NCBI GenBank assembly: GCA_019456305.1
Contig: VRUD01000002.1
Coordinates: 20,118-84,117 of the forward strand
Origin: Cytophagales bacterium
Lineage (GTDB): Bacteria; Bacteroidota; Bacteroidia; Cytophagales; VRUD01
Length of the DNA: 64,000 nt
Reading direction: 5' to 3'
In this document: positions 1-64,000 of the stretch, in pieces
Layout: every line of letters starts with the position of its first letter
How positions within the stretch are numbered: the stretch's first letter is position 1
Program-made: the position numbers and the translations under genes
Notes under the pieces: model-generated
Databases searched by the model: none
Seen by the model: the letters and a program-made list of their open reading frames with translations, nothing else
What the model was told of the DNA's origin: nothing

Positions 1-2287
1 CTAGAATAAGCTTATTTGCTCTTACAAACTGATCAGTTTGGAGCCGGTAGAAATACACACCACCCGGAAGCAATTTTCCCTCCTCATTCCGTCCATCCCA
101 CAGAACTGTATATTGCCCTGCGGGTTTTTGCACTTCCACCAAACGCCTGACTGGCTGGCCAAGCTGGTTGTAAATGGTGATGGTAACCAAACCGGCTTTT
201 TTTAATGAATAATTGATCTTTGTTTCGGTGTTAAAAGGGTTTGGGAAAACTTTGAACCGCGGATCATCAGTTATGTCTGCTATTCCCACTACAGATGCTA
301 CATTAATAAACACGAATGCCTTTCCACAACACTGGAATAATGTTCCAGTATCACAAACTTCATAAGCAATAGTATCTATTCCGGTAAAAGTTGAATCCGG
401 AGTGTATTGTATGTTGTCCCCACCCAAAATATTTGCAGTACCATTATTTGGTCCTGTAAGTATGGAAGTTGTTAAAGGGTATCCTTCCCGGTCAATATCA
501 TTTGACTGTACATCTATCACAATCGAAACCGCTGAATCTGTTGTAACAATATCATTATTTGCAATATTGCCAAGCAGAAGTGAATCTAATACAATTAATT
601 TACCTGTGTAACCATGCACAGTATGAACAATATCGTAAGTTCCGGTATTGGTGGGTGTGAACGTAAACATTTTAACTTCACCTGGCAGCACATTACCTTG
701 AGCAGGTGGAACAGGTGCCGTTAGCCAGGGATCAATGCTCACCCAATGCGTATCGTCAAGGCTGATGTTGTAGATTGTAAGGGGAATGTTTTTCAGGGCA
801 CGAATTACAGGAGGGAAATTTTGCTGTTGAGCGTTGCTGTGAATCAGTGAAACTTTATGCTGTCCCATCTGGAGCACCAAAGAATCTACCGCTTTTGCAT
901 TTTCAACAATCACAACATCTCCTGTAAACGCGTGTCCGAGGTTCTTGATCTGATATGTTCCGGTATCTGTGGGCGTGAACTGTACAGTCAGGATTTGTCC
1001 CGGAAGCAGAAAATAGGTAGAAGTGATCCAGGGCAGGATGCTCACGCCATTGATGTGTTCACCCATATCGCTTGTCATTAAGAGCTGTAAAGGTTGTCCG
1101 ACAGGTGAGATAACGGGATCAGGAGAGTAATCAAAATCAAAATAGACCCTTTGAATCACTGATAGAACGTTCACGCATGCCTGGGGCGGGGTTTGGTTAA
1201 GAAGGATTGTCACCGAATTGCCACCAGTGTTGGTCACTGCAAGATCAGGCCGCCCATCGCTGTTGAAATCACCTGATAGAAGGGCCTTTGGAACCAAACC
1301 AACAGTAAAAGTTTCCGCTACGGCAAAACCACCTGTGCCATCTCCGAGCAGCACTACCACGTTATGATTGACTGCATCAGTAACTGCCAGATCATTATTA
1401 CCATCACCATCAAAATCTTCTATGACCACTGCAATCGGACCGCTTCCTGCCACATAAGAGCTGCTTGTAAACCCTCCCAACCCATCGGCAAAAAACACTG
1501 TCACTGTACTATCCAGCACATTAGCCACTGCAATATCAACGATACCGTCCATATTTATATCACCTAATGCGATATCTTTTGGTGAATTGCCAACAGGAAA
1601 TGCAGATTCAATATTAAATGCACCTGTACCATCCCCGGAAAGTATCACCAACGAATCGCCAAGATCATTCCCAACTGCTAAGTCAATGATGGTATCGGTA
1701 TTAAACCAGCCTGCTGCAATCGGCACAGGGCCGTTGCCCGTATAAAAATCACCAACTTTTACAAAACTCCCCAAGCTATCCCCCAGAAAAACGGTGATGT
1801 TATCATCACTACGATTGGTAACTGCCAGGTCAGGATAATCGTCTGCATTGAAGTTAGCAACTGCAATCCAGCGAGGCCCTAAGCCGGTTGCATAGAAAGT
1901 TGGGGGGAGAAAACCTCCGGCACTATCTGCTAAAAACACGGCTATCGTGTTGCTGTCTTTATTGGCAGTAACTACATCCAAAACACCATCTCCATTAAAA
2001 TCGTTAGTGGCAATATTGTGGGGTCCTTTATGGATGGTAGCGATACTATCCTGCAGTATGAAAGTACCTGAACCATCTCCATAGATCAGCGAAATGTTAG
2101 AACCCAGCATGTTTGCAACAGCCAGGTCAGCATTGCCGTCCTGGTTCAACTCTATCAAAACTGCAGAGCGAGGACCCAGGCCAGCCGGTATGGTTGTGGA
2201 TGAAAATTGCAATACCTGAGCTTCTGTGAAAAGTGGTGTGATTGAAAATACGACCAGTAATTCAATCTTATTAATTAAATGTTTCAT
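1..2287 (-). CDS. FG-GAP/VCBS-repeat secreted protein with two cupredoxin-like modules, a cadherin-like domain and a T9SS C-terminal sorting domain (3' end runs off the left edge)
   Basis: Own minus-strand translation from ATG 2287..2285. Signal peptide MKHLINKIELLVVFSITPLFTEAQ. About 7 repeats of the type 'DFNGDGVLDVVTAN / DFDGDGNNDLAVTD / DFNSDGRPDLAVTN'. Cadherin-like 'VQSNDIDREGYPL..IQYTPDSTFTGIDTIAYEVCD'. CTD 'KVFPNPFNTETKINY...GVYFYRLQT'. The frame stays open to nt 1, which is why it is missing from the supplied ORF track. Confidence 0.85.
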   Translation of the reverse strand, partial: MKHLINKIELLVVFSITPLFTEAQVLQFSSTTIPAGLGPRSAVLIELNQDGNADLAVANMLGSNISLIYGDGSGTFILQDSIATIHKGPHNIATNDFNGDGVLDVVTANKDSNTIAVFLADSAGGFLPPTFYATGLGPRWIAVANFNADDYPDLAVTNRSDDNITVFLGDSLGSFVKVGDFYTGNGPVPIAAGWFNTDTIIDLAVGNDLGDSLVILSGDGTGAFNIESAFPVGNSPKDIALGDINMDGIVDIAVANVLDSTVTVFFADGLGGFTSSSYVAGSGPIAVVIEDFDGDGNNDLAVTDAVNHNVVVLLGDGTGGFAVAETFTVGLVPKALLSGDFNSDGRPDLAVTNTGGNSVTILLNQTPPQACVNVLSVIQRVYFDFDYSPDPVISPVGQPLQLLMTSDMGEHINGVSILPWITSTYFLLPGQILTVQFTPTDTGTYQIKNLGHAFTGDVVIVENAKAVDSLVLQMGQHKVSLIHSNAQQQNFPPVIRALKNIPLTIYNISLDDTHWVSIDPWLTAPVPPAQGNVLPGEVKMFTFTPTNTGTYDIVHTVHGYTGKLIVLDSLLLGNIANNDIVTTDSAVSIVIDVQSNDIDREGYPLTTSILTGPNNGTANILGGDNIQYTPDSTFTGIDTIAYEVCDTGTLFQCCGKAFVFINVASVVGIADITDDPRFKVFPNPFNTETKINYSLKKAGLVTITIYNQLGQPVRRLVEVQKPAGQYTVLWDGRNEEGKLLPGGVYFYRLQTDQFVRANKLIL

Positions 2288-2442
2288 GACTGATAAAAAT
2301 TAATTGAAATTATAATATATGATAGAATTGATTTTCATCTCTGATTTTTTTTCTTATCAAATTTTTATATAAATATTAAATTATGACATGCAAATAAATA
2401 TAAATTACTTGTAATTCACAAATATTTGTAATTCGTAATAAT

Positions 2443-2754
2443 TTATACGTCTATTTCAATCCTCAGCAAATGGCTTGCAAAATTTTTCCCCAGCGTATCC
2501 ATCCGCAATGACCTGGATCCACCCCCATCCAGGGCTTTATGACATACAAAGTTAATGGCTTCTATTACCGGCCATTCATAACGAAACACTTTACCTTTTA
2601 TGAGTCCTTTAAAATGTTCCTTAACCTTTTCGGAGGTGAGCTGTTTCTTGATAATTTCATAATGTTCCGGAGATTTTGCAAGCACGCCTATATTGCAAAT
2701 ATCGTTTTTGTCTCCGGATCTGGCGCTGGCGATTTTAAGTAATTTAACTTTCAT
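2443..2754 (-). CDS. AtuA-like ferredoxin-fold small protein (DUF4387-type)
   Basis: 103 aa, 'ASARSGDKNDICNIGV..RYEWPVIEAINFVCHKALDGGGSRSLRMDTLGKNF'. Lies 72 nt downstream of the DUF1446/AtuA gene on the same strand, the usual pairing. Confidence 0.7.
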   Translation of the reverse strand: MKVKLLKIASARSGDKNDICNIGVLAKSPEHYEIIKKQLTSEKVKEHFKGLIKGKVFRYEWPVIEAINFVCHKALDGGGSRSLRMDTLGKNFASHLLRIEIDV

Positions 2755-2826
2755 CTGTCTAAATCAATGATTAGTTCTAATACGCATAGTACATAGCGTA
2801 GAACGTTTATTACCATGCGCTATGCG

Positions 2827-4374
2827 CTAAGTTTTCAAAATTTCAACCTTTTCCTCAACCAATTCCCTTGGAATCAGCGTTGGCCATAAACTCAGCAAAG
2901 TCCTATTTGTCTTACCCCAGCCGGGCATACTGTTCATACCCGGAGGACCGTTTAATGCCAGGCATACAATGGATTGCATCGCTATTTTCCCAACTTTAGG
3001 CTCCTGATGTTTTATCACAAGTCGTACCCCAATTTCATTTAAGTCTTCCTTTTCTTTGTCTGTTGGTATGGGCGCTGCACTTCCGTGAATACCGTTTATT
3101 CCGATAAAGGAATATTCAAACCGTTCAATTTTTGCTGGGTTCCGGACACTGCCTGCCTGCCGAAACCTTGGCGCAGGCAGGGATACTGGACCCGCCTGCC
3201 ATAGGCCTTTGGCGGGCAGGTGTCGGTTACTACTACTGCTACTGCCACTTTCACCTTTCCTACCGTTTGTGTTTTCTAATAGATGTAAATCACTCCAAAT
3301 TTTCTCTACGGCTTTGATGAACATTTGTGCTTTTTTGTAAGCATAGGGCCAGGAAAAGAAGAAAAATTGTTCACTTACATATCCTTCCATCAACCCGATG
3401 GTCATTTTTAAAAGTTCAGGCCTTGGTTTACCTTTAACTCCTGAAAATCGTACTTTGTTTTTATCAATATCTTCAATTTTGACTTCTGTCAGATCTACTA
3501 TTACGTCAGGAGTAATGTAATTGGCCGGGTCGTGAATTTCATAAATCAACTGCTCTCTTAAAGTATTTCTTGAAACTTTGCCACCCTGGCTTTCTAATTT
3601 TGTGAAAATTGCAGAGCCATCTTCCGAAACTTCTGCAATCGGATAACCCAGGTTGCTAATTTTATAATCCATGGGCCATTCAGCATAAGAATTTCCCCCG
3701 GATGCCTGTCCACCACATTCCAGTAAGTGCCCGATGGCGATACCACTGGCGAGAAGCCCCCCCGAGGGGGGGGAATTATTATCAAAATCCAATTTCCATC
3801 CAAAATGATGTATCAATATTCCCAATGTTAAGCAAGGATCGGCAACTCTGCCAGCCAAAATAATATCAGCTCCCTTGTCAAGCGCTTTGGCAATAGTTGA
3901 TGCACCGAGATATACGTTCGCATGTGTAGGCTGATATGGAGAAGATGAAAGAGGTTCACCTGAATCCATATTTTCTAGTTTATACCCGTTATTTTGCAAT
4001 TGCTTTAACTTAGGGAAAAAATCATCACCGGAAATCGTTGCGATCTTTAAACCTACAACGCCTTGTTTTTGGAGTATGGCAGCAACTTTTTTTGCAGCGC
4101 TCTCTGGATTGAGGCCTCCGGAGTTCGTAACTATTTTAATCCCATTTTTATAAGCTAACGGGAACAGGTTGGTTGCCATTAACTCAATATCTCTTGCATA
4201 TCCCAGATTGGGGTCTTTTAACCTGTCTTTTTGGAGAATAGACAGGGTCAATTCTGCCAAAGCATCATGTACTACATAATCTGCTGCTTTTTCTTTAACT
4301 ATAGCCATGGCAGCCGTGCTGCTGTCACCGTAAAAACCCTGGCCGGCTGCGATTCTGATAGGTGATTTGGTCAT
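2827..4374 (-). CDS. Acyclic terpene utilisation AtuA-family protein (DUF1446) carrying an in-frame repeat insertion
   Basis: 515 aa. N-terminus 'IRIAAGQGFYGDS', then 'ILAGRVADP', 'GHLLECGGQASGGN'. A low-complexity block 'GESGSSSSSNRHLPAKGLWQAGPVSLPAPRFRQAGSVRNP' is encoded by palindromic repeats at about 3128..3250. Confidence 0.8.
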   Translation of the reverse strand: MTKSPIRIAAGQGFYGDSSTAAMAIVKEKAADYVVHDALAELTLSILQKDRLKDPNLGYARDIELMATNLFPLAYKNGIKIVTNSGGLNPESAAKKVAAILQKQGVVGLKIATISGDDFFPKLKQLQNNGYKLENMDSGEPLSSSPYQPTHANVYLGASTIAKALDKGADIILAGRVADPCLTLGILIHHFGWKLDFDNNSPPSGGLLASGIAIGHLLECGGQASGGNSYAEWPMDYKISNLGYPIAEVSEDGSAIFTKLESQGGKVSRNTLREQLIYEIHDPANYITPDVIVDLTEVKIEDIDKNKVRFSGVKGKPRPELLKMTIGLMEGYVSEQFFFFSWPYAYKKAQMFIKAVEKIWSDLHLLENTNGRKGESGSSSSSNRHLPAKGLWQAGPVSLPAPRFRQAGSVRNPAKIERFEYSFIGINGIHGSAAPIPTDKEKEDLNEIGVRLVIKHQEPKVGKIAMQSIVCLALNGPPGMNSMPGWGKTNRTLLSLWPTLIPRELVEEKVEILKT

Positions 4375-4506
4375 GGTTTCAAGATGTAAGGTAATAAGGA
4401 AATAAAGGTATTGAGGTATAATTTAATTACATTGGAGATAACTATTGCGGGTCTCAACTTCGCCCTTTGGGGTTTATCTGAAAAAGGATATTTGACTGTA
4501 ATAATA

Positions 4507-4761
4507 TCACCTTGTTTGTACATCTGATCTGTTTTTCAAAAATTCATCCCAATGGTCGTTTTTAGGGTTTTCCCAAATATCTCCAAAAGACTCATTTGCC
4601 ATTGCTGATAGTTCATCTGCAATAGTAGTGTGTTGGTTGTTTAAATGCTCTTTCAATATTGGCTTTTGAGCAGTTTCCTGCTTTATTTTAGCCAAAAACT
4701 TAACCCTTTCAATAGTGGGTAAAGTATTGTAAAGTTTAAGTAAATTTGATGCTGTTTCCAT
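4507..4761 (-). CDS. Hypothetical small protein (antitoxin-like C-terminal 'FGxW...D..DEF' pattern)
   Basis: 84-aa ORF with a TAnnTTTG box 24 nt upstream (4785..4792). The tail 'ESFGDIWENPKNDHWDEFLKNR' resembles small antitoxin-type proteins. No partner gene is present. Confidence 0.45.
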   Translation of the reverse strand: METASNLLKLYNTLPTIERVKFLAKIKQETAQKPILKEHLNNQHTTIADELSAMANESFGDIWENPKNDHWDEFLKNRSDVQTR

Positions 4762-4784
4762 TATCTTAATAATAATTAATTTTG

Positions 4785-4792
4785 CAAATATA
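4785..4792 (-). promoter_or_regulatory. Bacteroidota sigma-A -7 box (TAnnTTTG)
   Basis: Plus strand caaatata equals TATATTTG on the minus strand, 24 nt upstream of ATG 4761. Confidence 0.5.
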
Positions 4793-4805
4793 ATAAAAAA
4801 TTTAG

Positions 4806-5642
4806 TTATTTTGTTAAAAACGCTTTCACATCTCTTGCAGATTGCCCTGGGATCTCTTCCATTGGTATATGCCCCACTTCTTCATAGACGATCAGCTCAG
4901 CATTTGGAAGCTCATTCTTAAAACGATGGGCATGTTCAAGAGGTATCCATTTGTCTTCCGCACCCCATAGAATGAGCGCTGGGGATTTTATATTTTTTAT
5001 GTCTTCCTCATTTCTTTCAAATTTTGTATTGGCTATGGAGATAAAAGCATCACGGTTGCCATCCATTAAAAACAGGTCTTGATAACGATCAATGATCTGG
5101 TCTGTTATCTTTGTTTGGTCACAGTAAACCTCTTTTAAGAATCTTTCAACCATATTACGCGGAGTTATATATTTAATGAGTTTATTTAAAAAAGGTGTTT
5201 GTGCCATTTTAAAAGGCAGTGGAAAATCTTTTCTTTCAATATATCCTGCTGAACCAATCAATATCATTTTACGGATACTTGCAGGATATTCCAGGACAAA
5301 TTCCCAGGCAATCCACCCGCCTAATGAGCTGCCTGCGATGTCACATTGCTCTATGCCAAGGTTTTGAAGAAATGTGTGCAGGCATGACATATAAGTATCT
5401 CTTGTGTAGTCAGTAGCAGCAGTTGATCCGGTCAATCCAAAACCGGGAAGATCAAGTCTGATAATCCTGTAATCTTTGGCTAATGCATGAGCCCAGTCAT
5501 CAAAAGTGTGGAGTGAAGAAAATGCTCCGTGAAGTAGTAATAAGGGAAACCCTTCCCCCTCGTCACGGTAATGCACCTGTATCCCATCAATATCCATAAA
5601 CCTGGAATGTTCATTGATGTATTTTTCTTTGAGTTTTTCCAT
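4806..5642 (-). CDS. Alpha/beta-fold hydrolase
   Basis: 278 aa. 'LLLLHGAFSS' oxyanion region, nucleophile elbow 'GSSLGG', C-terminal 'VGHIPMEE'. Confidence 0.85.
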   Translation of the reverse strand: MEKLKEKYINEHSRFMDIDGIQVHYRDEGEGFPLLLLHGAFSSLHTFDDWAHALAKDYRIIRLDLPGFGLTGSTAATDYTRDTYMSCLHTFLQNLGIEQCDIAGSSLGGWIAWEFVLEYPASIRKMILIGSAGYIERKDFPLPFKMAQTPFLNKLIKYITPRNMVERFLKEVYCDQTKITDQIIDRYQDLFLMDGNRDAFISIANTKFERNEEDIKNIKSPALILWGAEDKWIPLEHAHRFKNELPNAELIVYEEVGHIPMEEIPGQSARDVKAFLTK

Positions 5643-5651
5643 ATACTAATA

Positions 5652-6020
5652 TCCGATGCAAATATACGAATTTATACTAATGACACGAATAGGGTATAAT
5701 GCTAATATACTAATTAAATATAAAATACTTAAAATGCCTAAAATTTATGCCACAAAAACTCTAAAATCACTAAACCCCCACACCAAAATATACAATTTTA
5801 TATTTACATTATTTATCTTAGAGTTTTGGTGTGTGGGTAAATCACACAAAATTTTTTAGTGAAATTTCGTGTTTTTGTGCTTTAGTGGCGATTTTTTTAT
5901 TTTAGGCATTTTAAATTTTACATTTTAGGCATTTTTTTTATTAGTATCATTAGTCCCGAGTACTCGGGATTAGCATTTTATACTAGTATCATTAGTATTC
6001 ATTCGTATATTGGCATCGGT
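5652..6020. repeat. Composite nested inverted-repeat region (MITE-like)
   Basis: Terminal arms ccgatgcaaatatacgaat.. (5652) and ..attcgtatattggcatcgg (6020) are about 80% complementary over 38 nt. The inner part holds gccacaaaaac/ttttgtgc-type arms and a central CCCGAGTACTCGGG (5955..5968). Confidence 0.75.
5659..5666 (-). promoter_or_regulatory. -7 box TATATTTG carried inside the CCGATGCAAATATACGAA repeat
   Basis: 17 nt upstream of the hydrolase ATG (5642). Confidence 0.45.
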
Positions 6021-6076
6021 GATTCGTATTAAAGCAATATCTTACGATTTATAAAATTAAAAGTTATTTTTGTACA

Positions 6077-7237
6077 ATGAAAATCTCTAAAATAAACACA
6101 AAAGATCTTTCCGAATCTGAATTAGCCATATTAATTGAAAAAAACAAAAAGATCTATACTGAATTCTACGATTTTCCATATTTAAAAAGTATCATTAACA
6201 ATATAAGTGATTTTATTGATAAATATTACTTCAGGTCAAAATTTATTGGCTTTGAAAATATGCCCCAGAGAAACAATCCTGACACCCCTTTAATATATGC
6301 CAGTAATCATTCGGGTATGGCTTTTCCCTGGGATGGGATGATCCTCGGTGCCGGGTTGTTGAAAATGAATAATTACAATCTCTATAACTCAGTACGCGTT
6401 TTGGCAGCGCCTATGCTTTCTGAAACTCCTTTAATGAATGCCTATTTAATCCAGGATCTATGGAAAAGATGTGGTAGCGTTGATGCCACTTCATTGAATT
6501 TTGAGACTATGATGCATTATAAAGATGCTAACCTGTTAATATATCCTGAGGGTGTACCCGGCATTGGCAAGGGCTTCAACAAACGCTATCACCTGCAAAG
6601 ATTTGCCACCTCTTTTATCCGAATGAGCATCAAATACAAAACCGATATTATTCCATTTGCAACTGTAAATGGTGAATATATTAATCCATATAGTTATAAG
6701 TCAATTAAAGTAAACAGGATAGTGAATAAAATTGGCATTCCCTTTCTTCCCTTAGGCCTTTCTACCCTGGGTATTATTTTACAGCCGTGGGTATTTTATT
6801 GTGCCTTCCCGGCAAATCTCACCTACGTGATGGGTAAAAGGATAAAACCCTACGAGATGACTGATAAACCGTTTGAGAAAATCGGAAGGGACGATCTTGT
6901 CCGAATAGCAAATAGCGTCAGGCGTCAAATGCAGCAGGAATTGATTGAAGCTGTTAGAAAATATGGACAAAAACCTTATAGGGCGAAAGAATTCTTCTCA
7001 ATCACTATAAAAAATCTTTCAAAAGCATTTTATTTTTCCCCAACCGGCTGGCCGCTGATTTTTTTGGAACATGAAAGGCTTTATAAGAAAAGTAAAGGAA
7101 AGCAGGTAAATATGAAAATAAGATTCTTTTCTTTTATCAAAATGATCTTTATGAACCCAGGAGCTATGACCTTTTACCTGCCTGTGATTGGCTGGATACC
7201 TATTATTTGGTGGGTTTTCAGGAGGCGTAGGGCGTAG
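6077..7237 (+). CDS. Putative phospholipid/glycerol acyltransferase (PlsC-like), membrane-anchored C-terminus
   Basis: 386 aa. 'YASNHSGMAFPWDG' and 'LIYPEGVPG' blocks resemble LPLAT motifs I and III (motif I is non-canonical). The C-terminal tail 'FRRRRA' is encoded by the GCGTAGGGCG repeat. Confidence 0.5.
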   Translation: MKISKINTKDLSESELAILIEKNKKIYTEFYDFPYLKSIINNISDFIDKYYFRSKFIGFENMPQRNNPDTPLIYASNHSGMAFPWDGMILGAGLLKMNNYNLYNSVRVLAAPMLSETPLMNAYLIQDLWKRCGSVDATSLNFETMMHYKDANLLIYPEGVPGIGKGFNKRYHLQRFATSFIRMSIKYKTDIIPFATVNGEYINPYSYKSIKVNRIVNKIGIPFLPLGLSTLGIILQPWVFYCAFPANLTYVMGKRIKPYEMTDKPFEKIGRDDLVRIANSVRRQMQQELIEAVRKYGQKPYRAKEFFSITIKNLSKAFYFSPTGWPLIFLEHERLYKKSKGKQVNMKIRFFSFIKMIFMNPGAMTFYLPVIGWIPIIWWVFRRRRA

Positions 7238-7325
7238 GGCGCATAGAGCATGGCGTATAGCTCCGTGAGTATAGTAGCTGTTAGCTGTTAGCTTTTAGCA
7301 ATAGATTTGATAACACAATATCAAA

Positions 7326-7512
7326 ATGAAGAACTTTAGAAGATTGAAAATTTGGGAACGAGGAATGGAATCTGTTAGCTTTTAGCTATTAGCTTTTGGC
7401 TTTTAGCTAACAGCCAACAGCTAACAGCTAACAGCTTTTTGAAGGGTTGCATGAAGAGCAACGCATGATCAACAGTTTCATTATTACACTGAAATTAACA
7501 GCTAACAGCTAA
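7326..7512 (+). pseudogene. Gutted four-helix-bundle (23S rRNA intervening-sequence protein family) gene
   Basis: N-terminal 'MKNFRRLKIWERGME' (7326..) runs straight into a stop. The C-terminal fragment '..EGLHEEQRMINSFIITLK' (7441..7512) follows. The middle is replaced by AGCTGTTAGC / AGCTAACAGC inverted arrays. Confidence 0.6.
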
Positions 7513-7597
7513 AAGCCCTTAACTAATGATAACCCGTAGCAATCGTAACTGATTAGTTACATAATTTATTATCTATGTGTAATTAGAAAATTTCATG

Positions 7598-7605
7598 TAC
7601 CTTTG
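7598..7605 (+). promoter_or_regulatory. -7 box TACCTTTG
   Basis: 16 nt upstream of ATG 7621. Confidence 0.45.
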
Positions 7606-7620
7606 TAAAAAAACAGAACG

Positions 7621-7992
7621 ATGAATACTTATCTCACACAGGCAAAGAACTTATATCTTCTCTCAAAAGAAGAATTTAATAAAGCAAAACGGCTGAATAA
7701 TAATGAAGTCGCACGCGATGCAAGCGGAAAAGCATGGATAGCGACCACGGATGCGCTGCGTGGATTTTTGCTCTCCTGCGGCTTGAAAGAAAAACAATTA
7801 CCGAAAAGCGAGCGCCAACGCCACGATATGATGGCGCAATACTGTAATGAACAAATGCTCTTCTCCTATTATTTTATAAGGAGTGAACTCCACGAAAACG
7901 CTTATTATGAAGGGATGATAAATTATATGTTGCTTTTTAAAGCGATGAATGAAGTAAAAAAATTTATTCACCGCTGCGGCAACGGGGGCTAA
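7621..7992 (+). CDS. PaREP1/DUF5618-like helical protein
   Basis: 123 aa. 'ASGKAWIATTDALRGFL...SELHENAYYEG' fits the PaREP1-type pattern (EKxWxA...LHxNxY). TACCTTTG box at 7598..7605. Confidence 0.45.
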   Translation: MNTYLTQAKNLYLLSKEEFNKAKRLNNNEVARDASGKAWIATTDALRGFLLSCGLKEKQLPKSERQRHDMMAQYCNEQMLFSYYFIRSELHENAYYEGMINYMLLFKAMNEVKKFIHRCGNGG

Positions 7993-8052
7993 ATCTTCCT
8001 AAGAAAATATAAAGTGTCTCTGATTCATATCAAACATAACCACTAACAACAA

Positions 8053-9234
8053 ATGACCACAAACCCCTTTACTGAAGAGCACGAACTGCTCAGGCAATCG
8101 ATCAGAAAATTCATTGAAAAAGAGATCATACCAAACGTGGAAGAATGGGAAAAAAATAATATCTGCAGTAAAGATGTTTTCAAAAAAATGGGTGAGCATG
8201 GATTTTTTGGTGTGACATTCCCTGAAAAGTACGAGGGCAGCGGCATGAATTTCTGGTCTGCCGTGGTAATTACTGACGAATTGGCGCAGGCAAATATTGG
8301 CGGTCTGGCAATGTCGTTATATGCTCATACCTATTTGCCTCTTCCTTTAATAAATGTAATCGGTACAGAGGAGCAAAAGGAAAATTACCTTGTACCCGCT
8401 TTAAAAGGTGAAAAAATAGCTGCTTTGGGCATTACAGAACCCGGAGCCGGTTCGGATGTGGGGGGAATTACCACAACAGCCAAAGATATGGGCGACCATT
8501 ACCTGGTCAACGGGTCAAAAACGTTCATCACCAATGGTACAATGGCTGACTTTGTTGTTTTGGTAGTGCGTACTGATGAGAAAAATTTGTCGCTCTTAAT
8601 ATTTGATACAAACACAGAAGGATTTTCTGCCACACCGATCCGTAATAAGCTCGGCATGCACACCTCAGACACTGCGCAATTATTTTTTGAAAATTGCAAG
8701 GTACCTAAGTCAGCATTGATAGGAAAAGAAGGGTACGGATTTTATTACATCATGAATAATTTCCAGGAAGAAAGGCTGCTTGCTGCCGTAACAAGCACTT
8801 TTATTGCTGATTGGGCATTTAAAAAAGCAAAGCAGTACACGGTGGAGCGCAAGGCTTTTGGCAGGCTGATAAGTGATTTTCAGGTGATAAGGCATAAATT
8901 AGCGCAAATGGCTGTGACGGTTGAAGCTTGCCGCTCAATCTCTTATCGTGCGGTTGCTGAGTTTATTGAAAAGGGCAATAAGGCCGAAAAGATCATCACA
9001 ATGGCTAAAGCCTTTACCTCCGAAGAATGTATGAAAGTGATCAATGACGCTTTGCAATTGCACGGAGGCGTTGGTTATACTGAAGATTACGGCATAGCAA
9101 GGGCATGGAGGGACGCCCGCCTCATATCAATCGGTGCCGGCACAACCCAGATCATGCACGAGATCCTGGGTAAAATAATTTTAGACGAAGTGGAGCATAA
9201 AGATCAATTAAGACAATTTGCGAATGTCGAATGA
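8053..9234 (+). CDS. Acyl-CoA dehydrogenase
   Basis: 393 aa. 'GITEPGAGSDVGG', 'NGSKTFITNG', 'ALQLHGGVGYTEDYGIARAWRDARLISIGAGTTQIM'. Confidence 0.95.
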   Translation: MTTNPFTEEHELLRQSIRKFIEKEIIPNVEEWEKNNICSKDVFKKMGEHGFFGVTFPEKYEGSGMNFWSAVVITDELAQANIGGLAMSLYAHTYLPLPLINVIGTEEQKENYLVPALKGEKIAALGITEPGAGSDVGGITTTAKDMGDHYLVNGSKTFITNGTMADFVVLVVRTDEKNLSLLIFDTNTEGFSATPIRNKLGMHTSDTAQLFFENCKVPKSALIGKEGYGFYYIMNNFQEERLLAAVTSTFIADWAFKKAKQYTVERKAFGRLISDFQVIRHKLAQMAVTVEACRSISYRAVAEFIEKGNKAEKIITMAKAFTSEECMKVINDALQLHGGVGYTEDYGIARAWRDARLISIGAGTTQIMHEILGKIILDEVEHKDQLRQFANVE

Positions 9235-9257
9235 TGATTTACGATTATCATTTAATA

Positions 9258-18418: not shown

Positions 18419-18519
18419 GGTCCCGCCTGAGGCGGGACCAAAAAGCAGTTGGCAATTAATGCAATAAGTCAGAAGAATCAGGACAATTGCCAACTGCCCA
18501 TTGCTCCCGAGTACTCGGG
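18419..18519. repeat. Cluster of three different hairpin modules
   Basis: ggtcccgcc-tga-ggcgggacc (18419..18439). cagttggcaatt...aattgccaactg. CCCGAGTACTCGGG (18506..18519). Confidence 0.8.
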
Positions 18520-18524
18520 ACCAA

Positions 18525-19826
18525 CTATCTCCTTCTAATCTTCACATTCTCATTGATCCAGCAGCCGGTATTTATAACCTGTCCTTTATCCATCGTTAGC
18601 CCGAAAATTTGTTGCATAGTAGGGAACTGGGCTTTAGCCATTTCCATTTTATTTTTTGCCCCGGCTTTCTCATATTGATCATAAGCAGCAAAGTAACAAG
18701 CTCTTGAAATTACTTCATTCTTTTCAACTTTACAATCCGCTGCACTGTTGTAATACAGATTACCTATCAGAATATAGGCTTCTTTTTTGCCTGGATCAGC
18801 GGAAAGCGCTTTTCTGGCATAGGACCTTGCCTGTGCTTTTTGTCCCTTTCTGCTATACAGATCTGCTATCTCATAATAACAGGTTCCTTTTTTATATGCA
18901 TTATCAGCCAATGGTAATGCAGTATTGCAGTGTTTTAGGGCTCTGTCAAATTGCTCAAGCGCTTTGCAGATACGGGCAGTCGTTATTATTAAACCGAAAC
19001 TTGGTTCTTTACTTATTATAGTCTCTGCTGCATCAATAAAAAGCGGGTCTTTTGCACATTTAGCGGTTAACATAAGGCTGTATATCTGTTTAGCCAGCTT
19101 GATATCATCTTTATTTTCGCGAAACTTCGGGCCAAGATTATTACGCACAAAATCGCAGTCAACGCTAACGCAGGTAGTAAGTAATTTGTTAACCTCGTTT
19201 TTCATTTTTTGCCAGCTCTCAACTTTTTTTCCCCGGTCGATATTAAAATCAATAATGCCAATTATTTTACCGTAATAATCAAGCACCTCCTCGTCAGTGA
19301 GATCTCCTTTTTTCTTTTTCTTGCATACCAGGTCCATATATGCTTTGGTATTATAGGCAAAAGTATTAAACCCATTTAATCTGAATATCTTTTCATAAAG
19401 ATCAAAAAGCTGATCGGTTGTACCTTCTCTGGATTTTAAATACAACCAAGCCTTTAAACCTTTTCTGTTTGTTGCTTTGGCTGTGTCGCCAAAATATTGG
19501 ATACGCAGGTCAAACATCAATAATGCGGAATCCTGTAAAGCTATTTTCAGTTCTGCATCTTTCGTTGTTTTTACTATCTTGCCATATATTTTTGAAGCAT
19601 CAATATAAAGTGATTTATTCAGCTTAGGAGTATTTTCCAAAAGCCACCTTATATAAATTATTGCGTTGGCATAATCTTTCTGATTAAGGTAGTCTGTATA
19701 CAGGATGTATTTTTCTTCTGCAATTTGCCTGTTAAGTCCCCAATCCCAATCATTCTGGGCTTTTGATTCAAGATTAAAGATTGTCAAGCAAAGCAAAATC
19801 CCGATAAATAAATATATCTTTTTCAT
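18525..19826 (-). CDS. Secreted TPR-like protein
   Basis: 433 aa, signal peptide 'MKKIYLFIGILLCLTIFNLESKAQ', helical-repeat composition. Confidence 0.7.
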   Translation of the reverse strand: MKKIYLFIGILLCLTIFNLESKAQNDWDWGLNRQIAEEKYILYTDYLNQKDYANAIIYIRWLLENTPKLNKSLYIDASKIYGKIVKTTKDAELKIALQDSALLMFDLRIQYFGDTAKATNRKGLKAWLYLKSREGTTDQLFDLYEKIFRLNGFNTFAYNTKAYMDLVCKKKKKGDLTDEEVLDYYGKIIGIIDFNIDRGKKVESWQKMKNEVNKLLTTCVSVDCDFVRNNLGPKFRENKDDIKLAKQIYSLMLTAKCAKDPLFIDAAETIISKEPSFGLIITTARICKALEQFDRALKHCNTALPLADNAYKKGTCYYEIADLYSRKGQKAQARSYARKALSADPGKKEAYILIGNLYYNSAADCKVEKNEVISRACYFAAYDQYEKAGAKNKMEMAKAQFPTMQQIFGLTMDKGQVINTGCWINENVKIRRR

Positions 19827-19904
19827 GATTATGTGTTTGTGTGTTCATGTTGCAAGCGCAGCGAAGCAATCTCTTTCAAATAGAATGAAAGCAACGTGAA
19901 CACA

Positions 19905-19996
19905 TGGGCATCTCTAAAAACTACACCATACATTCCCCTCTATCAAGAGGGGCAAGGGGTGTGTTTTAAAAAATATGTAGTTTTTAGAGATGCCCA
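19905..19996. repeat. Perfect 21-bp-stem hairpin element just downstream of the OMP gene stop
   Basis: tgggcatctctaaaaactaca (19905..19925) is the exact reverse complement of tgtagtttttagagatgccca (19976..19996). An inner hairpin cccctc-tatcaa-gagggg is present. Confidence 0.85.
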
Positions 19997-20001
19997 CATT
20001 T

Positions 20002-21357
20002 CTAATCCACTTTCCGCCTCACAAACCATTTATCATTAATTGAAATACCTGCATAAATCCTAAAATATCGCTCTTTAATAAGGCCATTACTTGTTGTTCC
20101 TCTTTGACCTATAATAAATGCAAGGTTTAAATGAGACTTACTTTTCCTAACTGGCAAAGATACACCAAAATTGATACCAATATTTTCTATTTGCTGATTT
20201 TTTAATTTTATCGGGGTTTTAGAATAACTAAATCCTGTACGATAAGTGATCCTTTTCAGGTAGTTATTCACAGAGCGGATGTCAGGAATTAACTCTCCTC
20301 CCAAACTAATAGTATAGCTGTTTTGTAGAGTCTGGCTGCTAACATTAAAATCCCGGAAAGATGACCAGTTGTATGTAGAAAAATCAGCAGCAACAGACCA
20401 ATGCCCTGGATTATCAATACCTAATCCAAACTGAAATCTGCCAGGTAATTTTACATTACCTAACGAATCGTTCATAATTGTATCGGTTGAAATGATTTGA
20501 TCAAATCCAAAATTGTCTTCTACCTGCCTTTGAATAGTAAAATCTCTTTTTGCATTGTGTTTAGATATATTGATTTTAGAACCAAAGTCATAAGCTGTTC
20601 CTATATTGAACCATGTCTTACCGGATATTTTTTGTCTATATGCTATACCGGTTTTAAATATAAAATCTGAAAGGGTTGTCCTTGTATGAAAAGCCATTTT
20701 GTATGGTACGTCATCAACAATTAATTGTGAAACCGATTCATTGATAATGGAGCCGAAAAGATATGAGATATTAATTCCGATAGAAAGACCTTTTAAAATT
20801 TCAATTCCGTTTGTCCAATAAAGCTCGGTAATGCCTCCATTCCCCCGATAAGTGTATGAGACAGTATCATCGTCAGGGGTTGCAACAGAGGTATCAATAA
20901 AAATTGGTCTAACAAATGATACGCTATAGTTTACATTACTAAATGGTTTCAGGCCAACACTACTTGTCCATTTTTGATGTAAAGGAAAAGCAAAAGCCAG
21001 GTAGCTTACATTAGCACTCCCATCCCTTTGGGATAAACTTTCTGTGGTAATCTTTTTATTTTGCCCGACAAGGCTTGCCTCAAAAATGGTGAGCTTATTT
21101 CGGGTAAGTAATGCCGGGTTCTTATTGTTTATAAAATTAGGATGTGCCAGGCTGGTGCCTGTATTACCCATAGCAATATTCCTGATAAAGGCTGTATTGG
21201 TCAAATCCCCTATCCCAAACTGTGAGTAAGGAGAATTGCCTAAATCCTGTGCGTAGGGATCATTCTGAGCAATAAAAACAATTATTGAATATGAAAAAAT
21301 GTATTTTACCGCTAAGACGCTAAGACGCAAAGGTTTTAAAAAAAAAAATGTAAGCAT
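20002..21357 (-). CDS. Outer-membrane beta-barrel protein (FadL/OmpP1-like, function unknown)
   Basis: 451 aa. 'SPYSQFGIGDL..NIAMGNTG..NPALL', alternating beta-strand pattern, C-terminal aromatic-rich strands. A T11 run lies at codons 4-7. Confidence 0.7.
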   Translation of the reverse strand: MLTFFFLKPLRLSVLAVKYIFSYSIIVFIAQNDPYAQDLGNSPYSQFGIGDLTNTAFIRNIAMGNTGTSLAHPNFINNKNPALLTRNKLTIFEASLVGQNKKITTESLSQRDGSANVSYLAFAFPLHQKWTSSVGLKPFSNVNYSVSFVRPIFIDTSVATPDDDTVSYTYRGNGGITELYWTNGIEILKGLSIGINISYLFGSIINESVSQLIVDDVPYKMAFHTRTTLSDFIFKTGIAYRQKISGKTWFNIGTAYDFGSKINISKHNAKRDFTIQRQVEDNFGFDQIISTDTIMNDSLGNVKLPGRFQFGLGIDNPGHWSVAADFSTYNWSSFRDFNVSSQTLQNSYTISLGGELIPDIRSVNNYLKRITYRTGFSYSKTPIKLKNQQIENIGINFGVSLPVRKSKSHLNLAFIIGQRGTTSNGLIKERYFRIYAGISINDKWFVRRKVD

Positions 21358-21486
21358 ATATTTTACCGCAAAGGCACCATGTCGCCTATCCCGATGGTAA
21401 TCGGGACAAAGTTATTAAAAAATTATTTTCTTTGCCCCTAGTTCTCAGGGTCTTTGCGGGGATTGCGGATTTTAGACTTTAATTTA

Positions 21487-21590
21487 CATAACTATCTGCT
21501 AAATAGAACGCTGATGACGCTGATAAAACGGATAATCACAGATAAAAAATCAGCGCAAATCAGCTAAATCAGTGTCATCCGCGTTCTATT
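21487..21590. repeat. 104-nt MITE-like element, copy A (overlaps the coaX 3' end)
   Basis: Identical to 40312..40415 except for one base (t/c at the 13th position). 17-nt termini aatagaacgctgatgac / gtcatccgcgttctatt are inverted (16/17). Confidence 0.9.
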
Positions 21591-22348
21591 TGTCTTTTTT
21601 GGGTAACTTTGCGGTTATTTTTTTTCAAACTGTATTCAAGTATTTTATTCAATCCAATTAAAACCAATTCCGGCACCACAAAGATGGGGGCTTTTAGTCG
21701 TTTTTCAAAAAATCTGGCATCTCCACCGCAAAGAATAACTTTCAAATCATCAAATTTACTAAAATAAGCGCTGATGATACCTTGTAATTCAGCGATAGTG
21801 CCATTTATAACGCCACTTTCAATAGCATCATGTGTATTTTTTCCAACTAGATCGAATTCCTTTATTTCCTTTATTTCCTTTTTCAGTAACGGGAGTTGTA
21901 CCGCAAAATTATGTAATGCTTTAAATTTCACATCAATTCCGGGAGAAATACTTCCACCATGATAATTATTATTTTTGTCTATGAAATCAAAGGTAATACA
22001 AGTGCCTGCGTCAATTACAAGGCAGTTGTTTTCACGATACAGATGATTCGCCCCTACAACTGCGGCAAGCCTATCCATGCCCATGGTTTGTGGAGTTTCA
22101 TACAGGTTATTGATGGGAAGGGGGGTACGATGGTCTAATTCAATTATTTCACAATGCTTACTTACTGATTTTAGCAATTGCTCATTATCCTTTTTTACCG
22201 AAGAAATAATAGCTTTATCAACCTTTTTTTCAATAATGAATGAAACAATTTTGTTAAGATCAAAGTTATCATAAAATTTAACTAATTGATTTTTATCAAA
22301 AAGAGCTATCTTGGTGGTAGTATTACCGATATCAATTGCCAGGTTCAT
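21575..22348 (-). CDS. coaX: Type III pantothenate kinase
   Basis: 'MNLAIDIGNTTTKIALF', 'GMDRLAAVVGA', 'LVIDAGTCITFD', 'GGISPG'. Start taken at the internal Met 22348. The last about 9 codons and the stop lie inside the 104-nt repeat. Confidence 0.9.
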   Translation of the reverse strand: MNLAIDIGNTTTKIALFDKNQLVKFYDNFDLNKIVSFIIEKKVDKAIISSVKKDNEQLLKSVSKHCEIIELDHRTPLPINNLYETPQTMGMDRLAAVVGANHLYRENNCLVIDAGTCITFDFIDKNNNYHGGSISPGIDVKFKALHNFAVQLPLLKKEIKEIKEFDLVGKNTHDAIESGVINGTIAELQGIISAYFSKFDDLKVILCGGDARFFEKRLKAPIFVVPELVLIGLNKILEYSLKKNNRKVTQKRQIERG

Positions 22349-22781
22349 GGGGGGCGGGATCTGTGTTGAAATATTGCTCGATTTCACTTAAAAACGTGCT
22401 CCAAACATCAGTTATATTATCTGACAATTTTTTCAACTCCTCTTCTTCCAGCATATAACCATATCCATGAACAAAGGAGTGCCTAAAGGTTAAATAGTCA
22501 TATAGTCTGTGAGCTAATGATGCTGAAATGATACCATGCGAAACAGCTTTTTGAACTAATTCTTTATGCCAGTATTCAGATTTTGGAAATGTAAGATGTT
22601 TTATTTTGTAAATCTGTTTTATAATATTTTCAATACCGTTATAAAAATTGTGAATGAATGTAGCAATAGCAGAAAGTTCAATAACACTTTTATCAGATCT
22701 CATTTCTGCATCTTTAAGATTTTCTAATGTAATTTCAATATGTTCTTTTTGGGCTAATATTTCTTCCGGTAGATCAGCCAT
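22332..22781 (-). CDS. hepT: HEPN-domain toxin (HepT/DUF86-like)
   Basis: 149 aa. Rx4HxY motif in 'LTFRHSFVHGYG'. Overlaps the upstream nucleotidyltransferase gene by 8 nt. Confidence 0.75.
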   Translation of the reverse strand: MADLPEEILAQKEHIEITLENLKDAEMRSDKSVIELSAIATFIHNFYNGIENIIKQIYKIKHLTFPKSEYWHKELVQKAVSHGIISASLAHRLYDYLTFRHSFVHGYGYMLEEEELKKLSDNITDVWSTFLSEIEQYFNTDPAPHEPGN

Positions 22782-23043
22782 ATATTTTCAATCCTTTTTT
22801 GATAATTAACCTATTAAACAATGTATCATCAGATAAATCAACCAGGTCAACAGGTTTAGGGAGTTCTCTAAATAATTCGCCATAAAATTTAAAGAAAAAA
22901 CCAGGTTTAACTCCTTTCACAGCTATGTCTATATCTCTATAATCTGTATCCTCATTGATAGAAGACCCAAACAATATGACTGTTTTAACATCATACTTTT
23001 TTGCGCACCTTAAAATGATATTTTTCTCTGAATTACTTATCAT
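22774..23043 (-). CDS. mntA: Minimal nucleotidyltransferase antitoxin (MNT/MntA-like)
   Basis: 89 aa. 'VILFGSSINEDTDYRDIDIAV' (GS...DxD NTase motif). Confidence 0.8.
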   Translation of the reverse strand: MISNSEKNIILRCAKKYDVKTVILFGSSINEDTDYRDIDIAVKGVKPGFFFKFYGELFRELPKPVDLVDLSDDTLFNRLIIKKGLKIYG

Positions 23044-23045
23044 AT

Positions 23046-25727
23046 TTACAAGCTCAATGTCATTTTAGCAAAATAAAACGCTCCATTTACCCCAAATTGC
23101 TGCACTCTCCTGCTGTAAACAAACATGCCGCTGTTTATATTCTCAGAGTGTTCGTGCTTATCGGGATATACATCCAGTATATTATTGGCGCCAATCGTCA
23201 ATTTCAGGTTGTTGTTAAACTTGTAACTAATGCTGAGGTCAGTAATTATTTTAGGAGAGAAAACCTGGTCTCTTGATTCAAATTTAGGATCAATGTATTC
23301 TACCACGCCAAATCTGGTATTACGCAATAAGAAGTACCATTTTCCAACTTCATAAGTAAGCAGCAGGTTGATCTTGCTGTTGGGCTGTGCAACTTCAATA
23401 CGTGAAATCTCTTCACGGTTATACAGTATGTCTTCTTTTCCTTTTAACAGATCAGGCGCTTTAATATCCCCCACTACTTTGGTTTCGGTAAAGTTAGCTG
23501 CCAGGGTGGCAGTGAGTCGTCCCGGTCCTAAATTGCCGTAGTAAGAACTTACAACATCAATTCCCTGGGTTTTCGTATCAACAGCATTGGTGAAGAATTG
23601 TGCAGCTCCTGCACCGAGCGGGTCAAGTATATTAGCATAAAGTGGGTCTGCATTTGAATCAAACCTCCCTGAAAGGACAATTCTGTCTTTAATGTTGATC
23701 AAATATCCATCTATAGTTAATGACAAGTGATCTGTTAACTTAGCGGTAACACCCAAACTTGCATTGTTTGATATCTCCGGTTCCAGTTGTTTAATGCCGA
23801 AAGCTTTGGTTACAGTGCTCTGGTTGTTGAAAGTTCCAACCTGTACTGCTACTCCTCCAATAAACTGCGTGCTCAAATTATTGAAGTATAGCTGGTGGAG
23901 TGAGGGTGCACGAAATCCGGTATTGTAAGCCCCGCGAACAGAAATACGATCAGTAACTTTGTAACGGGAAACTAATTTCCAGGTAAAGTTATCACCAAAA
24001 TCGCTATACAGTTCATATCGTGCAGCAGTACCAAACAAAAGTTTAGAGGTTATCTCTGTCTCAATATCTATGTAAGCTGCAGTGTTGGTCCTGTTTTTGA
24101 TCAATTCATTTTGTGGTTGAAAACCAGGGAAAACCTGGGCACCGGCTTTTCTTGATGATCCGTCAGACAACGTATCACTCCCATCAATCCAGGAGGCGTC
24201 TTCACCTGCAATTATCCGGTAATTTTCAAGACGGAATTCCGCACCAAAAGCCATGTTAACAGAATTGACCCATGAGAGGCTGTCGAATTTCCTGGAAATA
24301 TCCAGGTTGCTTGTGTTCTGACTGTACTGGAATCCGCCACAATAGAAAGTGGTCGGAGTAGCAGTACCCAAAGAAGCATTGTCTGAGTTTTTTACTGTGA
24401 AATCAAATTTGTTGCTGCCCACGGTGTTGCTGAAATCGGTGATCCACTCGTTCTTTTCACCTCTTATGCCTGCAGTAAATGAACGGTCGTGAATGTCGGT
24501 ATGTATCTGAGGAGAAAAACCGTAACGATAAAGTTCAAGAACCACTTTATTTTCATCTTTAGGAAACCTGTAGAATCCCCTGGCTTCACCTTTTCTGAAG
24601 TTGAACCCCCCATTTGCGTATAGTTCTACTCCGGCTTTTATTGGCACAACCGAATTGAAAAACATGCTGGCATTAGTGGTGGCAGAATTTCCGATCTCCA
24701 TTACTCTGTGATTTTCATATCCTGTATTAGCCCAGAAAACATCCATCGAATCAAGATTAGAATCTCTTGCATCACCGTAAACTGTCCCTGTATAATCCCC
24801 TGATCTATTTACCGATCCTCTTTCAGTATAATCTCCCGTAACATTCACAAATCCTCCATTACCAATTTCAAATCCATAGTTGGCATTGGCTTGTTTTACC
24901 AGTCCATCACCTTGCTGCGTGATGCCTGTGGTAACGTTGCCCGAAATGATACCTGTTTGCTCTTTTAAGACAATATTGATCACCCCGGCAATAGCATCCG
25001 AACCGTATTGAGCAGCTGCACCGTCCCTGAGAATCTCAATGTGATCTACTGCTGCTATTGGTATCGCATTGAGGTCTGTGCCGACCGTTCCCCTACCTAC
25101 GGTGCCATTGACATTCACCAATGAGCTGGTGTGCCTTCTCTTTCCGTTGATCAATACTAATACCTGGTCGGGACCAAGCCCTCTTAAGGTTGCAGGATCT
25201 ATGTGGTCGGTACCGTCAGATATGGTTTGATGTGTTGAGTGGAAAGAAGGAGCAAGGTATTGAAGGATCTGGCCAACATTTGTTTGAGAAGAATTGCTAA
25301 GGTCCCTGGGCCAGTACACATCAACCGGTACTGCAGTTTCCATTAGTGAACGGGATTGTGTCCTGGAACCTAATTCAACTACCTCATCAAGCATACTACC
25401 GGTCTTAAGCATAAAGCTTACTGTAGCATCTTTTGAGGCAGTAACCTTTACCGGGTTGATTACGGGAGCGTATGTAACAAAACTCGCCTTTAATTGATAA
25501 GTGCCTGGTTCAGCTTCGAGGGTGTATACGCCATTTACATTAGCGCTTGTACCAATCGTTGTACCTACTATAATTAAATGAGCGCCAGGTAAAGGGCCAA
25601 ATTTATCTGATACTGTTCCGGTAATCTTTCCTTTTTGGGCGTAAACCCCGTTAGATAATAAAAGTAATTTAATTAAAAAGAAAGTACTAAAATATACACA
25701 TAATCTTCTTAATTTCATAATTTGCAT
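23046..25727 (-). CDS. TonB-dependent receptor with CarboxypepD_reg-like N-terminal domain
   Basis: 893 aa. 'KITGTVSDKFGPLPGAHLIIVGT', plug 'IEILRDGAAAQYGSDAIAGVINIVLK', long beta-barrel. Confidence 0.95.
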   Translation of the reverse strand: MQIMKLRRLCVYFSTFFLIKLLLLSNGVYAQKGKITGTVSDKFGPLPGAHLIIVGTTIGTSANVNGVYTLEAEPGTYQLKASFVTYAPVINPVKVTASKDATVSFMLKTGSMLDEVVELGSRTQSRSLMETAVPVDVYWPRDLSNSSQTNVGQILQYLAPSFHSTHQTISDGTDHIDPATLRGLGPDQVLVLINGKRRHTSSLVNVNGTVGRGTVGTDLNAIPIAAVDHIEILRDGAAAQYGSDAIAGVINIVLKEQTGIISGNVTTGITQQGDGLVKQANANYGFEIGNGGFVNVTGDYTERGSVNRSGDYTGTVYGDARDSNLDSMDVFWANTGYENHRVMEIGNSATTNASMFFNSVVPIKAGVELYANGGFNFRKGEARGFYRFPKDENKVVLELYRYGFSPQIHTDIHDRSFTAGIRGEKNEWITDFSNTVGSNKFDFTVKNSDNASLGTATPTTFYCGGFQYSQNTSNLDISRKFDSLSWVNSVNMAFGAEFRLENYRIIAGEDASWIDGSDTLSDGSSRKAGAQVFPGFQPQNELIKNRTNTAAYIDIETEITSKLLFGTAARYELYSDFGDNFTWKLVSRYKVTDRISVRGAYNTGFRAPSLHQLYFNNLSTQFIGGVAVQVGTFNNQSTVTKAFGIKQLEPEISNNASLGVTAKLTDHLSLTIDGYLINIKDRIVLSGRFDSNADPLYANILDPLGAGAAQFFTNAVDTKTQGIDVVSSYYGNLGPGRLTATLAANFTETKVVGDIKAPDLLKGKEDILYNREEISRIEVAQPNSKINLLLTYEVGKWYFLLRNTRFGVVEYIDPKFESRDQVFSPKIITDLSISYKFNNNLKLTIGANNILDVYPDKHEHSENINSGMFVYSRRVQQFGVNGAFYFAKMTLSL

Positions 25728-25765
25728 TTTTGTTATTTGTGATTATATTAATAATTTGGCATCAA

Positions 25766-26018
25766 ACCCCGTTACAAGTTTTAGCTATAACTTTTTCAGA
25801 AAATATGCAACTTTAATTAGTGTCTGTCTATAAAGTAGAATGTTTAATATATTATAGTAAAAACATAACTTCGTAAGTTGATTAAAAAGTCGGCAGTCCA
25901 CAGTCGGCAGTCAGCAAATTTGCCAACTGCCAACTGCCGACTTAATGTTGAAACTTTGGATTTTCATTAACGAATATTTTTGACATTATAGACAGACACT
26001 AATTAGTTGTAACGGGGT
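25766..26018. repeat. Nested inverted-repeat element between the TonB receptor and the TPR-CHAT gene
   Basis: Outer arms accccgttacaa / ttgtaacggggt. Middle arms ttaattagtgtctgtctataa (25813..25833) / ttatagacagacactaattag (25986..26006). Core hairpin aagtcggcagtccacagtcggcagtcagc aaattt gccaactgccaactgccgactt (25886..25942). Confidence 0.8.
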
Positions 26019-26048
26019 CAAAGATAGTGAAAAAAATAAATACAAGAA

Positions 26049-26056
26049 TATATTTG
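26049..26056 (+). promoter_or_regulatory. -7 box TATATTTG
   Basis: 21 nt upstream of the TPR-CHAT ATG (26077). Confidence 0.45.
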
Positions 26057-26076
26057 TCCTAAATCTATATTTTATT

Positions 26077-29000
26077 ATGAAAAACAAAACATCCATACAC
26101 CCTCCAATCTTTGGCGAATTGCACCTGGCACTATGTGCTATACGCTTTGCGTTTTGCGTTCAACTCTTCTTCAAATTAATCCTGGTATTGCTGCTTAGCA
26201 CAGCCTTGTCTATTGCCTACTGTCAACTGTCAACTTCTTCATGGCAAGCCCTCTACGATAGCTCAGATGTATATTATTACAAAGGTGATTATCTAAAAGC
26301 TGCAGAGTTTCTGCAGCTTGCATTGCCTTTGGCTGAAAGTGAATTTGGTAAAGATTCAGCATACGCATTGACTGTTAATGACCTGGCTTTATGTTATCAT
26401 GAATTGGGAAAATATTCTGTAGCCAACACTTTATACCTGCAAGCTTTAGACATCTACAAAATCCAATTAGGTGAAAACCATCCTTCTTATGCCGCTACAA
26501 TAGTCAATATTGGTATGGTTTATAAAGATATGGGTCAATACATCAAAGCTGAAAAATTATACTTACAATCAAAAAAAATATATAAAACCACGCTGGGTGA
26601 AAATCATCCTGAATATGCCCTGGTACTCAATAACCTGGCAACACTTTATTCTTATATGGGTAAATATATAGATGTAGAAACACTACTTTTAGAATCCCTG
26701 AAAATAAAGAAAAAACACTTAGGTGAAAGCCATCCTGATTATGCAAGTTCCATCAACAACCTGGCACTTCTATACAATACGATTGGTCATTACAGCAAAG
26801 CTGAAGAATTATATTTACAATCATTAAAAATAATTAAAAATCTATTAGGAGACAACCATCCTAAGATTATAAGACCCCTTTACAACCTGGCAATTCTTTA
26901 TACTAATATGGGCCGGTATAGCAAAGCTAAAAACTTGTTTTTAAAAGCATTGAATATAGTCAAAACCCATTTAGGGATTTACCATCCTGATTATGCAGGT
27001 ATACTCCTGTCTCAAGCAGATAGTTATAAAAAAATGGGTCGCTACAGTGAAGCAGAAAAATTATATTTAGAAGCCATGGAAATATTTAAAACCCGGTTAG
27101 AAGAAAACACTCCGGTTTATGCTATTTGTCTTAACAGCCTGTCAGGGTTATATCATACCCTTGGCAGGTATAAAGAAGCAGAACAATTAGATCTGAAAGC
27201 TTTAAAAATATTTAAAACCCGGTTAGGAGAAAACCATCCTAATTATGCAAGTTCTCTCTTGTCTCTGGCAAATGGTTATAAAACAACAGGCCGCTATAGT
27301 AAAGCAGAAAAATTATATTTAGAAGCAAATAATATTGTTAAAAACCATTTTGGAACAAACCATCCTGATTATGCAGTTTCCCTCAGTAATCTTGTAAGTG
27401 TATATGAGAAAATGGGAGAATATAGAAAAGCTGAAATGTACTATCAACCTTTAATGTATAAATATCTTTACCATATCCATGTTTATTTCCCCTCTATGAA
27501 TGAAAAAGAAAAAGGAGCATTTTATGAAACGATCAAGGGTGAGTTTGAGAAGTTTTATGGATTTGCATTTTCAACCTCCAAATTCCGTACAGCTGAAAAA
27601 GAAAGGGAATTACTTGCAAATGTGTACAATTATCGCCTTTCAACCAAGGCCCTTTTATTTAACGCAACAAATAAAGTACGTCAGCGGATCTTGGGCAGCA
27701 ATGATAGTACGCTTATCCAAAAATACAGACAATGGCGTTCTGACAAAGATTATCTCGGTAAGCTTTATACGCTAAGCATAGCTGAAGTAAAAAAACAAAG
27801 TGTAAGTATAGATTCTTTAGAAGCGCAAGCCAATTTGCTGGAAAAGGAATTGTCTAAAAATTCTCAATTATTTGCAAAGGAATTTGATAAAAAAATTTAC
27901 GACTGGAAGGACGTACAGGCACAATTGAAAGAAGATGAGGCGGCTGTGGAGGTAATACGATTCAGAAAATATGGTACTATTGTAGAAAAAATTTCTTTTA
28001 GAGACACTATTTACCATGTCCAAAAAGATGGCTTTACAGAAAAAGTTTATTATGCAGTCCTGATCTTAACAACTAACGAACTAAAGTTCGTAGTACTGGA
28101 AAATGGCAAAGAATTAGAAAAAAAATACCTCAATAATTATAAAAATTCTATTAAGTTTAAGGCATCAGATAAAGACAGCTATGAGCAATACTGGTCAAAA
28201 ATTGCTGAAGCACTGAAAGGCATAAATAAAGTCTGGTTTTCACCCGATGGGGTTTACAACCAGATCAACCTGGCTACGCTGCAAAATCCCGAATCAGGTA
28301 AATTTCTTATAGAGGAAATGGATGTGCAGTTGGTTACCAACACAAAAGACCTGGTAGATGATAAAAACTTCCGAGGTTTTCAAAACCTCGGAGGTTTAGT
28401 CCCTGAAAAAACTGCCTCGCTTTACGGCTACATCAACTACCAAAACACAGGCATGCAAATACTACCCGGAACTAAAAAAGAAGTATCCATGATTGACTCA
28501 TTGTTAAAATTAAATAAGCGGAAAAGTAAAATCTACCAATGGAATGCAGCTACTGAAGATGCCATTAAATCCGAACAAAGCCCTACCATCTTACACATCG
28601 CTACACACGGTTACTTTCTTTCAGATAATGAGATCTCGGGAAGAAATATTTTTGGGATTGATTCGATCTACTATGTGATGAATCCGTTGTTGAAGTCAGG
28701 GTTGATTTTTAGCAGCTCCTCTCTGACTTCCCCGAGTACTCAGGGGAGAACCGGCAAACCCCTATCCCCTACAGGAGGGAAAGGGGATGGCAAAGTCTCC
28801 CCACGTAGGGATTTAGGGGGTGGCGGCAAAATGGCTGGAGTTCTTACCGCCTACGAGGCAATGAACCTCAACCTCGACAATACAGAATTGGTAGTATTGA
28901 GCGCATGTGAAACAGGCCTCGGTGAAGTACAACATGGTGAAGGCGTTTACGGCTTACAGCGCGCCTTGCAGACAGCAGGTGCAAGATCGGTGATCATGTC

Positions 29001-29193
29001 TCTGTGGAAAGTGAACGACCAAACCACGCAGGAACTAATGATTTCGTTTTATTCCAAATGGCTGCAGGTCGAAGATCCAGACGCAGTCGGGGGAGGAGAT
29101 AAGCATAAAGCATTTAAACAAGCGCAATTAGAACTTAAAGAAAAGTATAAACATCCTTATTATTGGGGGGCGTTTGTGATGGTTGGGAACTAA
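26077..29193 (+). CDS. TPR (KLC-type, about 10 units) plus CHAT-domain protein
   Basis: 1038 aa. Repeats 'LNNLATLYSYMGKY..AE.LYL.SLKI.K..LGENHPDYA'. CHAT dyad 'ILHIATHGYF' and 'LVVLSACETGLG', then 'YYWGAFVMVGN'. A repeat-encoded insert sits between the His and Cys. Confidence 0.9.
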   Translation: MKNKTSIHPPIFGELHLALCAIRFAFCVQLFFKLILVLLLSTALSIAYCQLSTSSWQALYDSSDVYYYKGDYLKAAEFLQLALPLAESEFGKDSAYALTVNDLALCYHELGKYSVANTLYLQALDIYKIQLGENHPSYAATIVNIGMVYKDMGQYIKAEKLYLQSKKIYKTTLGENHPEYALVLNNLATLYSYMGKYIDVETLLLESLKIKKKHLGESHPDYASSINNLALLYNTIGHYSKAEELYLQSLKIIKNLLGDNHPKIIRPLYNLAILYTNMGRYSKAKNLFLKALNIVKTHLGIYHPDYAGILLSQADSYKKMGRYSEAEKLYLEAMEIFKTRLEENTPVYAICLNSLSGLYHTLGRYKEAEQLDLKALKIFKTRLGENHPNYASSLLSLANGYKTTGRYSKAEKLYLEANNIVKNHFGTNHPDYAVSLSNLVSVYEKMGEYRKAEMYYQPLMYKYLYHIHVYFPSMNEKEKGAFYETIKGEFEKFYGFAFSTSKFRTAEKERELLANVYNYRLSTKALLFNATNKVRQRILGSNDSTLIQKYRQWRSDKDYLGKLYTLSIAEVKKQSVSIDSLEAQANLLEKELSKNSQLFAKEFDKKIYDWKDVQAQLKEDEAAVEVIRFRKYGTIVEKISFRDTIYHVQKDGFTEKVYYAVLILTTNELKFVVLENGKELEKKYLNNYKNSIKFKASDKDSYEQYWSKIAEALKGINKVWFSPDGVYNQINLATLQNPESGKFLIEEMDVQLVTNTKDLVDDKNFRGFQNLGGLVPEKTASLYGYINYQNTGMQILPGTKKEVSMIDSLLKLNKRKSKIYQWNAATEDAIKSEQSPTILHIATHGYFLSDNEISGRNIFGIDSIYYVMNPLLKSGLIFSSSSLTSPSTQGRTGKPLSPTGGKGDGKVSPRRDLGGGGKMAGVLTAYEAMNLNLDNTELVVLSACETGLGEVQHGEGVYGLQRALQTAGARSVIMSLWKVNDQTTQELMISFYSKWLQVEDPDAVGGGDKHKAFKQAQLELKEKYKHPYYWGAFVMVGN

Positions 29194-29196
29194 GTT

Positions 29197-29285
29197 GTCT
29201 GGCGACTTCAGTATTTTAATTTTAATTAAAATAAGAACTATTTATCTTTAGAAAGGTCTTAAAAAACAACCCAAAGTCGCCAGAC
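29197..29285. repeat. Hairpin element after the CHAT gene stop
   Basis: gtctggcgactt (29197..29208) is the exact complement of aagtcgccagac (29274..29285). It is followed by GCAGC/GCTGC-rich arms up to 29410. Confidence 0.75.
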
Positions 29286-29412
29286 GACTTCTTCAATCAG
29301 AGTTGCCTGATGACTTCAGACAACTCAACGACTCAATACAAACAAGCAGCAGTAGGCAGCGGCAGTTGGCAGTCCTGCCTCCTGCTGCTGCCGCTGCCAA
29401 CTCTAAAATACT

Positions 29413-30552
29413 ATGGCTTCGAAGTACAAAGTAATAGGTGTAATGTCCGGCACCTCCCTTGATGGCGTTGATATAGCATTTTGCCATTTTGAAAATAAAG
29501 ATAATCGCTGGAATTTCAAAATTATTAAAGCACAAACAGTTTATTATAACACACAATGGAAACAACGGCTCGAAAATCTCAGTAAGCTGGATGCTTTGAC
29601 TTTTGTAAAAACTGACATTGACTACGGGATATATTTAGGTGATATCATCAAAAAATTTATTGAAGTAGAAAAAATAAAACCTGAATTCATTGCTTCCCAC
29701 GGGCATACTATTTTTCATCGCTCAAACCAGTCAACAGCCGGCAGTCGGCTGTTGGTAGTCAGTAATAATTTGATCAGCGCACAAATTGGTAATGGGGCAT
29801 ATATTGCAGCTACTTGCACGTTACCGGTAATTTGTGATTTTCGCTCCATGGATATTGCTTTGGGAGGCCAGGGGGCGCCACTGGTAGCAATTGGAGATAA
29901 ATTACTTTTTTCGGAATATGAATTATGTTTAAACCTGGGAGGTATTGCTAATATATCATTTAGGGGGGCTTCCTTTGATATCTGCCCCATGAATATAGTG
30001 CTCAATTATTTTGCAAACCAGTTGGATGTGCCCTTTGATAAAGATGGAAAAATAGCAATGTCGGGTAAATACAATGCTGAATTATTTAAAAAACTTAATC
30101 AATTAAAATATTACAAGTCAAAATATCCTAAATCTATTGGAAAAGAATGGATAGACGGGAACATACTACCGATATTGGAAAGTTCCGGGATCAGTATTAA
30201 AGACAAGCTAAATACTTTTTGCCATCATATCGCATACCAAATCACATCAGTAATAAAATCTAAAAACAATCATAATAAACAATGCCGGCTCTTAATAACC
30301 GGTGGCGGTACCTATAATGATTTTCTCATGTCTTGTTTAGAAACAAATTTACAGGGCAATATCCAACATCCAGCCTCCAACATCCAGCTCATTATTCCAG
30401 ACAAGCAATTAATAGAATACAAAGAAGCGCTTATATTTGCATTTTTGGGTGTATTAAGGATGAGGAATGAAGAGAATTGCTTAAAGTCAGTTACCGGAGC
30501 AAAGCGTAATAGTGTAGGTGGCGCTATTTATCAAGCAGAAAAAAGGTTTTAA
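29413..30552 (+). CDS. anmK: Anhydro-N-acetylmuramic acid kinase
   Basis: 'VIGVMSGTSLDGVD', 'SHGHTIFH', 'DFRSMDIALGGQGAPLV'. Carries an extra segment 'RSNQSTAGSRLLVVSNN' encoded by a palindrome. Confidence 0.9.
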   Translation: MASKYKVIGVMSGTSLDGVDIAFCHFENKDNRWNFKIIKAQTVYYNTQWKQRLENLSKLDALTFVKTDIDYGIYLGDIIKKFIEVEKIKPEFIASHGHTIFHRSNQSTAGSRLLVVSNNLISAQIGNGAYIAATCTLPVICDFRSMDIALGGQGAPLVAIGDKLLFSEYELCLNLGGIANISFRGASFDICPMNIVLNYFANQLDVPFDKDGKIAMSGKYNAELFKKLNQLKYYKSKYPKSIGKEWIDGNILPILESSGISIKDKLNTFCHHIAYQITSVIKSKNNHNKQCRLLITGGGTYNDFLMSCLETNLQGNIQHPASNIQLIIPDKQLIEYKEALIFAFLGVLRMRNEENCLKSVTGAKRNSVGGAIYQAEKRF

Positions 30553-30612
30553 ATAAAGAAAGACTAACAAGGTCAATTGTCAACTTTTTTTGTAGTTTTA
30601 CGCCTTCTAAAA

Positions 30613-30661
30613 TCGTCATTCGTCATTCGTCATTCGTCATTCGTAATTTGTAATTTGTAAT
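30613..30661. repeat. Tandem heptamers (tcgtcat x4, tcgtaat, ttgtaat x2) ending 5 nt before the permease ATG
   Basis: Read directly: tcgtcattcgtcattcgtcattcgtcattcgtaatttgtaatttgtaat. Confidence 0.9.
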
Positions 30662-30666
30662 TCAAC

Positions 30667-32016
30667 ATGCTTCCCTCTGCCTGGTCTGTCATCCCATTTA
30701 TTTTGCTTCTCTCTTTGATTGCCATGGGCCCATTATTTTTTGAGCATTTCTGGCATAAAAAGTATCCGTTAATCTCAGTGTGTTTAGCAGCATTGGTTGT
30801 GATCTATTACATTTTCATGCTGGACAATTCACATAGCCCTATGCATGCTGCGATTGAGTATATGCAGTTTATCTCATTGCTCGCATCTTTGTTTATCGCA
30901 TCAGGCGGCATTCTGATCAAGATAGACAGGGATGGAACTCCAATGGCAAACACCATCTTGCTAATCATAGGATCTGTTGCTGCAAACCTTATTGGGACTA
31001 CCGGAGCCTCTATGCTTCTTATAAGGCCATTTATACGTTTAAACAAAAACCGGATTAAGGCATATCACATTGTTTTTTTCATATTCATGGTGAGCAATGT
31101 AGGTGGTTCGTTAACCCCCATAGGCGACCCACCGCTTTTCTTAGGCTTCCTAAAGGGAATACCATTCTTCTGGACATTATTTCATAATGTGATACCGTGG
31201 GCTTTTGCGGTTTGTATTCTTGCGTTGGTATTTTATTTCTTTGATAAGAGAAATAATAGCAGACATGTTAGCAGTACGGATGACATGTCTGGGCAGATAG
31301 AAAACCATACCGGTAAAGTTACAATTAAAGGAAGCAAAAACTTTTTTTGGCTTGGGGTGATCATCTGTGCCGTTTTTATTGATCCCAATGTATTTGACTG
31401 GGTGCCTTACATATTATATGAGGAACAAAAGATATCTTTTTTAAGAGAGCTCATCATGCTTTCCACGGCTGTTTTGTCGTACAGGTTTGCAAACAAAGAA
31501 GCATTAACAGGCAATGAGTTCGAATTTGAACCAATCAGGGAAGTGGCATTTTTGTTTATAGGTATTTTTGGAACCATGATACCTGCCCTTGATCTTGTTG
31601 CTCAATATGCCAACTCTGAGGCGGGTATGGCAATGATCAATCAAAACAGCTTATACTGGGGAACAGGCGCGTTATCTGCTGTGCTTGATAATGCCCCTAC
31701 TTATCTTAATTTCTTAGCTGCCGGCATCGCATCAAAGGGAGGAACCATCCAAAACATGGCTGAGATAAGAATATATGCTGCAGGTGGCTATGCAAATTCG
31801 ATCATTGAACTGACTGCCATATCAATTGCTGCAGTGTTTTTTGGGGCTATGACCTATATAGGTAATGGGCCAAATTTTATGGTAAAATCCATTGCTGAAC
31901 AAATTGGAATAAAAATGCCCTCTTTCCTTGGTTACATTATTATGTACTCATTACCAATATTATTGCCTATTCTCTTTTTGGTTTGGTTGATATTCTTTTA
32001 TTTTCAGTTGATTTGA
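30667..32016 (+). CDS. Ion-transporter-superfamily permease (ArsB/NhaD/CitMHS-like; putative Na+/H+ antiporter)
   Basis: 449 aa, about 11-12 TM. 'GGSLTPIGDPPLFLGF', 'LDNAPTYLNF'. Confidence 0.6.
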   Translation: MLPSAWSVIPFILLLSLIAMGPLFFEHFWHKKYPLISVCLAALVVIYYIFMLDNSHSPMHAAIEYMQFISLLASLFIASGGILIKIDRDGTPMANTILLIIGSVAANLIGTTGASMLLIRPFIRLNKNRIKAYHIVFFIFMVSNVGGSLTPIGDPPLFLGFLKGIPFFWTLFHNVIPWAFAVCILALVFYFFDKRNNSRHVSSTDDMSGQIENHTGKVTIKGSKNFFWLGVIICAVFIDPNVFDWVPYILYEEQKISFLRELIMLSTAVLSYRFANKEALTGNEFEFEPIREVAFLFIGIFGTMIPALDLVAQYANSEAGMAMINQNSLYWGTGALSAVLDNAPTYLNFLAAGIASKGGTIQNMAEIRIYAAGGYANSIIELTAISIAAVFFGAMTYIGNGPNFMVKSIAEQIGIKMPSFLGYIIMYSLPILLPILFLVWLIFFYFQLI

Positions 32017-32241
32017 ATTTTCTGCCACAAAGAAATTTTTAGTTTTTCTTTATGGCTTTGTGGCAATTTTTTTTATCATTAGGATTTTTTAAAGAGTTCT
32101 AAAAAAACCATATATTTGGGCTTTTATAAATAAAATAGGCTTTAGTTTAATATAGCGTGTTAAACTGTATCTTAGCTCTGTAAATGTACACGAAATTGAT
32201 AAAATCTGCAGTCTGCAGTCGGCAAAAAGGCAAAATTGATA

Positions 32242-32362
32242 AAGTCGGCAGTTGGCAGTCGGCAATCTACAGTCCCCAGTCGGCAAAAAACAATTGCCGA
32301 CTGCTCCCGAGTACTCGGGATGGACTGCCGACTGCCGGCTGGAGACTGTCGACTGCCGACTT
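32242..32362. repeat. Long hairpin built from GCCGACT/GCCAACT heptamer arrays with a central CCCGAGTACTCGGG
   Basis: aagtcggcagttggcagtcggcaatctacagtccccagtcggcaa ... ttgccgactg ctCCCGAGTACTCGGGat ggactgccgactgccggctggagactgtcgactgccgactt. Confidence 0.8.
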
Positions 32363-32441
32363 AAAGGTATTCAATGTGATTTTGAAAAATTATGCATTTT
32401 GCAACGTTAGTTTAAACTAAAGCCATAAAATATTAGCAGCT

Positions 32442-33626
32442 ATGAAAACCTATAACATCATCTCAACTATAGTCGGAATATTATTTCTTTTTGTTTTCAC
32501 ATTATCGAATGGAATTCTTGCACAAGAAAATAAATGGATCATTTATGATACAATTAATTCAGAACTTCCTGCAAACTGGATCAATTCAATAGCAGTCGGC
32601 AATGACGGGAATGTATGGATAGGCGCTGGCAGCTATAGTGGCGGTGGTGTAGCAAAACTTGTCCTGCCAGTCTCGAGCTCCGAGGGGAACGGTAGCGAGG
32701 AGAATGTAGAGACGTTGCGTAGAGACGCCCAATTTGGACGTCTCTACGCAACGTCTCTACATTCTCCCAAATGGACTGTCTTTTATGCCTCAAATTCGGG
32801 ATTACCGGAAAATTACATAAGGTCGGTTGCGCTAGATAAAAAAGGAAATCTGTGGGCTGGTACAGAATATAGCGGCATTGCCATGTTTGATGGCAGTAAC
32901 TGGACGGTTTACAATACTTCTAATTCTGGCCTGCCTGTAAATTACGTCAAATCAATATGTGTTGATGAAAAAGGAAATACATGGATTGGAACTTTTGGCG
33001 GGGGTATAGTAAAACTAACTTTCAGTGGAAGCGAAGGTTTGCCAAAATGGACAATTTATAACACTTCAAATTCAGGTATTGCCGGTGATATCATTGGAGC
33101 AATAAATATTGATCAGAAAGGAATAGTTTGGGTTGGTACTTATGAAGGTGGACTGTCAGGATTTGACCCTGAAAAATCTAAGCAACCGTGGGTGGTACTT
33201 AATACTTCAAATTCAAAGCTGCCCAATAACCGTATTAAATCAATTGCTTTTGACAAAAAGGGAAATACCTGGCTTGGAACCAATGGAGGCCTGGTAACAT
33301 TTGCTCCCGGTGAGTCAAAAAGCTGGAAGGTCTATGATCAAAGTAATTCTGACCTCCCTGATAATAAGGTTTGGGCCGTTGCTATTGACCAGGATGATAA
33401 TATTTGGATAGGAACAGATAAGGGTGGTATTGCAAAACTTGTCCCGGGCGTTAGCGAGGGATCCCCCGGGGAAAAAGCTGAAATTTCGAACGAAGCAACA
33501 TGGTCAATTTATAACAAAAAATCAAAAACAGGCCTAACTGTTAATACGATCGTATCAATTGCCATTGACTCCCGGGGATACAAATGGGTTGGGACCTATG
33601 GCGGGGGGATAGCGGTGTTTAAATAG
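32442..33626 (+). CDS. Secreted Reg_prop (two-component-regulator propeller) repeat protein without Y_Y_Y/TM
   Basis: 394 aa with a signal peptide. Repeated 'YNTSNSGLP.N.V.SI..D.KGN.W.GT..GG' blades. Contains a 63-nt perfect hairpin in-frame. Confidence 0.85.
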   Translation: MKTYNIISTIVGILFLFVFTLSNGILAQENKWIIYDTINSELPANWINSIAVGNDGNVWIGAGSYSGGGVAKLVLPVSSSEGNGSEENVETLRRDAQFGRLYATSLHSPKWTVFYASNSGLPENYIRSVALDKKGNLWAGTEYSGIAMFDGSNWTVYNTSNSGLPVNYVKSICVDEKGNTWIGTFGGGIVKLTFSGSEGLPKWTIYNTSNSGIAGDIIGAINIDQKGIVWVGTYEGGLSGFDPEKSKQPWVVLNTSNSKLPNNRIKSIAFDKKGNTWLGTNGGLVTFAPGESKSWKVYDQSNSDLPDNKVWAVAIDQDDNIWIGTDKGGIAKLVPGVSEGSPGEKAEISNEATWSIYNKKSKTGLTVNTIVSIAIDSRGYKWVGTYGGGIAVFK

Positions 33627-33735
33627 TTATTGGATGTCGGACCCGCCTGCCATAGGCCTTTGGCGGGCAGGTGTTGGATGTTGGAAGATTTTAAAGAATA
33701 TATGTAAAAAAAAATGTGGAAATAAAATATAAATT

Positions 33736-33990
33736 ATGGAATTAAAACTAAATATCATTTACCAACAAGTCTTTAATCTTTTAAAACAATTGCCTGTTGC
33801 AGAATGGGAAAAATTGAGAGGTGAAATAGACAAAGAATTGAGTAAAAAAGGAGAGAAAAAGGGGTTAGAAAAAGATAATTTATTAATAAGGGCAAAAAAT
33901 GTATCGGCAAAAGTAAAAAAAAATGAACTGACAATGAATGATATAGTTAAAGAAGTAAAAAAAGTTAGGATAGAAAGGTATGAAAAATAA
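33736..33990 (+). CDS. Hypothetical Lys-rich small protein (antitoxin-like tail)
   Basis: 84 aa. 'LTMNDIVKEVKKVRIERYEK' resembles C-termini of small Bacteroidota antitoxin-type proteins. No adjacent toxin. Confidence 0.4.
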   Translation: MELKLNIIYQQVFNLLKQLPVAEWEKLRGEIDKELSKKGEKKGLEKDNLLIRAKNVSAKVKKNELTMNDIVKEVKKVRIERYEK

Positions 33991-34022
33991 ATCAACAAAT
34001 CACTAAATCAACAACTAAGAAC

Positions 34023-35783
34023 ATGGAAGTAAAAAGATTATTCGACATTCCTGCTTACCAGCTTGAAAAGTATCCACAGGAAGATGCTCTGGCTGCTAAG
34101 GTAGATGGCAAATGGGTTAAATACAGTACTGAAGATTTTATCGAACATGCCGCACAAATCAGCCTGGGGCTATTAGCGCTTGGCATAAAAAAAGATGACA
34201 AGGTGGCCATTGTTTCCAACAACCGGCCTGAATGGAACTTTGTGGATATTGGCATTCTTCAGACTGGCGCCATCAACGTACCGCTATATCCCAATATCAG
34301 TGAAGATGAGTATAAATTTTGCCTCAATGATGCAGAAGTGCAAATCGTCTTTGTTTCTGATGAAGACCTGTATAAAAAAGTCAACAGCATTAAAAAAGAT
34401 GTTCCCAGCCTGAGAGAGATCTATACTTTTAACAGGGTGCAGGGAGCCAACCACTGGACGGAAGTTTTAGAGCTGGCTATTGATGGAGAAAGATCAAAAA
34501 TTGATGAAATAAGCGCAACGATCAAGCCTGATGGTTTAGCTACGATCATATACACTTCCGGTACTACCGGGACTCCCAAAGGCGTAATGCTTTCGCATAG
34601 CAATATTATAAGCAACCTTTTGGCAACCATAGACATGCTGCCTATAGATCATACACATAAAGCATTGAGCTTTCTGCCTCTTAATCATTCTTTTGAACGC
34701 ATGGCCTCCTACGTTTACATGTACGCAGGTGTTTCTATCTATTATGCAGAAAGCAAGGATACGATCGCAGATAATCTGAAAGAGATACATCCACATTTTT
34801 TTACTACCGTTCCAATGCTTTTGGAAAAAGTATATGATAAGATCAATCAGAAAGGACTGGAGCTGACAGGGATAAAAAGAAAATTGTTTTTCTGGGCAGT
34901 AAACCTTGGCCTGGAGTATGAGCTGCAAGGAAAAAGCTGGTGGTATCGTTTCAAGTTAAAATTGGCCAATAAGCTGATTTTCAGTAAATGGCGTGAAGCT
35001 TTGGGCGGTAATATCGTTTGTATTATTTCAGGAGGTGCAGCGCTGCAAGCCAGGCTGGCAAGGGTTTTTACTGCAGGCAATATTCATATCCTGGAAGGTT
35101 ATGGCCTCACCGAGACTTCACCTGTAATATCTACAAACTGTTTAGAATTTGAATCCAGAAAATTTGGCACTGTAGGCGCCGTTATCCAGGATGTGGAAGT
35201 TAAAATTGCCGAAGATGGCGAAATTCTCTCTAAAGGGCCTAACGTGATGATGGGATATTATAAAAGAGATGATCTGACCAAAGAGGTCATTGATCAGGAC
35301 GGCTGGTTCCACACAGGTGATATAGGCATATTTGTAGATGAAAAGTTCTTAAAGATAACCGACAGGAAAAAAGAGCTGTTCAAAACTTCGGGCGGTAAAT
35401 ACGTTGCCCCGCAGCCGATTGAAAATAAATTTAAAGAATCGGTCTTTATAGACCAGATGATGGTGCTTGGTGAGAACCGCAAATTTGTCACTGCGCTCAT
35501 CACCCCATCTTTTGCCAATCTTGAAGATTGGTGCTCAAAAAATAACATTGCTTATTCATCAAAAGAGGAGCTTGTTAAAGACCCCAAAGTGGTTGGCAAA
35601 TACGAGGAAATAACCGGGCAGATGAACCAAAATTTCGGACATACCGAGCAGATCAAAAAATTTGAGCTCCTACCCAGTGAATGGACCGTTGAAACAAAAG
35701 AACTAACCCCTACCATGAAGCTGAAACGAAGGAACATTATGGAAAAGTATAAGGATCTGGTGGAGAAGATATATGATGTTTAG
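34023..35783 (+). CDS. Long-chain-fatty-acid--CoA ligase (AMP-dependent synthetase)
   Basis: 586 aa. 'IIYTSGTTGTPKGVMLSH', 'EGYGLTETSP', 'GWFHTGDIG', 'KTSGGKYVAPQ'. Confidence 0.95.
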   Translation: MEVKRLFDIPAYQLEKYPQEDALAAKVDGKWVKYSTEDFIEHAAQISLGLLALGIKKDDKVAIVSNNRPEWNFVDIGILQTGAINVPLYPNISEDEYKFCLNDAEVQIVFVSDEDLYKKVNSIKKDVPSLREIYTFNRVQGANHWTEVLELAIDGERSKIDEISATIKPDGLATIIYTSGTTGTPKGVMLSHSNIISNLLATIDMLPIDHTHKALSFLPLNHSFERMASYVYMYAGVSIYYAESKDTIADNLKEIHPHFFTTVPMLLEKVYDKINQKGLELTGIKRKLFFWAVNLGLEYELQGKSWWYRFKLKLANKLIFSKWREALGGNIVCIISGGAALQARLARVFTAGNIHILEGYGLTETSPVISTNCLEFESRKFGTVGAVIQDVEVKIAEDGEILSKGPNVMMGYYKRDDLTKEVIDQDGWFHTGDIGIFVDEKFLKITDRKKELFKTSGGKYVAPQPIENKFKESVFIDQMMVLGENRKFVTALITPSFANLEDWCSKNNIAYSSKEELVKDPKVVGKYEEITGQMNQNFGHTEQIKKFELLPSEWTVETKELTPTMKLKRRNIMEKYKDLVEKIYDV

Positions 35784-36009
35784 TGTCTAACATTTAAAAT
35801 TCTGACCCCGAGTGCTCGGGGGCAAAATATTTAGTTTTTGGTTGTTAGTTTTTGGTTATGGTTTGATAGTTTCTGGTTATAGTTTTTTAGTTTGTTGGTC
35901 GTGCCATGAGTCCGGCATTAGCAAACTATTGAACTAATGAACTAAAACTAACAACCAAATAACTAAAACTAAAAACCAAAAACCATGAACTAAAATTTTG
36001 GTTCTGGCA

Positions 36010-36816
36010 ATGAAATTAAAAATATACCAGATTGACGCTTTTACTGACAAATTATTTAGCGGGAATCCCGCGGCTGTTTGTCCATTAGAGGAATGGTTGC
36101 CTGAAAATATTTTGCAAAACATTGCAGCAGAAAATAATCTTGCTGAAACAGCATTTTATGTTAAACATAATGGTGAATTTGATATAAAATGGTTTACCCC
36201 CACTACCGAAGTAAGCTTATGCGGACATGCAACATTAGCTTCTGCCTGGGTTATATTTAACTACACGAAGTATGACAAAGACAAAATAATTTTTCAATCA
36301 AAAAGTGGGGAACTAACTGTTAAAAAAGAAAATGGTTTATTGACACTTAATTTTCCTGCCGGCCATATCGAAAAGATCCAAACCCCGCAAATAATTATAG
36401 AAGCGCTGAATATCACCCCCATTGAAACTTACAGGAGTCAGGCAAGCCATATGATAATCCTGAATTCCCAAAATGAGGTTGAGCAATTAAAACCTGATTT
36501 TCAAACCATATTAAAACTTGATTCGGAGGGACTAATAGTTACTGCTAAAGGAGACCGGTCAGACTTTGTTTCAAGATGCTTTTTTCCTAAAATGGGAATC
36601 GATGAAGATCCTGTAACAGGTTCAGCACATACAACTATGACATCCTATTGGGCTCCAAAACTTGGCAAAAATGAATTAACTGCTATACAACTTTCGAAGA
36701 GAAGAGGCGAGTTAAAATGTAAATTCCTGGATGATAGAGTTGAAATTAGCGGAAAAGCAAAAACTTACCTTATAGGAGAGATAGAAGTAGGTGGTAAGCA
36801 TGAATATAGTTTGTGA
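36010..36816 (+). CDS. PhzF-family isomerase
   Basis: 'MKLKIYQIDAFTDKLFSGNPAAV', 'NLAETAF', 'FTPTTEVSLCGHATLA', 'EDPVTGSAH'. ATG 36010 is preferred over the track's TTG at 35998. Confidence 0.9.
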   Translation: MKLKIYQIDAFTDKLFSGNPAAVCPLEEWLPENILQNIAAENNLAETAFYVKHNGEFDIKWFTPTTEVSLCGHATLASAWVIFNYTKYDKDKIIFQSKSGELTVKKENGLLTLNFPAGHIEKIQTPQIIIEALNITPIETYRSQASHMIILNSQNEVEQLKPDFQTILKLDSEGLIVTAKGDRSDFVSRCFFPKMGIDEDPVTGSAHTTMTSYWAPKLGKNELTAIQLSKRRGELKCKFLDDRVEISGKAKTYLIGEIEVGGKHEYSL

Positions 36817-37226
36817 AACAAAGAATAGCACATATAGCCCTATTAGTAAATGATTACGATGAAGCTATTAAATTTTATACGGAGAAATTAGATTTCGAAC
36901 TTATAGAAGATACAAAACTGAGTGAAACTAAACGTTGGGTGATGATTGCGCCTCCGGGAGCAAAAGAATGTTGTCTATTACTTGCGAAAGCCGTTGATGA
37001 TAAGCAATATGCATCTATAGGTAATCAAACCGGTGGCCGGGTGTTCCTTTTTTTGTTTACAGATGATTTTTGGAGAGATTACAATAAAATGTTGAAAAGG
37101 GAAATCCACTTTGTACGTACACCAAAGGAAGAAGAATATGGAACTGTAGCTGTTTTTGAAGATTTGTATGGGAATTTATGGGATTTGCTGGAACCTAATG
37201 ATAAAAACAAATGTATTCAACATTGA
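36813..37226 (+). CDS. VOC/glyoxalase-family protein
   Basis: 137 aa. 'IAHIALLVNDYDEAIKFYTEKLDFELIED', 'DLYGNLWDL'. 4-nt overlap with the PhzF gene. Confidence 0.85.
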   Translation: MKQRIAHIALLVNDYDEAIKFYTEKLDFELIEDTKLSETKRWVMIAPPGAKECCLLLAKAVDDKQYASIGNQTGGRVFLFLFTDDFWRDYNKMLKREIHFVRTPKEEEYGTVAVFEDLYGNLWDLLEPNDKNKCIQH

Positions 37227-37268
37227 TAAAAAAAGCGTATTAACAATTATAATTTAATGGAAAAGTTG

Positions 37269-37276
37269 TATTTTTG
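37269..37276 (+). promoter_or_regulatory. -7 box TATTTTTG for the mazEF(-fadB?) transcript
   Basis: 31 nt upstream of ATG 37307. Confidence 0.45.
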
Positions 37277-37306
37277 ATTATTCTTAAATCAACTTTATTT
37301 ATAATC

Positions 37307-37519
37307 ATGAATAATATGCAAATCCAAATTTCTACAGAAATAGATAAAAAACTTAAGCAGGTTTCAGATATATCAGGCTTCAGTGAAAAAGATATTATAG
37401 AAAGAGCTATTTTGTTTTACCTTGATACTATCCAGAAACAAATGCAATTAAAAAGTGAGTTTAAAGAATGGGATATGTTGAGTGATGAAGCTCTTGAAAA
37501 TTTTGAGAATATATTATGA
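37307..37519 (+). CDS. Ribbon-helix-helix antitoxin (MazE/CopG-like)
   Basis: 'MNNMQIQISTEIDKKLKQVSDISGFSEKDIIERAILFYLD'. ATG 37307 is preferred; the track's TTG at 37274 lies inside the TATTTTTG box (37269..37276). 4-nt overlap with the toxin gene. Confidence 0.7.
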   Translation: MNNMQIQISTEIDKKLKQVSDISGFSEKDIIERAILFYLDTIQKQMQLKSEFKEWDMLSDEALENFENIL

Positions 37520-37860
37520 AAAAAGGTGAAATCTGGTTAATTGAGATTCCACCTGTTAATGGTCGTGAACAGCGTGGCACAAGACCAGCCCTTATCTTAT
37601 CAGTATTGGAAGCAAATATAGTGATAATTCTTCCTTTTACTTCTAATCTTCAAGCATTGAGATTTCCTCACACAATTGAAATAAAACTTTCAAACAAAAA
37701 TGGTTTAAATTCAAATTCCATTGCCTTAGTGTTTCAAATAAGAGCGATTGATAAAAAGAGATTGAAAAATAAAATAGGCACATTAGAAACTAAAATTATA
37801 CAAAGAATTAATACAATGATTATTGATATTCTAAATTTAAAAATCAAACCAAAACAATGA
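37516..37860 (+). CDS. mazF: MazF/PemK-family endoribonuclease toxin
   Basis: 114 aa. 'KKGEIWLIEIPPVNGREQRGTRPALILS', '..LPFTSN'. Confidence 0.85.
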   Translation: MKKGEIWLIEIPPVNGREQRGTRPALILSVLEANIVIILPFTSNLQALRFPHTIEIKLSNKNGLNSNSIALVFQIRAIDKKRLKNKIGTLETKIIQRINTMIIDILNLKIKPKQ

Positions 37861-39977
37861 TAGATTACACCAAAGATCCGAACGGCATCGCCATTATCAG
37901 CTTCAACATGCCGGATACTGCTGTCAATGTGCTCAATAGGGCATCCATCAGCGCTTTTGAAAAGCACATCAACGAAGCGCTTGCCGACAAATCTGTAAAA
38001 GGGATCATCATTACCTCAAGTAAGCAGGATTTTATCGTTGGCGGAGACCTGAAGTTGATATTCTCTTTAAATGACGCAAAGGAGATCATGAAGATTTCCG
38101 GAAAATTCCATGCCATGCTTCGCAAAATGGAAACGGGTGGCAAGCCGGTGGTGGCTGCCATCAACGGAACTGCACTGGGAGGCGGCTATGAAGTATGCCT
38201 CGCGTGCCACCATCGTATTGCTGTCAATGATCCCAGGATACAGATCGGCTTACCTGAAGTGACGCTGGGATTATTGCCCGGAGGCGGAGGCACACAGCGT
38301 TTGCCGAGGATGATCGGGATACAACCATCTTTACAACCTCTCATGGAAGGCAGGAGAATGAGGCCAGGACAAGCGCTCGAAACCGGAATGGTGGATGAGC
38401 TTGTGTTAACTCCCGAAGAATTGCTCCCCGCAGCAAAAAAGTGGCTGCAAGAAGTCGGAAATGCTGTTCAACCCTGGGACCAGGAAAAATTTAAAATACC
38501 CGGGGGTGGTGTGCAAACGCCCAATAGTGCTATGGTTTTTGGTGCAACTGCCGGTTTGGTGCTGAAAAAAACATATGGCAATTACCCTGCCCCTCACGCT
38601 ATTCTGAACTGTGTGTTTGAAGGGTTGCAATTGCCTTTTGACCGGGCTTTGGTTGTTGAGTCCCGCTATCTTACTAAGTGCGTGTTGTCAAAAGAATCCA
38701 AAAACATGATCCGTACCTTGTTCTTCAGCATGAATGAAGCCAACAAGGGAGCGGCTCGTCCGGCAAACATTCCCAAAACCGTTTTTTTAAAAGTGGGCAT
38801 CCTGGGTGCCGGAATGATGGGTGCAGGTATCGCCTATGTTTCTGCAATGGCGGGCCTGGATGTTGTTTTAAAGGATGTGTCTAAAGAAGCTGCGGAAAAA
38901 GGGAAAAAGTATTCTGCTGACCTGTTGTCAAAACGGCTTTCCAAAAAAAGGATCACACAGGAAAAGATAGATGAAGTGCTGAGCAAAATTCATACAACAG
39001 ATAACCCAAAGGATTTAGCAGATTGTCAATTAGTCATTGAGGCTGTATTTGAGAACCGGGAGCTAAAAGCAGCGGTTACCAAAGAATCTGAATCCGTAAT
39101 GTCTTCAAAAGCTGTATTTGCTTCCAATACCTCTACCCTGCCTATTACCGGTTTGGCAGAAGCATCCTCAAGGCCCGAAAACTTCATCGGTCTTCATTTT
39201 TTTTCGCCTGTAGATAAAATGCAATTGGTGGAGATCATCATCGGCAAAAAGACTTCGGATTATGCTATTGCTATGGCAATAGATTATATCAGGCGAATTA
39301 AGAAAACGCCCATTGTGGTTAACGATGGAAGGGGCTTTTTTACATCAAGGGTTTTCAGGACTTACCTGTTTGAGGGTTTTGAGTGCCTTGCCGAAGGTAT
39401 TTCTCCTGCATTCATAGAAAATGCCGGTAAGCAGGCCGGCATGCCGGTTGGCCCGCTGGCAATCACCGATGAGGTAAGCATTGACCTGCTCTATAAGATC
39501 AACAAACAAACCGAAAAGGATACCGGGCAAAAACATGATGGCGCTGCTATCAAAGTAATGAATAGATTTATTGAGGAATTTAAGCGATCAGGTAAAAAGG
39601 AAGGCAAGGGGTTTTATGAATATCCGAACGGTGAGAAAAAATACCTTTGGCCTGAGCTGTCAAAATATTTTCCTTTGGCTGACAAGCAGCCGGATGCAAG
39701 AGAAGTTGGAAAACGCTTCTTGCATATCCAGGCGCTTGAGGCAGTAAAGGCATTTGAGGAGCACATCGTTACAACCCCTGCAGATGCTGATATCGGCTCT
39801 ATCCTGGGCATTGGCTTTCCGCCTTACACCGGTGGTGCATTGTCTTATATTGATATGATAGGCTTGAAACAATTTGTGGAAGAATGTAATGTTTTGGCTG
39901 ATAAATATGGCAAGCGTTTTAAACCTACTGACGGGTTGAAAAAAATGGCTGCGAAGGGAGCAAGTTTTTACAATTAA
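37857..39977 (+). CDS. Bifunctional enoyl-CoA hydratase / 3-hydroxyacyl-CoA dehydrogenase (FadB/FadJ-like)
   Basis: 706 aa. 'AAINGTALGGGYEVCLACHHR', Rossmann 'VGILGAGMMGAGIA', 'GLHFFSPV'. ATGA overlap with the mazF stop. Confidence 0.95.
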   Translation: MIDYTKDPNGIAIISFNMPDTAVNVLNRASISAFEKHINEALADKSVKGIIITSSKQDFIVGGDLKLIFSLNDAKEIMKISGKFHAMLRKMETGGKPVVAAINGTALGGGYEVCLACHHRIAVNDPRIQIGLPEVTLGLLPGGGGTQRLPRMIGIQPSLQPLMEGRRMRPGQALETGMVDELVLTPEELLPAAKKWLQEVGNAVQPWDQEKFKIPGGGVQTPNSAMVFGATAGLVLKKTYGNYPAPHAILNCVFEGLQLPFDRALVVESRYLTKCVLSKESKNMIRTLFFSMNEANKGAARPANIPKTVFLKVGILGAGMMGAGIAYVSAMAGLDVVLKDVSKEAAEKGKKYSADLLSKRLSKKRITQEKIDEVLSKIHTTDNPKDLADCQLVIEAVFENRELKAAVTKESESVMSSKAVFASNTSTLPITGLAEASSRPENFIGLHFFSPVDKMQLVEIIIGKKTSDYAIAMAIDYIRRIKKTPIVVNDGRGFFTSRVFRTYLFEGFECLAEGISPAFIENAGKQAGMPVGPLAITDEVSIDLLYKINKQTEKDTGQKHDGAAIKVMNRFIEEFKRSGKKEGKGFYEYPNGEKKYLWPELSKYFPLADKQPDAREVGKRFLHIQALEAVKAFEEHIVTTPADADIGSILGIGFPPYTGGALSYIDMIGLKQFVEECNVLADKYGKRFKPTDGLKKMAAKGASFYN

Positions 39978-39982
39978 CAGTT

Positions 39983-40133
39983 GAGTACACTCTAATAAGT
40001 CCAAAAAATAAAAATGCCACTAAAACACCAAAGCACTAAATCCCACAAAACCCTGAAAATCAATTAGTTAATTTTTAGTGGGATTTTGTGCTTTGGTGCT
40101 TTTGTGGCAAAAAAGACTTTTTAGAGTGGACTC
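39983..40133. repeat. Second copy of the same long-stem palindromic family, directly after the fadB-like stop
   Basis: gagtacactctaataagtc ... gccactaaaacaccaaagcactaaatcccacaaaa ... ttttagtgggattttgtgctttggtgcttttgtggc ... gactttttagagtggactc. Confidence 0.8.
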
Positions 40134-40176
40134 ACAGTTTCGTTTTTAAATAATTGTAAAATAAAAACCATATTGT

Positions 40177-40184
40177 TACCTTTG
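40177..40184 (+). promoter_or_regulatory. -7 box TACCTTTG upstream of tRNA-Asn
   Basis: 52 nt upstream of the mature tRNA 5' end. Confidence 0.45.
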
Positions 40185-40235
40185 CAGAAAATGAACTAAA
40201 GTGACCAATTTTAGTCATTTCAGGCATTTCTAATT

Positions 40236-40309
40236 GCCCTCTTAGCTCAGTTGGTTAGAGCGGATGACTGTTAATCATTAGGTCGTAGGTTCGAGTCCTA
40301 CAGAGGGCG
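40236..40309 (+). tRNA. tRNA-Asn (GTT)
   Basis: Hand-folded cloverleaf. Acceptor GCCCTCT/AGAGGGC, D arm GCTC/GAGC, anticodon stem GATGA/TCATT with loop CTGTTAA, T arm GTAGG-TTCGAGT-CCTAC, discriminator G. CCA is not encoded. Confidence 0.95.
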
Positions 40310-40311
40310 CT

Positions 40312-40415
40312 CATAACTATCCGCTAAATAGAACGCTGATGACGCTGATAAAACGGATAATCACAGATAAAAAATCAGCGCAAATCAGCTAAATCAGTGT
40401 CATCCGCGTTCTATT
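40312..40415. repeat. 104-nt MITE-like element, copy B (starts 3 nt after tRNA-Asn)
   Basis: See copy A; 103/104 identical by eye. Confidence 0.9.
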
Positions 40416-40445
40416 ACTTTTTTCCGTTAATTTTTTAGAGGATAC

Positions 40446-40517
40446 AAATAACCTTTACTGTTCTGGCATAATGGATAGACCTGAGATGGCGGTAATCTAT
40501 TTTCTATTTGTATTACC
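40446..40517 (-). pseudogene. Remnant (about 70 nt) of the 5' end of a fifth Reg_prop/Y_Y_Y paralog
   Basis: By eye about 85% identical, with two small indels, to 53241..53310 (the 'YTIENGLPQSQVYALLQDSKGYL' coding part of the 50624..53410 gene). Stops occur in every frame. Confidence 0.6.
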
Positions 40518-40761
40518 TCTTAAAATATTTTTTATTTTTTTCTTTCATCTTTTAAAAACGGTGGGGCTTGGACACACACTTGGATTTTGGGTTATGGTAA
40601 ATGCTTGAGAGAATGCCAAATATGTGTACAAGCGAAGTGTGGTTATTCTTTCAATTATTTGTAATGCAGATTATCAATAAAATAATTTATGTGCGGGGCA
40701 GGCCAGCTGAGATTTCCGAAGGTTTCCGGTAAATGGAAAAGGAACTAATACTATCTTACCT

Positions 40762-40998
40762 TTATTCATTATAAGGTTTGCCGTCTTTAAAAGAGTATAT
40801 ATCTTCTTCTTTAGCTTTTAAGAATTCAAAGGCAGGATTATTACTTATTGCTTTATTCCATAATTTTTCCTCTATTTCATTTTCTTCATTAATCAGAATA
40901 ATTACTCTGACATTTTTGCTGTTTTTCAAATTGACAGGATTGTTCAATTTCAGAATGCCACTGCTATCAATATTCCCTGTTGTTTCAATTGCTCTCAT
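40762..40998 (-). CDS. Orphan antitoxin-like protein (DUF104-like N-terminus)
   Basis: 78 aa. 'MRAIETTGNIDSSGILKLNNPVNLKNSKNVRVIILI' fits the DUF104-type antitoxin pattern. CAAATATA (-7 box, minus strand) at 41037..41044. No toxin ORF follows. Confidence 0.45.
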   Translation of the reverse strand: MRAIETTGNIDSSGILKLNNPVNLKNSKNVRVIILINEENEIEEKLWNKAISNNPAFEFLKAKEEDIYSFKDGKPYNE

Positions 40999-41111
40999 GG
41001 TATATGATGTTTTTTAAATGTACAGATACTCTTTTGCAAATATACAAATAAATTTTCAAAAAATATTCTGTGGGTATTTTTTCAATTGAAACGGGAAAAT
41101 TTATAAATTTA

Positions 41112-43889
41112 TCAAACTATATCATCATCCTGCTTTTTATTTTTCAGATCCCTGCCTCTTAAATATCTCCTCAAAAACAACTGCACCGGCAGCAAGGTTG
41201 AAGCCAGTACCAAATTTAACAAGGTTTTGATGATAGGAGCGCTTCCAACATATTCTTCGTACAAAGGTTCGCACAAATTTTGGATAAATTCAAAAATAAC
41301 GAATAATGTGATATACACCATTATAGTGACTGTTCTGCCTTTACTGCCTTTACGGCTTGCTAATAAAGTACCTCCTATCAAAAGCATAAAAAACAGCAAC
41401 TGTGCGCTGTAGAACCAGCCAGTTTCCCAATAAGGCGGGGTAATAGTAATTGCAACAAAGATCCCATTTTGCCAAATGCCGTCATTATTGGAAGCTTTGA
41501 CCTTAAAAACATAATCGCCAGGGTCAATGTTTGTGTATTTTGCAATTCTGTTGCCGGCATCGCAATAGGTCCAGTCCTTGTCAAAATCTGCCAGCTTGTA
41601 GGCATATTGATTTTTCAGGGGGTCTGTAAAATCAAGTGCAGCAAATTCAAAGACGAAATTATTTTCATCATAGCTTAGCGTAACATTATTATTTTCATTG
41701 AGATCTTTAACAATTTGCCTGTTTTTAACTTTAAATTTTGTAATGGCGATGGGGGGTAGGTGTGGGTTGTCCACTACACTATCAGGATGAAAGATGTTAA
41801 ATCCGTGCATGCCTCCAAACACCATCTCACCTGTTTTTAATTTGCAATGTGCCTTGGTAAATTCGTTGTTCTGTAATCCGTCAGATTCGGTATAGATTCG
41901 AAAGGTTTCTCTTTCGGTGTCAAACTTCACAAGACCTTTATCAGTGCTTATCCATAGATAGCCGTGATCATCTTCCAGCATGCCTCCGATATTATTGCCG
42001 GGCAGTCCGTTTTCTGTTGTATAATGGCTGAAATTTCTTTTTTCTTTATTGAACTTGTTTAACCCATTGCTACCAATCCATACAATACCTCTGCTGTCTT
42101 CAAAAATTACAGTTATCGCATCACCCCCACCCCAAAATGTCGTTGAATCATGGGGTTTGTAAATAAAATGTTCTACTTCATCGTTTTCAAGGTTCATGCG
42201 GCATAATTTTCCATCAGTGGTGCCAACCCAAAGGTAACCTTTGCTGTCTTCATATATTTTTTTTGATAAACTATACAGGTAAGATAATTCATGAAGTTGT
42301 TTTTGGTAATATTTGCCTTTTTGTTTATCAAACAATTTTACACCCTGATTTCCCCATATTCCAACCCAAAAATTACCTTTGCTGTCTTCAAATAGATCAT
42401 GTATCCAGTCATAGTTATTATTATATATGAAAAAGCTATCGTTTTTTTTATCATACCTGAGCAATCCGTTGTTAGCTGCCCACAAACCAACCCACATAGT
42501 GCCGGATCTATCTTTATAAATCACTTGAACTTGATCTCTTTTGGTGTTAGCCGTATTAAACCGGTAATTTTTAAAAGTTCCATTTTTGCGGTCAAATACG
42601 TCCAGTCCTTTATCTTCCGTTCCGATCCACAGATTTCCATCATCATCTTCTATTATTGTTCTTATCCTGTTTGATGAAAGGGAATTATTATCTCCAACAA
42701 TATGCCTGTAATGTTTAAATTTGTACTTGTTCCTGCTGTATTTGCTGATGCCCTGGCCGGTTCCAATCCAAATATTTCCAGCTCTGTCTTCGTATATTTT
42801 ATTGATAGTATTATCAATTAGTGAACCCGGATCATTTTGATTATGTGGAGTGAATAATAGCTTGTTTTTTAAAACATCATACCTACAAACTCCTTCTTCT
42901 CTCATATAACCACCAAACCAGATCAATCCACGCCTATCTTCAATTATATCATACACTGGTCCGACAGGGAATTTTTGAAAATCCTGACGTTTAGGAAAGT
43001 GTTTGAAAAAATCAGGTCGATTTGCCAGATATGTATACCAATGTTGATCCCCAAGCCAGAGGTTTCCATAACGATCATTTAAAATACAACTTAAACATCC
43101 ACCTTTAATACCGGGAATTTCTTTGCTGCCCCTCTCATATATTTTCATTGTTTCCTCATCTCTATCAAATTTTATAAGACCAATACCACAACTCACGATC
43201 CACAAATTACCTCCCTTGTCTTCGTATATTTGATGTGCAGGATAATTTGGATGTCTATACTCACTGCCATGTTCAAAATGTTTAAACCTTGTTCCGAGCC
43301 CCGCCAAAGGCGGGGAGGGATCTCTTTTTTTATCACTAGTTCCTTTATTAACAGATCCTTTGCTGTCGCTCAGGACAAGCTTATTCAACACCCCATCTGC
43401 GGTCTCAATCCATAGTATTCCGCTTTTGTCGGCATAGATTTCCCTTACATAGTTATCGCTTAAGCTATTTTTATTATCCACATCATGGAAATAGTTAATG
43501 AACAGCTCATTGTTCCTGTCGTATTTATTCAGTCCTTTAAGAGTACCAATCCATAAATTACCGTAAATATCTTCTGTGATGGAAGAAATATAGTTGTCAG
43601 AGATCGTAGTGGAATCATGTGGTTTGTTAGTGTAAATTTGAAACTGGTATCCATCATACTTATTTAATCCTTCATAGGTTCCGATCCACAAAAACCCATA
43701 TTTATCCTGGAAGATATCTAATATCTCATTGTTGCTTAATCCGTCTGCTGTAGTGAGATTATCGAACTTTGATTGGGTGTCTTTTATTTTAATTACTTTG
43801 AACCTGTTACTGGAGTGATTGTAGGTTTGGGCTGTAATTTTTTCTCCCCAAAAAATGCCTGCAAGGATAAGTAGTGTGTTGATTTTCAT
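41112..43889 (-). CDS. Reg_prop/Y_Y_Y sensor paralog A ending in the conserved 3-TM module
   Basis: 925 aa. Signal peptide, many 'DGL.NN.I..I.ED..GN.WIGT..GL.K(Y/F)' blades, Y_Y_Y 'NNFVFEFAALDFT..NQYAYKL..FDKDW'. The C-terminus is 'WFYSAQLLFFMLLIGGTLLASRKG..FEFIQNLCEPLYEEYVGSAPIIKTLLNLVLASTLLPVQLFLRRYLRG'. Confidence 0.9.
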   Translation of the reverse strand: MKINTLLILAGIFWGEKITAQTYNHSSNRFKVIKIKDTQSKFDNLTTADGLSNNEILDIFQDKYGFLWIGTYEGLNKYDGYQFQIYTNKPHDSTTISDNYISSITEDIYGNLWIGTLKGLNKYDRNNELFINYFHDVDNKNSLSDNYVREIYADKSGILWIETADGVLNKLVLSDSKGSVNKGTSDKKRDPSPPLAGLGTRFKHFEHGSEYRHPNYPAHQIYEDKGGNLWIVSCGIGLIKFDRDEETMKIYERGSKEIPGIKGGCLSCILNDRYGNLWLGDQHWYTYLANRPDFFKHFPKRQDFQKFPVGPVYDIIEDRRGLIWFGGYMREEGVCRYDVLKNKLLFTPHNQNDPGSLIDNTINKIYEDRAGNIWIGTGQGISKYSRNKYKFKHYRHIVGDNNSLSSNRIRTIIEDDDGNLWIGTEDKGLDVFDRKNGTFKNYRFNTANTKRDQVQVIYKDRSGTMWVGLWAANNGLLRYDKKNDSFFIYNNNYDWIHDLFEDSKGNFWVGIWGNQGVKLFDKQKGKYYQKQLHELSYLYSLSKKIYEDSKGYLWVGTTDGKLCRMNLENDEVEHFIYKPHDSTTFWGGGDAITVIFEDSRGIVWIGSNGLNKFNKEKRNFSHYTTENGLPGNNIGGMLEDDHGYLWISTDKGLVKFDTERETFRIYTESDGLQNNEFTKAHCKLKTGEMVFGGMHGFNIFHPDSVVDNPHLPPIAITKFKVKNRQIVKDLNENNNVTLSYDENNFVFEFAALDFTDPLKNQYAYKLADFDKDWTYCDAGNRIAKYTNIDPGDYVFKVKASNNDGIWQNGIFVAITITPPYWETGWFYSAQLLFFMLLIGGTLLASRKGSKGRTVTIMVYITLFVIFEFIQNLCEPLYEEYVGSAPIIKTLLNLVLASTLLPVQLFLRRYLRGRDLKNKKQDDDIV

Positions 43890-43996
43890 AATGGAATATA
43901 CTTCAGAACATTCACCCTATGGAATTACCAATAGATCGGGAAGCGAAGCTATTCTACAGGGTAAATGTTTGCGTTTTAGCGATTTACAAAATCGCT

Positions 43997-46663
43997 TTAC
44001 ATCAATTCCCCTTTATCCTTTCCTTTCTGCTGTTTACCTCTCAGATATTTCCTCAAAAACAACTGCACCGGCAGCAAAGTTGAAGCCAGTACCAAATTTA
44101 ACAAGGTTTTGATGATAGGAGCGCTTCCAACATATTCTTCGTACAAAGGTTCACATAAATTTTGGATAAACTCAAAGATCACAAACAAACAGATATAAAC
44201 GAGTATGGTGATTGTGCGTGTTCCGGCACCTTTACGGCTGGCAATCAAGGTGCCTCCGATGAGCGCCATGAAGAACAGCAGCTCGGCGCTGTAAAACCAC
44301 CAGGATTGCCAGTAAGGTGGTTTGATGGTGAAGAAAAAGGTTGTAGGTTTCCAATTCCAAACACCATCATTATTGCAGGCGATAACCTTGAATGTGTATT
44401 TTCCCGGATTAAGGTTGGAGTATGTGAAGTGTGTTTCCTGAGTTTCGGATGACCATTTTTCATCAAATCCTTTAAGCTGATAACGGTAATGCACTTTTTC
44501 AGGTATGGTCAGAGAGATACCTATGTATTCGAAGGTGAGATGGTTTTTGTTGTAGGGTAGCACTAAACCAATTGGCATGCCGCTGTTTACAGAATCACAG
44601 TAAGGATGCCAATCTTCTTCACCTGAGAAGAGTTTTATTGCAGTAATATGTGTTAAGGGCTCAATTGTATTGGGTATATCTGCATTGGGATTGTATTTTA
44701 CTGCGCCTTTAGTAGTACCAAACCATAAATTTCCTTTTTTATCAATGCAGATATTAGACCCACATTCGGTCCCCCTGAAACCCTCTTGTATACCATAATG
44801 TTTAAATTTTTTCTTGCCTGTTTTGTTGTAAAGGGCTACATCAAATTTATTAATCCCTCTACCGGTAGCAGCCCATAAATTTCCGCTACGGTCAAAAATT
44901 AGTGATGCGATGATGTCATTGCTTAAGCCATCTTGAGTTGTAAAGCTGTCAATAACTTCTAAAGTTTTTTTATGATGAAATTTGCATTTAAAAATACCTT
45001 CTCCGTCAGTTCCAAACCACAGATTGCCTTGCAGGTCCTGGGTGATACTAAATACTGCTTTATAAGTGAAACTTTCATTTGCAGAAATGTTTTTAATAGT
45101 ATCCCCATTAAATACATTGACGCCACCACCATAGGTTCCGAACCACATATTGTAAGATATGTCTTCATAGATGCATAAAATTCTATTCGGATTTCTGCCA
45201 CCTTCCACTCTAAAATACTCTTTCTTTTTTCCGTCATATCTATATGCTCCGGCACCTCCTGAGCCAAACCACATATTACCTGAATGATCCTCATAAACAC
45301 ACATCCAGCCATTGAAAGGAACGCTAATCAATTCATTGTTATGAAATTGAAAACCTCCTGTTCTCGCCATATCATGCGAAAACCATATATCTCCGTTTTT
45401 ATCCTCTGCAACGGAAGTAATTCTGCTAATGGGCAAACCCTCTATTGAAGTAAAATTTGTAAACCCGCTATTGTCAGCACTTAAAGAATCGGGGCTATAC
45501 TTACTGATCCCCCCTTCGGTCGCGAACCAACTATTACCATTACGGTCTTCAATAATCCCATTGATCGTATTATTTACCAATCCAACTTCTTCATTATAAT
45601 AAGTAAACTTTTCGCCATTATATTTACAAACGTCACTGCCAAAAGTTCCAATCCAGATATTTCCTTCCCTATCATGTAATATTGACCACGTGGAATTAAT
45701 AGGGAGTCCCTGCTTTGTTGTAAAGTTGGTAAAAACCTTACCGTCATATTTGAATATTCCTCTTTCAAATGTTGCAATCCAGATATTGCCTTCAACATCT
45801 TTTGTCAACCCGATCATTGGAGAACCAAGTGCAAAACTTGTGATGTTATCTCCATCATGCCCATGTGGGTCAAATTTTTTTATGCTTCCACTCCAGGACA
45901 CACACCAAATACTACCATCATCATCTTCAACAATTCCAAAGCTTGCTGCAATTGAGCTTACCTTAATAACAGTATCACCCGTTGTTCCTTTCGGATCATA
46001 TTTAAAAAGTCCGCCACGCAATGCTCCAAACCACAGATTATCCTCATTATCCTGCATCATTGCACCGATCACGTTGCTTTTATATTTGCTGTTGATCTGA
46101 TAATTTTTAAATAAAATTGTATCAACCCCGCCTGTTTGCGGGGCTGAGTCTTTTTGATCAATGGTAGAACCTTGCGAATAATATGAAATAAGCTTGTTTG
46201 TGCCAACCCATAAATTTCCATCTTTATCTACAAGCAATGACCTGACGAAATTATAGGGTAATCCATTTTTAGTTGTATAAGCAGTAAATTTTGTACCATC
46301 AAATTTACTTAAGCCATTTGTTGTACCGAACCACATATTCCCATCATGATCTTCAGCAATAGAAAGTACCCTGTAATTGAGCAAGCCGGCTTTATCCGTA
46401 AAATTTTTAAAAGTTTTACCGTCAAACCGGCTCACACCGCCATGGGTGCCAAACCAGATGTAGCCCCTGCTGTCCTGGTACATGCATTCAATGGCTGATT
46501 GCACCAGGCCGTTTTCTACGGTGTAATAGGAAAAGTTATGCTGCCCTTCTGCTGGGCGGACAGATTGAGCCCATGATTCAAGATTAAAAATTGTTGAACA
46601 AAGCAAAATCCCGATGATAATCTGGAAAAATAGGAGAATGGATATGATTTGTAATTTTTTCAT
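43997..46663 (-). CDS. Reg_prop/Y_Y_Y sensor paralog B ending in the conserved 3-TM module
   Basis: 888 aa with the same architecture. Y_Y_Y 'NHLTFEYIGISLTIPEKVHYRYQLKGFDEKW'. C-terminal module as in paralog A. Confidence 0.9.
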   Translation of the reverse strand: MKKLQIISILLFFQIIIGILLCSTIFNLESWAQSVRPAEGQHNFSYYTVENGLVQSAIECMYQDSRGYIWFGTHGGVSRFDGKTFKNFTDKAGLLNYRVLSIAEDHDGNMWFGTTNGLSKFDGTKFTAYTTKNGLPYNFVRSLLVDKDGNLWVGTNKLISYYSQGSTIDQKDSAPQTGGVDTILFKNYQINSKYKSNVIGAMMQDNEDNLWFGALRGGLFKYDPKGTTGDTVIKVSSIAASFGIVEDDDGSIWCVSWSGSIKKFDPHGHDGDNITSFALGSPMIGLTKDVEGNIWIATFERGIFKYDGKVFTNFTTKQGLPINSTWSILHDREGNIWIGTFGSDVCKYNGEKFTYYNEEVGLVNNTINGIIEDRNGNSWFATEGGISKYSPDSLSADNSGFTNFTSIEGLPISRITSVAEDKNGDIWFSHDMARTGGFQFHNNELISVPFNGWMCVYEDHSGNMWFGSGGAGAYRYDGKKKEYFRVEGGRNPNRILCIYEDISYNMWFGTYGGGVNVFNGDTIKNISANESFTYKAVFSITQDLQGNLWFGTDGEGIFKCKFHHKKTLEVIDSFTTQDGLSNDIIASLIFDRSGNLWAATGRGINKFDVALYNKTGKKKFKHYGIQEGFRGTECGSNICIDKKGNLWFGTTKGAVKYNPNADIPNTIEPLTHITAIKLFSGEEDWHPYCDSVNSGMPIGLVLPYNKNHLTFEYIGISLTIPEKVHYRYQLKGFDEKWSSETQETHFTYSNLNPGKYTFKVIACNNDGVWNWKPTTFFFTIKPPYWQSWWFYSAELLFFMALIGGTLIASRKGAGTRTITILVYICLFVIFEFIQNLCEPLYEEYVGSAPIIKTLLNLVLASTLLPVQLFLRKYLRGKQQKGKDKGELM

Positions 46664-46798
46664 CCTGCTTAAATTTTAATGACTGTCCGTTTGTTTATAC
46701 CTATCTGTTTTATTTAGCGCATGACTGCATGCATCCATCCCGAGTACTCGGGAATCATGCTAAGTATAGTTATTAGGTATAACAAAGCGGATAACCAT

Positions 46799-49700
46799 TT
46801 AAATTTTAATCCCAATAACCAACACATCATCTATCTGCTCCTCATTGCCTTTCCATTTTTCAAAGGTAATATCTAATTTTTCACGCTGCTGTTCCATTGA
46901 AAGATCCTGTATTTCAAGGATAAGCTCTTTGAATCGTTTGTAGGAAAACTTTCTTCCTTCAGAGCCACCAAATTGATCAGCATAGCCATCTGAAAACAGG
47001 TAGATGCTGTCCCCTTTTTTTAAATTAATGGTATGGTCTGTAAAAATTTTTGTTCTGCCCCTGCTATCTGTTTCGCCCACCTTATCAATGCCAATCGGAA
47101 AACTGTTGCCTTTGACCTCACACAGATCATCACCAAAGGTGCGGACTTTATCATTATGCCCCAAGTCCCCCAGCTCGTGGATGATGTTTTTTCTAATTAT
47201 GTATAAAGGATTGTAAGCGCCAGCATATTGTAGTGAACGGGCATGCCCGTTCACTACACCTATACTGCAAATAGCAATATCCATCCCATCTTTTGTTTCA
47301 GAGCCCTCACCTGTTTGTTTTAAGGCATTCACAATACCATCATTGAGCTCTCCCAATATCTTTGCCGGTTGGTTAATTTTCCTTTTATTTATTATTTCAT
47401 TTAACAGGTCATTGCCTATCATGCTCATAAAGGCCCCGGGCACGCCATGGCCGGTGCAATCAACTGCCGCTATAATAAAAGAGGCCCCCCTATCAGTCCC
47501 CCCTAAATCCCCCCCAAAGGGGGGGACTTTGCCATCGCTTTTGCCTTGGGGAAGGGTAGAGTGTTGGCCAGTTCTCCCCCCTTTGGGGGGAGTTAGAGGG
47601 GGGCTGATGGGGCTGCTAAACCAATAAAAATCTCCACTCACAATATCCTTTGGCTTAAACAAAATGAATGACTGCGGAAAAACTTTATTGACCACATCAA
47701 CAGGAGGGAGAATAGCTTCTTGTATCAACTTTGCATAATTGATGCTATCTGTAATATCCTTATTCCTTTGTTCAATAACTTCATTGGTCTGAGCAATTTC
47801 CTCATTCAAAAAGTTTAACTCTTCATTCGTTATTTTCAATTCATCTCTTTGTACCGTTAATTCTTCTTTTTGCATTAGTATTTCCTCTTTCTGCGTCATA
47901 ACTTCAGCAGTACGTATTTTCACTTGATGCTCTAACTTCTTTTTTGCCTTTTGTAAATTTCTCACACGCCAACTATAAAAACCATAAATACTGCTCCCAC
48001 CGGTAATAAAACATAGCATATAAAACAATAAGGTTTGCCAAAAAGGAGGGGTGATGATAAAACTAAAAGTGGTTGGCTTTTTATTCCAGACTCCATCATT
48101 ATTACATGCTTTTACTTTTAGGATGTATTTTCCGGGCGGAATATTGGAATAGGTTACTTCATTTTTTTTTGTAATTGGCGACCAGTGTTGATCAAACCCG
48201 TCTAATATCCACTGATATCGCACTTTTTCCGGAATTTTAGTACTGATCCCGACAAAATCAAAAGTAAGATGATTTTGATTGTAGGATAGTTTCAAATTCA
48301 AGGGTAAAGCAAACCAGGGAGAAAAGCTATCAATCTGATAGTGGGAGCGCCATTTTGCACTGTTTACTTCTTCAAAAAACAGTTTTATTCCTGTAATGTA
48401 TGTTCTTGCCTCAACCATATTAGGCTTATCTTCTTTAGGGGAATATTTGTTGACGTCATTCACTGTACCAAACCACAGATTTCCTTTTGAGTCTCTGTAA
48501 ACAGCATTATTATTACACTCAACGCCCCTGAATCCATCTAATATAGAATATTGTTTAATTTTATAAGAGCCATTACTACTATCCGGGATAATTTTGTTGA
48601 TCCCGTTATTTGTCCCTGCCCAGATATTTCCCTCATCATCAACTATGAGGGAAACAATTGCGGCATTGGTTAAGCCGTCTTTAGTAGTAATATAAGACCA
48701 TGAATTATCAGGATGCAATATTGAAATCCCCTCGCCATAAGTGCCAAACCAACTATTTTGATAATTATCTTCAATAATTGATATAACACGGTGGTCGCTT
48801 AAACCTTCAATAAATTTTCCTACTAAATTGGGTAAGTTTTTTTTAAATTTCTTCACATGCTCCTTTTTAATAAAATGCGTGAATTTTTCGTTGGAAATAT
48901 CATCACTTGCTTTGTTGAGCAAACTTACACCTTCGCTCGTACCAAGCCATATTCTTCCTTTGCTGTCTTCATAAATTTTATTAACAGTGTTCCCAATGAT
49001 CCCTGTTTGAGTGTTATAATTAATAAATGAACCGGGTTTGTTTGAAAGGGAGTATTCCGGATTCAAGTATAAAAATTTAACAGCGCCTCCTCCTTCAGTA
49101 CCTACCCATAAATTTCCCCTGCTATCCACGAGCATTGAAAATATGTGATCGCTTGTCAGCCCATCAAGTTCAATACAGTTTTTGTTTCCATCGGCACAGG
49201 ATTTTTTTCTTTTATAAATTAGAAACTTATTCCCCGGTGTGGTGATGTCTTTTTCAATTAATTTATTGATACCTCCTCCTAAGGTACCAATCCAAATATC
49301 TCCGTTCTTATCATCAACAATAGCATGGACAACGCTTTCACCGATTCCCTGATCCCATGAATATTGTGTAAAATTGTTTCCATCAAAATTAAATACACCG
49401 CCACCCCAGTTGCCAAACCACATTTGCCCATATTTGTCTTCATGAATGGAAACCGCTGATTTAATGTTTAGATAGGTAAAAATCTTACCACTAAACATAG
49501 AAGCTCCACCGCTATATCCACCAAACCAAAGATTACCCTCACGGTCTTCCATAATAGAAATGATATGGTTATTACATAAACCTTGCCCCTCGTGATACCG
49601 TAAAATAGCGCCGGTTTGGGGATCATATTTTTCTACACCAAAACCGTCATGACCGAACCAGATATTACCTGCCTTGTCTTCAAAAATATCCCAGACACGG

Positions 49701-50584
49701 TTGGTACTTAGGGCATCCTGTAATGGAAAAGGTAAAAAGGAAACTTTACTAAACCTTTGAGGTTTAGTAAAGTTATTATTCAAAGAATCAATATTACTGC
49801 TTTTATAAAAATTAATACTTTCTTCAGGTAAATATGAAATCCCCCCTCTCCAACTGCTGACCCAGATATTTCCCTTTTTGTCTGGGAGTATGGCTCTTAC
49901 AAAATTATTGCTTAAACCCTGTTGTCGTGTAAAGTGTATGAAATCCGGATTAGCCACTTCATTTTGATAATAATCTGCTAATAAAAGATTTATTCCCCCA
50001 CCCCAGGTGCCAAACCAAATATTTTGATTCATATCTTTAACAATGGTGTTGACATAGCTATTGCTCAAGCCTTCATTTTTAGTATAATTTGTGATCTTAA
50101 AAGTATCTTTTGGGAATGTAGTATGGTTGGCAGTCAGCACACTAACACCTGCCGGTGTTCCAATCCAGATATTTCCACTTTTATCATTAAGTAGGGCAAG
50201 GGCAGTATTATCAACCAAACCAAACTCAGTAGTGATATTCTTAAAAACTTTTCCATCAAAGATGCTTACACCTCCATCTGTCCCAAGCCACATACGCCCT
50301 TTGTTGTCTTCAATAATTGCATAAACAAAGTTATTGGCAAGGCCATCATCAGTTGTAAAGTTTTTAAAAGAAACACCATCATAGCTGCTGACACCACCTT
50401 CTGTTGCAAACCAGATGTATCCCCTGCTGTCTTCATACATTGCATTTACCTGCGACTGTGCCAGGCCATTTTCAACCGTAAAATTTTTGAAGTTGTATTG
50501 CTGTGCAGAGCAGTAAGCAGTACGCAGTATGCAATAAGCAATTAACAGAGCAAGATAAATTGTAGGAACGATATTTCTTAGCAT
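46799..50584 (-). CDS. Reg_prop/Y_Y_Y sensor paralog C with one TM, a coiled coil and a SpoIIE/PP2C phosphatase domain
   Basis: 1261 aa. Y_Y_Y 'NHLTFDFVGISTKIPEKVRYQWILDGFDQHW'. TM 'LLFYMLCFITGGSSIYGFYSW'. Heptad-rich linker. PP2C 'SGDFYWF','AAVDCTGHGVPGAFMSM','DGMDIAIC','FSDGYADQFGG'. Confidence 0.9.
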   Translation of the reverse strand: MLRNIVPTIYLALLIAYCILRTAYCSAQQYNFKNFTVENGLAQSQVNAMYEDSRGYIWFATEGGVSSYDGVSFKNFTTDDGLANNFVYAIIEDNKGRMWLGTDGGVSIFDGKVFKNITTEFGLVDNTALALLNDKSGNIWIGTPAGVSVLTANHTTFPKDTFKITNYTKNEGLSNSYVNTIVKDMNQNIWFGTWGGGINLLLADYYQNEVANPDFIHFTRQQGLSNNFVRAILPDKKGNIWVSSWRGGISYLPEESINFYKSSNIDSLNNNFTKPQRFSKVSFLPFPLQDALSTNRVWDIFEDKAGNIWFGHDGFGVEKYDPQTGAILRYHEGQGLCNNHIISIMEDREGNLWFGGYSGGASMFSGKIFTYLNIKSAVSIHEDKYGQMWFGNWGGGVFNFDGNNFTQYSWDQGIGESVVHAIVDDKNGDIWIGTLGGGINKLIEKDITTPGNKFLIYKRKKSCADGNKNCIELDGLTSDHIFSMLVDSRGNLWVGTEGGGAVKFLYLNPEYSLSNKPGSFINYNTQTGIIGNTVNKIYEDSKGRIWLGTSEGVSLLNKASDDISNEKFTHFIKKEHVKKFKKNLPNLVGKFIEGLSDHRVISIIEDNYQNSWFGTYGEGISILHPDNSWSYITTKDGLTNAAIVSLIVDDEGNIWAGTNNGINKIIPDSSNGSYKIKQYSILDGFRGVECNNNAVYRDSKGNLWFGTVNDVNKYSPKEDKPNMVEARTYITGIKLFFEEVNSAKWRSHYQIDSFSPWFALPLNLKLSYNQNHLTFDFVGISTKIPEKVRYQWILDGFDQHWSPITKKNEVTYSNIPPGKYILKVKACNNDGVWNKKPTTFSFIITPPFWQTLLFYMLCFITGGSSIYGFYSWRVRNLQKAKKKLEHQVKIRTAEVMTQKEEILMQKEELTVQRDELKITNEELNFLNEEIAQTNEVIEQRNKDITDSINYAKLIQEAILPPVDVVNKVFPQSFILFKPKDIVSGDFYWFSSPISPPLTPPKGGRTGQHSTLPQGKSDGKVPPFGGDLGGTDRGASFIIAAVDCTGHGVPGAFMSMIGNDLLNEIINKRKINQPAKILGELNDGIVNALKQTGEGSETKDGMDIAICSIGVVNGHARSLQYAGAYNPLYIIRKNIIHELGDLGHNDKVRTFGDDLCEVKGNSFPIGIDKVGETDSRGRTKIFTDHTINLKKGDSIYLFSDGYADQFGGSEGRKFSYKRFKELILEIQDLSMEQQREKLDITFEKWKGNEEQIDDVLVIGIKI

Positions 50585-50623
50585 ATTTGTAAATTTAGAA
50601 CCATGGATATATGAAAAATCAAT

Positions 50624-53410
50624 CTACACCAACCCATCTTCAACTCCTCCTTGTTTTTTCTCTTTACCTCTCAGATATTTCCTCAAAAACAACTGCACAG
50701 GCAGCAAAGTTGAAGCCAGTATCAAATTTAAAAAAGTCTTTATGATAGGAGCGCTGCCGACATATTCTTCATATAAAGGTTCGCACAAATTCTGAATAAA
50801 CTCAAAGATCATAAACAAACAAATATAAACCAGGATAGTAACGGTCCGGTCTTTTACTCCTCTGCGCCTGGCTAATAATGTTCCGCCAATTAAAAGCATA
50901 AAAAACAGCAGTTGGGCGCTGTAAAACCAGCCTGTTTCCCAGTATGGTGGTTTGACTATGAAGGAAAAGGTGGTGGGTTCTTTGTTCCAAACACCGTCAT
51001 TATTGCATGCTTTTACCTTTATCGTGTATTTACCTGGAGGAATATTGGAATAAGTGGCAATATGTTCCTTTCCGGGAGGGGACCAGGCATTGTCCATTCC
51101 TTCCAGCTTGTATTGGTATTTTACTTTTTCAGGGATGGTTAAACTGATACCAACAAAATTAAAAGTTAAATGATTTTTGTAGTAGGGAAGTTTCAGATTA
51201 AAAGGTAACCCAGTATTTGCATGAATACTATCAGAAAAGTTTAAATAGTTAAAATCTTTTAAAAAAAGCCTAATCCTGGTAATATGTGTTTTCGGTTGGT
51301 TGGTATTTATTTTGTCTTTTCGGGGATCAAATTTTGTAATTCCCTTAACAGTTCCAAACCATAAATTGCCTTTTGTATCACTAAAGATGGAATTGCATTC
51401 AATACCTGTAAATCCTTCTAATTTGCCATAATGCTTAATTTCAATTTCACCTGTAGTGTTAAACTTATTGATATTAAATCTGTCAATACCTTTATTTGTA
51501 CCGGCCCAAAGATACCCCACTTCATCTATTACCATCGAAATAACACTATTGGAACTTAAGCCATCGGCTTGCATAATGGTTTGAAAATATTTACCATCTT
51601 TTCTTTCATCATTATATTTGCTTACACCACCTCCTAAAACACCAAACCAGACGTTACCTTCATTATCTTCCTGTATCGTTGTAACAATTGTACCTTCTAA
51701 ACCTAAATTGTCTTTTTTAGTAAAACCTTTCATAGTTTTACCGTCATATTTATTTATTCCACCATATGAAGCCATCCAAACATTTCCTTTACTATCAACT
51801 AATATATCATTTATATATCTTTGAACTAACCCATCATTTAAAGTAAAATTAGTAAACATGGGAGGGGATCCCTCGCTGTCGCCCAGGACAAGCTTTGAAA
51901 CGCCACCATTTGTTCCAATCCACAAACACCCTTCACTGTCTTCGTCAATTGAAATAATTCTGTTAGTGATCATTCCGTCATCTCTTGTAAAAATGGTCAA
52001 TTCATTAAATTCTTTTTTAGGATCATACTTGCATAGCCCTGCCGGTGTGCCTATCCAGATATTGCCTTTCCTATCCTTAAGCAAAACAGTGACAACATTG
52101 ACCGGTAATCCTTCATTTGTAGTATAATTTGTAAAAGTTAGAGAGGAGCTAAGCTTACTCAACCCGCCTTCAGTAGCAAACCAGATATTTCCATCCTGAT
52201 CTTCTGTGAATGAACTTACTTTATGATTTATGATACCATCTTTTTCATAATAATGAGTAAACGCATCCCCACTGAATTTGCATAAACCACTTCCACTTGT
52301 CCCTATCCAGATGTTGCCTTCATTATCTTCGAGTAAGCTTCTTACAGAATTTCCGCTTAATCCATTTTCCTCCCTGTAATTTTTAAATCCTACACCCGAT
52401 TTTAAATCGGATGTACCAGCACGATCGTATTTGCTAACACCACCATTACAGCCAAACCAAAGATTTCCCACTTCATCTTCAATTATAGTAAGCACCATAT
52501 TACCTGCCAATCCATCTGCTACAGAATAATGTTCAAAATTTTTGCCATTATAATAACTCACCCCTGTATAATAGTCGCCCATCCAAATAGACCCTTTGTT
52601 ATCTTCAAGCAGAGCACAAATAAATCTGTGTTCAAGGCCTTGTTGTGTGGTAAAAGTTTCAATATTTTTGCCTGCCTCGCCCGCCTGCCATGTTTGGGCT
52701 TTGCCTTTGGAATGTACAGACGCCCAATTTGGGCGTCTCTTGTCGGGGAGCGTATCAGGGTAATTATACCTGAATAAACTTGATTTTACCCCAAACCATA
52801 TATTATTGTTTTTATCCTGCATCACTGCCCAGACCTGGCTTTCTTCCAAATTATTTTTTTTACTGAAATTTGTGAATTCCTTTCCATTGTAAGTACAGAT
52901 GCCTTTGGTGGTGGCTAACCATAACACGCCCTTGTGATCTTCTATTATTTTTAATATGATGTTACTATTTAAACCATCTTTTACGGTATAATTAATAAAG
53001 TACAGACGCCCAATTTGGGCGTCTCTGTTAACATCATCATTCTTTTCTTCACCAGAACTGCCACTGCTACTGCCTTTATATTTCCCCAATCCACCGCTGT
53101 CCATGCCAATCCAGATATTTCCTTTTGAATCTTCCATGATTGAATAAATACGATCATTACCCAATCCGTCTTTTGAAGTGAAAATAACGAAATTAGTACC
53201 ATCAAAGCGACATAAACCGCCTCCGTAAGTTCCAATCCATAAATAACCTTTACTGTCCTGCAATAATGCATAGACCTGAGATTGCGGTAATCCATTTTCT
53301 ATGGTATACCAGGAAAAGTTGTATTGTTGAGCAGTGCAGTGAGCAGTACGCAGTATACAATAAGCAATTAACAGAGCAAGATAAATTGCAGGAACGATAT
53401 TTCTTAGCAT
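50624..53410 (-). CDS. Reg_prop/Y_Y_Y sensor paralog D ending in the conserved 3-TM module
   Basis: 928 aa. Y_Y_Y 'NHLTFNFVGISLTIPEKVKYQYKLEGMDNAW'. C-terminal module as in A and B. At least four repeat-encoded inserts. Confidence 0.9.
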   Translation of the reverse strand: MLRNIVPAIYLALLIAYCILRTAHCTAQQYNFSWYTIENGLPQSQVYALLQDSKGYLWIGTYGGGLCRFDGTNFVIFTSKDGLGNDRIYSIMEDSKGNIWIGMDSGGLGKYKGSSSGSSGEEKNDDVNRDAQIGRLYFINYTVKDGLNSNIILKIIEDHKGVLWLATTKGICTYNGKEFTNFSKKNNLEESQVWAVMQDKNNNIWFGVKSSLFRYNYPDTLPDKRRPNWASVHSKGKAQTWQAGEAGKNIETFTTQQGLEHRFICALLEDNKGSIWMGDYYTGVSYYNGKNFEHYSVADGLAGNMVLTIIEDEVGNLWFGCNGGVSKYDRAGTSDLKSGVGFKNYREENGLSGNSVRSLLEDNEGNIWIGTSGSGLCKFSGDAFTHYYEKDGIINHKVSSFTEDQDGNIWFATEGGLSKLSSSLTFTNYTTNEGLPVNVVTVLLKDRKGNIWIGTPAGLCKYDPKKEFNELTIFTRDDGMITNRIISIDEDSEGCLWIGTNGGVSKLVLGDSEGSPPMFTNFTLNDGLVQRYINDILVDSKGNVWMASYGGINKYDGKTMKGFTKKDNLGLEGTIVTTIQEDNEGNVWFGVLGGGVSKYNDERKDGKYFQTIMQADGLSSNSVISMVIDEVGYLWAGTNKGIDRFNINKFNTTGEIEIKHYGKLEGFTGIECNSIFSDTKGNLWFGTVKGITKFDPRKDKINTNQPKTHITRIRLFLKDFNYLNFSDSIHANTGLPFNLKLPYYKNHLTFNFVGISLTIPEKVKYQYKLEGMDNAWSPPGKEHIATYSNIPPGKYTIKVKACNNDGVWNKEPTTFSFIVKPPYWETGWFYSAQLLFFMLLIGGTLLARRRGVKDRTVTILVYICLFMIFEFIQNLCEPLYEEYVGSAPIIKTFLNLILASTLLPVQLFLRKYLRGKEKKQGGVEDGLV

Positions 53411-53546
53411 ATTTGGTAATGACCCCAGTGAAATGTTCTGCTGCGCAGAATTTCACGTGGTAAACTAATGATTTTTTCCACGACTGAAAGGTAAGAATTA
53501 TTCAAAATTAAATTATAAAGTAAAAAGAAATAAATAAATTTGTGCT

Positions 53547-55013
53547 ATGAAACAAGAAATAATAGAACTCCACGAAGATGTATCGGGTTCTCCCCTCTAT
53601 AGCGAAGATTTTGCCCCGGTGCCTCAGGACAAACGTACATGGGATACCTGGAACATTGCCGCAATATGGGTAGGCATGGCCGTATGCATCCCTACCTACA
53701 TGCTTGCCAGCAGCCTGATAAACCAGGGAATGAACTGGTGGCAGGCGCTGTTAACAATTCTGTTAGGTAACGTTATTGTTCTGATCCCAATGATATTAAA
53801 TGCGCATGTAGGTACCAAATATGGTGTTCCTTTACCGGTATTCCTTCGCCTGAGTTTTGGAATAAAAGGGGCTGAGCTGGCTGCGCTTTTAAGAGGCCTG
53901 GTAGCATGCGGATGGTTTGGCATTCAAACCTGGATCGGTGGCGCTGCCATATACCAGCTTCTCCTGGTGGTATTGCCTGATCTGGCACACAGTCCTTCGT
54001 TGGGCGATTTTATAGGTCTTAACCTGGGCCAGTTTGCCTGTTTTATCCTGTTCTGGCTTATTAATATGTATATTGTTTACAAAGGCATCGAATCCATAAA
54101 ATTGCTGGAAACCTGGGCCGCACCTTTCTTATTGATCATCGGGCTCTGCTTATTAGCCTGGGCATGGATCAAAGTAGGCTCGCTCGGACAAATATTAGAC
54201 GCTTCTTATGAGCTATCCAAAGAATCAGGGGTTAGCTTTTGGGCGATTTTCTGGCCGGGATTAACAGCCATGGTTGGGTTCTGGGCTACCCTGTCACTCA
54301 ATATTCCTGACTTTACCCGTTATGCCAAATCTCAAAGAGACCAGGTGCTTGGGCAGATTATCGGGCTGCCTGCTACTATGGTCCTTTACTCTTTTATAGG
54401 CATTGCCGTTACAAGCGCCACGTTCATCATTTATTCTGAACCGATCTGGGATCCGGTGGTGCTCATGGGAAAATTTGATACCGCCTCTGTGGTGATCCTG
54501 TCAATGATCGGGCTTACTGTGGCAACTTTATCAACAAATATCGCTGCCAACATAGTCGCCCCGGCAAACAGTTTCGCTAATCTTATGCCCAATAAGATCA
54601 GTTTTAAAATGGGAGGATATATTACCGGCTTCATCGGTATCATTATTTTTCCCTGGAAGCTGATGGCTGACCCTGAAGGATATATTTTCAAATGGCTGAT
54701 CGCCTATTCTGCCCTTTTGGGAGCCTTGGCCGGCATTATGATATGCGATTATTATATACTTCGCAAAAGGGTGATTGACCTTGCTGAGCTTTTTAAACAG
54801 GAAGGTAAATACAAAGGATGGAATAAAGCCGCCTGGATATCATTTGTTATCTCCATCATTCCAACCGTACCGGGATTTTTGATCAAAGTAGAGCTTGTAT
54901 CAAAAGAGAGCATTCCTTATTTTTTAGCTGAATTATATTCTTATGCGTGGTTTGTTACTTTTGGTATTTCTTTTGTTTTGTATTATTTTTTATCTAGAAG
55001 GAAAGTAGCTTAG
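53547..55013 (+). CDS. NCS1-family nucleobase/allantoin/hydantoin:cation symporter
   Basis: 488 aa, 12 TM. 'DFAPVPQDKRTWDTWNIAAIWVGMAVCIPTY', 'NIPDFTRYAKSQRDQ'. Confidence 0.9.
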   Translation: MKQEIIELHEDVSGSPLYSEDFAPVPQDKRTWDTWNIAAIWVGMAVCIPTYMLASSLINQGMNWWQALLTILLGNVIVLIPMILNAHVGTKYGVPLPVFLRLSFGIKGAELAALLRGLVACGWFGIQTWIGGAAIYQLLLVVLPDLAHSPSLGDFIGLNLGQFACFILFWLINMYIVYKGIESIKLLETWAAPFLLIIGLCLLAWAWIKVGSLGQILDASYELSKESGVSFWAIFWPGLTAMVGFWATLSLNIPDFTRYAKSQRDQVLGQIIGLPATMVLYSFIGIAVTSATFIIYSEPIWDPVVLMGKFDTASVVILSMIGLTVATLSTNIAANIVAPANSFANLMPNKISFKMGGYITGFIGIIIFPWKLMADPEGYIFKWLIAYSALLGALAGIMICDYYILRKRVIDLAELFKQEGKYKGWNKAAWISFVISIIPTVPGFLIKVELVSKESIPYFLAELYSYAWFVTFGISFVLYYFLSRRKVA

Positions 55014-55019
55014 TAGCAA

Positions 55020-55361
55020 TCAGATTGATAGGTATTTTTTTATAGCTTCTTTTACGGATAATAATATATGATTTTCACAATTTCCAATCAACTTTATGAA
55101 TCTCCTTTTATCAAATGAGCTGATTTGTCTGGTTTTTATAAGGGAATCCTTCATCAACCGATTTGTTTCAGATTTTGAGAGGTAAACATCAAGTTCGATT
55201 TTCTTTTCCGTTTTAGAGGAGATGGGAATTATAGTTATCAGATTCCCTGATTCAATAAATTCATCACTCTCTATGATCAATCCGGGCCGCACTTTTTTAT
55301 ATTCGTGTCCAATACTTGGGTCAAAATTAATTAACCAAATTTGGCCTTCACTAAATTCCAT
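55020..55361 (-). CDS. MazF/PemK-family toxin (second copy)
   Basis: 113 aa. 'EGQIWLINFDPSIGHEYKKVRPGLIIESD', 'IIPISSK'. Confidence 0.8.
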   Translation of the reverse strand: MEFSEGQIWLINFDPSIGHEYKKVRPGLIIESDEFIESGNLITIIPISSKTEKKIELDVYLSKSETNRLMKDSLIKTRQISSFDKRRFIKLIGNCENHILLSVKEAIKKYLSI

Positions 55362-55363
55362 TA

Positions 55364-55579
55364 TTAATCCTTTAATTGTAGATAATATTTTATTTCCTCC
55401 TCTGTGAGAAAATCATCTGGATTATCTATAGTTGACGCCATTTCGATTTCAGAATCACTGGCATTATCTTGCGGAATTGATACTATAACTTTGAATTTAG
55501 CATCTTTAACAGCAAATTTCTTAGGACAATATAAATGACCATCCTCTAAAAGTTTCGAATTGAAAACCGATTTACCCAT
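55364..55579 (-). CDS. Putative cognate antitoxin (acidic C-terminus)
   Basis: 71-aa ORF ending 2 nt before the toxin start. Acidic tail 'DSEIEMASTIDNPDDFLTEEE'. Confidence 0.55.
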   Translation of the reverse strand: MGKSVFNSKLLEDGHLYCPKKFAVKDAKFKVIVSIPQDNASDSEIEMASTIDNPDDFLTEEEIKYYLQLKD

Positions 55580-55715
55580 AATTAAGTTTCCTTTTATTTT
55601 TGTTGGATTTCTCCCTAAAGATACTCATTTTTTTCGGATATTTCTATTTTTTTGTAAATTTAATTAAAACTTAAGTTTCTTTATTGCTTAAATTGTTTGC
55701 TTTTTTAATAAAACT

Positions 55716-56690
55716 ATGGAATCCCTATACCCGATAATACTTATATTTCTCTTCTTAACTTGCCTATGTATTATTTACATTTATATTGCCATAAAAATAA
55801 CTTATAAATTATTTTTCTTAATATTAGTTATTATTCTCTCCATAATGATTTTTCTTATCACTTACTTACCGTACAGCTTAAATGATACTCAGGGTGGTTT
55901 TTATAAAGAAGATGCGATTAGTGTGGCTATTACTATTATTTCATTCTTAGGAGTGGCTTTATACTTTTACCTGAAATATAATTCATACGAATTGAAAAAT
56001 GTACGTAAATACAGCAAACCTTTTGATATAAAACAACTGGCAGTCCTAAAGAAATATTTTCAATATTACAACTATTTATCCCCCACTGATCAAAAAAAAT
56101 TCGAGAACAGAGTCCATAAGTTCGTCATAAATAAACGTTTTTTAGCCAGACGCAGGCCTGAAGTAACAGATAAAATGAAGGTTATGATCGCAGCTTCAGC
56201 GGTACAGCTTACTTTTGGCTTGCCAGAAATCCATTTCAGCCATTTTAGAACCATTATTGTATATCCTGAAAAGTATTACTCTTATGAAGGCAGGTCTGTA
56301 AATATAGGAGAAGTTCACCATAAGGGAGTCATTGTTTTATCATGGAAAGATTTTATTAAAGGCTATGCAATTCCTGATGATTCTTTAAATGTTGGTTTAC
56401 ATGAGATGGCGCATGCGCTCTTGTTAGAAAATAAAATTCCAAATATTCAGTATAGATTTCTTGACAGGTTAAGCTTATCAAAATTATCAGGGGTGAGTAA
56501 AAGGGAAATTGAGCGGATAAGAAAAGGTAAGCAGACTTTTTTACGAAAATATGCTGGCATAAACAGCATGGAGTTCTTTGCAGTGAGCGTAGAGTATTTT
56601 TTTGAACAGCCTACTAAGTTACAAAAAGAGATTCCTGATCTCTATGATGCGCTTAGTAAATTACTAAATCAAAACCCGTTAGCTCATTAG
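55716..56690 (+). CDS. Membrane-anchored zinc peptidase, M90/MtfA family
   Basis: 324 aa. 3 N-terminal TM. 'GEVHHKGVIVLSWKDFIKGY..NVGLHEMAHAL', 'EFFAVSVEYFFEQP'. Confidence 0.75.
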   Translation: MESLYPIILIFLFLTCLCIIYIYIAIKITYKLFFLILVIILSIMIFLITYLPYSLNDTQGGFYKEDAISVAITIISFLGVALYFYLKYNSYELKNVRKYSKPFDIKQLAVLKKYFQYYNYLSPTDQKKFENRVHKFVINKRFLARRRPEVTDKMKVMIAASAVQLTFGLPEIHFSHFRTIIVYPEKYYSYEGRSVNIGEVHHKGVIVLSWKDFIKGYAIPDDSLNVGLHEMAHALLLENKIPNIQYRFLDRLSLSKLSGVSKREIERIRKGKQTFLRKYAGINSMEFFAVSVEYFFEQPTKLQKEIPDLYDALSKLLNQNPLAH

Positions 56691-56837
56691 CTGATTGACT
56701 AATTGATTTTGCAAAGGTCTCTGAAAAGTAGTCCAGCGAATATAATTAGGATTAATGTTTTCATTGTGTTCAAAACTAAAATAAATTGGAAATATTTTAG
56801 GCCGTGCAACAACTACTGTTGTTATGGTGCGTTTATT

Positions 56838-57731
56838 TTATTCTTCAAATCTTTTCAAGTCAGTTTTGTTAAAAGTCCATTCAGGAGTCTTTAATTCCTC
56901 TCCAAAGTTTATTGAGTACCAGGGACTGATTTTATCATTATCCGGGTTTTTTAAAATTTGTATTTCCTGTGCCGGCATATAGCTTTGAGCTAAAAGAAAG
57001 ATTTTTTCATTTGTCTTAGGCTTTCCTGCTAAGTCAACCACGATTATCGCATGGCCAGGTGAACCTCCTTGTATAAAAACATCTCCAATTTTTAAGTCAT
57101 CAATACGCACAGGTTTTAGTTCTTTTGAAAGAGAAAGGGAGCCTGCATAGCTAAAAATCATCTCCATATATTTCCAAAAGTCCTGGTATGTATTTGATGG
57201 GTCACCACCTTGAGTCCAATAAGTCTCATTTCCTTTTACCACAATGCGTTTCCCTTTCATCCATTCAGAATAGTCAACCCGAAAGCCATTTGTGAAATTG
57301 AAATGAATTTTTTCATACTGTTTTTGGCTGTACAAATATTCTGCTCTCAGTCTCATTATAGCATCTGCACATTGATGGAGGTCTTTTTTTCCAATTTCCA
57401 AGTCCACTACAGCATCATAAACATCATAATTAGTTTTGGCGCTTCCATCATATAGTGTTACCTCGGAACCGTGAGGTTTTAATGGTAATTGTCTCAAATA
57501 TTCTGTGAAAGAGTTTTCGTATTTGTCCGTCCGATCAAATCCAGATGGAGCGAGTATGCGAGTGATTAAGGTTTGCCCAGTTGGATTTATTATTGCTCCC
57601 TCTTTCTTTTTTAGTTCAAGATTACTTTTCGTCAACATGTCTTGATTCATTGATTGTTGTCGAGAAGGTTCTTGTCCGCAAGCCTGAAGAAAAGTAATGA
57701 GAATTAGTCCTATGTGTAATGTTGTATTCAT
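56838..57731 (-). CDS. Hypothetical lipoprotein (possibly DUF4846-like)
   Basis: 297 aa. Lipobox 'LQAC'. 'LHQCADAIMRLRAEYLY','GDVFIQGGSPGHAIIVVD'. The family assignment is from memory only. Confidence 0.5.
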   Translation of the reverse strand: MNTTLHIGLILITFLQACGQEPSRQQSMNQDMLTKSNLELKKKEGAIINPTGQTLITRILAPSGFDRTDKYENSFTEYLRQLPLKPHGSEVTLYDGSAKTNYDVYDAVVDLEIGKKDLHQCADAIMRLRAEYLYSQKQYEKIHFNFTNGFRVDYSEWMKGKRIVVKGNETYWTQGGDPSNTYQDFWKYMEMIFSYAGSLSLSKELKPVRIDDLKIGDVFIQGGSPGHAIIVVDLAGKPKTNEKIFLLAQSYMPAQEIQILKNPDNDKISPWYSINFGEELKTPEWTFNKTDLKRFEE

Positions 57732-57779
57732 TTTAAATGCGCCATAACCGCATTAAATAAAGCAACAACGTAAAATTAA

Positions 57780-59954
<2,175 letters not shown>

Positions 59955-60226
59955 TGGTAGTACTTAGTTGCAAAAGTAATAGTTATTATGACAATATTGT
60001 TTAATTCAACAAAGCATAATAACCCTTATTTATGCAACTAAGTAGTAGTTACTGCCCTCGTCAGGCCACTAAGCGTAGGGATTTGGGCTGGAAAGTGGTC
60101 AGACGAATAGGCTGGAAATTCTTTCTAAGTAGCTTTATTTAACAACAAAAATACTGATAAAATATTTGTATTATACAGGAAAAAGTATTATCTTTATAAT
60201 AAAATTGGTTTTATTATAAAGTGTTG

Positions 60227-60234
60227 TATATTTG
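60227..60234 (+). promoter_or_regulatory. -7 box TATATTTG
   Basis: 73 nt upstream of ATG 60307. Confidence 0.4.
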
Positions 60235-60306
60235 CAGGTTCAAAGTTAAATGTAAACCAGGGATTTTGTTTTTTTTATTGCATAATCCCCTAAAAAAATA
60301 ATTATT

Positions 60307-62610
60307 ATGGAAAAGTTAAAAACCATAATCGCAGCAATATCAGCAATAGGAATATTTTTCTTTTTTGCTGCTATGCAAGTTTCAAAAGCACAAATCACCT
60401 GGGATTCAACAGACATTGCATTGCCGGGAACCATGATCTTCCAGGCAACTGACACTGTTCCAAGCATTGTTCCCGGAGGTGCAGGGCCTTCTCAGATCTG
60501 GAATTTCTCTGCCATTAACAACCAGATCTCTGACACGCTTTTCTTTAGTGACCCGGCTTTGGTTGCCAATGGAGACGCATTTCCGAATTCAAATTTAGTA
60601 TTCGTGCAACCAAATAACGACCCTTTTTTCCTTAAGATAACTTCAGCAAAGCTTACTGCTTTGGGGTTAGCAGGAGATCTTTTTGGTACGGGAGATACTA
60701 TTATTATTTCTTTTGATCCTGAGATGGTAATATTTGAATTTCCTGAAAATTATCAGGATACGCTTATGGATACATCTAAATTTATTCTTGAAATGCCAAA
60801 TGTGGGAGGCCTGCCACCTAATTTTGATAGCATAAGAATTATAAATACCTCTTATACAAATTCTAATATAGATGCATGGGGCACTGTGTACACTCCTTTA
60901 GATACCTTTGATTGTTTGAGGCAATATTCTGAGGAGATCAGCATTGATAGCGCTTTTGGCCATGATACCTTGAGTGGAAACTGGGTTTTCTTTTCCCCCC
61001 CACAAATTGATACTACTGTAACTTATAGCTGGCTCGCAAAAGATGTTGGTTTTCCAGTAGTGGATATTGAACTTGACAGTGCAGGCAATGTTATGGAAGC
61101 AAAATACTTGTATGCACTACCTGCTTCAATTCCAATTTCTGCCACCATTACTTCTTCCACCAATCCGGTCTGCAATGGCGACTGTAACGGACAGGCTACA
61201 GTAACTGCAATAGGTGGTGCACCGCCTTATACATATTCATGGGATGACACCACTACTCAAACTACTAAAACAGCTACCGGGCTTTGTGCCGGAACTTATA
61301 TTGTGATGGTTACAGATACATTGCTTGCAACTTCAAGCGACACGATTGTTATAAGTGATCCTCCGGCAGTTGTGGCTAATATCACAGCAGGCGGGCCTGC
61401 TACTTTCTGTGCAGGTGACAGTGTGGAATTAGCATCAGATACTGCAGGTATTACCAGCTATGACTGGTTGTTAAATAGTGTATCCACTGCTGATACAGGC
61501 TGGACCTATAATGCACTTATGGGTGGAGATTATCAGGTGGTGGTTTGGAATGCCTTTGGTTGTTATGATACATCAGCAGCAACCACCGTAACGGTCAACC
61601 CGTTACCTGTTATTACAGTAACGCCTAATCCTGGTGTCGTATGCGGCACTGGAGATTCGGTAATGATAATAGCAAGCGGTGCTGCATCCTACGCATGGTC
61701 ACCGCCAACAGACTTAAGCGCTACTACCGGTGATACTGCATATGCTAACCCGACAACAAATACAACTTATACAGTAATAGGTACTGACGCTAACAGTTGC
61801 GTTGACTCTACAACAGTTTTAGTTCAATTAAGCACCGCAGGAGCTGTTGCATCGTTTACATCAGATGTAATAAGCGGATGTGGCAGCGTTACTGTTACAT
61901 TTGATGGAAGTCTATCTACAGATGCCATCGGGTATAGCTGGTCATTCCCGGGTGGAACGCCCAACACTTCAAACCTTCAGAATCCGGTTGTTACTTATGA
62001 TACTGTAGGTGTTTGGAATGTAACTTTAACGGCATTTGGATGCAGTGGTTTAGATAGTACCATCATCATGTCAGGTTATATAACTGTTGATTCGTTACCA
62101 ACTGTTACTTTTACTGCGTTAGCAAATGTGTGTGATACAATCACTGCGCTTGCATTAACAGGTGGAAGTCCTGCAGGAGGTACTTATTCCGGGCCAAATG
62201 TAAATGGTGGCAATTTTAATGCTCAAGCAGCAGGTTTTGGTACTTATACTATTACCTATACCTATACGGATGGTATAACTGGTTGTACAGATTCTGCTAC
62301 CCAGCCCATTGCCGTAGATTCGTGCCCTCTGGTTGGAGTAATGGAACTATTTGATGCAGCTAACAGCATCAGGCTGTATCCTAACCCAACTGCCGGTGTA
62401 ATAAATATTGATGTAGAGGCTGATATGAAAGTAGCATCAATCAAGGTTTACAATATTATTGGGAGCTTGGTTGTTGAGGTTACTAATAACAGTGGTTTGA
62501 ATAATGATCATTATTCCATTGATCTTTCAACTCAGCCAAAAGGCACTTACCTGGTAAAGATTCAAACCGCAGAGGAGGTAATAGTTAGAAAATTAAATCT
62601 TAATTTTTGA
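60307..62610 (+). CDS. T9SS-secreted multidomain surface protein (SprB-type repeat, Ig-like repeats, PKD, CTD)
   Basis: 767 aa. Signal peptide. 'CNGDCNGQATVTAIGGAPPYTYSWDD..GLCAGTYIVMVTD'. PKD 'YSWSFPGGTPNTSNLQNPVVTYDTVGVWNVTL'. CTD 'RLYPNPTAGVINIDVE...GTYLVKIQT'. Confidence 0.85.
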   Translation: MEKLKTIIAAISAIGIFFFFAAMQVSKAQITWDSTDIALPGTMIFQATDTVPSIVPGGAGPSQIWNFSAINNQISDTLFFSDPALVANGDAFPNSNLVFVQPNNDPFFLKITSAKLTALGLAGDLFGTGDTIIISFDPEMVIFEFPENYQDTLMDTSKFILEMPNVGGLPPNFDSIRIINTSYTNSNIDAWGTVYTPLDTFDCLRQYSEEISIDSAFGHDTLSGNWVFFSPPQIDTTVTYSWLAKDVGFPVVDIELDSAGNVMEAKYLYALPASIPISATITSSTNPVCNGDCNGQATVTAIGGAPPYTYSWDDTTTQTTKTATGLCAGTYIVMVTDTLLATSSDTIVISDPPAVVANITAGGPATFCAGDSVELASDTAGITSYDWLLNSVSTADTGWTYNALMGGDYQVVVWNAFGCYDTSAATTVTVNPLPVITVTPNPGVVCGTGDSVMIIASGAASYAWSPPTDLSATTGDTAYANPTTNTTYTVIGTDANSCVDSTTVLVQLSTAGAVASFTSDVISGCGSVTVTFDGSLSTDAIGYSWSFPGGTPNTSNLQNPVVTYDTVGVWNVTLTAFGCSGLDSTIIMSGYITVDSLPTVTFTALANVCDTITALALTGGSPAGGTYSGPNVNGGNFNAQAAGFGTYTITYTYTDGITGCTDSATQPIAVDSCPLVGVMELFDAANSIRLYPNPTAGVINIDVEADMKVASIKVYNIIGSLVVEVTNNSGLNNDHYSIDLSTQPKGTYLVKIQTAEEVIVRKLNLNF

Positions 62611-62632
62611 TCTCCGAAAGTATCATAAAAAT

Positions 62633-62664
62633 AGGGGCTGAATTGTATTTGGCCCCTTTTTTTT
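62633..62664 (+). terminator. Intrinsic terminator after the T9SS cargo gene
   Basis: Stem aggggc (62633..62638) / gcccct (62652..62657), 13-nt loop, then T8. Lies between convergent genes. Confidence 0.6.
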
Positions 62665-62720
62665 GTTAATAGATATTAAAAAAGAAAATTAACTATAGTA
62701 ATGCCAAAAAGTTTTAAAGA

Positions 62721-63884
62721 TTATAGAGCATCCAAATACAACTGCTTAAAATCCTCCCTTGTAACTTTTCTCGGATTGCACGGATGACAAAAATCATCCA
62801 CCGCCAGGTCAGTGAGCTGTTCTATATGTTCCTTTTTCACACCTGCTTCCCCTAATTTAGCAGGGAGCCCGATCTTTTGGTTGAGTTCAAGAAGTGCGCT
62901 AACTACCGATTCTCCATCTAAACTTGTCAATCCCATTGCATTGGCAATTCGTTTGTAGGTCGGATTGATAATCCGACCAATAAATGGATCTTCCTGCCCC
63001 GGTATATTAAATTGCATCCCATAAGGTAAATTGATAGCAATTGCCAACCCATGATGCATATTTAGTAAAGTAGAAAGCGGGTGTGCTAATGAATGTACTA
63101 CGCCCAACCCTTTTTGAAAAGCAACGGCACCCATCAGCGAAGCGATCATCATCTTGCTGCGGGATTCAGGAAGTGGCTTATTTACGGCATTATCAAGCGA
63201 TCCGGAGATCAGCCTTATACCCTCAAGGGCAATACCATCGCATAAAGGATGAAAACCACGGGCAAGGAAGGCTTCCATATTATGTGAAAGGGCGTCCATA
63301 CCGGTGGCTGCCGTTATAAACGGGGGTAAATCATAGGTTAGCTCCGGGTCAGCAAAAACCATCTTTGCCACCAGCTTGTGATGAAACAGGATGCGTTTTT
63401 TCTTTGTCTGTTCTTCTGAGATCACAGCGCTTCTCCCTACTTCACTGCCTGTGCCGGCTGTAGTGGGTACCGTAATAAAATGAGGAACAGGTTCTGTTAC
63501 ATATTTTGAGCCTCCGACCAGGTCATCATAATCAAAGAGATCTCTGTGGTGGTTAATCCTCAAAACGATTGCCCTTGCAACGTCCATGGCTGCACCCCCG
63601 CCAATGCCAATAACCGAATCCCGCTTTGATTGATGATAAGCATCTCCTCCTTTTAAGACATCAGATTTTACAGGGTTTTTGTGGATGTCACAAAATATTT
63701 CCAGCTTTAGTTGTTGTCTTTTTAAATCTTCAACAATCTTTTTGAAAAAATCCAGTTCAGCTACATTAGGGTCTGTTACGATTAGTGGATGAGATAAATT
63801 TTGGTCTTTCAGATAAGGCGCTAATTCTTTTATGACACCAGGTCCAAATCTTATGTCAGTAGGAAAACTGTATGAATATTTCAT
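62721..63884 (-). CDS. Iron-containing (group III) alcohol dehydrogenase
   Basis: 387 aa. 'VIGIGGGAAMDVARA', 'VPTTAGTGSEVG', 'HSLAHPLS..HHG'. Confidence 0.9.
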   Translation of the reverse strand: MKYSYSFPTDIRFGPGVIKELAPYLKDQNLSHPLIVTDPNVAELDFFKKIVEDLKRQQLKLEIFCDIHKNPVKSDVLKGGDAYHQSKRDSVIGIGGGAAMDVARAIVLRINHHRDLFDYDDLVGGSKYVTEPVPHFITVPTTAGTGSEVGRSAVISEEQTKKKRILFHHKLVAKMVFADPELTYDLPPFITAATGMDALSHNMEAFLARGFHPLCDGIALEGIRLISGSLDNAVNKPLPESRSKMMIASLMGAVAFQKGLGVVHSLAHPLSTLLNMHHGLAIAINLPYGMQFNIPGQEDPFIGRIINPTYKRIANAMGLTSLDGESVVSALLELNQKIGLPAKLGEAGVKKEHIEQLTDLAVDDFCHPCNPRKVTREDFKQLYLDAL

Positions 63885-64000
63885 GGATTACAGATTGTTC
63901 CATTGATTAAGGTTAATTTTTCTTCCGATAGTTTTTTATTTAAATCCACACCCGCTATTACGGGTAATCTATGACCTAATTTCAGCCCAACAAAAATCCA
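63881..64000 (-). CDS. 3' end (39 codons) of an unidentified gene that starts beyond the right edge
   Basis: Own translation '..WIFVGLKLGHRLPVIAGVDLNKKLSEEKLTLINGTICNP*'. The TGA stop overlaps the ADH ATG (ATGA). Confidence 0.5.
   Translation of the reverse strand, partial: WIFVGLKLGHRLPVIAGVDLNKKLSEEKLTLINGTICNP

Follow-up and report, generated by a model that had tools for sequence, protein, structure and literature searches.

We analyzed a 64,000-nucleotide stretch of a Cytophagales genome (the window) that contains a minus-strand gene of the AtuA/DUF1446 family. The Pfam match of its product is divided into two stretches with an insert between them, and the protein exceeds the typical length of its orthologs (458-466 aa). 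The insert region, positions 3128-3250, is part of the open reading frame and is translated as ...GESGSSSSSNRHLPAKGLWQAGPVSLPAPRFRQAGSVRNP..., as a preliminary description of this DNA had reported. The relevant features of the window are listed below.

2827..4374, minus strand: AtuA/DUF1446 family host gene, 515 aa, Pfam PF07287 (AtuA), E 1.9e-120
3139..3285, minus strand: clade-specific 49-aa variable loop of AtuA (residues 364-412), from the ortholog alignment
3152..3181, plus strand: E2, 30 bp, related to E1 but diverged, CCTGCCTGCCGAAACCTTGGCGCAGGCAGG; an exact gap in the relatives L122 and L123
3182..3190, plus strand: 9-bp spacer GATACTGGA between E2 and E1; continuous in the L122 and L123 empty sites
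3191..3220, plus strand: E1, a 30-bp GC-rich imperfect palindrome, CCCGCCTGCCATAGGCCTTTGGCGGGCAGG; an exact gap in L122 and L123
33630..33687, plus strand: heptamer tandem array TTGGATG TCGGA^TG TTGGATG TTGGAAG, interrupted by E1 (read from the sequence)
33642..33671, plus strand: second E1 copy, intergenic, 30/30 identical, starting 15 nt past the stop of a Reg_prop gene
52678..52752, minus strand: composite in-frame insert in Reg_prop paralog D (ORF 50624-53410), net 69 nt, missing in P0242/L141

The AtuA loop is variable among orthologs. Its 49 extra residues fall within the 40-60 estimated in the preliminary description, and the whole region was missing in 16 of 18 aligned orthologs, in agreement with the lineage-specific insert proposed there; the other two (P0002 and P0009) had a shorter version of the loop. 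Judged from these alignments, the loop is composed of an older low-complexity insert of approximately 29 aa, common to these two relatives, to which E1 and E2 are added. An AlphaFold model of the protein placed residues 363-415 in a coil between a helix (345-362) and a strand (416-424), with pLDDT below 30 for residues 368-413. Thus, the loop that holds E1 and E2 was already variable and is predicted to be disordered. No AtuA relative was found among the solved structures in PDB.

Both hairpins previously noticed in the insert are real, but only that of E2 clearly exceeded shuffled sequences. E2 has a perfect 9-bp stem (DNA fold, z = -3.2). The E1-type stem includes one mismatch and one G-T pair, and E1 alone was not significantly better than composition shuffles (z = -1.6); for the whole 96-nt insert, z was -3.0. 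On the minus strand, E1 encodes LPAKGLWQAG and E2, in the same reading frame, LPAPRFRQAG. Five of the six frames of E1 and all six of E2 are free of stop codons. As the length of each element is a multiple of three and both are nearly stop-free, each just adds 10 residues to the protein.

Two close relatives, L122 (JGI 3300022665) and L123 (GCA_022567835.1), had AtuA genes without E1 and E2, and the gaps in both were exactly 30 bp and 30 bp. On the sense strand, the window reads AACCGACA[30]TCCAGTATC[30]CAGTGTCC and L123 reads AATCTGCA[]TCCAGTATC[]CAGTGCCC. The boundaries of the E1 gap are unambiguous, with 0 bp duplicated, and those of E2 are ambiguous by at most 1 bp. Because the bases GGA and TG that flank E1 in AtuA are already present in the empty target, the inserted unit is 30 bp and not 36 bp as first described. 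E1 and E2 therefore entered the chromosome, or were precisely lost from it, as exact 30-bp units, and the target was left unduplicated. This bears out the earlier suggestion of present or past mobility. As the relatives may constitute a sister clade, both a gain here and a precise loss there fit the data. By comparison with the empty sites, the spacer is pre-existing target DNA and falls within the heptamer repeat (ACTGGAT)2. The window sequence itself comes from one metagenome assembly.

The second E1 copy accounts for the direct repeats that had been taken for a target-site duplication. The 36-mer GGACCCGCCTGCCATAGGCCTTTGGCGGGCAGGTGT occurs at 3188-3223 and 33639-33674, in both cases on the plus strand and with 0 mismatches, as previously noted, where none would be expected by chance; its intergenic copy starts 12 nt after the stop codon of a 394-aa Reg_prop ORF (32442-33626). 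The 36/36 identity counts the shared target bases GGA and TGT. The two identical 30-mers are 30 kb apart and have 11 of 15 flanking bases in common (GATNNNGGA^TGTNGG). The TTGGATGT pair was indeed present at 33630-33637 and 33674-33681. However, when the 30-mer is removed, the intergenic site reads TTGGATG|TCGGATG|TTGGATG|TTGGAAG, and this pre-existing heptamer array is the source of the apparent 8-bp duplication. The argument from a target-site duplication is thereby refuted, through the very outcome (a coincidence of the local repeat) that the preliminary description had said would speak against it. Period-7 arrays are common in the window (22 TRF rows, some overlapping). The sole related contig for the intergenic locus (L124) diverged directly after the stop codon.

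Approximately 100 kb of the source genome contained four full copies of E1/E2-type elements and one fragment, and three of the four full copies were located inside ORFs. The third in-frame family member, of 39 nt, was found in the Maf gene, where it corresponds exactly to a 13-aa insertion relative to B. subtilis Maf (PDB 1EX2); this insertion was missing from 15 of 16 aligned Maf orthologs. No flanking repeat was found around the Maf copy, and the target sequence of E1 was shared by neither E2 nor the Maf copy. The fragment, described earlier as a truncated relative near position 52680, is part of the paralog D insert. The sequence is indeed there: 52680-52691 matches E1 positions 1-12 exactly over 12 nt, and common descent with E1 is plausible but unproven. 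The same insert holds a different palindrome, AGACGCCCAATTTGGGCGTCT, at 52718-52740, and in the closest paralog D ortholog (P0242/L141, 74% identity) the insert was missing in both protein and DNA. The exact 26-nt E1 core had 0 matches in JGI metagenome contigs, and the 40-nt E1 region had no match in PLSDB plasmids and GenBank phages.

The imperfect stem CCCGCCTGCC/GGCGGGCAGG has a much wider occurrence, matching at least 120 genome stretches and 16 viral stretches. Among the 141 matches listed, 104 were in loci of less than 58% GC from many phyla, certain loops recurred (e.g., AAGCCTT, AAAGCAAAGC and AAAGCCTTGTGC), and the elements were mostly 27, 30 or 32 nt long. Relaxed variants of the stem yielded almost no additional copies in the fetched loci. 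Also among the matches listed, 28 of the 104 copies were located in ORFs of at least 150 aa, nearly always with a length of 27 or 30 nt. Lengths that are multiples of three accounted for 27 of these 28, compared with 50 of 76 elsewhere (Fisher p = 0.0009). Host proteins included RluD-type pseudouridine synthase, DNA Pol I, BipA and UvrC. The listed matches on contigs above 180 kb came from Bacteroidota, Chloroflexota, Patescibacteria, Omnitrophota, Kiritimatiellae and delta-proteobacterial/Desulfobacterota MAGs, and shorter contigs added further phyla and phage-like contigs. Nearly all members listed were from MAGs, along with at least one cultured isolate, Compostibacter hankyongensis, and some megabase long contigs. 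Generic GC-rich hairpins were also considered: stems with perfect complementarity in viral contigs were mostly in contigs of 65-74% GC and had unique loops, and look like ordinary hairpins rather than members of the E1-type family.

Taken together, E1 and E2 probably belong to a family of non-coding repeats of the REP/SDR kind whose members are GC-rich, imperfectly palindromic and very small (27-39 nt). The peptide added to AtuA would be tolerated and have no function of its own. Copying may proceed through a single-stranded hairpin intermediate, with an HUH/Y1 enzyme (IS200/IS605- or RAYT-type) acting on the hairpin in trans; we propose such an enzyme because transposition of this type produces no duplication and can be directed to a short target. 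Alternatively, the copies may arise when replication switches template at microhomology. Two candidate enzymes, IS200/IS605-type Y1 transposases, are encoded in or adjoining the window, and both scored above the cutoff for IS200 (NF033573) and below that for RAYT. Their end hairpins are unrelated to E1 and their flanking repeats are not dispersed, and tblastn with one of the two proteins detected no relative in the 139 fetched loci. Since no gene linked to an E1-type element as its mobilising enzyme was found in these data, we infer the mechanism.

Several known systems resemble these elements in part. REPs are dispersed, multi-copy, GC-rich imperfect palindromes of 20-40 bp, often located just downstream of genes, and intragenic REPs lying in frame are documented in uvr, polA and pseudouridine synthase genes (PMC3733652, Di Nocera et al. 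2013). E1 and E2 are likewise imperfect palindromes in this size range with multiple dispersed copies, and the E1-type stem was found in the same host classes (uvr, polA and pseudouridine synthase). In contrast to REPs, they lack a GTAG or CGTC tag (the flanking sequences are different at E1, E2 and the Maf copy), the copies seen in the source genome are mostly intragenic whereas REPs are predominantly extragenic, and E1-type stems are identical across many phyla. In the ~100 kb of genome covered, a small part of the whole, no RAYT gene flanked by E1-type repeats was found. SDRs of Nostocaceae, reportedly described by Elhai et al. in 2008, are said to be 21-27 nt long, with mobility inferred from comparison of orthologous sites and no known enzyme; their host genomes contain heptamer tandem repeats as well. 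The present elements share with them a very small size, mobility deduced from ortholog sites and heptamer repeats in the genome. However, the sequences are probably unrelated, and E1-type elements are 27-39 nt long and occur in many phyla, with a Cytophagales MAG as the host here. GC clusters of yeast and fungal mitochondrial genomes are palindromes too, short and rich in GC; they spread through an AT-rich genome and occasionally lie in frame in coding sequence, and some classes have short target duplications; they differ from E1-type elements in being organellar and unrelated in sequence. The SDR study (Elhai et al. 2008, Genome Res 18:1484) is cited in PMC3116915 and PMC5861425, the latter of which gives SDRs as reported in Nostocaceae only. 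Rickettsia palindromic elements (RPE; Ogata et al. 2000), described in PMC10969869 as ~100-150 bp repeats of Rickettsia and relatives, are another example of palindromic repeats present in frame in many unrelated protein genes, apparently without destroying the proteins. Compared to their ~100-150 bp in Rickettsia, E1 and E2 are 30 bp and reside in a Cytophagales genome. Finally, the single-strand 'peel-and-paste' elements of the IS200/IS605 family and their miniature derivatives, REPINs and PATEs, also use imperfect hairpins for recognition and a short-sequence target without target duplication, and the source genome has two IS200-type Y1 genes. These systems, however, require the mobile DNA to be flanked by a left and a right end that differ from each other, a 30-nt hairpin on its own is not known to serve as a substrate, and the end hairpins of the local Y1 genes do not resemble E1. 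Rfam covariance models detected no family except tRNA in the window and 17 related loci, and a literature search by element sequence strings returned nothing relevant.

A further reading, which we consider possible but doubtful, is that the E1-type hairpin represents one horizontally spreading micro-element family moved by a widely shared, putative activity. Such a family, defined by the CCCGCCTGCC/GGCGGGCAGG stem with its fixed C.A mismatch and G.T pair and by lengths of 27, 30, 32 and 39 nt, would insert precisely and without target duplication into both genes and intergenic DNA. If so, few known mobile DNAs would be smaller or more broadly distributed, and the question would be which enzyme or host process moves such small DNA over so great a distance.

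Among the alternatives to mobile repeats of the REP/SDR kind, the one that survives best, though we think it unlikely, dispenses with a dedicated transposase: the 30-mer would be copied during replication by template switching at microhomology, or by microhomology-primed short-patch gene conversion, with the microhomology supplied by the heptamer repeats and by the GGA...TGT flanks that the two E1 sites have in common. The two E1 copies are identical for 3 nt past the unit on each side within their largely matching flanks, both sites are slippage-prone heptamer tandem repeats, and no cognate enzyme was found in the loci searched, all of which favor this process. However, no such flank similarity was seen at E2 or the Maf copy, and neither the recurrence of one imperfect stem in many phyla nor the discrete family lengths would be explained. 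A functional cis-element (a REP-like stabiliser of mRNA 3' ends, a terminator or a protein-binding site) is improbable. Here, the coding copies would be incidental or would form RNA structures within the mRNA, and the position of the intergenic copy just downstream of a stop codon is indeed the classic one for REPs (PMC3733652). Nevertheless, no T-tract and no terminator-like or promoter-like site was found at this copy, Rfam gave no match, and most full copies seen in the source genome are inside coding sequence; presence that differs between close relatives also argues against a required function at the AtuA sites. Even less probable is the element as first proposed, a 36-bp MITE-like unit with an 8-bp TTGGATGT target-site duplication, moved by a DDE-type cut-and-paste transposase. 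Its inverted termini and the TTGGATGT sequence on both sides of the intergenic copy are as this model expects, but the empty sites of L122 and L123 give a 30-bp unit with 0-1 bp of duplication, the Maf copy has no flanking repeat, the TTGGATGT pair lies within a four-unit heptamer array that is one of many in the genome, and 30 bp is well under the 70-300 bp of bacterial MITEs (PMC3733652). In addition, no parent IS with ends matching the E1-type units (30-39 bp) was found in ~100 kb of the source genome. An origin of the 30-bp blocks from an error of assembly or consensus in the MAG is hardly credible: the window protein is known from a single contig and the family members are nearly all from MAGs, but the reading frame is preserved, the family is also present in megabase long contigs and the cultured C. 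hankyongensis, and the bias of ORF copies to multiples of three points to selection on real DNA.

The AtuA locus thus provides a case, resolved to the base pair and from a little-studied Cytophagales lineage, of 30-bp units that entered or left a gene precisely and without duplication. GTAG/CGTC-type tags do occur in the window, on another palindrome family, GTAGAGACG...CGTCTCTAC. Elements of this kind continually remodel surface loops; instances here are AtuA, Maf and a number of Reg_prop propellers, with inserts that vary among relatives that are 74-85% identical. Such inserts lengthen proteins, add low-complexity peptides specific to a lineage, and may lead both domain annotation and alignment astray.

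An identical 36-mer, GGACCCGCCTGCCATAGGCCTTTGGCGGGCAGGTGT, occurs on the same strand at 3188-3223 and 33639-33674 with 0 mismatches; no such pair would be expected by chance. The first copy is inside the following gene, and the second starts 12 nt past the stop codon of a 394-aa Reg_prop ORF with TTGGATGT present on both of its flanks, all as the preliminary description had it, including an exact translation of the AtuA stretch.

2827-4374, minus strand: AtuA ORF, 515 aa (Pfam AtuA, E 1.9e-120, match in two stretches)

The window belongs to a Cytophagales genome assembled from a metagenome; its counterpart is ENA ERZ23499938 scaffold_396, with the NCBI protein 'MAG: DUF1446 domain-containing protein [Cytophagales bacterium]'. 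Because window GC is only ~37%, the hairpin blocks, designated E1 (the repeated unit) and E2 (a diverged relative), are conspicuous as GC islands.

AtuA orthologs are typically 458-466 aa long. In an alignment of 19 sequences, the extra amino acids of the window protein amounted to 49 residues between 'IWxxL' and 'PxxIER', a stretch that 16 of the 18 orthologs lack altogether. The AtuA proteins of two close relatives, P0002 and P0009 (BLASTP identity 85% and 83%), have a shorter insert (NLLDDTNNGE..SSSNLHPVS.VRN.A), and their gaps coincide exactly with LPAKGLWQAG and LPAPRFRQAG. AtuA DNA of these two relatives (L122 from JGI 3300022665, L123 from GCA_022567835.1) was aligned to the window; these provided two AtuA empty sites, with both gaps exactly 30 bp each.

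Sense-strand arrangement of the AtuA insert
Window: AACCGACA, 30-mer (CCTGCCCGCCAAAGGCCTATGGCAGGCGGG), TCCAGTATC, 30-mer (CCTGCCTGCGCCAAGGTTTCGGCAGGCAGG), CAGTGTCC
L123: AATCTGCA, empty, TCCAGTATC, empty, CAGTGCCC

The gap boundaries of E1 (3191-3220) are not shiftable by a single base, and therefore there is no duplication at E1; at E2 (3152-3181) the boundaries can be shifted by 1 bp at most. The unit is thus 30 bp long and not the 36-mer initially proposed, whose outer 3+3 bases (GGA...TGT) belong to the target; GGA|TG is found in the empty AtuA sites.

The TTGGATGT pair had been taken for an 8-bp target-site duplication. Without the 30-mer, the intergenic site reads TTGGATG TCGGATG TTGGATG TTGGAAG, a four-unit heptamer tandem array, and period-7 arrays are abundant in the intergenic DNA of the window (22 TRF rows, some overlapping), so the pair is a pre-existing repeat and was not made by insertion. 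This refutes the duplication, by an outcome that the preliminary description had itself named. A short heptamer repeat, (ATCCAGT)2, likewise makes up the empty site in AtuA. The sole contig related to the intergenic locus, L124, diverges directly after the stop codon. Heptamer arrays, mostly intergenic, lie at 7275-7516, 25888-25942, 30361-30388, 30613-30663, 32205-32361, 50509-50540 and 59138-59177, have varying units (TAGCTGT, AGTCGGC, TCGTCAT, GACTGCC, AGCAGTA, TTTTTAC) and are reminiscent of the STRR heptamers of filamentous cyanobacteria.

The units are precise, lack target duplication, are identical at unlinked sites and are variably present between close relatives. Present or former mobility of the element, as suggested at the outset, is hence supported on better evidence than the flanking repeats. 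Single-strand HUH/Y1 transposition (IS200/IS605, RAYT/REP; PMC3116915) has this combination of imperfect hairpin and missing duplication as its signature, and E1 and E2 may have been copied in this way. Two Y1 transposase genes were detected:

15850-16311, minus strand: Y1 transposase gene 1, flanks 15745-15830 and 16360-16445
L001 (adjoining locus) 17347-17790: Y1 transposase gene 2, ~3 kb beyond the window start

They are divergent (31% identical), both of IS200/IS605 type and above the NF033573 cutoff, and each has a different hairpin repeat at its flanks (ATAATGTCGCCCCTACAGGGCTT and AACCGTTTTAACGGTT). Comparison of these flanking repeats revealed no likeness to E1 for either gene, so the two genes are only candidates for moving it. 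The identical E1 copies have 11 of 15 flanking bases in common, which is compatible with target selection or with microhomology-primed template switching that copies the 30-mer between loci, a live rival to which this match lends support. The target sequence of E1 is not common to E2 or to the copy in the Maf gene.

With regard to the host protein, 5 of the 6 reading frames of E1 and all 6 of E2 are open, and the insert is modelled by AlphaFold as coil (pLDDT <30) that links helix 345-362 to strand 416-424, in a model of moderate quality (mean pLDDT 62.5); these features account for survival of AtuA, and the inserted peptide probably just fills out a loop and is neutral. In the other variable loop of AtuA, where close relatives also differ, the hairpin CCCCCCCGAGGGGGGGG encodes SPPSGGL (3741-3779).

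A blastn-short search over ~100 kb of the genome, including two more contigs (L142 and L143), identified one additional full member, in a Maf gene:

L142 491-529: Maf element, 39 nt, CCCGCCTGCC-19 nt-GGCGGGCAGG

Compared with the B. subtilis Maf of known structure (1EX2), it accounts exactly for 13 additional residues (PARQHDSSSQAGG) at a turn; it is missing from 15 of 16 aligned metagenomic Maf orthologs, and has no direct repeat at its flanks (..tcatcatt / taagcaaac..). An unrelated metagenomic ortholog (L264 1001-1603) has another insert of ~11 aa (PAA..DEQNDQEG) at the same turn. As for the reported truncated relative in the Reg_prop paralog D, it does match the first 12 nt of E1 exactly; it lies within a block of net 69 nt that also holds a second, different palindrome, AGACGCCCAATTTGGGCGTCT, and has no counterpart in the closest ortholog (P0242/L141, 74% identity).

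GC-rich palindromic inserts are a genome-wide habit and not a peculiarity of AtuA.

GC-rich palindromes within long ORFs
32706-32760: 55-nt nested palindrome in the 394-aa Reg_prop gene, GTAGAGACGTTGC + inner (GTAGAGACGCCCAATTTGGACGTCTCTAC) + GCAACGTCTCTAC
3741-3779 (AtuA), 43290-43324, 46123-46150, 47480-47533, 47566-47590: hairpins from a GC-island census

The nested palindrome falls inside a 60-nt gap relative to an 84%-identical Reg_prop ortholog (L124), and its inner palindrome occurs twice in paralog D (52718-52740 and 53004-53026) in two different frames (RRPNWAS, RDAQIGRLY). These sites, with one copy nested in another at 32706-32760, represent a GTAG/CGTC-tagged family, GTAGAGACG...CGTCTCTAC. 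The paralog D ortholog (L141 243-3176, JGI 3300010931, 74% identical) has three GC-rich in-frame inserts of its own at other Reg_prop propeller positions, for example SPPLSPPRGGTGQP..PPSGGLGGAA; since they differ in kind and position, loop inserts turn over independently in each lineage. A separate REP-like family consists of a perfect 16-nt palindrome, TCCCGAGTACTCGGGA, with several copies in this genome, all outside long ORFs:

Window 5954-5969, 18505-18520, 32305-32320, 46738-46753: copies
Window 35807-35820: variant
L001 8406-8421, L143 6233-6248: copies

Small palindromic repeats within genes include REPs in uvr, polA and pseudouridine synthase genes (PMC3733652), RPEs in frame within Rickettsia genes (PMC10969869), and SDRs, 21-27-nt repeats with inferred mobility, reported only from Nostocaceae (PMC5861425). 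In how they work, E1 and E2 resemble these elements. However, they are without the REP tag GTAG/CGTC, are mostly intragenic in this genome, and have an identical imperfect stem across phyla; no RAYT gene flanked by E1-type repeats was found in ~100 kb of the genome. Because of these misfits we file them as of the REP/SDR kind, outside any named family.

The main interest lies in the cross-phylum family and in the manner of copying such small DNA. A scan for CCCGCCTGCC-N6-12-GGCGGGCAGG, one genome per species, matched at least 120 stretches; Rfam had no family matching the element in the window or in 17 related loci. In high-GC isolates the matches look fortuitous, with loops that do not recur. 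Among the 141 matches listed (genome and viral loci), 104 were in loci of <58% GC; their loops recur and their lengths are discrete (30 nt, n = 40; 27 nt, n = 37; 32 nt, n = 18). These lower-GC matches came from Bacteroidota (Saprospiraceae, Chitinophagales, Bacteroidales), Ignavibacteriota, Chlorobiota, Chloroflexota, Patescibacteria, Omnitrophota, Planctomycetota, Kiritimatiellae, Desulfobacterota and one archaeal bin, several on contigs >180 kb and one in Compostibacter hankyongensis, a cultured isolate. Stems with perfect complementarity were found mostly in viral contigs of 65-74% GC and had loops that were each unique; the asymmetric stem thus marks the family, and a generic GC hairpin was rejected. 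Of the 104, 28 were inside ORFs of ≥150 aa, all but one of them (27) with a length that is a multiple of three, compared to 50 of 76 elsewhere (Fisher p = 0.0009), showing that in-frame lengths are selected inside genes. Pfam-confirmed hosts include RluD-type pseudouridine synthase, DNA polymerase I, BipA and UvrC, and one phage portal-like ORF had two copies. In four loci (L011, L018, L054 and L112), the E1-type stem was nested in a second palindrome (CCTGCCTGCGCGAAGC + inner + CGCTTCGGCGAAGGCAGG), forming a composite of ~70 nt that is nearly identical in one delta-proteobacterial, one Thermodesulfobacteriota and one Chloroflexota MAG.

What the first reader, a model, noticed from the sequence alone, without database searches (positions are those of the whole stretch)
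32702..32764. 63-nt perfect hairpin (26-bp stem) inside a coding region; the core element is reused in two reading frames of another gene
Seen:
- gaatgtagagacgttgcgtagagacg (32702..32727) is the exact reverse complement of cgtctctacgcaacgtctctacattc (32739..32764). The loop is cccaatttgga.
- The hairpin is translated in-frame as 'ENVETLRRDAQFGRLYATSLHS' in a loop of the Reg_prop protein.
- The core gtacagacgcccaatttgggcgtctct occurs twice, identically, in paralog D (52715..52741 and 53000..53026). Both copies have the same orientation, but they are read in different frames: 'KRRPNWASVH' and 'NRDAQIGRLY'.

Established knowledge: Rickettsia palindromic elements (RPEs) are the classic case of selfish palindromes inserted in-frame into genes.

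Inference: an analogous Bacteroidota element family is tolerated in surface loops of propeller proteins.
Basis: partly seen in the sequence, partly recalled or inferred. Interest (0 to 1): 0.65.

Follow-up and report, generated by a model that had tools for sequence, protein, structure and literature searches.

The report
Nested REP palindromes inside propeller genes
The hairpin is real, but it is a known kind of small selfish DNA palindrome (a "double-foot" REP element tied to RAYT transposases), here nested one inside another and carried harmlessly, in frame, in a surface loop of a beta-propeller protein.

Summary
Window 32699-32767 is a 69-nt palindrome with one mismatch, and it folds far better than shuffled sequence (z = -13). 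It lies in frame in a 394-aa Reg_prop protein. The same core occurs twice in a second Reg_prop gene, read in two other frames.

It is not a new Bacteroidota family. The unit is a sharply bounded 29-nt "double-foot" REP, GTAGAGACGCCCAA[A/T]TTGGGCGTCTCTAC. The window hairpin is that unit sitting exactly at the dyad of a sister REP, GTAGAGACGTTGC..GCAACGTCTCTAC. Quentin et al. 2018 list this sister sequence for a cyanobacterial RAYT of subclass 2.4.

- I found 161 copies of the core in 125 fetched loci from many phyla and from viral contigs, and most are intergenic.
- 25 of those loci carry a Y1/HUH transposase with the subclass-2.4 motifs NHVH, WQ and YIxNNP. Often the REP lies in frame inside the transposase gene, a feature already published.
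- Close orthologs (about 85% identical) lack the 32702 and 53000 copies.
- Both host genes have dN/dS of about 0.39, so they are not pseudogenes.
- AlphaFold places the insert in a low-confidence excursion between strands of an otherwise confident propeller.
- Intragenic copies elsewhere sit in unrelated proteins, including MmeI, a TrpD-C-F fusion, Cas1 and RadA.

Verdict: a good example of a known phenomenon, of low to moderate interest.

The parts
32699..32767 (.). Full 69-nt near-perfect palindrome: 34-nt arms, 1-nt centre, one mismatch.
32719..32747 (.). Inner 29-nt double-foot REP, GTAGAGACGCCCAATTTGGACGTCTCTAC (GCCCAA type). It carries the recurrent G-to-A variant in the right arm.
   Evidence: the variant TTGGACGTCT recurs in about 19 of the 161 copies fetched from other genomes and viral contigs
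32706..32718 (.). Left arm of the outer sister REP, GTAGAGACGTTGC (TTGC type).
   Evidence: the stand-alone form GTAGAGACGTTGCATGCAACGTCTCTAC is listed in Quentin et al. 2018 Table S1
32748..32760 (.). Right arm of the outer sister REP, GCAACGTCTCTAC.
32442..33626 (+). Host gene: a 394-aa Reg_prop beta-propeller protein with an N-terminal hydrophobic leader. The insert corresponds to residues 87-108.
52714..52740 (.). REP copy GTACAGACGCCCAATTTGGGCGTCTCT, read on the minus strand as KRRPNWASVH. The foot that would give a TAG stop in this frame is degenerate (CAAG in place of GTAG). The ortholog has an unrelated 33-nt segment here.
53000..53026 (.). REP copy GTACAGACGCCCAATTTGGGCGTCTCT, read on the minus strand as NRDAQIGRLY. 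It is a clean 27-nt insertion relative to the ortholog, with no target-site duplication.
50624..53410 (-). Host gene of the two other copies: a 928-aa Reg_prop + Y_Y_Y protein.

Best explanation
The hairpin is a pair of nested REP elements of the 'double-foot' type, which has a 5' GTAG foot, a GC-rich stem and a 3' CTAC foot. These are the non-autonomous partners of RAYT/TnpA_REP tyrosine (HUH-Y1) transposases of subclass 2.4 (RAYT group 4). A 29-nt GCCCAA-type REP sits exactly at the dyad of a TTGC-type sister REP. The composite, about 60-63 nt or 20-21 codons, lies in frame in a loop between beta-strands of a Reg_prop propeller. By inference from what is known of RAYTs, such elements are cut and rejoined as single-stranded DNA hairpins by a RAYT encoded elsewhere in the genome. 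Copies that land in genes survive only if they keep the frame, avoid the one frame that opens with TAG, and fall in loops or linkers. The encoded peptide has no function of its own: it is a tolerated passenger. Shown here: the palindrome, its nesting, its absence from close orthologs, the family's boundaries and spread, its link to RAYT genes in other genomes, and the loop placement. Inferred: that a RAYT moved it, and that it is neutral.
For: Unit definition: 161 copies of the core in 125 fetched loci share sharp GTAG...CTAC boundaries with unrelated flanks. 54 of 79 distinct full copies have no extra flank pairing. RAYT link: unbiased clustering of ORFs near the copies gives one dominant family, present in 25 loci. 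It scores above the Pfam cut-off for Y1_Tnp (26.3 and 25.0 against 23), and its best NCBIfam hit is REP-associated tyrosine transposase (E 1e-15). Its motifs NHVH, WQ and YIxNNP, and the REPs inserted in frame between HuH and Y, match Quentin et al. [quoted passage not shown] Their Table S1 lists GTAGAGACGTTGCATGCAACGTCTCTAC, which is the outer element. Locus L102 shows a classic REPtron, with REP arrays on both sides of the RAYT gene. Presence/absence difference between orthologs: ortholog P0001/L007 (84% identity by BLASTP, same neighbouring CitMHS_2 gene) lacks a 60-nt block. Ortholog P0121/L134 (85% identity) lacks exactly 27 nt at the 53000 site. Hosts are functional: dN/dS is 0.39 for both genes. 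Loop placement: the AlphaFold model has pLDDT 90.4 and pTM 0.86. Ten-residue blocks 81-110 score 53-64, against 92-98 for most of the propeller. The insert is a low-confidence helix between strands 67-73 and 111-114. Mostly extragenic: 28% of copies lie in long open stretches against 76% of random positions. Nesting recurs: the same architecture appears at another locus in JGI metagenomes, and flank pairing of 4 or more bases is seen in 6% of copies against 0.4% expected. In-frame intragenic REPs are documented (Di Nocera et al. 2013).
Against: No RAYT gene lies in the 64-kb window, and the rest of the source genome could not be searched, so a cognate transposase in this organism is not shown. 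The NCBIfam score (57.7) is below the curated equivalog cut-off of 80. REP mobilisation by RAYTs has not been demonstrated in vivo in the papers read here. The insertion boundaries at 32702 are blurred because the flanking loop also diverged. The 52714 copy is a replacement of similar length, not a clean insertion. All three window copies are intragenic, whereas the family is mostly intergenic. A precise deletion in the orthologs cannot be formally excluded.
Confidence: 0.85

Rival explanations
1. The composite palindrome was built locally rather than by one REP inserting into another. In this view a half-arm was duplicated next to a resident REP, and intrastrand template switching (quasi-palindrome correction) then made the structure symmetric. 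Only the first REP arrived by transposition.
For: Asymmetric half-arm duplications occur at L135, L142, L145, L133, L008, L119 and L120. Long tandem arrays of the 13-mer GTAGAGACGTTGC occur at L139 and L144. These show that half-arms amplify on their own. The window's exact composite was found nowhere else.
Against: The two nested units are different sister REPs, each a complete family on its own. The inner unit is complete and sits exactly at the dyad. A symmetric nested structure also occurs at an independent locus.
Confidence: 0.2
2. The hairpin is a selected cis-regulatory element within the gene, for example an mRNA-stability element, a translational pause site or a protein-binding site, and is kept for that function.
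For: The RNA hairpin is very stable (-59.6 kcal/mol). REPs elsewhere have been proposed to act as RNA elements (Di Nocera et al. 2013).
Against: It is absent from an 84%-identical syntenic ortholog. The same sequence is scattered through unrelated contexts and genes in many phyla. No T-run follows the hairpin, so it is not a typical intrinsic terminator. Rfam gives only sub-threshold hits to generic hairpin models.
Confidence: 0.05
3. The peptide (…RRDAQFGRLY…) is a selected protein motif of Reg_prop loops, and the palindrome is incidental.
For: Two of the three window copies encode RDAQ[FI]GRLY.
Against: The third copy uses another frame (RRPNWASV). Most intragenic copies elsewhere use a third frame (ETPNLGVS). 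Orthologs lack the peptide. The region has low pLDDT.
Confidence: 0.02
4. Assembly or sequencing artefact, such as a chimeric or fold-back read.
For: The window comes from a metagenome assembly.
Against: The reading frame is preserved. The same element family is present in more than 100 independent assemblies, including cultured isolates (Desulforhopalus vacuolatus DSM 9700, Maribacter chungangensis, Adhaeribacter soli) and closed chromosomes.
Confidence: 0.01

Closest known systems
'Double-foot' REP sequences of TnpA_REP subclass 2.4 / RAYT group 4 (Quentin et al. 2018, BMC Genomics 19:475; Bertels et al. 2017)
   Same: It has a 5' GTAG foot and its complement CTAC at the 3' end, a fully paired GC-rich stem of about 10-12 bp, and a short loop. 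It is dispersed in multiple copies and linked to Y1/HUH transposases with NH[IFV]H, WQ and YIxNNP motifs. REPs are inserted in frame between HuH and Y inside the transposase gene. It is found in Bacteroidetes, Cyanobacteria and scattered phyla. The outer element's sequence, GTAGAGACGTTGCATGCAACGTCTCTAC, is listed verbatim in their Table S1.
   Different: The GCCCAA inner-stem variant does not appear in that table ('GAGACGCCC' gave 0 hits). No cognate RAYT is seen in this window. Here two sister REPs are nested at the dyad and sit inside a non-transposase gene.
GTAG-tagged REPs and intragenic REPs (Di Nocera, De Gregorio and Rocco 2013, BMC Genomics 14:522)
   Same: A GTAG-tagged palindromic repeat that is mostly extragenic, with a minority of in-frame intragenic copies that add short peptides to unrelated proteins, DNA repair genes among them. 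RadA is a host here.
   Different: In most of their families the GTAG tag is unpaired and present at one end only. Here it is mirrored at both ends. They reported CGTC-type, not GTAG-type, repeats in Bacteroidetes.
Rickettsia palindromic elements (RPEs)
   Same: Palindromic selfish repeats found in frame inside protein-coding genes and tolerated in permissive regions.
   Different: The sequences are unrelated. By my recollection RPE-1 is much longer (about 100-150 bp). RPE-4 and RPE-6 are classed as CGTC-tagged REPs with no associated transposase. The element here is GTAG-tagged and RAYT-associated.
REPINs of Pseudomonas and Enterobacteria (Bertels and Rainey 2011)
   Same: Non-autonomous hairpin-forming repeats thought to be mobilised by a single-copy RAYT.
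   Different: REPINs are two inverted REPs separated by a spacer, are lineage-specific, and go with RAYT groups 2 and 3. Here the unit is a single compact 29-nt palindrome that keeps the same sequence across phyla.

Membership tests
Double-foot REP of TnpA_REP subclass 2.4 | [quoted passage not shown] | tested here: met
   GTAG at 32706 and 32719; CTAC ending at 32747 and 32760. This is also the consensus of the 161 copies. Definition.
Double-foot REP of TnpA_REP subclass 2.4 | A fully paired basal stem of 7-20 nt with a short loop | tested here: met
   The stem AGACGCCCAA/TTGGGCGTCT is 10 bp, or 14 bp with the feet, with a loop of 1-3 nt. Rules quoted.
Double-foot REP of TnpA_REP subclass 2.4 | Multi-copy, dispersed and predominantly extragenic | tested here: met
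   161 copies in 125 loci. 28% lie in long open stretches against 76% of random positions. There are 3 copies in the window against 0 expected.
Double-foot REP of TnpA_REP subclass 2.4 | Physical association with a RAYT gene (REPtron), including REPs inside the gene between HuH and Y | tested here: met
   25 loci carry the Y1 transposase family, with the REP read as VETPNLGVST in the linker. L102 has REP arrays on both sides of the gene. This was met in other genomes only.
Double-foot REP of TnpA_REP subclass 2.4 | A cognate RAYT present in the same genome as the window | not testable with these tools
   None in the 64-kb window.
Double-foot REP of TnpA_REP subclass 2.4 | Binding and cleavage of the single-stranded element by the RAYT | not testable with these tools
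   Needs biochemistry.
RAYT / TnpA_REP subclass 2.4 (the associated protein, in other genomes) | HuH motif NH[IFV]H, W motif WQ, Y motif YIxNNP, and a variable insertion between beta3 and alphaC | tested here: met
   PNHVHGI, FAWQSRF and YIxNNP are present, with linkers of 22-94 aa. Pfam PF01797 is above its cut-off. NCBIfam NF047646 gives E 1e-15 but is below the equivalog cut-off.
Rickettsia palindromic elements (RPE) | Sequence membership of an RPE family (RPE-4/6 are CGTC-tagged with a CCA tail; RPE-1 is long) | tested here: not met
   The element is GTAG/CTAC-tagged, 29 nt long and unrelated in sequence. It is an analogy only.
MITE | Terminal inverted repeats plus a target-site duplication | tested here: not met
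   The clean empty site at 53000 shows no duplication: GTTAAG|TTT against GTTAAC[27 nt]TTT.
Rfam RNA families | A score at or above a family's gathering threshold | tested here: not met
   Only sub-threshold hits to generic miRNA hairpin models, 31 bits or less against thresholds of 85-289.

The most novel reading that the evidence does not exclude
The nested REP-in-REP at the exact dyad, the tandem arrays of the 13-nt half-arm, and the excess of copies embedded in larger palindromes might together mean that subclass-2.4 RAYTs cut at two fixed points: 5' of the GTAG foot and at the hairpin apex. They would then integrate preferentially into the single-stranded loops of other hairpins, REPs included, which would be a self-targeting way for these elements to grow. 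Separately, the same 21-nt core of the 29-nt REP is kept in more than ten phyla, next to RAYTs that are only 44-66% identical. This would make it an unusually constrained and probably horizontally spreading REP-RAYT pair, at odds with the picture of lineage-specific, vertically inherited REPINs.
Probability: 0.2. Interest if true: 0.5.

Novelty: new member of a known kind. Interest (0 to 1): 0.25.

Why it matters
The finding mainly explains away an apparent oddity. A 63-nt perfect hairpin inside a gene turns out to be a catalogued class of REP element, so it needs no new biology. It still has some value. It is a clean natural example, with empty sites in close orthologs and a structural model, of how REPs are tolerated in protein loops. 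It extends the double-foot REP/RAYT-2.4 system to many uncultured lineages and viral contigs. The nested and half-arm arrangements give concrete, testable hints about where the transposase cuts and where it integrates. For annotation, recognising peptides such as ETPNLGVST, RDAQFGRLY and RDVACNVST as REP read-through would prevent spurious 'motifs' and spurious hypothetical ORFs.

Tried and rejected
- Rfam at a permissive E-value over 32000-33700 gave only sub-threshold matches to generic miRNA hairpin models, so I dropped the known-RNA idea.
- A full-text search for the exact sequence strings returned only primers and unrelated papers. The relevant literature turned up through REP/RAYT keywords instead.
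- phmmer with an IS200 TnpA sequence written from memory found nothing in the loci. This was uninformative, because the RAYTs are too diverged from it. Unbiased all-against-all clustering found them.
- tblastn of six RAYTs against the window matched only the REP-encoded peptides, so there is no RAYT in the window.
- A metagenome scan for the junction GAGACGTTGCGTAGAGACG did not recover the window's TTGC/GCCCAA composite anywhere else. It is therefore not a mobile composite unit in that collection.
- I considered a CRISPR-like array for the 54-nt and 97-nt periodic copies in L077 and L118. I rejected this because they lie inside or beside RAYT genes as REP clusters.
- I noted that the stem contains inverted BsmBI/Esp3I sites (GAGACG/CGTCTC) and considered a vector or adaptor artefact. 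I rejected this because of the frame-preserving genomic contexts in isolates and closed genomes.
- I considered the MITE model and rejected it because there is no target-site duplication.

Full report
**1. The observation**

The sequence at 32702-32764 is as described: the two 26-nt arms are exact reverse complements. The repeat finder extends the palindrome to 34-nt arms at 32699-32732 and 32734-32767. These are 97% complementary, with a single unpaired centre base and one mismatch.

As single-stranded DNA the region folds at -38.6 kcal/mol, against -9.2 +/- 2.3 for 200 dinucleotide-preserving shuffles (z = -13.1, none as good). As RNA it folds at -59.6 kcal/mol (z = -11.9).

The hairpin lies in frame in ORF 32442..33626(+). 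This 394-aa protein has an N-terminal hydrophobic leader and Reg_prop repeats (PF07494, E 6e-37). The hairpin reads ENVETLRRDAQFGRLYATSLHS.

The core AGACGCCCAATTTGGGCGTCT occurs twice more, at 52718-52738 and 53004-53024, with 0 matches expected in shuffles. Both copies lie in ORF 50624..53410(-), a 928-aa Reg_prop + Y_Y_Y protein, where they read KRRPNWASVH and NRDAQIGRLY, two different frames.

**2. Anatomy: two nested elements**

GTAGAGACG occurs twice on each strand within the hairpin. The structure is GTAGAGACGTTGC [GTAGAGACGCCCAATTTGGACGTCTCTAC] GCAACGTCTCTAC.

The bracketed 29-mer (32719-32747) is a complete copy of a unit defined below. The outer arms (32706-32718 and 32748-32760) are the two halves of a sister unit. 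That sister exists on its own as GTAGAGACGTTGC-(AT/GC/...)-GCAACGTCTCTAC in viral contigs and in a Kapaibacterium MAG that also carries the first unit. The inner unit therefore sits exactly at the dyad of the outer one. The further GAAT/ATTC pairing next to the feet recurs in a sub-family elsewhere (L049, L072, L076).

**3. The family**

Viral contigs gave 5 more.

The 161 copies share a sharply bounded consensus, GTAGAGACGCCCAA[A/T]TTGGGCGTCTCTAC, and their flanks are unrelated. In 54 of 79 distinct full copies not even one extra flank base pairs.

Hosts are mainly Bacteroidota. They also include Ignavibacteria/Kapaibacteria, Cloacimonadota, Desulfobacterota, Synergistales, Spirochaetota, Nitrospirales, Patescibacteria/Peribacteria, Firestonebacteria, FCPU426, Anaerolineae and Gammaproteobacteria MAGs. 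Cultured isolates are among them: Desulforhopalus vacuolatus DSM 9700, Maribacter chungangensis and Adhaeribacter soli. Some cross-phylum MAG assignments could be binning errors, but the isolates and closed chromosomes show the spread is real.

Only 28% of copies lie inside stop-free stretches of 150 codons or more, against 76% of random positions in the same loci. Several of those 28% are really upstream of the true start codon. So the element is mainly intergenic.

**4. The transposase link**

All-against-all clustering of ORFs from the fetched loci gave one dominant family, present in 25 loci. These are proteins of 170-250 aa with the pattern ...KYRIPSARL..WDY...YFITICT...MPNHVHGIIII...[variable linker]...GVIINQYKR...FAWQSRFHDHIIRN...YIxNNP..W.

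They score above Pfam's cut-off for Y1_Tnp (PF01797). Their best NCBIfam hit is 'REP-associated tyrosine transposase' (E 1e-15), although this is below the equivalog cut-off.

[quoted passage not shown] Sister REPs appear there as RDAINRVST, RDAMHRVST and VKTPESGVST. In L102 REP arrays flank the gene on both sides, and in L118 an array lies downstream, which is the REPtron layout.

This is exactly TnpA_REP subclass 2.4 (= RAYT group 4) of Quentin et al. 2018. That paper gives motifs NH[IFV]H/WQ/YIxNNP and 'double foot' REPs with a 5' GT[AG]G and a 3' C[TC]AC. It reports REPs inserted in frame within tnpA_REP between HuH and Y, and a distribution in Cyanobacteria, Bacteroidetes and various phyla. 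Their Table S1 lists GTAGAGACGTTGCATGCAACGTCTCTAC (Cyanothece, double foot = T), which is the window's outer element. It also lists GTAGAGACGCACGGCCGTGCGTCTCTAC from Chloroflexus. The GCCCAA variant is not in that table. In-frame intragenic REPs in unrelated genes were described by Di Nocera et al. 2013. No RAYT lies in the window itself.

**5. Insertion or ancestral sequence?**

The best homolog of the 394-aa protein, P0001, is 84% identical by BLASTP and 375 aa long. It has the same upstream CitMHS_2 gene, so it is a syntenic ortholog. It lacks a 60-nt block that includes the whole palindrome. The loop just upstream has also diverged, so the exact boundaries are blurred by about 3 nt.

For the second gene, ortholog P0121 (85% identical) lacks exactly 27 nt at the 53000 site: GTTAAG|TTTATT against GTTAAC[AGAGACG...CTGTAC]TTTATT. 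There is no target-site duplication. At the 52714 site the ortholog carries an unrelated 33-nt segment in place of the window's 30 nt, so that copy is a replacement rather than a clean insertion.

dN/dS between the orthologs is 0.39 for both genes, with dS of 0.18-0.21, so the hosts are functional genes.

**6. Frames and tolerance**

The unit is open in two frames, V-E-T-P-N-L-G-V-S-T and R-D-A-Q-F-G-R-L-Y. The third frame starts with TAG. The one window copy read in that frame (52714) has CAAG in place of GTAG, so the stop codon is absent. This fits survivorship selection.

The AlphaFold model, built on a 63-sequence alignment, has mean pLDDT 90.4 and pTM 0.86. The ten-residue blocks covering residues 81-110 score 53-64, while most of the propeller scores 92-98. 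The insert (residues 87-108) is a low-confidence helix between strands 67-73 and 111-114.

Intragenic copies in other genomes sit in the following places:
- an MmeI-family enzyme (several copies);
- the linker between the TrpD and TrpC domains of a fusion protein;
- a lamin-tail-domain protein;
- between the UPF0004 and radical-SAM domains of a MiaB-like enzyme;
- Cas1;
- RadA.

So tolerance is a matter of loops and linkers in general, not of propellers in particular. In this window, however, all three copies are in Reg_prop genes, which cover about 21% of the window.

**7. Nesting and half-arms**

A metagenome scan for the junction GAGACGTTGCGTAGAGACG found three kinds of arrangement:
- the same symmetric nested architecture (TTGC type within TTGC type) at one locus seen in several samples;
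- asymmetric duplications of the left half-arm;
- long tandem arrays of the 13-mer GTAGAGACGTTGC that end in a full hairpin.

Similar half-arm repeats exist for the GCCCAA type (L008, L056, L119, L120). Flank pairing of 4 or more bases is seen in 6% of copies against 0.4% expected. The window's own composite was not found elsewhere. Nesting is therefore a recurrent by-product of this system. Whether it arises by integration into hairpin loops or by local duplication followed by template switching is open.

**8. Mechanism**

Shown: a compact GTAG...CTAC palindrome family; its physical link to subclass-2.4 RAYT genes; presence/absence differences between close orthologs; and in-frame loop placement.

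Inferred from established knowledge of HUH-Y1 enzymes (IS200/IS605 TnpA, E. coli TnpA_REP): a RAYT recognises the folded single strand and its GTAG foot, then cuts and rejoins it. Gene-internal copies persist only when they are harmless.

The rivals all fit worse: a regulatory hairpin, a selected peptide, or an artefact (see the Rival explanations section).

**9. Novelty**

This is a known kind of element. The outer unit's sequence is already catalogued. The GCCCAA variant, the nested arrangement inside a Reg_prop loop and the wide spread in MAGs and viral contigs are new instances.

One point deserves a note. The RAYT cores next to identical REPs are only 44-66% identical, with a median of 55%. 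The REP is thus far more conserved than its enzyme. This comparison is biased, however, because the search required an exact core match.

Noticed in passing
window 47488-47612: There is a second, unrelated in-frame palindrome of about 125 nt, with 37-nt arms that each contain CCCCCCAAAGGGGGG. It lies inside ORF 46799..50584(-), a Reg_prop + Y_Y_Y + SpoIIE protein. It adds about 40 residues (ISPPLTPPKGGRTGQHSTLPQGKSDGKVPPFGGDLGGTDRG) between the GDFY and DCTGHG motifs of the SpoIIE/PP2C domain.
   Followed up: partly
window 32197-32361; also 25887-25943, 18433-18509, 7369-7437: Intergenic hairpins built from short tandem heptamer-like units (CAGTCGG, CAGTTGG, AGCTAAC). They resemble, from memory, the STRR repeats of cyanobacteria. 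One lies directly upstream of the host gene 32442..33626.
   Followed up: no
window 13175-13266 and 40015-40109: Two copies of a hairpin of about 92 nt (GCCACAAAAGCACAAAAACACAAAATCCCACAAAA / complement), each just downstream of a gene end. This is probably another dispersed repeat or terminator-like family.
   Followed up: no
window 41112-53410: Four large tandem Reg_prop + Y_Y_Y paralogs lie on the minus strand, one of them with a SpoIIE phosphatase domain. The small secreted Reg_prop protein at 32442 lies apart from them.
   Followed up: partly
L139 1753-1849, L144 5-101 (metagenome contigs): Tandem arrays of eight or more copies of the 13-nt REP half-arm GTAGAGACGTTGC, ending in one complete hairpin. 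The half-element evidently amplifies on its own.
   Followed up: partly
Loci L012-L122 (RAYT genes): RAYT cores next to identical REP cores are only 44-66% identical to one another (median 55%). Their HuH-to-Y linkers range from 22 to 94 aa and are largely made of REP read-through and other short repeats.
   Followed up: partly
L051 3812-4993, L116 1335-2519, L070 2825-5866, L089 3374-5770: The same REP is carried in frame inside Cas1, RadA, an MmeI-family restriction-modification enzyme (several copies, two REP types) and a TrpD-TrpC-TrpF fusion, at the interdomain linker.
   Followed up: partly
L002-L006, L128-L133 (IMG/VR contigs): Both REP types occur on contigs classed as viral. This could be a route for horizontal spread, or it could reflect prophage or host DNA in those contigs.
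   Followed up: no
window 19905-19996: A perfect 21-nt inverted repeat (TGGGCATCTCTAAAAACTACA / complement) with a 50-nt spacer, lying between two minus-strand ORFs.
   Followed up: no

Follow-up and report, generated by a model that had tools for sequence, protein, structure and literature searches.

We describe a module of three transmembrane (TM) helices that closes three of four tandemly arranged periplasmic sensor proteins in the window, i.e. the 64,000-nucleotide stretch of Cytophagales bacterium DNA analysed here (GCA_019456305.1, VRUD01000002.1:20118-84117). Judged by sequence comparison, this module is the mark of a real Bacteroidota family of well over 100 proteins. HTCS-type sensors are the main glycan-sensing route of Bacteroidota and, to our knowledge, all characterised ones have a kinase, phosphatase or DNA-binding domain at their cytoplasmic end. 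The proteins of the present family, forming at least 105 clusters, end in the membrane module. This points to one of two things: a signalling route that lies wholly within the membrane, or a large class of binding proteins, anchored in the periplasm, that has gone unrecognised. If the module were defined as a family, hundreds of proteins would be re-annotated.

The sensor array and its history

The four genes lie on the minus strand and are transcribed in the order D (50624 to 53410, 928 aa, MBW8048882.1), C (46799 to 50584, 1261 aa, MBW8048881.1), B (43997 to 46663, 888 aa, MBW8048880.1) and A (41112 to 43889, 925 aa, MBW8048879.1). GenBank names the product of C a 'SpoIIE family protein phosphatase' and the other three 'hypothetical protein'. 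Gaps of 107, 135 and 39 nt separate the open reading frames, the shortest lying between D and C, and these lengths and distances match exactly those given by an earlier, sequence-only reading of this DNA. A promoter/terminator scan, the output of which was at chance level, found no intergenic terminator between the array genes; the weak hairpins that it returned sit within the coding sequence of the tails. The sole match of an Rfam scan was a tRNA-Asn. In A, B and D, the predicted signal peptide is followed by Reg_prop propellers, a Y_Y_Y domain and the 3-TM module. The signal peptides had been claimed for all four proteins: an N-terminal hydrophobic segment is indeed present in each, but the peptides are predicted from these segments alone and the one in A is short.

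Pfam matched Reg_prop (PF07494, E 1e-60 to 4e-72) and Y_Y_Y (PF07495, E 5e-16 to 2e-19) in every paralog, in agreement with the propeller blades and Ig-like domain first noticed from the sequence alone. On the minus strand, Y_Y_Y occupies 41451 to 41633 in A (aa 753-813, E = 5.2e-16), 44321 to 44506 in B (aa 720-781, E = 2.8e-19), 48053 to 48235 in C (aa 784-844, E = 1.3e-18) and 50951 to 51136 in D (aa 759-820, E = 1.8e-19). A sequence search of the PDB showed homology of the sensors to HTCS periplasmic domains of known structure (4A2L, 3V9F and 3OTT; E 4e-61 to 2.5e-42), D matching the BT4663-type sensor 4A2L with E = 4e-61. Whole-protein identity among the paralogs is 26-41%. No HisKA, HATPase_c, REC, AraC-type HTH or GerE domain was found by Pfam in any of the four, which upholds the claim that neither a catalytic nor a DNA-binding output is present in A, B or D. 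Por_Secre_tail was likewise missing from the Pfam matches of A-D, and the type IX secretion (T9SS) protein PorZ (NCBIfam NF052228) was rejected at 93-120 bits, where at least 260 are needed, as a similarity of propellers only.

Gene C ends as a phosphatase. Its single TM helix (47969 to 48031, minus strand, aa 852-872, LLFYMLCFITGGSSIYGFYSW) coincides with the sole hydropathy peak after the signal segment (aa 842-870, Kyte-Doolittle 1.59) and adjoins the basic stretch RVRNLQKAKKK. The cytoplasmic linker (47705 to 47959, minus strand, aa 876-960) has the 3.5-residue hydrophobic periodicity of heptads (power 0.74 vs 0.33 in permutations, p ~0.02), and the PP2C region (46808 to 47788, minus strand, aa 933-1259) keeps the motifs GDFY, VDCTGHGVPGA, SDGYADQ and DDV. 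Among the four proteins SpoIIE (PF07228) was found only here (aa 1035-1260, E 3.7e-15, 56.8 bits vs a cut-off of 25). The architecture first proposed for C, one TM helix, a heptad-rich linker and a SpoIIE/PP2C domain, holds in all its parts. The phosphatase domain of Pseudomonas aeruginosa SiaA (6K4E) aligns with that of C (E = 1.4e-27) over GDFY, VDCTGHG, SDG..DQ and DDV, and the alignment is interrupted exactly (query residues 62-106, an insertion of 44 aa) at a GC-rich palindromic mini-element (47488 to 47612, inverted repeat I10) that is inserted in frame into a PP2C loop (aa about 991-1032). The NCBIfam SiaA equivalog (NF038263) was rejected, with 159 bits vs the required 700 or more and a match confined to the PP2C part. 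No STAS, anti-sigma, DUF1987 or HATPase_c_2 domain was found among window ORFs of at least 90 aa other than antisense ORFs nested in larger genes, nor was a SiaB, SiaC, SiaD or STAS partner present in the window, as the sequence-only reading had stated for STAS and anti-sigma proteins. Among these ORFs we see no partner-switching module of the RsbU/RsbV or SiaABC type, which would join the phosphatase to a STAS or SiaC-like substrate and a cognate kinase. C is a SiaA/RsbU-like PP2C sensor phosphatase that is separate and complete in itself. Its demonstrated tie to A, B and D is one of common descent, not of partnership.

The 5' end of D (53316 to 53420, i.e. 10 nt upstream plus the signal peptide) is 92% identical to that of C at 50490-50594 (direct repeat D20), and the first 120 coding nucleotides of the two genes are 85% identical. 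A tract covering the end of TM2, loop 2 and TM3 (41168 to 41270 in A, 44050-44152 in B) is identical between A and B at 102 of 103 nt, with one mismatch, while either agrees with D at 92-93 of 103. Part of the tail identity within the array is, on this nucleotide evidence, gene conversion (concerted evolution) and not selection. Genome and metagenome scans with a close alignment (A1) recovered at least 17 and at least 6 loci, respectively. In a relative of 92% nucleotide identity the gene order is permease-C-D, and in a second relative most of D is replaced by a Fic gene. Distant relatives are mostly single-copy. At 14 more distant listed loci with a complete Reg_prop/Y_Y_Y plus 3-TM gene we observed no SpoIIE neighbour and no conserved neighbour gene, the latter also not in three further contigs, and an all-against-all BLAST of the ORFs of 17 listed loci and the window gave clade-local synteny only. 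A PKD/CHU_C T9SS-cargo gene shared by 4 listed loci was not counted because such genes are too common in these genomes. In the Marivirga clade, a hotdog-like gene of 140 aa overlaps the 3' end of the family gene. The idea that output-less sensors and their phosphatase paralog form a functional unit finds no support in the neighbourhoods of the distant loci or in the rearrangements of the close relatives. As far as the sequences tell, the four-gene array is best read as a young, recombining tandem duplication.

The module and the family it defines

The 3-TM module, some 107 aa long, lies on the minus strand at 41115 to 41438 in A (aa 818-925, family HMM E = 6.1e-43), 44000 to 44320 in B (aa 782-888, E = 5.9e-44) and 50627 to 50950 in D (aa 821-928, E = 4.7e-43), A and B being represented in alignments A1 and A2. 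The HMM spans aa 818-921 of 925, 782-884 of 888 and 821-921 of 928, respectively, placing the module at the extreme C-terminus, directly after the periplasmic domain. All helices and loops originally quoted for A, B and D were found in the translations, although the tail had been put at ~90 aa after Y_Y_Y and actually reaches 107-112 aa past the Pfam envelope. At a threshold of 1.6, hydropathy gives three peaks in A, three in B and two in D, although the third helix of D is near-identical to its counterparts in A and B. For 39 tails of the family, AlphaFold2 predicted three helices, at residues 7-29, 34-63 and 68-94 (mean pLDDT 83.6). Only ~10 aa of loop 1 and ~20 aa of tail are predicted to be cytoplasmic in A, B and D, with no cytoplasmic domain. 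Averaged over 171 modules, loop 1 holds 2.7 K+R, loop 2 0.2 and the tail 3.4, a charge distribution that fits the positive-inside rule invoked earlier and a predicted N-out/C-in topology.

The tails of A, B and D are 77-81% identical, against 26-41% for the whole proteins, a pattern that is far beyond chance, and 32-45% of the codons for identical tail residues still differ. Taken together, aligned residues and codons show a tail under apparent purifying selection, mixed with local gene conversion. The three proteins carry (as IFEFIQN, CEP, GSAP, K..LNL.LA and PVQ) the signature of the family, which reads F-E-(F/Y) in TM2, (E/D)-P, a G-(G/S)-x-P loop, K...N..LA and P-x-(E/H/Q). Position 86 is Q in A, B and D, as in 13% of the family. 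Conservation over 171 modules is 91% for E50, 93% for E/D57, 86% for P68, 87% for N75, 91% for A79, 98% for P84 and 97% for E/H/Q86. Family-wide, mean pairwise identity is 34% for TM2-TM3, 19% for the propellers and 13% for the cytoplasmic tail. Conservation is biased to one helical face in TM1 (p = 0.003) and not in TM2 (p = 0.32) or TM3 (p = 0.20), which is weak evidence that the latter two may make contacts beyond the core of the bundle.

We found nothing significant for the module in Pfam, NCBIfam, PDB sequences or PDB folds (best Foldseek match E = 1.1), so the earlier remark that it corresponds to no described domain holds as far as these collections go. LptF_LptG (PF03739) reached 11-14 bits vs 27.9 (E = 0.02-0.2) in 4 of 39 members, through no more than the final three helices of this six-TM permease profile, and DUF2207_C (PF20990) 20-25 bits vs 33 in TPR-type relatives only. 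These two, together with DAGK_prokar, DUF5658 and 7TMR-DISM_7TM, were rejected as matches of TM composition, since they were inconsistent between members and below the cut-offs. A PEP-CTERM-like sorting signal (motif, TM helix, basic tail) was also considered, and set aside because the tail is made of three helices, is also found at internal positions of TPR proteins and matches no NCBIfam sorting-signal model.

Exhaustive HMMER searches with the tail profile gave 473 cluster representatives (clusters at 50% identity) at E<=1e-3, 105 at E<=1e-10, which we take as the minimum family size, and 14 at E<=1e-30, the best relative having E = 4e-55; a word-index homolog search with the tail or its profile had given 4-6 short fragments. 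Within the 152 matches analysed, the module ends 40 aa or less from the C-terminus in 145, most members having 0-30 residues after it, and Y_Y_Y lies upstream in at least 121. Eighteen of the 152 are periplasmic TPR arrays in which a unit of signal peptide, TPR and 3-TM is repeated two or three times. In several of the TPR-type relatives examined, a further hydrophobic segment separates the units and would restore the same N-out topology. The three longest C-terminal extensions (124-200 aa; P0099, P0131, P0148) hold no Pfam domain. An acidic-hydrophobic C-terminal end was found by a strict pattern scan in 11 of 132 members, all of them in the P-x-Q sub-family to which the window's proteins belong; four others of this sub-family end in the close variants LEELI, LEEV, LDEMV and LEDLV. 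All public records of the family that we examined are labelled 'hypothetical protein', and a literature search returned no paper on an output-less Reg_prop/Y_Y_Y protein.

Possible roles of the module

Our preferred reading, which we hold tentatively, is that A, B and D are undamaged representatives of an inner-membrane receptor family of Bacteroidota that is so far unannotated, and in which the module serves as an intramembrane output or assembly domain. The module stands where the same type of sensor is elsewhere followed by an output, be it kinase/REC/AraC, PP2C (gene C) or GerE (BguR) domains, and this domain-swap logic supports reading it as an output. Movement of paired Y_Y_Y stalks on ligand binding is described for Bacteroides HTCS sensors. 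In the present proteins such ligand-driven movement would pass into TM1 and on to the TM2-TM3 hairpin, the module itself being the output. This hairpin bears near-invariant polar residues that are predicted to be membrane-embedded (E50 in F-E-F, N75 and P84-x-E/H/Q86), and the signal would be relayed laterally in the membrane by changed self-association and/or contact with an unlinked membrane partner. For the P-x-Q sub-family, the short basic tail with its acidic-hydrophobic C-terminal peptide (DDDIV, GELM, DGLV) may offer an extra docking handle. The array would put diverged sensors, presumably with different ligands, on one common module. A bolder version, which we consider possible but not probable, makes the module a so far unrecognised intramembrane output of Bacteroidota, an alternative to kinase, PP2C and HTH outputs that would let both propeller/Y_Y_Y and TPR sensors signal with no cytoplasmic domain. 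It would work either by gating a polar/proton path made of its conserved carboxylates or by changing its contacts with an unlinked membrane partner common to the sensors, and the array would feed different sensors into one such channel or partner. E50, N75 and P84 are concrete genetic targets, and the family has a member in the complete chromosome of a cultured species, Marivirga tractuosa.

Several observations argue against an output. No conserved gene stands beside the complete family genes at the 14 listed loci and three contigs, part of the tail identity within the array is concerted evolution, and the conserved polar residues may have a structural task only, as a network of hydrogen bonds between the helices of a small bundle. 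Moreover, TPR arrays scaffold as often as they sense, and an anchoring role fits them equally well. Alternatively, the family proteins do not signal. Their ectodomain, whether propeller/Ig or TPR, would bind periplasmic glycans or proteins and serve as scaffold, retention device or binding array, and the three helices would do no more than hold it stably in the inner membrane. We consider this possible without finding it probable. The small cytoplasmic portions, the variable tail family-wide, the want of a partner gene conserved at the listed loci and the occurrence of the module after TPR arrays, typical protein-protein scaffolds, are all in keeping with an anchor. However, one TM helix suffices to anchor a protein, and C, BguR and the HTCS sensors use one after Y_Y_Y. 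A mid-membrane Glu, an Asn, a Pro and a G-G-x-P loop would not persist in over 100 clusters, and with two unrelated kinds of ectodomain, if the anchor were inert, and no other part of the protein is as well conserved as the module. Between intramembrane signalling and a tethered binding array, the two options raised from sequence at the outset, our choice is something we infer and do not observe.

The conserved carboxylates could line a polar path in dimerised modules, from E/D57 at the periplasmic end of TM2 through E50 in mid-membrane to E86 at the cytoplasmic end of TM3, making an ion- or proton-conducting or proton-motive-force-coupled unit that the periplasmic domain gates or that energises this domain. 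Three conserved acidic positions at different membrane depths, plus N75 and K71, suit such a path, as do the two or three modules per chain of TPR relatives and the homology to the BT4663 sensor. HTCS-type sensors such as BT4663 are dimers. We nevertheless find this speculative idea improbable: the module has no sequence or fold likeness to a channel, transporter or stator, E86 is Gln (P-V-Q) in the window's own sub-family, and three helices are very few for a pore. It is also unlikely that A, B and D act on C, or on other Y_Y_Y sensors that do have an output, through heteromers of their periplasmic domains or TM helices, so as to widen the ligand range or act as dominant-negative decoys. The adjacent same-strand genes, the 39 nt between D and C with no intergenic terminator found, the 92% identity of the 5' ends of C and D and the retention of this pair in the 92%-identical relative speak for such an arrangement, but the adjacency is lineage-specific, with a SpoIIE paralog nearby in 0 of the 14 listed distant loci, and the order differs in the closest relative while D is largely deleted in another. 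The sensors, furthermore, are only 26-38% identical to that of C, whose TM helix shares only the PP(F/Y)W junction with the module, the family HMM matching it over just 12 residues (E = 0.12). Finally, the absence of an output domain is the only observation that would make A, B and D decayed or truncated sensors (pseudogenes or assembly artefacts), which we judge extremely improbable. Their ORFs are full length, many synonymous differences lie beside preserved residues, and the same ending recurs in over 100 clusters drawn from many genomes, the complete M. tractuosa chromosome among them; this family-wide conservation refutes decay.

Comparison with known systems

Among the closest known systems are the HTCS sensors (BT4663, PDB 4A2L/4A2M; 3V9F; 3OTT/3VA6), to which A-D are homologous in their Reg_prop and membrane-proximal Y_Y_Y domains. 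The PP(Y/F)W junction into TM1 is common to these sensors and A, B and D, and C has it too. Where HTCS sensors continue with HisKA, HATPase, REC and AraC domains, A, B and D have the conserved TM2-TM3 hairpin and then the end of the protein. BguR and SusR-type one-component regulators, from non-gut Bacteroidota, couple an HTCS-like double-propeller and Y_Y_Y sensor to a simplified non-kinase output (bioRxiv 10.64898/2026.01.10.698779). BguR crosses the membrane with one TM helix and has its GerE DNA-binding domain in the cytoplasm, unlike A, B and D with their three TM helices and no DNA-binding domain.

For gene C alone, the layout of membrane sensor, helical linker and PP2C is alike in SiaA (PA0172, 6K4E) and RsbU/SpoIIE-type phosphatases; C differs from SiaA in its HTCS-type propeller/Y_Y_Y sensor and in the palindromic insertion in its PP2C loop. 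Three TM helices after a periplasmic domain, as in the module, are also seen at the C-terminus of LptF/LptG and in DUF2207_C, with weak matches. In YycH/YycI-WalK, LiaF-LiaS and MgrB/SafA-PhoQ, accessory membrane proteins encoded beside a kinase control it through contacts of their TM segments. The module family has no sequence relationship to YycH/YycI, LiaF or MgrB/SafA, and at the listed loci no conserved neighbour. A, B and D resemble them in joining an extracytoplasmic domain to TM helices with no catalytic output, and the lateral action of those proteins in the membrane offers a mechanistic analogy only.

The tandem array and its phosphatase gene

The array consists of four intact minus-strand ORFs, A (41112-43889, 925 aa), B (43997-46663, 888 aa), C (46799-50584, 1261 aa) and D (50624-53410, 928 aa), whose coordinates match exactly those of the earlier sequence-only reading. 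They are separated by 107, 135 and 39 nt, transcribed in the order D, C, B, A, and recorded in GenBank as MBW8048879-82 (Cytophagales MAG, 102,868-bp contig), with 'hypothetical protein' as the annotation of A, B and D. The proposed propeller and Y_Y_Y architecture was recovered by Pfam in all four proteins (Reg_prop, E 1e-60 to 4e-72; Y_Y_Y, E 5e-16 to 2e-19), and the periplasmic part of D matched the solved sensors 4A2L, 3V9F and 3OTT of Bacteroides hybrid two-component systems (HTCS; E 4e-61 to 2.5e-42). A 394-aa ORF with Reg_prop only (32442-33626, plus strand, E = 6e-37) lies 7.5 kb from the array. It lacks both the Y_Y_Y domain and the three-helix module and could be either a fragment of a gene or a periplasmic propeller that stands alone.

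C is the only paralog with a SpoIIE domain in Pfam. It had been described as having one transmembrane (TM) helix, a heptad linker and a SpoIIE/PP2C domain, and this description holds: a single hydrophobic segment follows Y_Y_Y, and the linker behind it has a periodicity of 3.5 residues (p about 0.02). In alignment with Pseudomonas aeruginosa SiaA (6K4E, E = 1.4e-27), the PP2C domain retains the GDFY, VDCTGHG, SDG..DQ and DDV motifs. A GC-rich palindromic mini-element (47488-47612, arms CCCCCCTTTGGGGGG...) is inserted in-frame in a PP2C loop, between GDFYWF and VDCTGHG, and lengthens the domain by about 44 aa, a pattern similar to that of the in-frame palindromic elements of Rickettsia. A related arm (28743-28802) lies inside the ORF of a 1038-aa TPR-CHAT protein (26077-29193), which also contains eight tandem 126-nt TPR-encoding units (26431-27383). 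Short palindromes, apparently in-frame insertions in propeller loops, occur within the coding sequence of several Reg_prop genes: in D (52714-52740 and 53000-53026), in C (49742-49774), in ORF 32442-33626 (32699-32767), and at 51864-51910 and 33420-33466. One is GTACAGACGCCCAATTTGGGCGTCTCT; another is a shared element encoding KLVLGDSEGSPP.

A widespread family of three-helix modules

The helices and loops originally quoted for the C-terminal tails of A, B and D are present in the translations, and hydropathy peaks agree with an AlphaFold2 model built from 39 family tails (mean pLDDT 83.6, pTM 0.64) on the three TM helices claimed for them, at residues 7-29, 34-63 and 68-94. The tail had not been recognised as a described domain, and we likewise found no match in Pfam, NCBIfam, PDB sequences or PDB folds. 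Pfam scans of the tails alone gave only sub-threshold, inconsistent TM-type matches, and no family was matched by more than five of 39 members scanned singly. LptF_LptG was rejected as the tail's identity, scoring 11-14 bits against a Pfam cut-off of 27.9. NCBIfam gave nothing on the tail, a tail profile search of PDB sequences gave nothing at E<=10, and Foldseek of the tail model against the PDB reached a best E of 1.1.

The module nevertheless defines a widespread unannotated family, in which it is conserved after periplasmic sensor or repeat domains, in the place of a transmitter. With the tail profile, an exhaustive HMMER search covering 1.84 billion cluster representatives gave 473 matches at E<=1e-3, of which 105 reached E<=1e-10 and 14 reached E<=1e-30. 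The weakest of the 473 may match nothing but the PP(Y/F)W-TM1 junction, which is common to all Y_Y_Y proteins; it is solely there that C matches the profile. We analysed 152 matches, i.e. the best 150 of the 473 and two fragments from an earlier search. In 145 of them no more than 40 aa follow the module, and Y_Y_Y lies upstream in 121 (76 with recognisable propellers). Another 18 are TPR proteins in which the layout signal peptide-TPR array-3TM is repeated two or three times; in several of those examined an additional hydrophobic segment follows the first module, which would bring the chain back to the periplasm and give each module the same orientation. TPR-type copies carry the same signature as Y_Y_Y-type copies (FFEF..LLDP..E..GGEP.WKLL.NA.LA..IFP.H.FFE.KLKKR), which marks both classes as homologous. 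None of the matches examined has a cytoplasmic output domain, and in the three proteins that extend furthest past the module (by 124-200 aa) Pfam finds no domain in the extension.

Across 171 aligned copies, TM1 is entered through PP(Y/F)W-x-T-x-W-F-Y. In TM2, F49 (84%) is followed by E50 (91% E, 5% D) and F/Y51, with E/D57 (93%) and P58 (74%) at the end of the helix; loop 2 contains G65, G/S66 and P68 (86%); and TM3 carries K71 (69%), N75 (87%), L78, A79 (91%), P84 (98%) and E/H/Q86 (97%), position 86 being Q in the sub-family of the window. The positive-inside pattern noted for A, B and D extends to the family, with mean K+R of 2.7 in the basic loop 1, 0.2 in the acidic loop 2 and 3.4 in the basic tail after TM3. 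This distribution fits an N-out/C-in topology, which would expose to the cytoplasm only the ~10 aa of loop 1 and ~20 aa of tail. In the window's sub-family, which has P-V-Q in TM3, a basic linker of 12-20 aa leads to an acidic-hydrophobic C-terminal peptide, [DE][DEG][LI][VMLT]-COOH (41115-41129 in A, 44000-44014 in B, 50627-50641 in D; DDDIV, GELM, DGLV, EDELV, DDEIV and similar). Of 132 family members, 11 carry it by a strict pattern scan, every one from this sub-family and none outside it, and four additional sub-family members finish in close variants. Relatives with such a terminus are P0001, P0002, P0007-P0013, P0015 and P0016. The peptide may be a cytoplasmic docking motif.

Selection, recombination and genomic context

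The tails of A, B and D are 77-81% identical, compared to 26-41% for whole paralogs. Purifying selection on them is real, since 32-45% of tail codons for identical residues differ at the nucleotide level. Recombination contributes as well: A 41168-41270 and B 44050-44152 differ at only one position over 103 nt, A groups with D in the TM1 region, C and D are 92% identical at their 5' ends (105 nt, 10 of them before the start codon), and the metagenomic relative P0007 has D-like ends on a B-like body (72% identity). Among 72 full-length family members, mean pairwise identity is 34% for TM2-TM3, 30% for Y_Y_Y and 19% for the propellers. Conservation is restricted to one helical face in TM1 (p = 0.003) and spreads beyond one face in TM2 and TM3 (p = 0.32 and 0.20), a faint hint that the latter two make contacts outside the bundle core.

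As previously stated, the window offers no STAS or anti-sigma partner: its scanned ORFs of at least 90 aa include no gene for a STAS, anti-sigma or DUF1987 protein, a kinase or a response regulator. Next to the array are a cytosine/purine permease gene, upstream of D and divergent from it, toxin-antitoxin genes, tRNA-Asn and genes of fatty-acid oxidation. A genome scan gave at least 17 loci with family genes, in Cyclobacteriaceae, Flammeovirgaceae, Microscillaceae, Bernardetiaceae, Cytophagaceae, Marivirga, a Bacteroidales MAG and unclassified Bacteroidetes. The Marivirga loci include one on a complete M. tractuosa chromosome, which carries the ortholog as a single copy (L014). Most of the loci listed hold a single family gene; only L001 has three in 15 kb (two Y_Y_Y-type, one TPR-type). 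Among the 17 loci listed there is neither a SpoIIE paralog near a family gene nor a conserved neighbour past clade-local synteny, and three more contigs give the same picture. Close relatives are rearranged: a MAG locus (L022, 92% nucleotide identity) has the order permease, C, and a D-like gene with a B-like 5' end, and another (L023) has permease, a Fic gene and a 74-aa remnant of the D tail. In L023 and L024, both metagenomic relatives of the window, a 376-aa Fic-domain gene occupies the site of most of D, and the following 74-aa ORF retains only the last 58 residues of the D tail. Being in such flux, the array is a young, recombining tandem duplication, in which the pairing with the phosphatase is no conserved unit. 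Comparative evidence does not support the attractive idea that the sensors would feed the neighbouring phosphatase.

In four loci, genes for PKD-domain T9SS cargo with a CHU_C sorting domain lie convergent to the family gene, within about 0.5 kb on its downstream side (L001 10318-12417; L009 4478-5512; L010 2255-7399; L014 10787-12802). Three are from the Marivirga clade; the gene in L010 was assigned by BLAST grouping rather than by a scan. The adjacency is probably chance, as such genes are common in these genomes; the window has PKD/Por_Secre_tail genes at 9231-10844 and 60307-62610. The window is also dense in toxin-antitoxin and mobile genes (37516-37860, 55020-55361, 40674-40998, 22332-22781 and 15850-16311), among them two MazF/PemK toxins, one HepT and an IS200-type Y1 transposase. 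Directly downstream of A, a truncated MazF-like ORF adjoins a 78-aa ORF that looks like an AbrB-type antitoxin, with no Pfam match. Two copies (96% identical) of a ~105-nt intergenic element with terminal inverted repeats (AATAGAACGC...GCGTTCTATT) lie at 21487-21598 and 40312-40423. The second begins directly after tRNA-Asn (40236-40310); no tRNA fragment adjoins the first, and it therefore appears to be a miniature repeat element, not an att site.

Possible roles of the module

Our preferred, still tentative reading is that the module of A, B and D is a functional output or assembly element. Movement of the Y_Y_Y stalk would reach it through TM1, and it would work laterally within the membrane, by self-association and/or with an unlinked partner; the array would set diverged sensors on a single common module. 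Three observations argue for this: in other proteins the same sensor is coupled to kinase/REC/AraC, PP2C (gene C) or GerE outputs, the last in BguR (bioRxiv 10.64898/2026.01.10.698779); the membrane-embedded polar residues are invariant; and the module is the best-conserved part of the protein.

It is possible, if rather unlikely, that the module is instead the inert anchor of a periplasmic binding or scaffold protein; the chief objection is that a single TM helix would suffice for anchoring. We give little credence to A, B and D modulating C as heteromers, chiefly because the adjacency is not conserved, and about as little to a path for protons or ions lined with E57, E50 and E86, given that the module has no similarity to any channel and that position 86 is Q in the window proteins. 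That A, B and D are decayed, truncated sensors is refuted by conservation across the whole family.

Module and family are new, and of use to annotation and genetics. For C, the nearest known proteins are the SiaA/RsbU-type PP2C sensor phosphatases. For A, B and D they are HTCS sensors and BguR-type one-component regulators, which share the sensor but differ in output. A, B and D lack the defining output features of the HTCS, BguR-type and SiaA/RsbU-type families, and display those of the newly defined family, a periplasmic domain followed by the 3-TM module.

Follow-up and report, generated by a model that had tools for sequence, protein, structure and literature searches.

The window (the whole 64,000-nt stretch of DNA that was analysed, to which all coordinates refer) includes a 12.6-kb array of four tandem minus-strand paralogs, designated A to D (Table 1). 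All four matched PF07494 and PF07495 in a Pfam search, and are therefore assigned to the periplasmic Reg_prop and Y_Y_Y sensors. In the periplasmic sensors of Bacteroidetes hybrid two-component systems (HTCS), such as BT4663, Reg_prop propellers are combined with Y_Y_Y and a TM segment. Like these, the products of A to D include an N-terminal signal peptide, tandem Reg_prop repeats and Y_Y_Y followed by a membrane span. However, the domain search revealed no HisKA, HATPase, REC or DNA-binding (HTH) output in A, B or D, which end instead with a three-helix module of ~100 aa and a short basic tail, and C has only SpoIIE (a PP2C phosphatase) in the output position. C lacks the 3-TM module. The module of A, B and D, to which no Pfam or NCBIfam family was matched, occurs in ~400 cluster representatives. 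It is an uncharacterised but conserved C-terminal module of propeller sensors devoid of output domains.

Table 1. Positions in the window of the four paralogs and of the segments shared between them.
Feature	Position	Strand	Description	Basis
Paralog A	41112..43889	-	925 aa; Reg_prop beta-propeller repeats, Y_Y_Y and C-terminal 3-TM module; no output domain	ORF, Pfam
Paralog B	43997..46663	-	888 aa; A-type architecture	ORF, Pfam
Paralog C	46799..50584	-	1261 aa; propeller, Y_Y_Y, single TM and SpoIIE/PP2C phosphatase	ORF, Pfam
Paralog D	50624..53410	-	928 aa; architecture as A and B	ORF, Pfam
Probable conversion tract in A, extended limits	41163..41294	-	132 nt, 5 mismatches to B	mismatch map, codon and dS tests
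Probable conversion tract in A, core (best-defined)	41168-41270	-	103 nt, 1 mismatch to B	
Probable conversion tract in B, partner of A tract	44045..44176	-	core 44050-44152	
Block in D	50675..50806	-	partly homogenised; pS 0.40 to B and 0.47 to A, vs 0.73-0.85 in adjoining TM1-TM2	
B-D sub-island	44033..44091	-	59 nt, 1 mismatch to D 50663-50721	
TM1 codons of A (internal control)	41359..41439	-	D partner 50871-50951; 27/27 residues identical, 14/81 nt different	
Second island, 5' end of C	50490..50589	-	5 nt upstream of ATG and 32 signal-peptide codons	
Partner of C 5' island, in D	53316..53415	-	6 mismatches/100 nt to C; divergent flanks	

Three of the four paralogs (A, B and D) carry at their 3' ends a block of closely similar sequence, which is absent from C. 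Positions 41163-41288 of A differ from 44045-44170 of B at 4 of 126 nt (A coordinates 41167, 41196, 41271 and 41274), and 74 consecutive nt (41197-41270) match perfectly; the block of D (50675-50800) has 14 mismatches in 126 nt both to B and to A. A recount thus reproduced exactly the A-B and B-D figures of the initial annotation, and the encoded peptide is the one given there. The shared tract encodes the end of TM2 (FEF), a short acidic periplasmic loop (CEPLYEEYVGSAP), TM3 and the first part of the basic tail. Upstream of it, the propeller and Y_Y_Y regions of A and B are ~45-60% identical at the nucleotide level, and their extreme C-terminal tails are unrelated, as had been described. Both flanks of the core show a difference at every third base or more. 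Return of the divergence on both sides indicates a patch rather than a crossover.

The similarity exceeds that expected by chance. A pattern of 85 nt taken from the block matched the A and B copies only, and gave no match in 100 shuffles. Identity of at least 85% over 60 nt was found within the 12.6 kb only in the A-B block, in a TM1 stretch of A and D, and at the 5' ends of C and D. Only in the block (74, 28, 36 and 22 nt) and in the C/D 5' island (31 and 21 nt) do any two paralogs share an exact match longer than 20 nt. The B-D sub-island is offset toward the 3' side of the A-B tract, in a part where A retains its own sequence.

A drop in synonymous divergence at the block, proposed as a check in the initial annotation, was clearly seen, and high identity does not extend over the genes, which are 51% identical overall in an ungapped comparison. 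Between A and B, pS is 0.20 (dS 0.23) in the block, as compared with 0.83, i.e. saturation, in the adjoining 47 codons of TM1-TM2; having only 45 codons, the block gives dS values with wide errors. In a core of 34 codons, A and B show one difference in 24.7 synonymous sites (pS ~0.04), and the numbers of differences, 1 for A-B, 11 for A-D and 10 for B-D, give P<=5e-5 even when the block of the family itself is used as the background. Where A and B have identical residues, the same codon is used at 39 of 44 positions in the block vs 104 of 241 elsewhere (Fisher p=1.4e-8), and codon usage predicts only 17.1 identical codons in place of the 39. The claim that synonymous sites are conserved too is therefore upheld.

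A run of 9 polymorphic sites shared by A and B was significant in a permutation test (p=0.0008; an own implementation of the GENECONV type), in keeping with the suggested presence of a conversion tract. A GENECONV-like test with mismatch penalty gave p=0.01 for A-D, 0.004 for B-D and 0.08 for A-B, and picked broad, slightly more similar regions; those of A-D and B-D are read as varying relatedness along the genes and not as discrete tracts. The closest pair also changes from segment to segment, being B-D in the propeller (58% nucleotide identity vs 51-52%), A-D in TM1-TM2 (at the protein level, pN 0.09), and A-B in the block.

The block is further distinguished by its peptide. In an alignment of the module (28 sequences from ~24 loci in different genomes), it is the most strongly conserved part across the family, and pN is 0.01-0.09 there vs 0.1-0.25 in the neighbouring helices. 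The module has a conserved glutamate in FEF and a P-V-Q/E motif. Thus, the view that protein-level selection alone is not sufficient proved correct, yet selection on the peptide is unusually strong as well. The contribution of this selection can be judged from TM1 of A and D, where the protein is 100% and the DNA only 83% identical, which is the level reached by peptide selection without conversion. Selection on the peptide alone accounts for ~76-83% nucleotide identity in the block, and the remainder was added by conversion.

The closer relatives were obtained by an exhaustive search of representatives; a word-indexed protein search with the module gave three fragments only. Scans of genome contigs and metagenome contigs with a module profile revealed no orthologous four-gene array and nothing closer than 44% and 42% at the amino acid level, respectively, and no exact matches to A and B were present among the contigs. 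All close relatives lie on short contigs of metagenomic origin, from other samples (relatives are present in ERR10503262, ERZ25043468 and SRR12068625), and the counterparts compared below are accordingly not proven orthologs. In three of these (L135, L048 and L049), the block peptide is kept (pN 0.05-0.09) and the synonymous sites are saturated (pS 0.52-1.04), which indicates strong purifying selection on the peptide everywhere. Near-identity of nucleotides is limited to the paralogs of this genome and hence points to short-tract gene conversion. In the block, the A-B distance (pS 0.20) is about that of the ortholog-like pair D and L132 (0.23) and is less than that of B and L133 (0.35), and L133 and D lie at the same distance from the A-B core. 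TM1-TM2 of A is saturated with respect to all other sequences compared.

Several of the related contigs are mosaic. L132 includes a B-like sensor (88-99% nucleotide identity, codons 30-260), a D-type module (94%) and a signal peptide of the C/D type. Chimeric assembly at k-mers in common might in principle have produced this arrangement. L133 and L134 have TM1-TM2 of the B type (92-96%) on a propeller just 55-70% identical to that of B. In L050 and L051, a Fic gene and a remnant of D stand in place of D, and the remnant has its junction within the block. The D tail gave pS 0.28 to L050, as compared with 0.12 for the flanking permease, a difference that is not significant (p=0.08), and the L050 copy may be a pseudogene. 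Taken together, the mosaics indicate repeated recombination of the family at the 3-TM module. However, in another genome with two module-bearing paralogs (L001), identical codons rose only mildly, to 18 of 25, and conversion at the module is thus not universal.

The island is best explained as a short and recent non-reciprocal recombination patch between A and B, i.e. gene conversion, laid over an older partial homogenisation of the block that included D; a probability of about 0.85 is assigned to this explanation. Its basis is a bounded island with two-sided boundaries, the collapse of synonymous divergence within it, the permutation support, the incongruence between segments, and the lack of conservation at the nucleotide level from one lineage to another, the phylogenetic comparison being with counterparts on short metagenomic contigs. 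The initial annotation had proposed either conversion or module swapping between paralogs, or a functional element at the nucleotide level. The former was borne out by the synonymous collapse, the boundaries and the swaps of whole modules in related contigs, and the latter was not, given the saturated sites of the relatives and the lack of a fold or an Rfam match.

An element constraining the synonymous sites within the coding sequence (an RNA structure, a 3'-end-derived sRNA, an attenuator or terminator, a protein-binding site or an overlapping ORF) is very unlikely. It would account for the nearly invariant synonymous sites of A and B, and a weak terminator-like hairpin, GCTGCCGGTGCAGT with TGTTTTTG (41193-41180), lies inside the block of both. 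However, third positions vary freely in relatives with the same peptide (pS 0.5-1.0), the variation in the alignment has a period of 3, and D differs at 14 of 126 positions. Prediction of RNA structure, as the initial annotation had advised, gave no stable or covarying fold, with folding z-scores from -1.2 to +1.1 for both strands of all three copies and, in RNAalifold, no compensatory pairs and a covariation term of +1.11. The block has no match in Rfam, terminator-like sites numbered 3 vs 2.7 expected from shuffles, and a promoter and terminator scan of the block was negative. Overlapping ORFs in the A copy, which was scanned for them, are short (at most 61 aa). Conservation between lineages thus does not exceed the coding constraint, and a cis-acting or structured RNA is not indicated. 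An inserted mobile element (a MITE or IS fragment) was also considered and rejected, as the block is in frame and homologous at the same position of the module in 28 of 28 aligned sequences; neither inverted nor direct repeats were seen at its termini.

Purifying selection on the protein combined with codon bias, in the absence of any recombination, is less probable still. The strong conservation of the peptide across the family and the low pN values are what it predicts, but it leaves unexplained the excess of identical codons over codon usage, the saturated synonymous sites of L135, L048 and L049 with the same peptide, and the lower DNA identity of A and D in TM1. Replacement of the block or module in A or B by DNA from outside the genome, either from another strain or on a paralog-bearing mobile segment, is unlikely too, if less so than the preceding two. 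Mosaics at the level of the module occur in close relatives, among them the Fic replacement of D with its junction inside the block and the B-type TM1-TM2 of L133 on a divergent propeller. However, the nearest known match to the A block is that of B, which lies within this genome at a distance of 2.9 kb and has 1 mismatch in 103 nt, all outside copies are more distant (pS at least 0.35), and the donor would have to be identical to a resident paralog. Finally, an artefact of assembly, with reads of the paralogs collapsed or mis-joined at a repeat, is hardly conceivable. Arrays of paralogs are readily mis-assembled, but mis-joining at a repeat cannot leave, inside both genes, a nearly identical stretch that has 4-5 private differences and is bordered on either side by divergent sequence; moreover, proteins identical to A and D are present in a public protein collection.

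Conversion between A and B presumably proceeded by a RecA-type mechanism, in which minimal homology would play a role. Purifying selection on the peptide would maintain nucleotide identity sufficient for exact matches above ~20-30 nt, and, since matches of this size are nearly absent elsewhere between the paralogs, strand exchange could begin at the block and would end where the flanks start to diverge. Every conversion would then restore identity, leading to concerted evolution of the block and leaving the propeller sensor domains and the cytoplasmic tails free to diverge. The locus is a clean case of strong constraint on a peptide and gene conversion strengthening one another. A "constant" segment of ~100 nt evolves in concert, and the ligand-sensing domains of the same genes have diverged to ~50% identity. 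The event is real but of a kind ordinary in bacterial genomes, with no hidden RNA or regulatory element.

In bacteria, gene conversion is known to cause concerted evolution of paralogs, examples being tufA and tufB in Salmonella and the rRNA operons. Gene conversion between bacterial paralogs has been surveyed (PMC6053082), and has been described in multigene families of M. tuberculosis (PMC13061034, PMC12046097). As in the known cases of concerted evolution, paralogs of the same genome are closer to each other over a bounded tract than to relatives from other lineages, synonymous sites are homogenised, and the outcome is mosaic. The tract found here differs in being very short (~100-130 nt) and in covering one membrane segment of genes that are otherwise ~50% identical, and not whole genes. 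A literature search found no description of an output-less propeller sensor family in the context of gene conversion; the phenomenon is already known, and the gene family in which it was found is new. As a practical consequence, orthology cannot be read from the 3' ends of A, B and D, and short-read assemblies are likely to break or become chimeric there.

In mosaic genes with constant and variable regions, the conserved ends serve as recombination anchors. The array is similar in that highly divergent central sensor regions lie between conserved islands, at the 5' end the signal peptide (C and D) and at the 3' end the module, and in that the combinations of segments vary among related contigs. 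Unlike such genes, it has no silent cassettes, invertase, recombinase or flanking repeats, and there is no sign of programmed variation. It is a tentative and rather doubtful proposal that the two islands act as portable homology arms for the exchange of propeller cassettes among paralogs and strains, making the array a site of recombination-driven sensor diversification. If so, a signalling module not described before, the output-less three-helix segment at the C-terminus, would serve as the anchor, and it might signal via a shared partner in the membrane, for example the PP2C paralog C. That several sensors are held identical at the module suggests an interaction partner in common. No neighbouring gene that could be such a partner was common to all the module-bearing loci examined. 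Neighbours in common were limited to small groups of loci, the largest of which includes named Marivirga records.

A tandem array of four paralogous sensor genes, A-D, spans window positions 41112-53410. All four products include Reg_prop β-propeller repeats and a Y_Y_Y domain, and C additionally contains a SpoIIE/PP2C phosphatase; no output domain was found in A, B or D using Pfam and NCBIfam. The general sensor make-up is like that of the HTCS periplasmic sensors, but the output domains that define HTCS are missing, and the paralogs are therefore not HTCS kinases. In each of A, B and D the C-terminal ~110 aa form a module whose topology was predicted from hydropathy and charge: PPYW(E/Q)..WF is followed by TM1, a basic loop and TM2, which closes with FEF, then by an acidic loop (CEPLYEEYVGSAP), TM3 with LLPVQLFL at its end, and a basic tail. 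The near-identical block covers the end of TM2 to TM3.

Coordinates of features in the window
Feature	Positions	Strand	Remark
Paralog A	41112-43889	minus	925 aa
Paralog B	43997-46663	minus	888 aa
Paralog C	46799-50584	minus	1261 aa
Paralog D	50624-53410	minus	928 aa
Module (A, B, D)	41112-41450, 43997-44335, 50624-50960		
Block (A, B, D)	41163-41288, 44045-44170, 50675-50800		126 nt
Cleanest A-B tract (core)	41168-41270		103 nt, 1 mismatch
Extended A-B tract	41163-41294		
B-D sub-island	44033-44091, 50663-50721		59 nt, 1 mismatch
C/D 5' island	50490-50589, 53316-53415		100 nt, 6 mismatches
Hairpin repeat	21487-21598, 40312-40423		112 nt, 96% identical
tRNA-Asn(GTT)	40236-40310		
Palindrome	40010-40112		~100 nt
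Related palindromes	near 5749-5890, near 13175-13267		
MazF/PemK-type toxin ORF	37516-37860		
FadB-like gene	37857-39977		
Coding repeats	26431-27383		eight, 126 nt each
ORF with coding repeats	26077-29193		1038 aa

The initial annotation described four mismatches between A and B in the block, a 74-nt perfect run, and 14 mismatches between B and D. Exact counting gave the same values, with the A-B mismatches at 41167, 41196, 41271 and 41274 (A coordinates), the run at 41197-41270, and 14 mismatches also between D and A. On either side of the tract, A-B differences return at every third base or more, and the divergence noted by eye outside the block corresponds to an A-B identity of 45-60% per 30-codon window (51% overall). 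When the entire array was scanned along its diagonals (at least 85% identity over 60 nt), only three kinds of stretch emerged: the block itself (A, B and D), the codons for TM1 (A and D), and the 5' gene ends (C and D).

Conservation of the peptide would account for part of the similarity at this site, and the block peptide is indeed kept in related loci. However, the suggestion that protein-level selection alone does not explain the island is borne out by several tests. Identical residues of A and B are encoded by identical codons at 39 of 44 positions in the block, as compared with 104 of 241 elsewhere (Fisher p=1.4e-8) and with 17.1 expected in the block from codon usage. By Nei-Gojobori counts, A-B pS reaches 0.83 across the 47 codons of TM1-TM2 directly upstream but falls to 0.20 (dS 0.23) over the 45 block codons. 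The 34-codon core has one A-B difference in 24.7 synonymous sites (11 for A-D and 10 for B-D), a closeness that stays significant when the block background of the family itself is the reference (P<=5e-5), and a polymorphic-site permutation test gave p=0.0008 for A-B. TM1 in A and D serves as an internal control: all 27 residues of the stretch are identical (27/27), yet 14 of 81 nt differ, which shows the outcome of peptide selection alone.

A functional nucleotide-level element, the other alternative raised, would likewise preserve synonymous sites. Module relatives were recovered by an exhaustive profile search, and DNA was compared for the related loci or contigs L132, L133/L134, L135, L048, L049 and L050/L051. 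The block peptide is retained in L135, L048 and L049, where pN is 0.05-0.09 and synonymous divergence, with pS of 0.52-1.04, is saturated or nearly so, and variation in the eight-sequence block alignment has a period of three. RNAalifold found no compensatory pair in this alignment (covariation term +1.11), single-sequence folding of the A, B and D block copies on both strands gave z-scores of -1.2 to +1.1, and no Rfam match lies within the block. The sole consensus match there is a 5-bp terminator-like hairpin, such sites occurring at chance level, and a scan of the A copy showed only short overlapping ORFs. Hence, given the free synonymous variation in relatives and the lack of an unusual or covarying fold or Rfam match, an embedded element was rejected.

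Gene conversion or module swapping between paralogs is supported by the synonymous drop, the divergent flanks and relationships that shift by segment. The closest pair is B-D in the propeller, A-D in TM1-TM2 (protein level) and A-B in the block, and the B-D sub-island is displaced tailward, where A retains private sequence. Among A, B, D, L132 and L133, pS is 0.20-0.53 in the block vs 0.73-0.86 in TM1-TM2 between module types, which points to older rounds of homogenisation. The L132 gene (161-2812) is a mosaic closest to C/D in the signal peptide (nucleotide identity about 0.7), to B in codons 30-260 (88-99%) and 270-960 (55-80%), and to D in the module (94%), although this contig may be an assembly chimera. 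One and the same contig sequence was present in two assemblies (L133 and L134); it is also mosaic, joining a TM1-TM2 of B type (92-96%) to a propeller just 55-70% like B. The flank of L050/L051 is 96.4% identical to 53487-53851, and judged by this sequence these contigs come from a close relative. In L050 (1-1950) and L051, related to 50615-53851, the place of D is taken by a Fic-domain gene and a remnant of 74 aa. In this remnant a propeller fragment is joined within the block (..IAE|YEEYVGSAP..) to the block's second half and a tail of D type; next comes a small DUF433-like gene where the window has C. L132, L133/L134 and L050/L051 are short metagenomic contigs, and the within-window evidence is independent of them. 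In L001, from a distant Bacteroidetes MAG, two neighbouring module-bearing paralogs (7583-10309 and 12512-15190) show mildly raised codon identity at the module (18/25), which indicates no recent conversion. The L132 gene is flanked by a putative DUF86/HepT-like gene fragment and a putative GIY-YIG-like ORF, both judged by eye.

For homologous recombination to take place, two sequences must share a minimum length of identity, which in E. coli is roughly 20-30 bp. Pairwise comparison of the four paralogs gives exact matches of >20 nt only in the block (A-B 74 and 28 nt; B-D 36 and 22 nt) and in the C/D 5' island (31 and 21 nt), and the two islands would thus be the only efficient substrates. 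Peptide constraint may preserve sufficient nucleotide identity at the block, conversion would then restore identity, and flank divergence would limit tract length, so that constraint and conversion could form a self-reinforcing loop. As judged by A-B pS in the extended block (0.20) and the core (~0.04), compared with 0.12 for the D-adjacent permease against the L050 strain, the latest event dates from about the time of strain-level divergence or later.

Concerted evolution by gene conversion has been defined for prokaryotic paralogs (PMC6053082) and observed in multigene families (PMC13061034, PMC12046097). The A-B island fits and is a new instance of this process, but differs from those cases in its very short tract, which lies wholly within one membrane segment of genes that have otherwise diverged strongly. 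Conserved gene ends might serve as anchors for sensor-domain shuffling.

The uncharacterised module is more interesting than the conversion itself. No Pfam or NCBIfam model covers it, and its family comprises ~400 cluster representatives (exhaustive profile search, E<=1e-3). Among the best 150 of these, it usually lies at the very C-terminal end of proteins that are ~820-1000 aa long. Carriers are propeller/Y_Y_Y proteins without an output domain, including loci L001-L021 and L053, and no conserved partner gene was found in the neighbourhoods of module-bearing loci. The PPYW.TWWF motif, EF in TM2, S/A-P opening TM3 and P-x-E/Q in TM3 are kept across the family; the E of FEF and P-x-E/Q place conserved polar residues inside helices.

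The C/D 5' island has diverged flanks; it takes in 5 nt ahead of the ATG together with codons 1-32 (signal peptide MLRNIVP...). A similar signal peptide is present on the B-like gene of L132. Elsewhere in the window, the 112-nt repeat folds into a long hairpin (DNA z=-4.8), is bounded by imperfect terminal inverted repeats of 23 nt (AATAGAACGCTGATGACGCTGAT) and resembles a MITE or REP-like element; the copy at 40312-40423 directly adjoins the tRNA gene's 3' end. The near-perfect intergenic palindrome with GCCACAAAAGCACCAAAGCAC-type arms (DNA fold z=-7.6) and its related copies are a second hairpin-repeat family; Rfam plant-miRNA matches of the former were spurious. The toxin ORF shares 4 nt with the start of the FadB-like gene (enoyl-CoA hydratase/3-hydroxyacyl-CoA dehydrogenase). 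The 42-aa period of the coding repeats looks TPR-like by eye.

Follow-up and report, generated by a model that had tools for sequence, protein, structure and literature searches.

A GC-rich palindromic hairpin repeat carried in frame by the PP2C and CHAT domains of two Cytophagales proteins

Small palindromic repeats that enter coding sequence have been described in several bacterial settings. In the passages cited here, RPEs are presented as palindromic repeats of ~100-150 bp lying in frame in many unrelated Rickettsia genes (Ogata et al. 2000, 2002; PMC10969869, PMC3733652), with a conserved peptide, fold-compatible positions and no transposase of their own (PMC10969869, PMC3733652). REP doublets are represented by REPINs (Bertels and Rainey 2011, PMC3116915) and by head-to-head REP dimers (Di Nocera et al. 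2013, PMC3733652); intragenic REP dimers encode 20-30 aa, and clusters 43-82 aa (Di Nocera et al. 2013, PMC3733652). The 2013 survey assigned GTAG-type REPs to Proteobacteria, Cyanobacteria, Chloroflexi and the PVC group, and the REPs of Bacteroidetes to the CGTC type only (PMC3733652). Bacterial MITEs with in-frame insertions include the Coxiella QMITEs (PMC5896051) as well as ERIC and BOX (review PMC10969869).

The element described here occurs twice in the window, i.e., the whole 64-kb stretch of DNA that was analysed, a sequence from a metagenome-assembled genome (MAG). An earlier note on this DNA, all of whose quoted strings are present where it had placed them, claimed that the same repeat lies in a PP2C and a CHAT domain. 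Formal local alignment upholds the claim: the two segments align with a score of 58, against 14.9±2.2 (maximum 24) for shuffled sequences, and significantly in one relative orientation only, which establishes them as two copies of one ~110-nt GC-rich palindromic repeat. The copies and the genes that carry them are:

47498..47606 (-): copy A, subfamily A, with the core common to all copies; nhmmer 106 bits, E 1e-31
28713..28821 (+): copy B, subfamily B, diverged; nhmmer 98 bits, E 5e-29
46799..50584 (-): host gene A, 1261 aa, with 11 Reg_prop repeats, Y_Y_Y and a SpoIIE (PP2C) phosphatase domain (Pfam)
26077..29193 (+): host gene B, 1038 aa, with TPR repeats and a CHAT caspase-like protease domain (Pfam)

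Both copies contain the blocks GGGGAGAACnGGCnAAC, GATGGCAAAGTC and GGGATTTAGGGGG. Exact occurrences of GATGGCAAAGTC in the window number exactly two, one in each copy, and a nucleotide profile of the element, run over the 64 kb, likewise recovered exactly two full-length copies, with more in metagenome contigs. Copy B is 68-74% identical to the other copies. The GC content of copies A and B (0.62 and 0.59) in genes of 0.38 is a foreign composition.

The element is a doublet: a spacer separates two C-run/loop/G-run hairpin modules that are inverted relative to each other, and an outer C-run/G-run pair encloses both modules and the spacer. Each module consists of a conserved flank, a C-run/loop/G-run stem and an outward-facing flank with TTAG. 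The hairpins noticed earlier are present; they had been described as flanking the shared blocks, but they belong to the element itself and are not flanking sequence. Its parts are as follows:

47563..47603 (-): copy A left arm, read directly, with outer C-run, TCTAACT, the hairpin CCCCCC-AAA-GGGGGG and AGAACTGGCCAAC
47537..47562 (-): copy A spacer ACTCTACCCTTCCCCAAGGCAAAAGC, which defines subfamily A in the alignment of full-length copies
47498..47536 (-): copy A right arm, with GATGGCAAAGT, CCCCCCC-TTT-GGGGGGG and ATTTAGGGGGG, a widespread hairpin module
47485..47613 (-): copy A, extended outward by further palindromic sequence (GCCCCATCAG ... CTGATAGGGGGG)
28713..28759 (+): copy B left arm, hairpin TCCCC-GAGTACTCA-GGGGA, with a GAGTACTC palindrome in its loop
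28786..28820 (+): copy B right-arm module, GATGGCAAAGTC TCCCCACGTAGGG ATTTAGGGGG, whose stem has decayed

The left arm of copy A is an imperfect reverse complement of its right arm, and the copy forms an imperfect palindrome of 126 nt (47488-47613; self against reverse complement 84, shuffles 18.7±4.0) with a predicted fold of -86 kcal/mol. Pairing in the right-arm stem is established by covariation across loci: 95.1% of cells are paired and both sides have changed in 5 of 10 pairs, a level reached by none of 500 shuffles, and the signal vanishes when the partners are slid. The compensatory changes yield CCCCCC/GGGGGG, CCCC/GGGG and CCCTCTCC/GGAGAGGG. The TTAG tag stands two bases from the stem (stem-AT-TTAG-GGGG, stem-AG-TTAG-AGGGG). 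The ends of the element, AGCCCCCCTCTAA... and ...TTTAGGGGGGCT, are terminal inverted repeats bounding ~110 nt without coding capacity of its own, and the copies differ mainly in the length of the C/G runs and loops (C7TTTG7, C6TTTG6, C6TTCGG6).

Copy A lies in frame in the SpoIIE/PP2C domain of host A (PF07228, 56.8 bits, above the gathering score), at about residues 991-1033, and copy B lies in frame in the CHAT domain of host B (PF12770, 194.7 bits, above the gathering score), at about residues 880-921; both open reading frames are intact. The host B protein has exactly the sequence of MBW8048867.1, an entry from a Cytophagales MAG whose assembly also holds MBW8050263.1. The inserts sit exactly where they had been placed before, between GDFYWF and DCTGHG in the PP2C domain and between HIATHG and LSACETG in the CHAT domain. 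The comparison with insert-free homologues suggested in the earlier note is informative: the GDFYWF..DCTGHG span measures 24 residues in 84 of 120 homologues and 64 in host A, and the ATHGYF..LSACETG span has a mode of 83 residues among homologues and measures 106 in host B. The PP2C loop is variable in length, with some insertion there in ~15 of the 120 homologues; most homologues have neither insert, and copies A and B are, as judged from these alignments, true insertions. Three other comparisons were set aside: the insert of the closest SpoIIE homologue (P0001) scores within the shuffle range and was rejected as a decayed copy, that of P0003 is not palindromic, and the neighbouring paralogues, lacking a SpoIIE domain, were rejected as insert-free comparators. 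The PP2C loop that carries copy A here holds, in another bacterium (L020), a palindrome that is not this element.

All residues that are invariant across 67-68 homologues are kept in both hosts (among them D56, D113, GHG, D270, D274, D323 and D324 in PP2C; H155 and C255 in CHAT). AlphaFold models retain both host folds (host A, pLDDT 87.9 and TM 0.87 to 6k4e; host B, pLDDT 82.8, with TPR-CHAT proteins and separase as fold matches) and place the inserts as low-confidence coil between well-predicted strands; in the solved PP2C structure 6k4e, the site equivalent to copy A is a 3-residue turn. The inserts are accordingly predicted by the models to occupy loops, at sites that fit the host fold. 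The encoded peptides are Pro/Gly-rich, ~40 residues long and predicted to be disordered (e.g., GGRTGQHSTLPQGK). With frames intact and invariant residues kept, the proposal that such loops are tolerated holds. Their placement 'inside enzyme cores' is correct for the sequence, where they lie between catalytic motifs, but not for the fold, where they form low-confidence coil in the models and where the site of copy A corresponds, in 6k4e, to the 3-residue turn.

Beyond the window, the profile brought the number of full-length copies to at least eight. Further in-frame copies were found in genes for DUF4907, glycosyltransferase (GT2, GT-like), ArsC/LMWPc, UPRTase-like and TPR proteins and a permease, and those in unrelated genes of related metagenome contigs mostly show 90-99% identity over the matched stretch. 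Copy A is 96-99% identical to L014, L015 and L016 over BLAST-matched stretches and 83% identical to L013 at the DNA level; its core is 96% identical to L015 and 93% to L019. Multiple near-identical copies in unrelated genes are thereby established at the level of sequence, and they suggest recent activity. The ArsC copy probably stems from the same MAG as the window; in L018, an independent assembly, the ArsC domain runs on in frame on both sides of the insert. The carriers P0242, P0245 and P0250 resemble fusions of unrelated genes at the element and may be assembly chimeras.

Shorter relatives lie outside genes, on 25 plasmid records from Cyanobacteria and in MAGs of Bacteroidota; among the annotated cyanobacterial plasmid records listed, none has an annotated feature under the match. 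Solo modules are intergenic. In the ~76 kb attributable to the window organism, 3/3 copies are intragenic, which would be unusual for REP-type repeats, though n is only 3. Since most of the extra copies came from protein searches, which detect genic, open-frame copies only, the genic fraction and the frame bias are not estimable. Pattern scans of reference genomes and metagenomes gave few matches, and L003 (the same sequence as L007), L009 and L011 were discarded as chance matches lacking the hairpin. Rfam, at curated and permissive thresholds, returned no family, only sub-threshold miRNA-like hairpin matches on both strands; the element matches no intron or ribozyme family and has no match in the phage collection, and literature searches with exact motif strings led to unrelated eukaryotic sequences only.

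Copies A and B are read in the same element frame, as had been observed before, but the observation carries little weight because only 2-3 of the 6 frames are open in the element, and surviving genic copies are confined to those. Copy B is open in the used frame only, and the permease copy uses the other open frame. Among the genic copies examined at the DNA level, the frame is open through the element in all but the L015 permease, which is frameshifted and reads on in a different frame beyond the element, the outcome that undirected insertion would predict; L016 ends shortly after it. Adaptation to coding through unusually few stops was rejected, since shuffled sequence is about as free of stops (2.12±1.12 open frames, against 3 in the element; P=0.36). 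The GRAVY of the encoded peptide is -0.98 (hydrophilic) in the +2 frame and +0.12 in the -2 frame, and the hydrophilic +2 frame is the one seen most often.

A single transposase gene is present in the window:

15850..16311 (-): IS200-like Y1 transposase gene (PF01797, E 1e-21)

Eight copies show no shared flank and no sign of a target-site duplication, which is weak evidence, as both the termini and the absence of a duplication were judged from the flanks only. Because of this, and by analogy with REPINs, a Y1 (IS200/RAYT-class) enzyme would be the most plausible mobiliser. The Y1 gene of the window is a candidate at the class level only: it scores 64 bits with the NCBIfam IS200 model and 22 bits with REP_Tyr_transpos, against a cut-off of 80, and both it and its Bernardetia homologue are flanked by hairpins of a different, unrelated family, so that its role as the actual mobiliser is unsupported. 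None of the element-carrying loci contains a Y1 gene, and neither the window nor the loci contain a parent insertion sequence with matching ends.

We consider it probable that the element is a mobile repeat of REP-doublet/RPE-like type, non-autonomous and tolerated where loops are permissive; the family is new, but its kind is already known. The inserts would be translated as neutral passengers, and we infer that the element spread by transposition in trans. The short-spacer relatives in cyanobacterial plasmids and Bacteroidota MAGs would be ordinary extragenic repeats, from which a long-spacer derivative would have multiplied recently in this Cytophagales lineage and reached many sites, genes among them. 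Genic copies would then persist only where the added length preserves the reading frame, where translation falls in one of the 2-3 stop-free frames, and where a loop accepts a floppy, Pro/Gly-rich peptide of ~40 residues; the β-hairpin turn of PP2C and the His-Cys loop of CHAT may be such sites.

A more ambitious version is unlikely. It posits a hairpin-doublet family across Cyanobacteria and Bacteroidota, without a recognisable dedicated transposase, whose long-spacer Cytophagales derivative moved into coding loops and there serves as an evolvability device, generating disordered loops and a slippage on/off switch (6-8-nt C/G runs) in signalling and surface-related genes. Slightly less likely still is exaptation, in which the repeat-encoded loops are functional (regulatory or interaction) additions or the 6-8-nt homopolymer runs act as slippage switches for phase variation, by which the signalling enzymes would be turned on and off. 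Variation chiefly in C/G run and loop length, the one genic copy that is out of frame across the element, the open used frame of copy B despite its divergence (68-74%) and the fact that both window hosts are signalling proteins would all suit this reading. Homopolymer differences between metagenome contigs may, however, be sequencing errors; the host proteins have no function in common (phosphatase, protease, ArsC, glycosyltransferases, permease, DUF), the insert peptides are predicted to be disordered, and open frames are not enriched in the element. The idea of the earlier note that the loops are 'exploited' is unsupported, given disordered Pro/Gly-rich peptides, unrelated hosts, a frameshifted copy and no depletion of stops.

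Mis-assembly of the MAG could have joined the repeat into genes, and P0242, P0245 and P0250 do seem chimeric at the element, but each host domain resumes beyond the insert in the same frame and keeps register with its homologues, each window host domain folds as one domain, and ArsC in the independent assembly L018 is likewise continuous, which leaves this reading very little probability. Ribosomes are reported to bypass GC-rich palindromic inserts within certain mitochondrial genes of yeast, and the insert might similarly be present in DNA and mRNA and absent from the protein, through bypass of the hairpin or excision at the RNA level. The great predicted stability of the hairpin (-86 kcal/mol) and the L015 permease, which is in another frame after the element, agree with such skipping; an open frame, for which skipping would leave no need, is nevertheless kept through the element by the genic copies besides L015 that were examined at the DNA level, no intron or ribozyme family matches, and the chance is just as slim. 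That the segments are not mobile DNA at all, being ancient lineage-specific loops or convergent low-complexity Pro/Gly coding sequence, can practically be dismissed, for although PP2C loop length varies (~15/120 homologues with some insertion), this is already contradicted by 90-99% nucleotide identity across unrelated genes, a palindromic structure without coding purpose, segments of ~0.6 GC in 0.38-GC genes, the same architecture in non-coding DNA of other phyla and the unrelated insert of the closest homologue.

Accounts of in-frame palindromic repeats usually treat them as a Rickettsia peculiarity ("selfish DNA inside genes"), together with scattered intragenic REPs. The repeat described here adds a clean case in a new setting, a Cytophagales MAG, with a visible origin in a family that is extragenic in Cyanobacteria. 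It also provides a natural map of permissive sites, as one β-turn of PP2C has independently taken two unrelated palindromes. Such inserts inflate and fragment protein families, make chimeric ORFs in metagenome assemblies and can mimic novel domains. If the mobilising enzyme is found, it will bear on how tag-bearing hairpin repeats spread without a dedicated transposase.

Among known systems, the small dispersed repeats of Cyanobacteria that Elhai and colleagues reportedly described in 2008 are said to be mobile hairpin repeats of very small size that have spread widely among Nostoc and its relatives. Our element is likewise a very small, probably mobile hairpin repeat, a likeness of description rather than of sequence, and the compact doublet on the 25 cyanobacterial plasmid records could belong to one of those families or to none of them. 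With MITEs the element shares small size, non-autonomy, dispersal, inverted ends and occasional in-frame fusion to host ORFs; unlike them, it has no visible target-site duplication and lacks, in the window and loci, a parent insertion sequence whose ends match, and each of its ends forms a hairpin, as REP ends do, instead of being a plain terminal inverted repeat.

REP doublets are closer in architecture: in both, two inverted short GC-rich hairpins with a 20-100 bp spacer form a larger hairpin, with compensatory stem changes, an outward-facing tag near the stem, singlets besides doublets, and extragenic relatives. The element differs in its tag, TTAG, which is neither GTAG nor a degenerate form given in PMC3733652, in that no RAYT flanked by it was found in the window and element loci, as would be expected of a REPIN, and in that every copy seen in the Cytophagales lineage is intragenic. 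From RPEs it is set apart by tag and host rather than by direct alignment, and it is probably unrelated to them in sequence: the terminal tag given for RPEs is CGTC (PMC3733652), and the ends of the element bear TTAG (...ATTTAGGGGGG and CCCCCCTCTAACT...) and no CGTC; its host is a Cytophagales of free-living type, whereas that of RPEs is described as an obligate intracellular alphaproteobacterium; and it is built of C-run/G-run hairpins, with extragenic relatives in Cyanobacteria. In its behaviour in genes it nevertheless resembles RPEs, as a dispersed 126-nt imperfect palindrome with at least eight full-length copies, in frame in SpoIIE, CHAT, ArsC, GT2, GT-like, DUF4907 and TPR proteins, with a conserved peptide that aligns and with insertion sites that are predicted by the models to be compatible with the fold.

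The earlier note had reported one C-run/G-run repeat lying in the same frame of a PP2C and a CHAT gene, and the sequences that it quoted for both segments were recovered at their positions. In a MAFFT alignment the segments have the identical long blocks GGGGAGAAC, GATGGCAAAGTC and GGGATTTAGGGGG in common, and the 12-mer GATGGCAAAGTC occurs twice in the 64 kb, only in these segments. Their formal alignment is significant (local score 58 versus 14.9 ± 2.2, maximum 24, in shuffles), in one relative orientation only. When four copies were combined into a nucleotide profile, its full-length matches in the window numbered exactly two:

47498–47606, minus strand: copy A, in a gene with Reg_prop/Y_Y_Y/SpoIIE (PP2C) domains
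28713–28821, plus strand: copy B, in a gene with TPR/CHAT domains

Both lie in frame within long intact ORFs, and the observation of a shared in-frame repeat is confirmed. The CHAT protein is MBW8048867.1 of a Cytophagales MAG. The hexamer TTTAGC, which contains the TTAG tag of the element, directly precedes both copies (28707–28712 and 47615–47620); the six copies from other loci lack this flank, which may be a coincidence.

Comparison with insert-free homologues established that both copies are insertions. The GDFYWF-to-DCTGHG spacing is 24 residues in 84 of 120 SpoIIE homologues and 64 in the window protein, a gain of 40 aa (120 nt) over the usual spacing, and the His-to-Cys span of 120 CHAT homologues has its mode at 83 residues, against 106 in the window protein. 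GC content is 62% in the copy A insert, 59% in the copy B insert and 38% in the host genes. Three neighbouring paralogues, which lack the phosphatase domain, were rejected as comparators for copy A. In the region 41112–53410 (minus strand), four tandem paralogues encode Reg_prop/Y_Y_Y sensor-like proteins. A C-terminal SpoIIE phosphatase domain is confined to the third, and a conserved membrane segment forms the C-terminus of the others.

Copy A is an imperfect palindrome of 126 nt (score against its own reverse complement 84 versus 18.7 ± 4.0), with a predicted hairpin energy of −86 kcal/mol. Its left arm (outer C-run, TCTAACT, CCCCCC-AAA-GGGGGG, AGAACTGGCCAAC) is followed by a 26-nt spacer and a right arm (GATGGCAAAGT, CCCCCCC-TTT-GGGGGGG, ATTTAGGGGGG); TTAG lies two bases from the stem in each arm and faces outward in the doublet. 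The module stems vary in compensating fashion (CCCCCC/GGGGGG, CCCC/GGGG, CCCTCTCC/GGAGAGGG): across 15 arms 95.1% of cells are paired and both sides changed in 5 of 10 pairs, a level reached in 0 of 500 shuffles, and the signal collapses once the partners are slid. The right-arm module also exists as a solo unit. Scans with the pattern GATGGCAAAGTC...GGATTTAGGG, in which a hairpin was not demanded, matched MAGs of Bacteroidota, a Nodosilinea MAG, metagenome contigs and a site upstream of a 16S rRNA gene, and most matches have a clean stem between the flanks. The solo module at locus L001 (140–187), about 80 nt upstream of a 16S rRNA gene, is of the subfamily B type; apart from its rRNA gene this contig is AT-rich, yet it is binned as Solirubrobacterales and may be mis-binned.

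Searches with a concatenated peptide query and, exhaustively, with a profile recovered further proteins carrying the translated element:

P0241: DUF4907 protein
P0244: GT2 protein
P0246 (locus L019): GT-like protein
P0249: ArsC/LMWPc protein
P0248: UPRTase-like protein
P0252: TPR protein
P0251: acidic protein
P0243: amino-acid permease, element read in the opposite orientation
P0242, P0245 and P0250: three apparent fusions

In the last three, the element marks the exact junction of unrelated gene fragments: P0242 (L014) joins an unassigned N-terminal region to a metallophosphoesterase-like C-terminus, P0245 an unknown protein to a SpoIIE C-terminus, and P0250 an RtcB-like N-terminus to a PrmC-like C-terminus. 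These joins are either assembly chimeras or genuine recombination at the repeat.

The element family shows signs of recent activity. Over the matched stretches, DNA identity to copy A is 96–99% in L014, L015 and L016 and 83% in L013, the L019 copy shows 93% identity, and the host genes are unrelated. Two subfamilies are told apart by the spacer, A comprising the PP2C copy and those of L014–L016, L018 and L019, and B the CHAT copy, L013 and the solo module of L001. Most variation among copies concerns the length of homopolymer runs and loops and the tandem 18-nt left-end units, which translate as SPPLTP; no target-site duplication is visible in their flanks. The ArsC carrier MBW8050263.1 probably comes from the same genome as the window CHAT protein, since the organism name is shared and the accession is nearby, and on its contig (L018) the host sequence resumes correctly past the compound insert. 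In this copy (5180–5400) the 18-nt left-end unit stands three times in tandem, the inner hairpin GGGGGGAAAGAAGAAAGGGGGG is duplicated (as it is in L016) and an additional partial arm follows the right end, for a total gain of about 70 aa. P0246 has further odd segments, e.g., QSAECRAQGGKGLERGKRYAPCALHHAL, which look like translations of more repeat families.

Only frames +2 (the one used) and −2 are fully open in copy A, +1 being open except at its end. The 109-nt core has three open frames versus 2.12 ± 1.12 in shuffles (P = 0.36), and the element is therefore not specially stop-free. The +2 peptide is hydrophilic (GRAVY −0.98) and the −2 peptide hydrophobic (GRAVY +0.12, 15 bulky residues), with a membrane permease as the sole instance of the latter. 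In that permease (L015) the frame before the element differs from that after it and a stop lies inside, so a genic copy does not always preserve the gene. Given the open-frame results, the shared frame of the two window copies is expected from selection on undirected insertions.

The SpoIIE-domain model (pLDDT 87.9) places the insert (query residues 62–104) as coil with pLDDT 46–67 between predicted strands 57–61 and 105–115, and the CHAT model (pLDDT 82.8) places its insert (residues ~191–232) as coil with pLDDT 46–49 between predicted strands 185–188 and 233–235. The former matches the solved PP2C structure SiaA (6k4e) with a TM of 0.87; the insert-flanking residues align to chain positions 100 and 104, and the insert thus replaces a 3-residue turn. 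The CHAT model matches TPR-CHAT, separase and SAVED-CHAT structures. All columns invariant across the homologue alignments are kept in the window proteins. The turn occupied by copy A holds an insertion of some kind in about 15 of 120 SpoIIE homologues; that of the closest homologue is unrelated to the element. One of the roughly 15, from another member of Bacteroidota (L020, 1717–1890), has a different in-frame palindromic insert at the same β-turn, with ends GGAGTTGGGAGT.../...ACTCCCAACTCC and the reading ELGVGSSE...RTPNSELPTPHS (self-complement score 44 versus 16.3 ± 4.1; predicted energy −54.7 kcal/mol), which points to colonisation of this loop by several repeat families. Of the proposal that such segments are tolerated, or exploited, inside enzyme cores, toleration in loops is supported; the inserts do not lie in the structural core, and there is no evidence of exploitation.

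Outside genes, the module matches a compact doublet that lies between genes of a Nostoc plasmid. Used as a query, the compact doublet was found at 44 places on 25 cyanobacterial plasmid records (Nostoc, Pseudanabaena, Synechocystis, Anabaena, Kovacikia, Leptolyngbya, Oscillatoria and others), and in none of the annotated records listed does the match overlap an annotated feature. Aligned with the window copies, it has the same architecture and a much shorter inter-hairpin segment. The solo modules of other loci are likewise intergenic. Rfam holds no family matching the element, and its motif strings were not found in the indexed literature. The perfect palindrome CCCGAGTACTCGGG lies at four intergenic sites in the window (5955–5968, 18506–18519, 32306–32319 and 46739–46752), and its core GAGTACTC recurs at 28734, inside the left-arm hairpin of copy B (5 occurrences versus 0.76 expected). 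The palindrome seems to be another short extragenic repeat, distinct from the element. Within an AtuA-family gene (2827–4374, minus strand), positions 3757–3773 hold an in-frame solo hairpin (C8-TC-G7 in the coding orientation) that reads SPPSGG, the peptide motif of the right-arm hairpin in some element copies.

The sole transposase in the window is an IS200-like Y1 enzyme (15850–16311, minus strand), whose score passes the IS200 cut-off and falls far short of the one for RAYT. Its gene is flanked by a hairpin different from that of the element, AAGCCCTGTAGGGGCGAYATTATGG, with two direct copies upstream and two inverted relatives downstream (15752–16469), a REPtron/TIRYT-like layout. The homologue on a Bernardetia plasmid (L027) shows the same 2+2 layout with yet another, GTAG-loop hairpin. 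No Y1 gene was present in any element-carrying locus examined. Because the Y1 flanks differ and element loci lack such genes, Y1-type mobilisation would be only an analogy, drawn from REPINs and the missing duplication.

RPEs are palindromic repeats of about 150 bp found in frame in many Rickettsia genes, and REPINs are doublets of inverted REPs separated by a spacer; in its way of working the element resembles both. The authors of a survey took insertion in unrelated proteins as an argument against functional constraint, and held that flexible loops may be where insertions sit (PMC3733652). The interpretation in the earlier note is partly supported. At the sequence level the element stands outside these families, because it bears the tag TTAG in place of GTAG or CGTC, it has no associated RAYT, and its host phylum is another; it is a new family of an already known kind.
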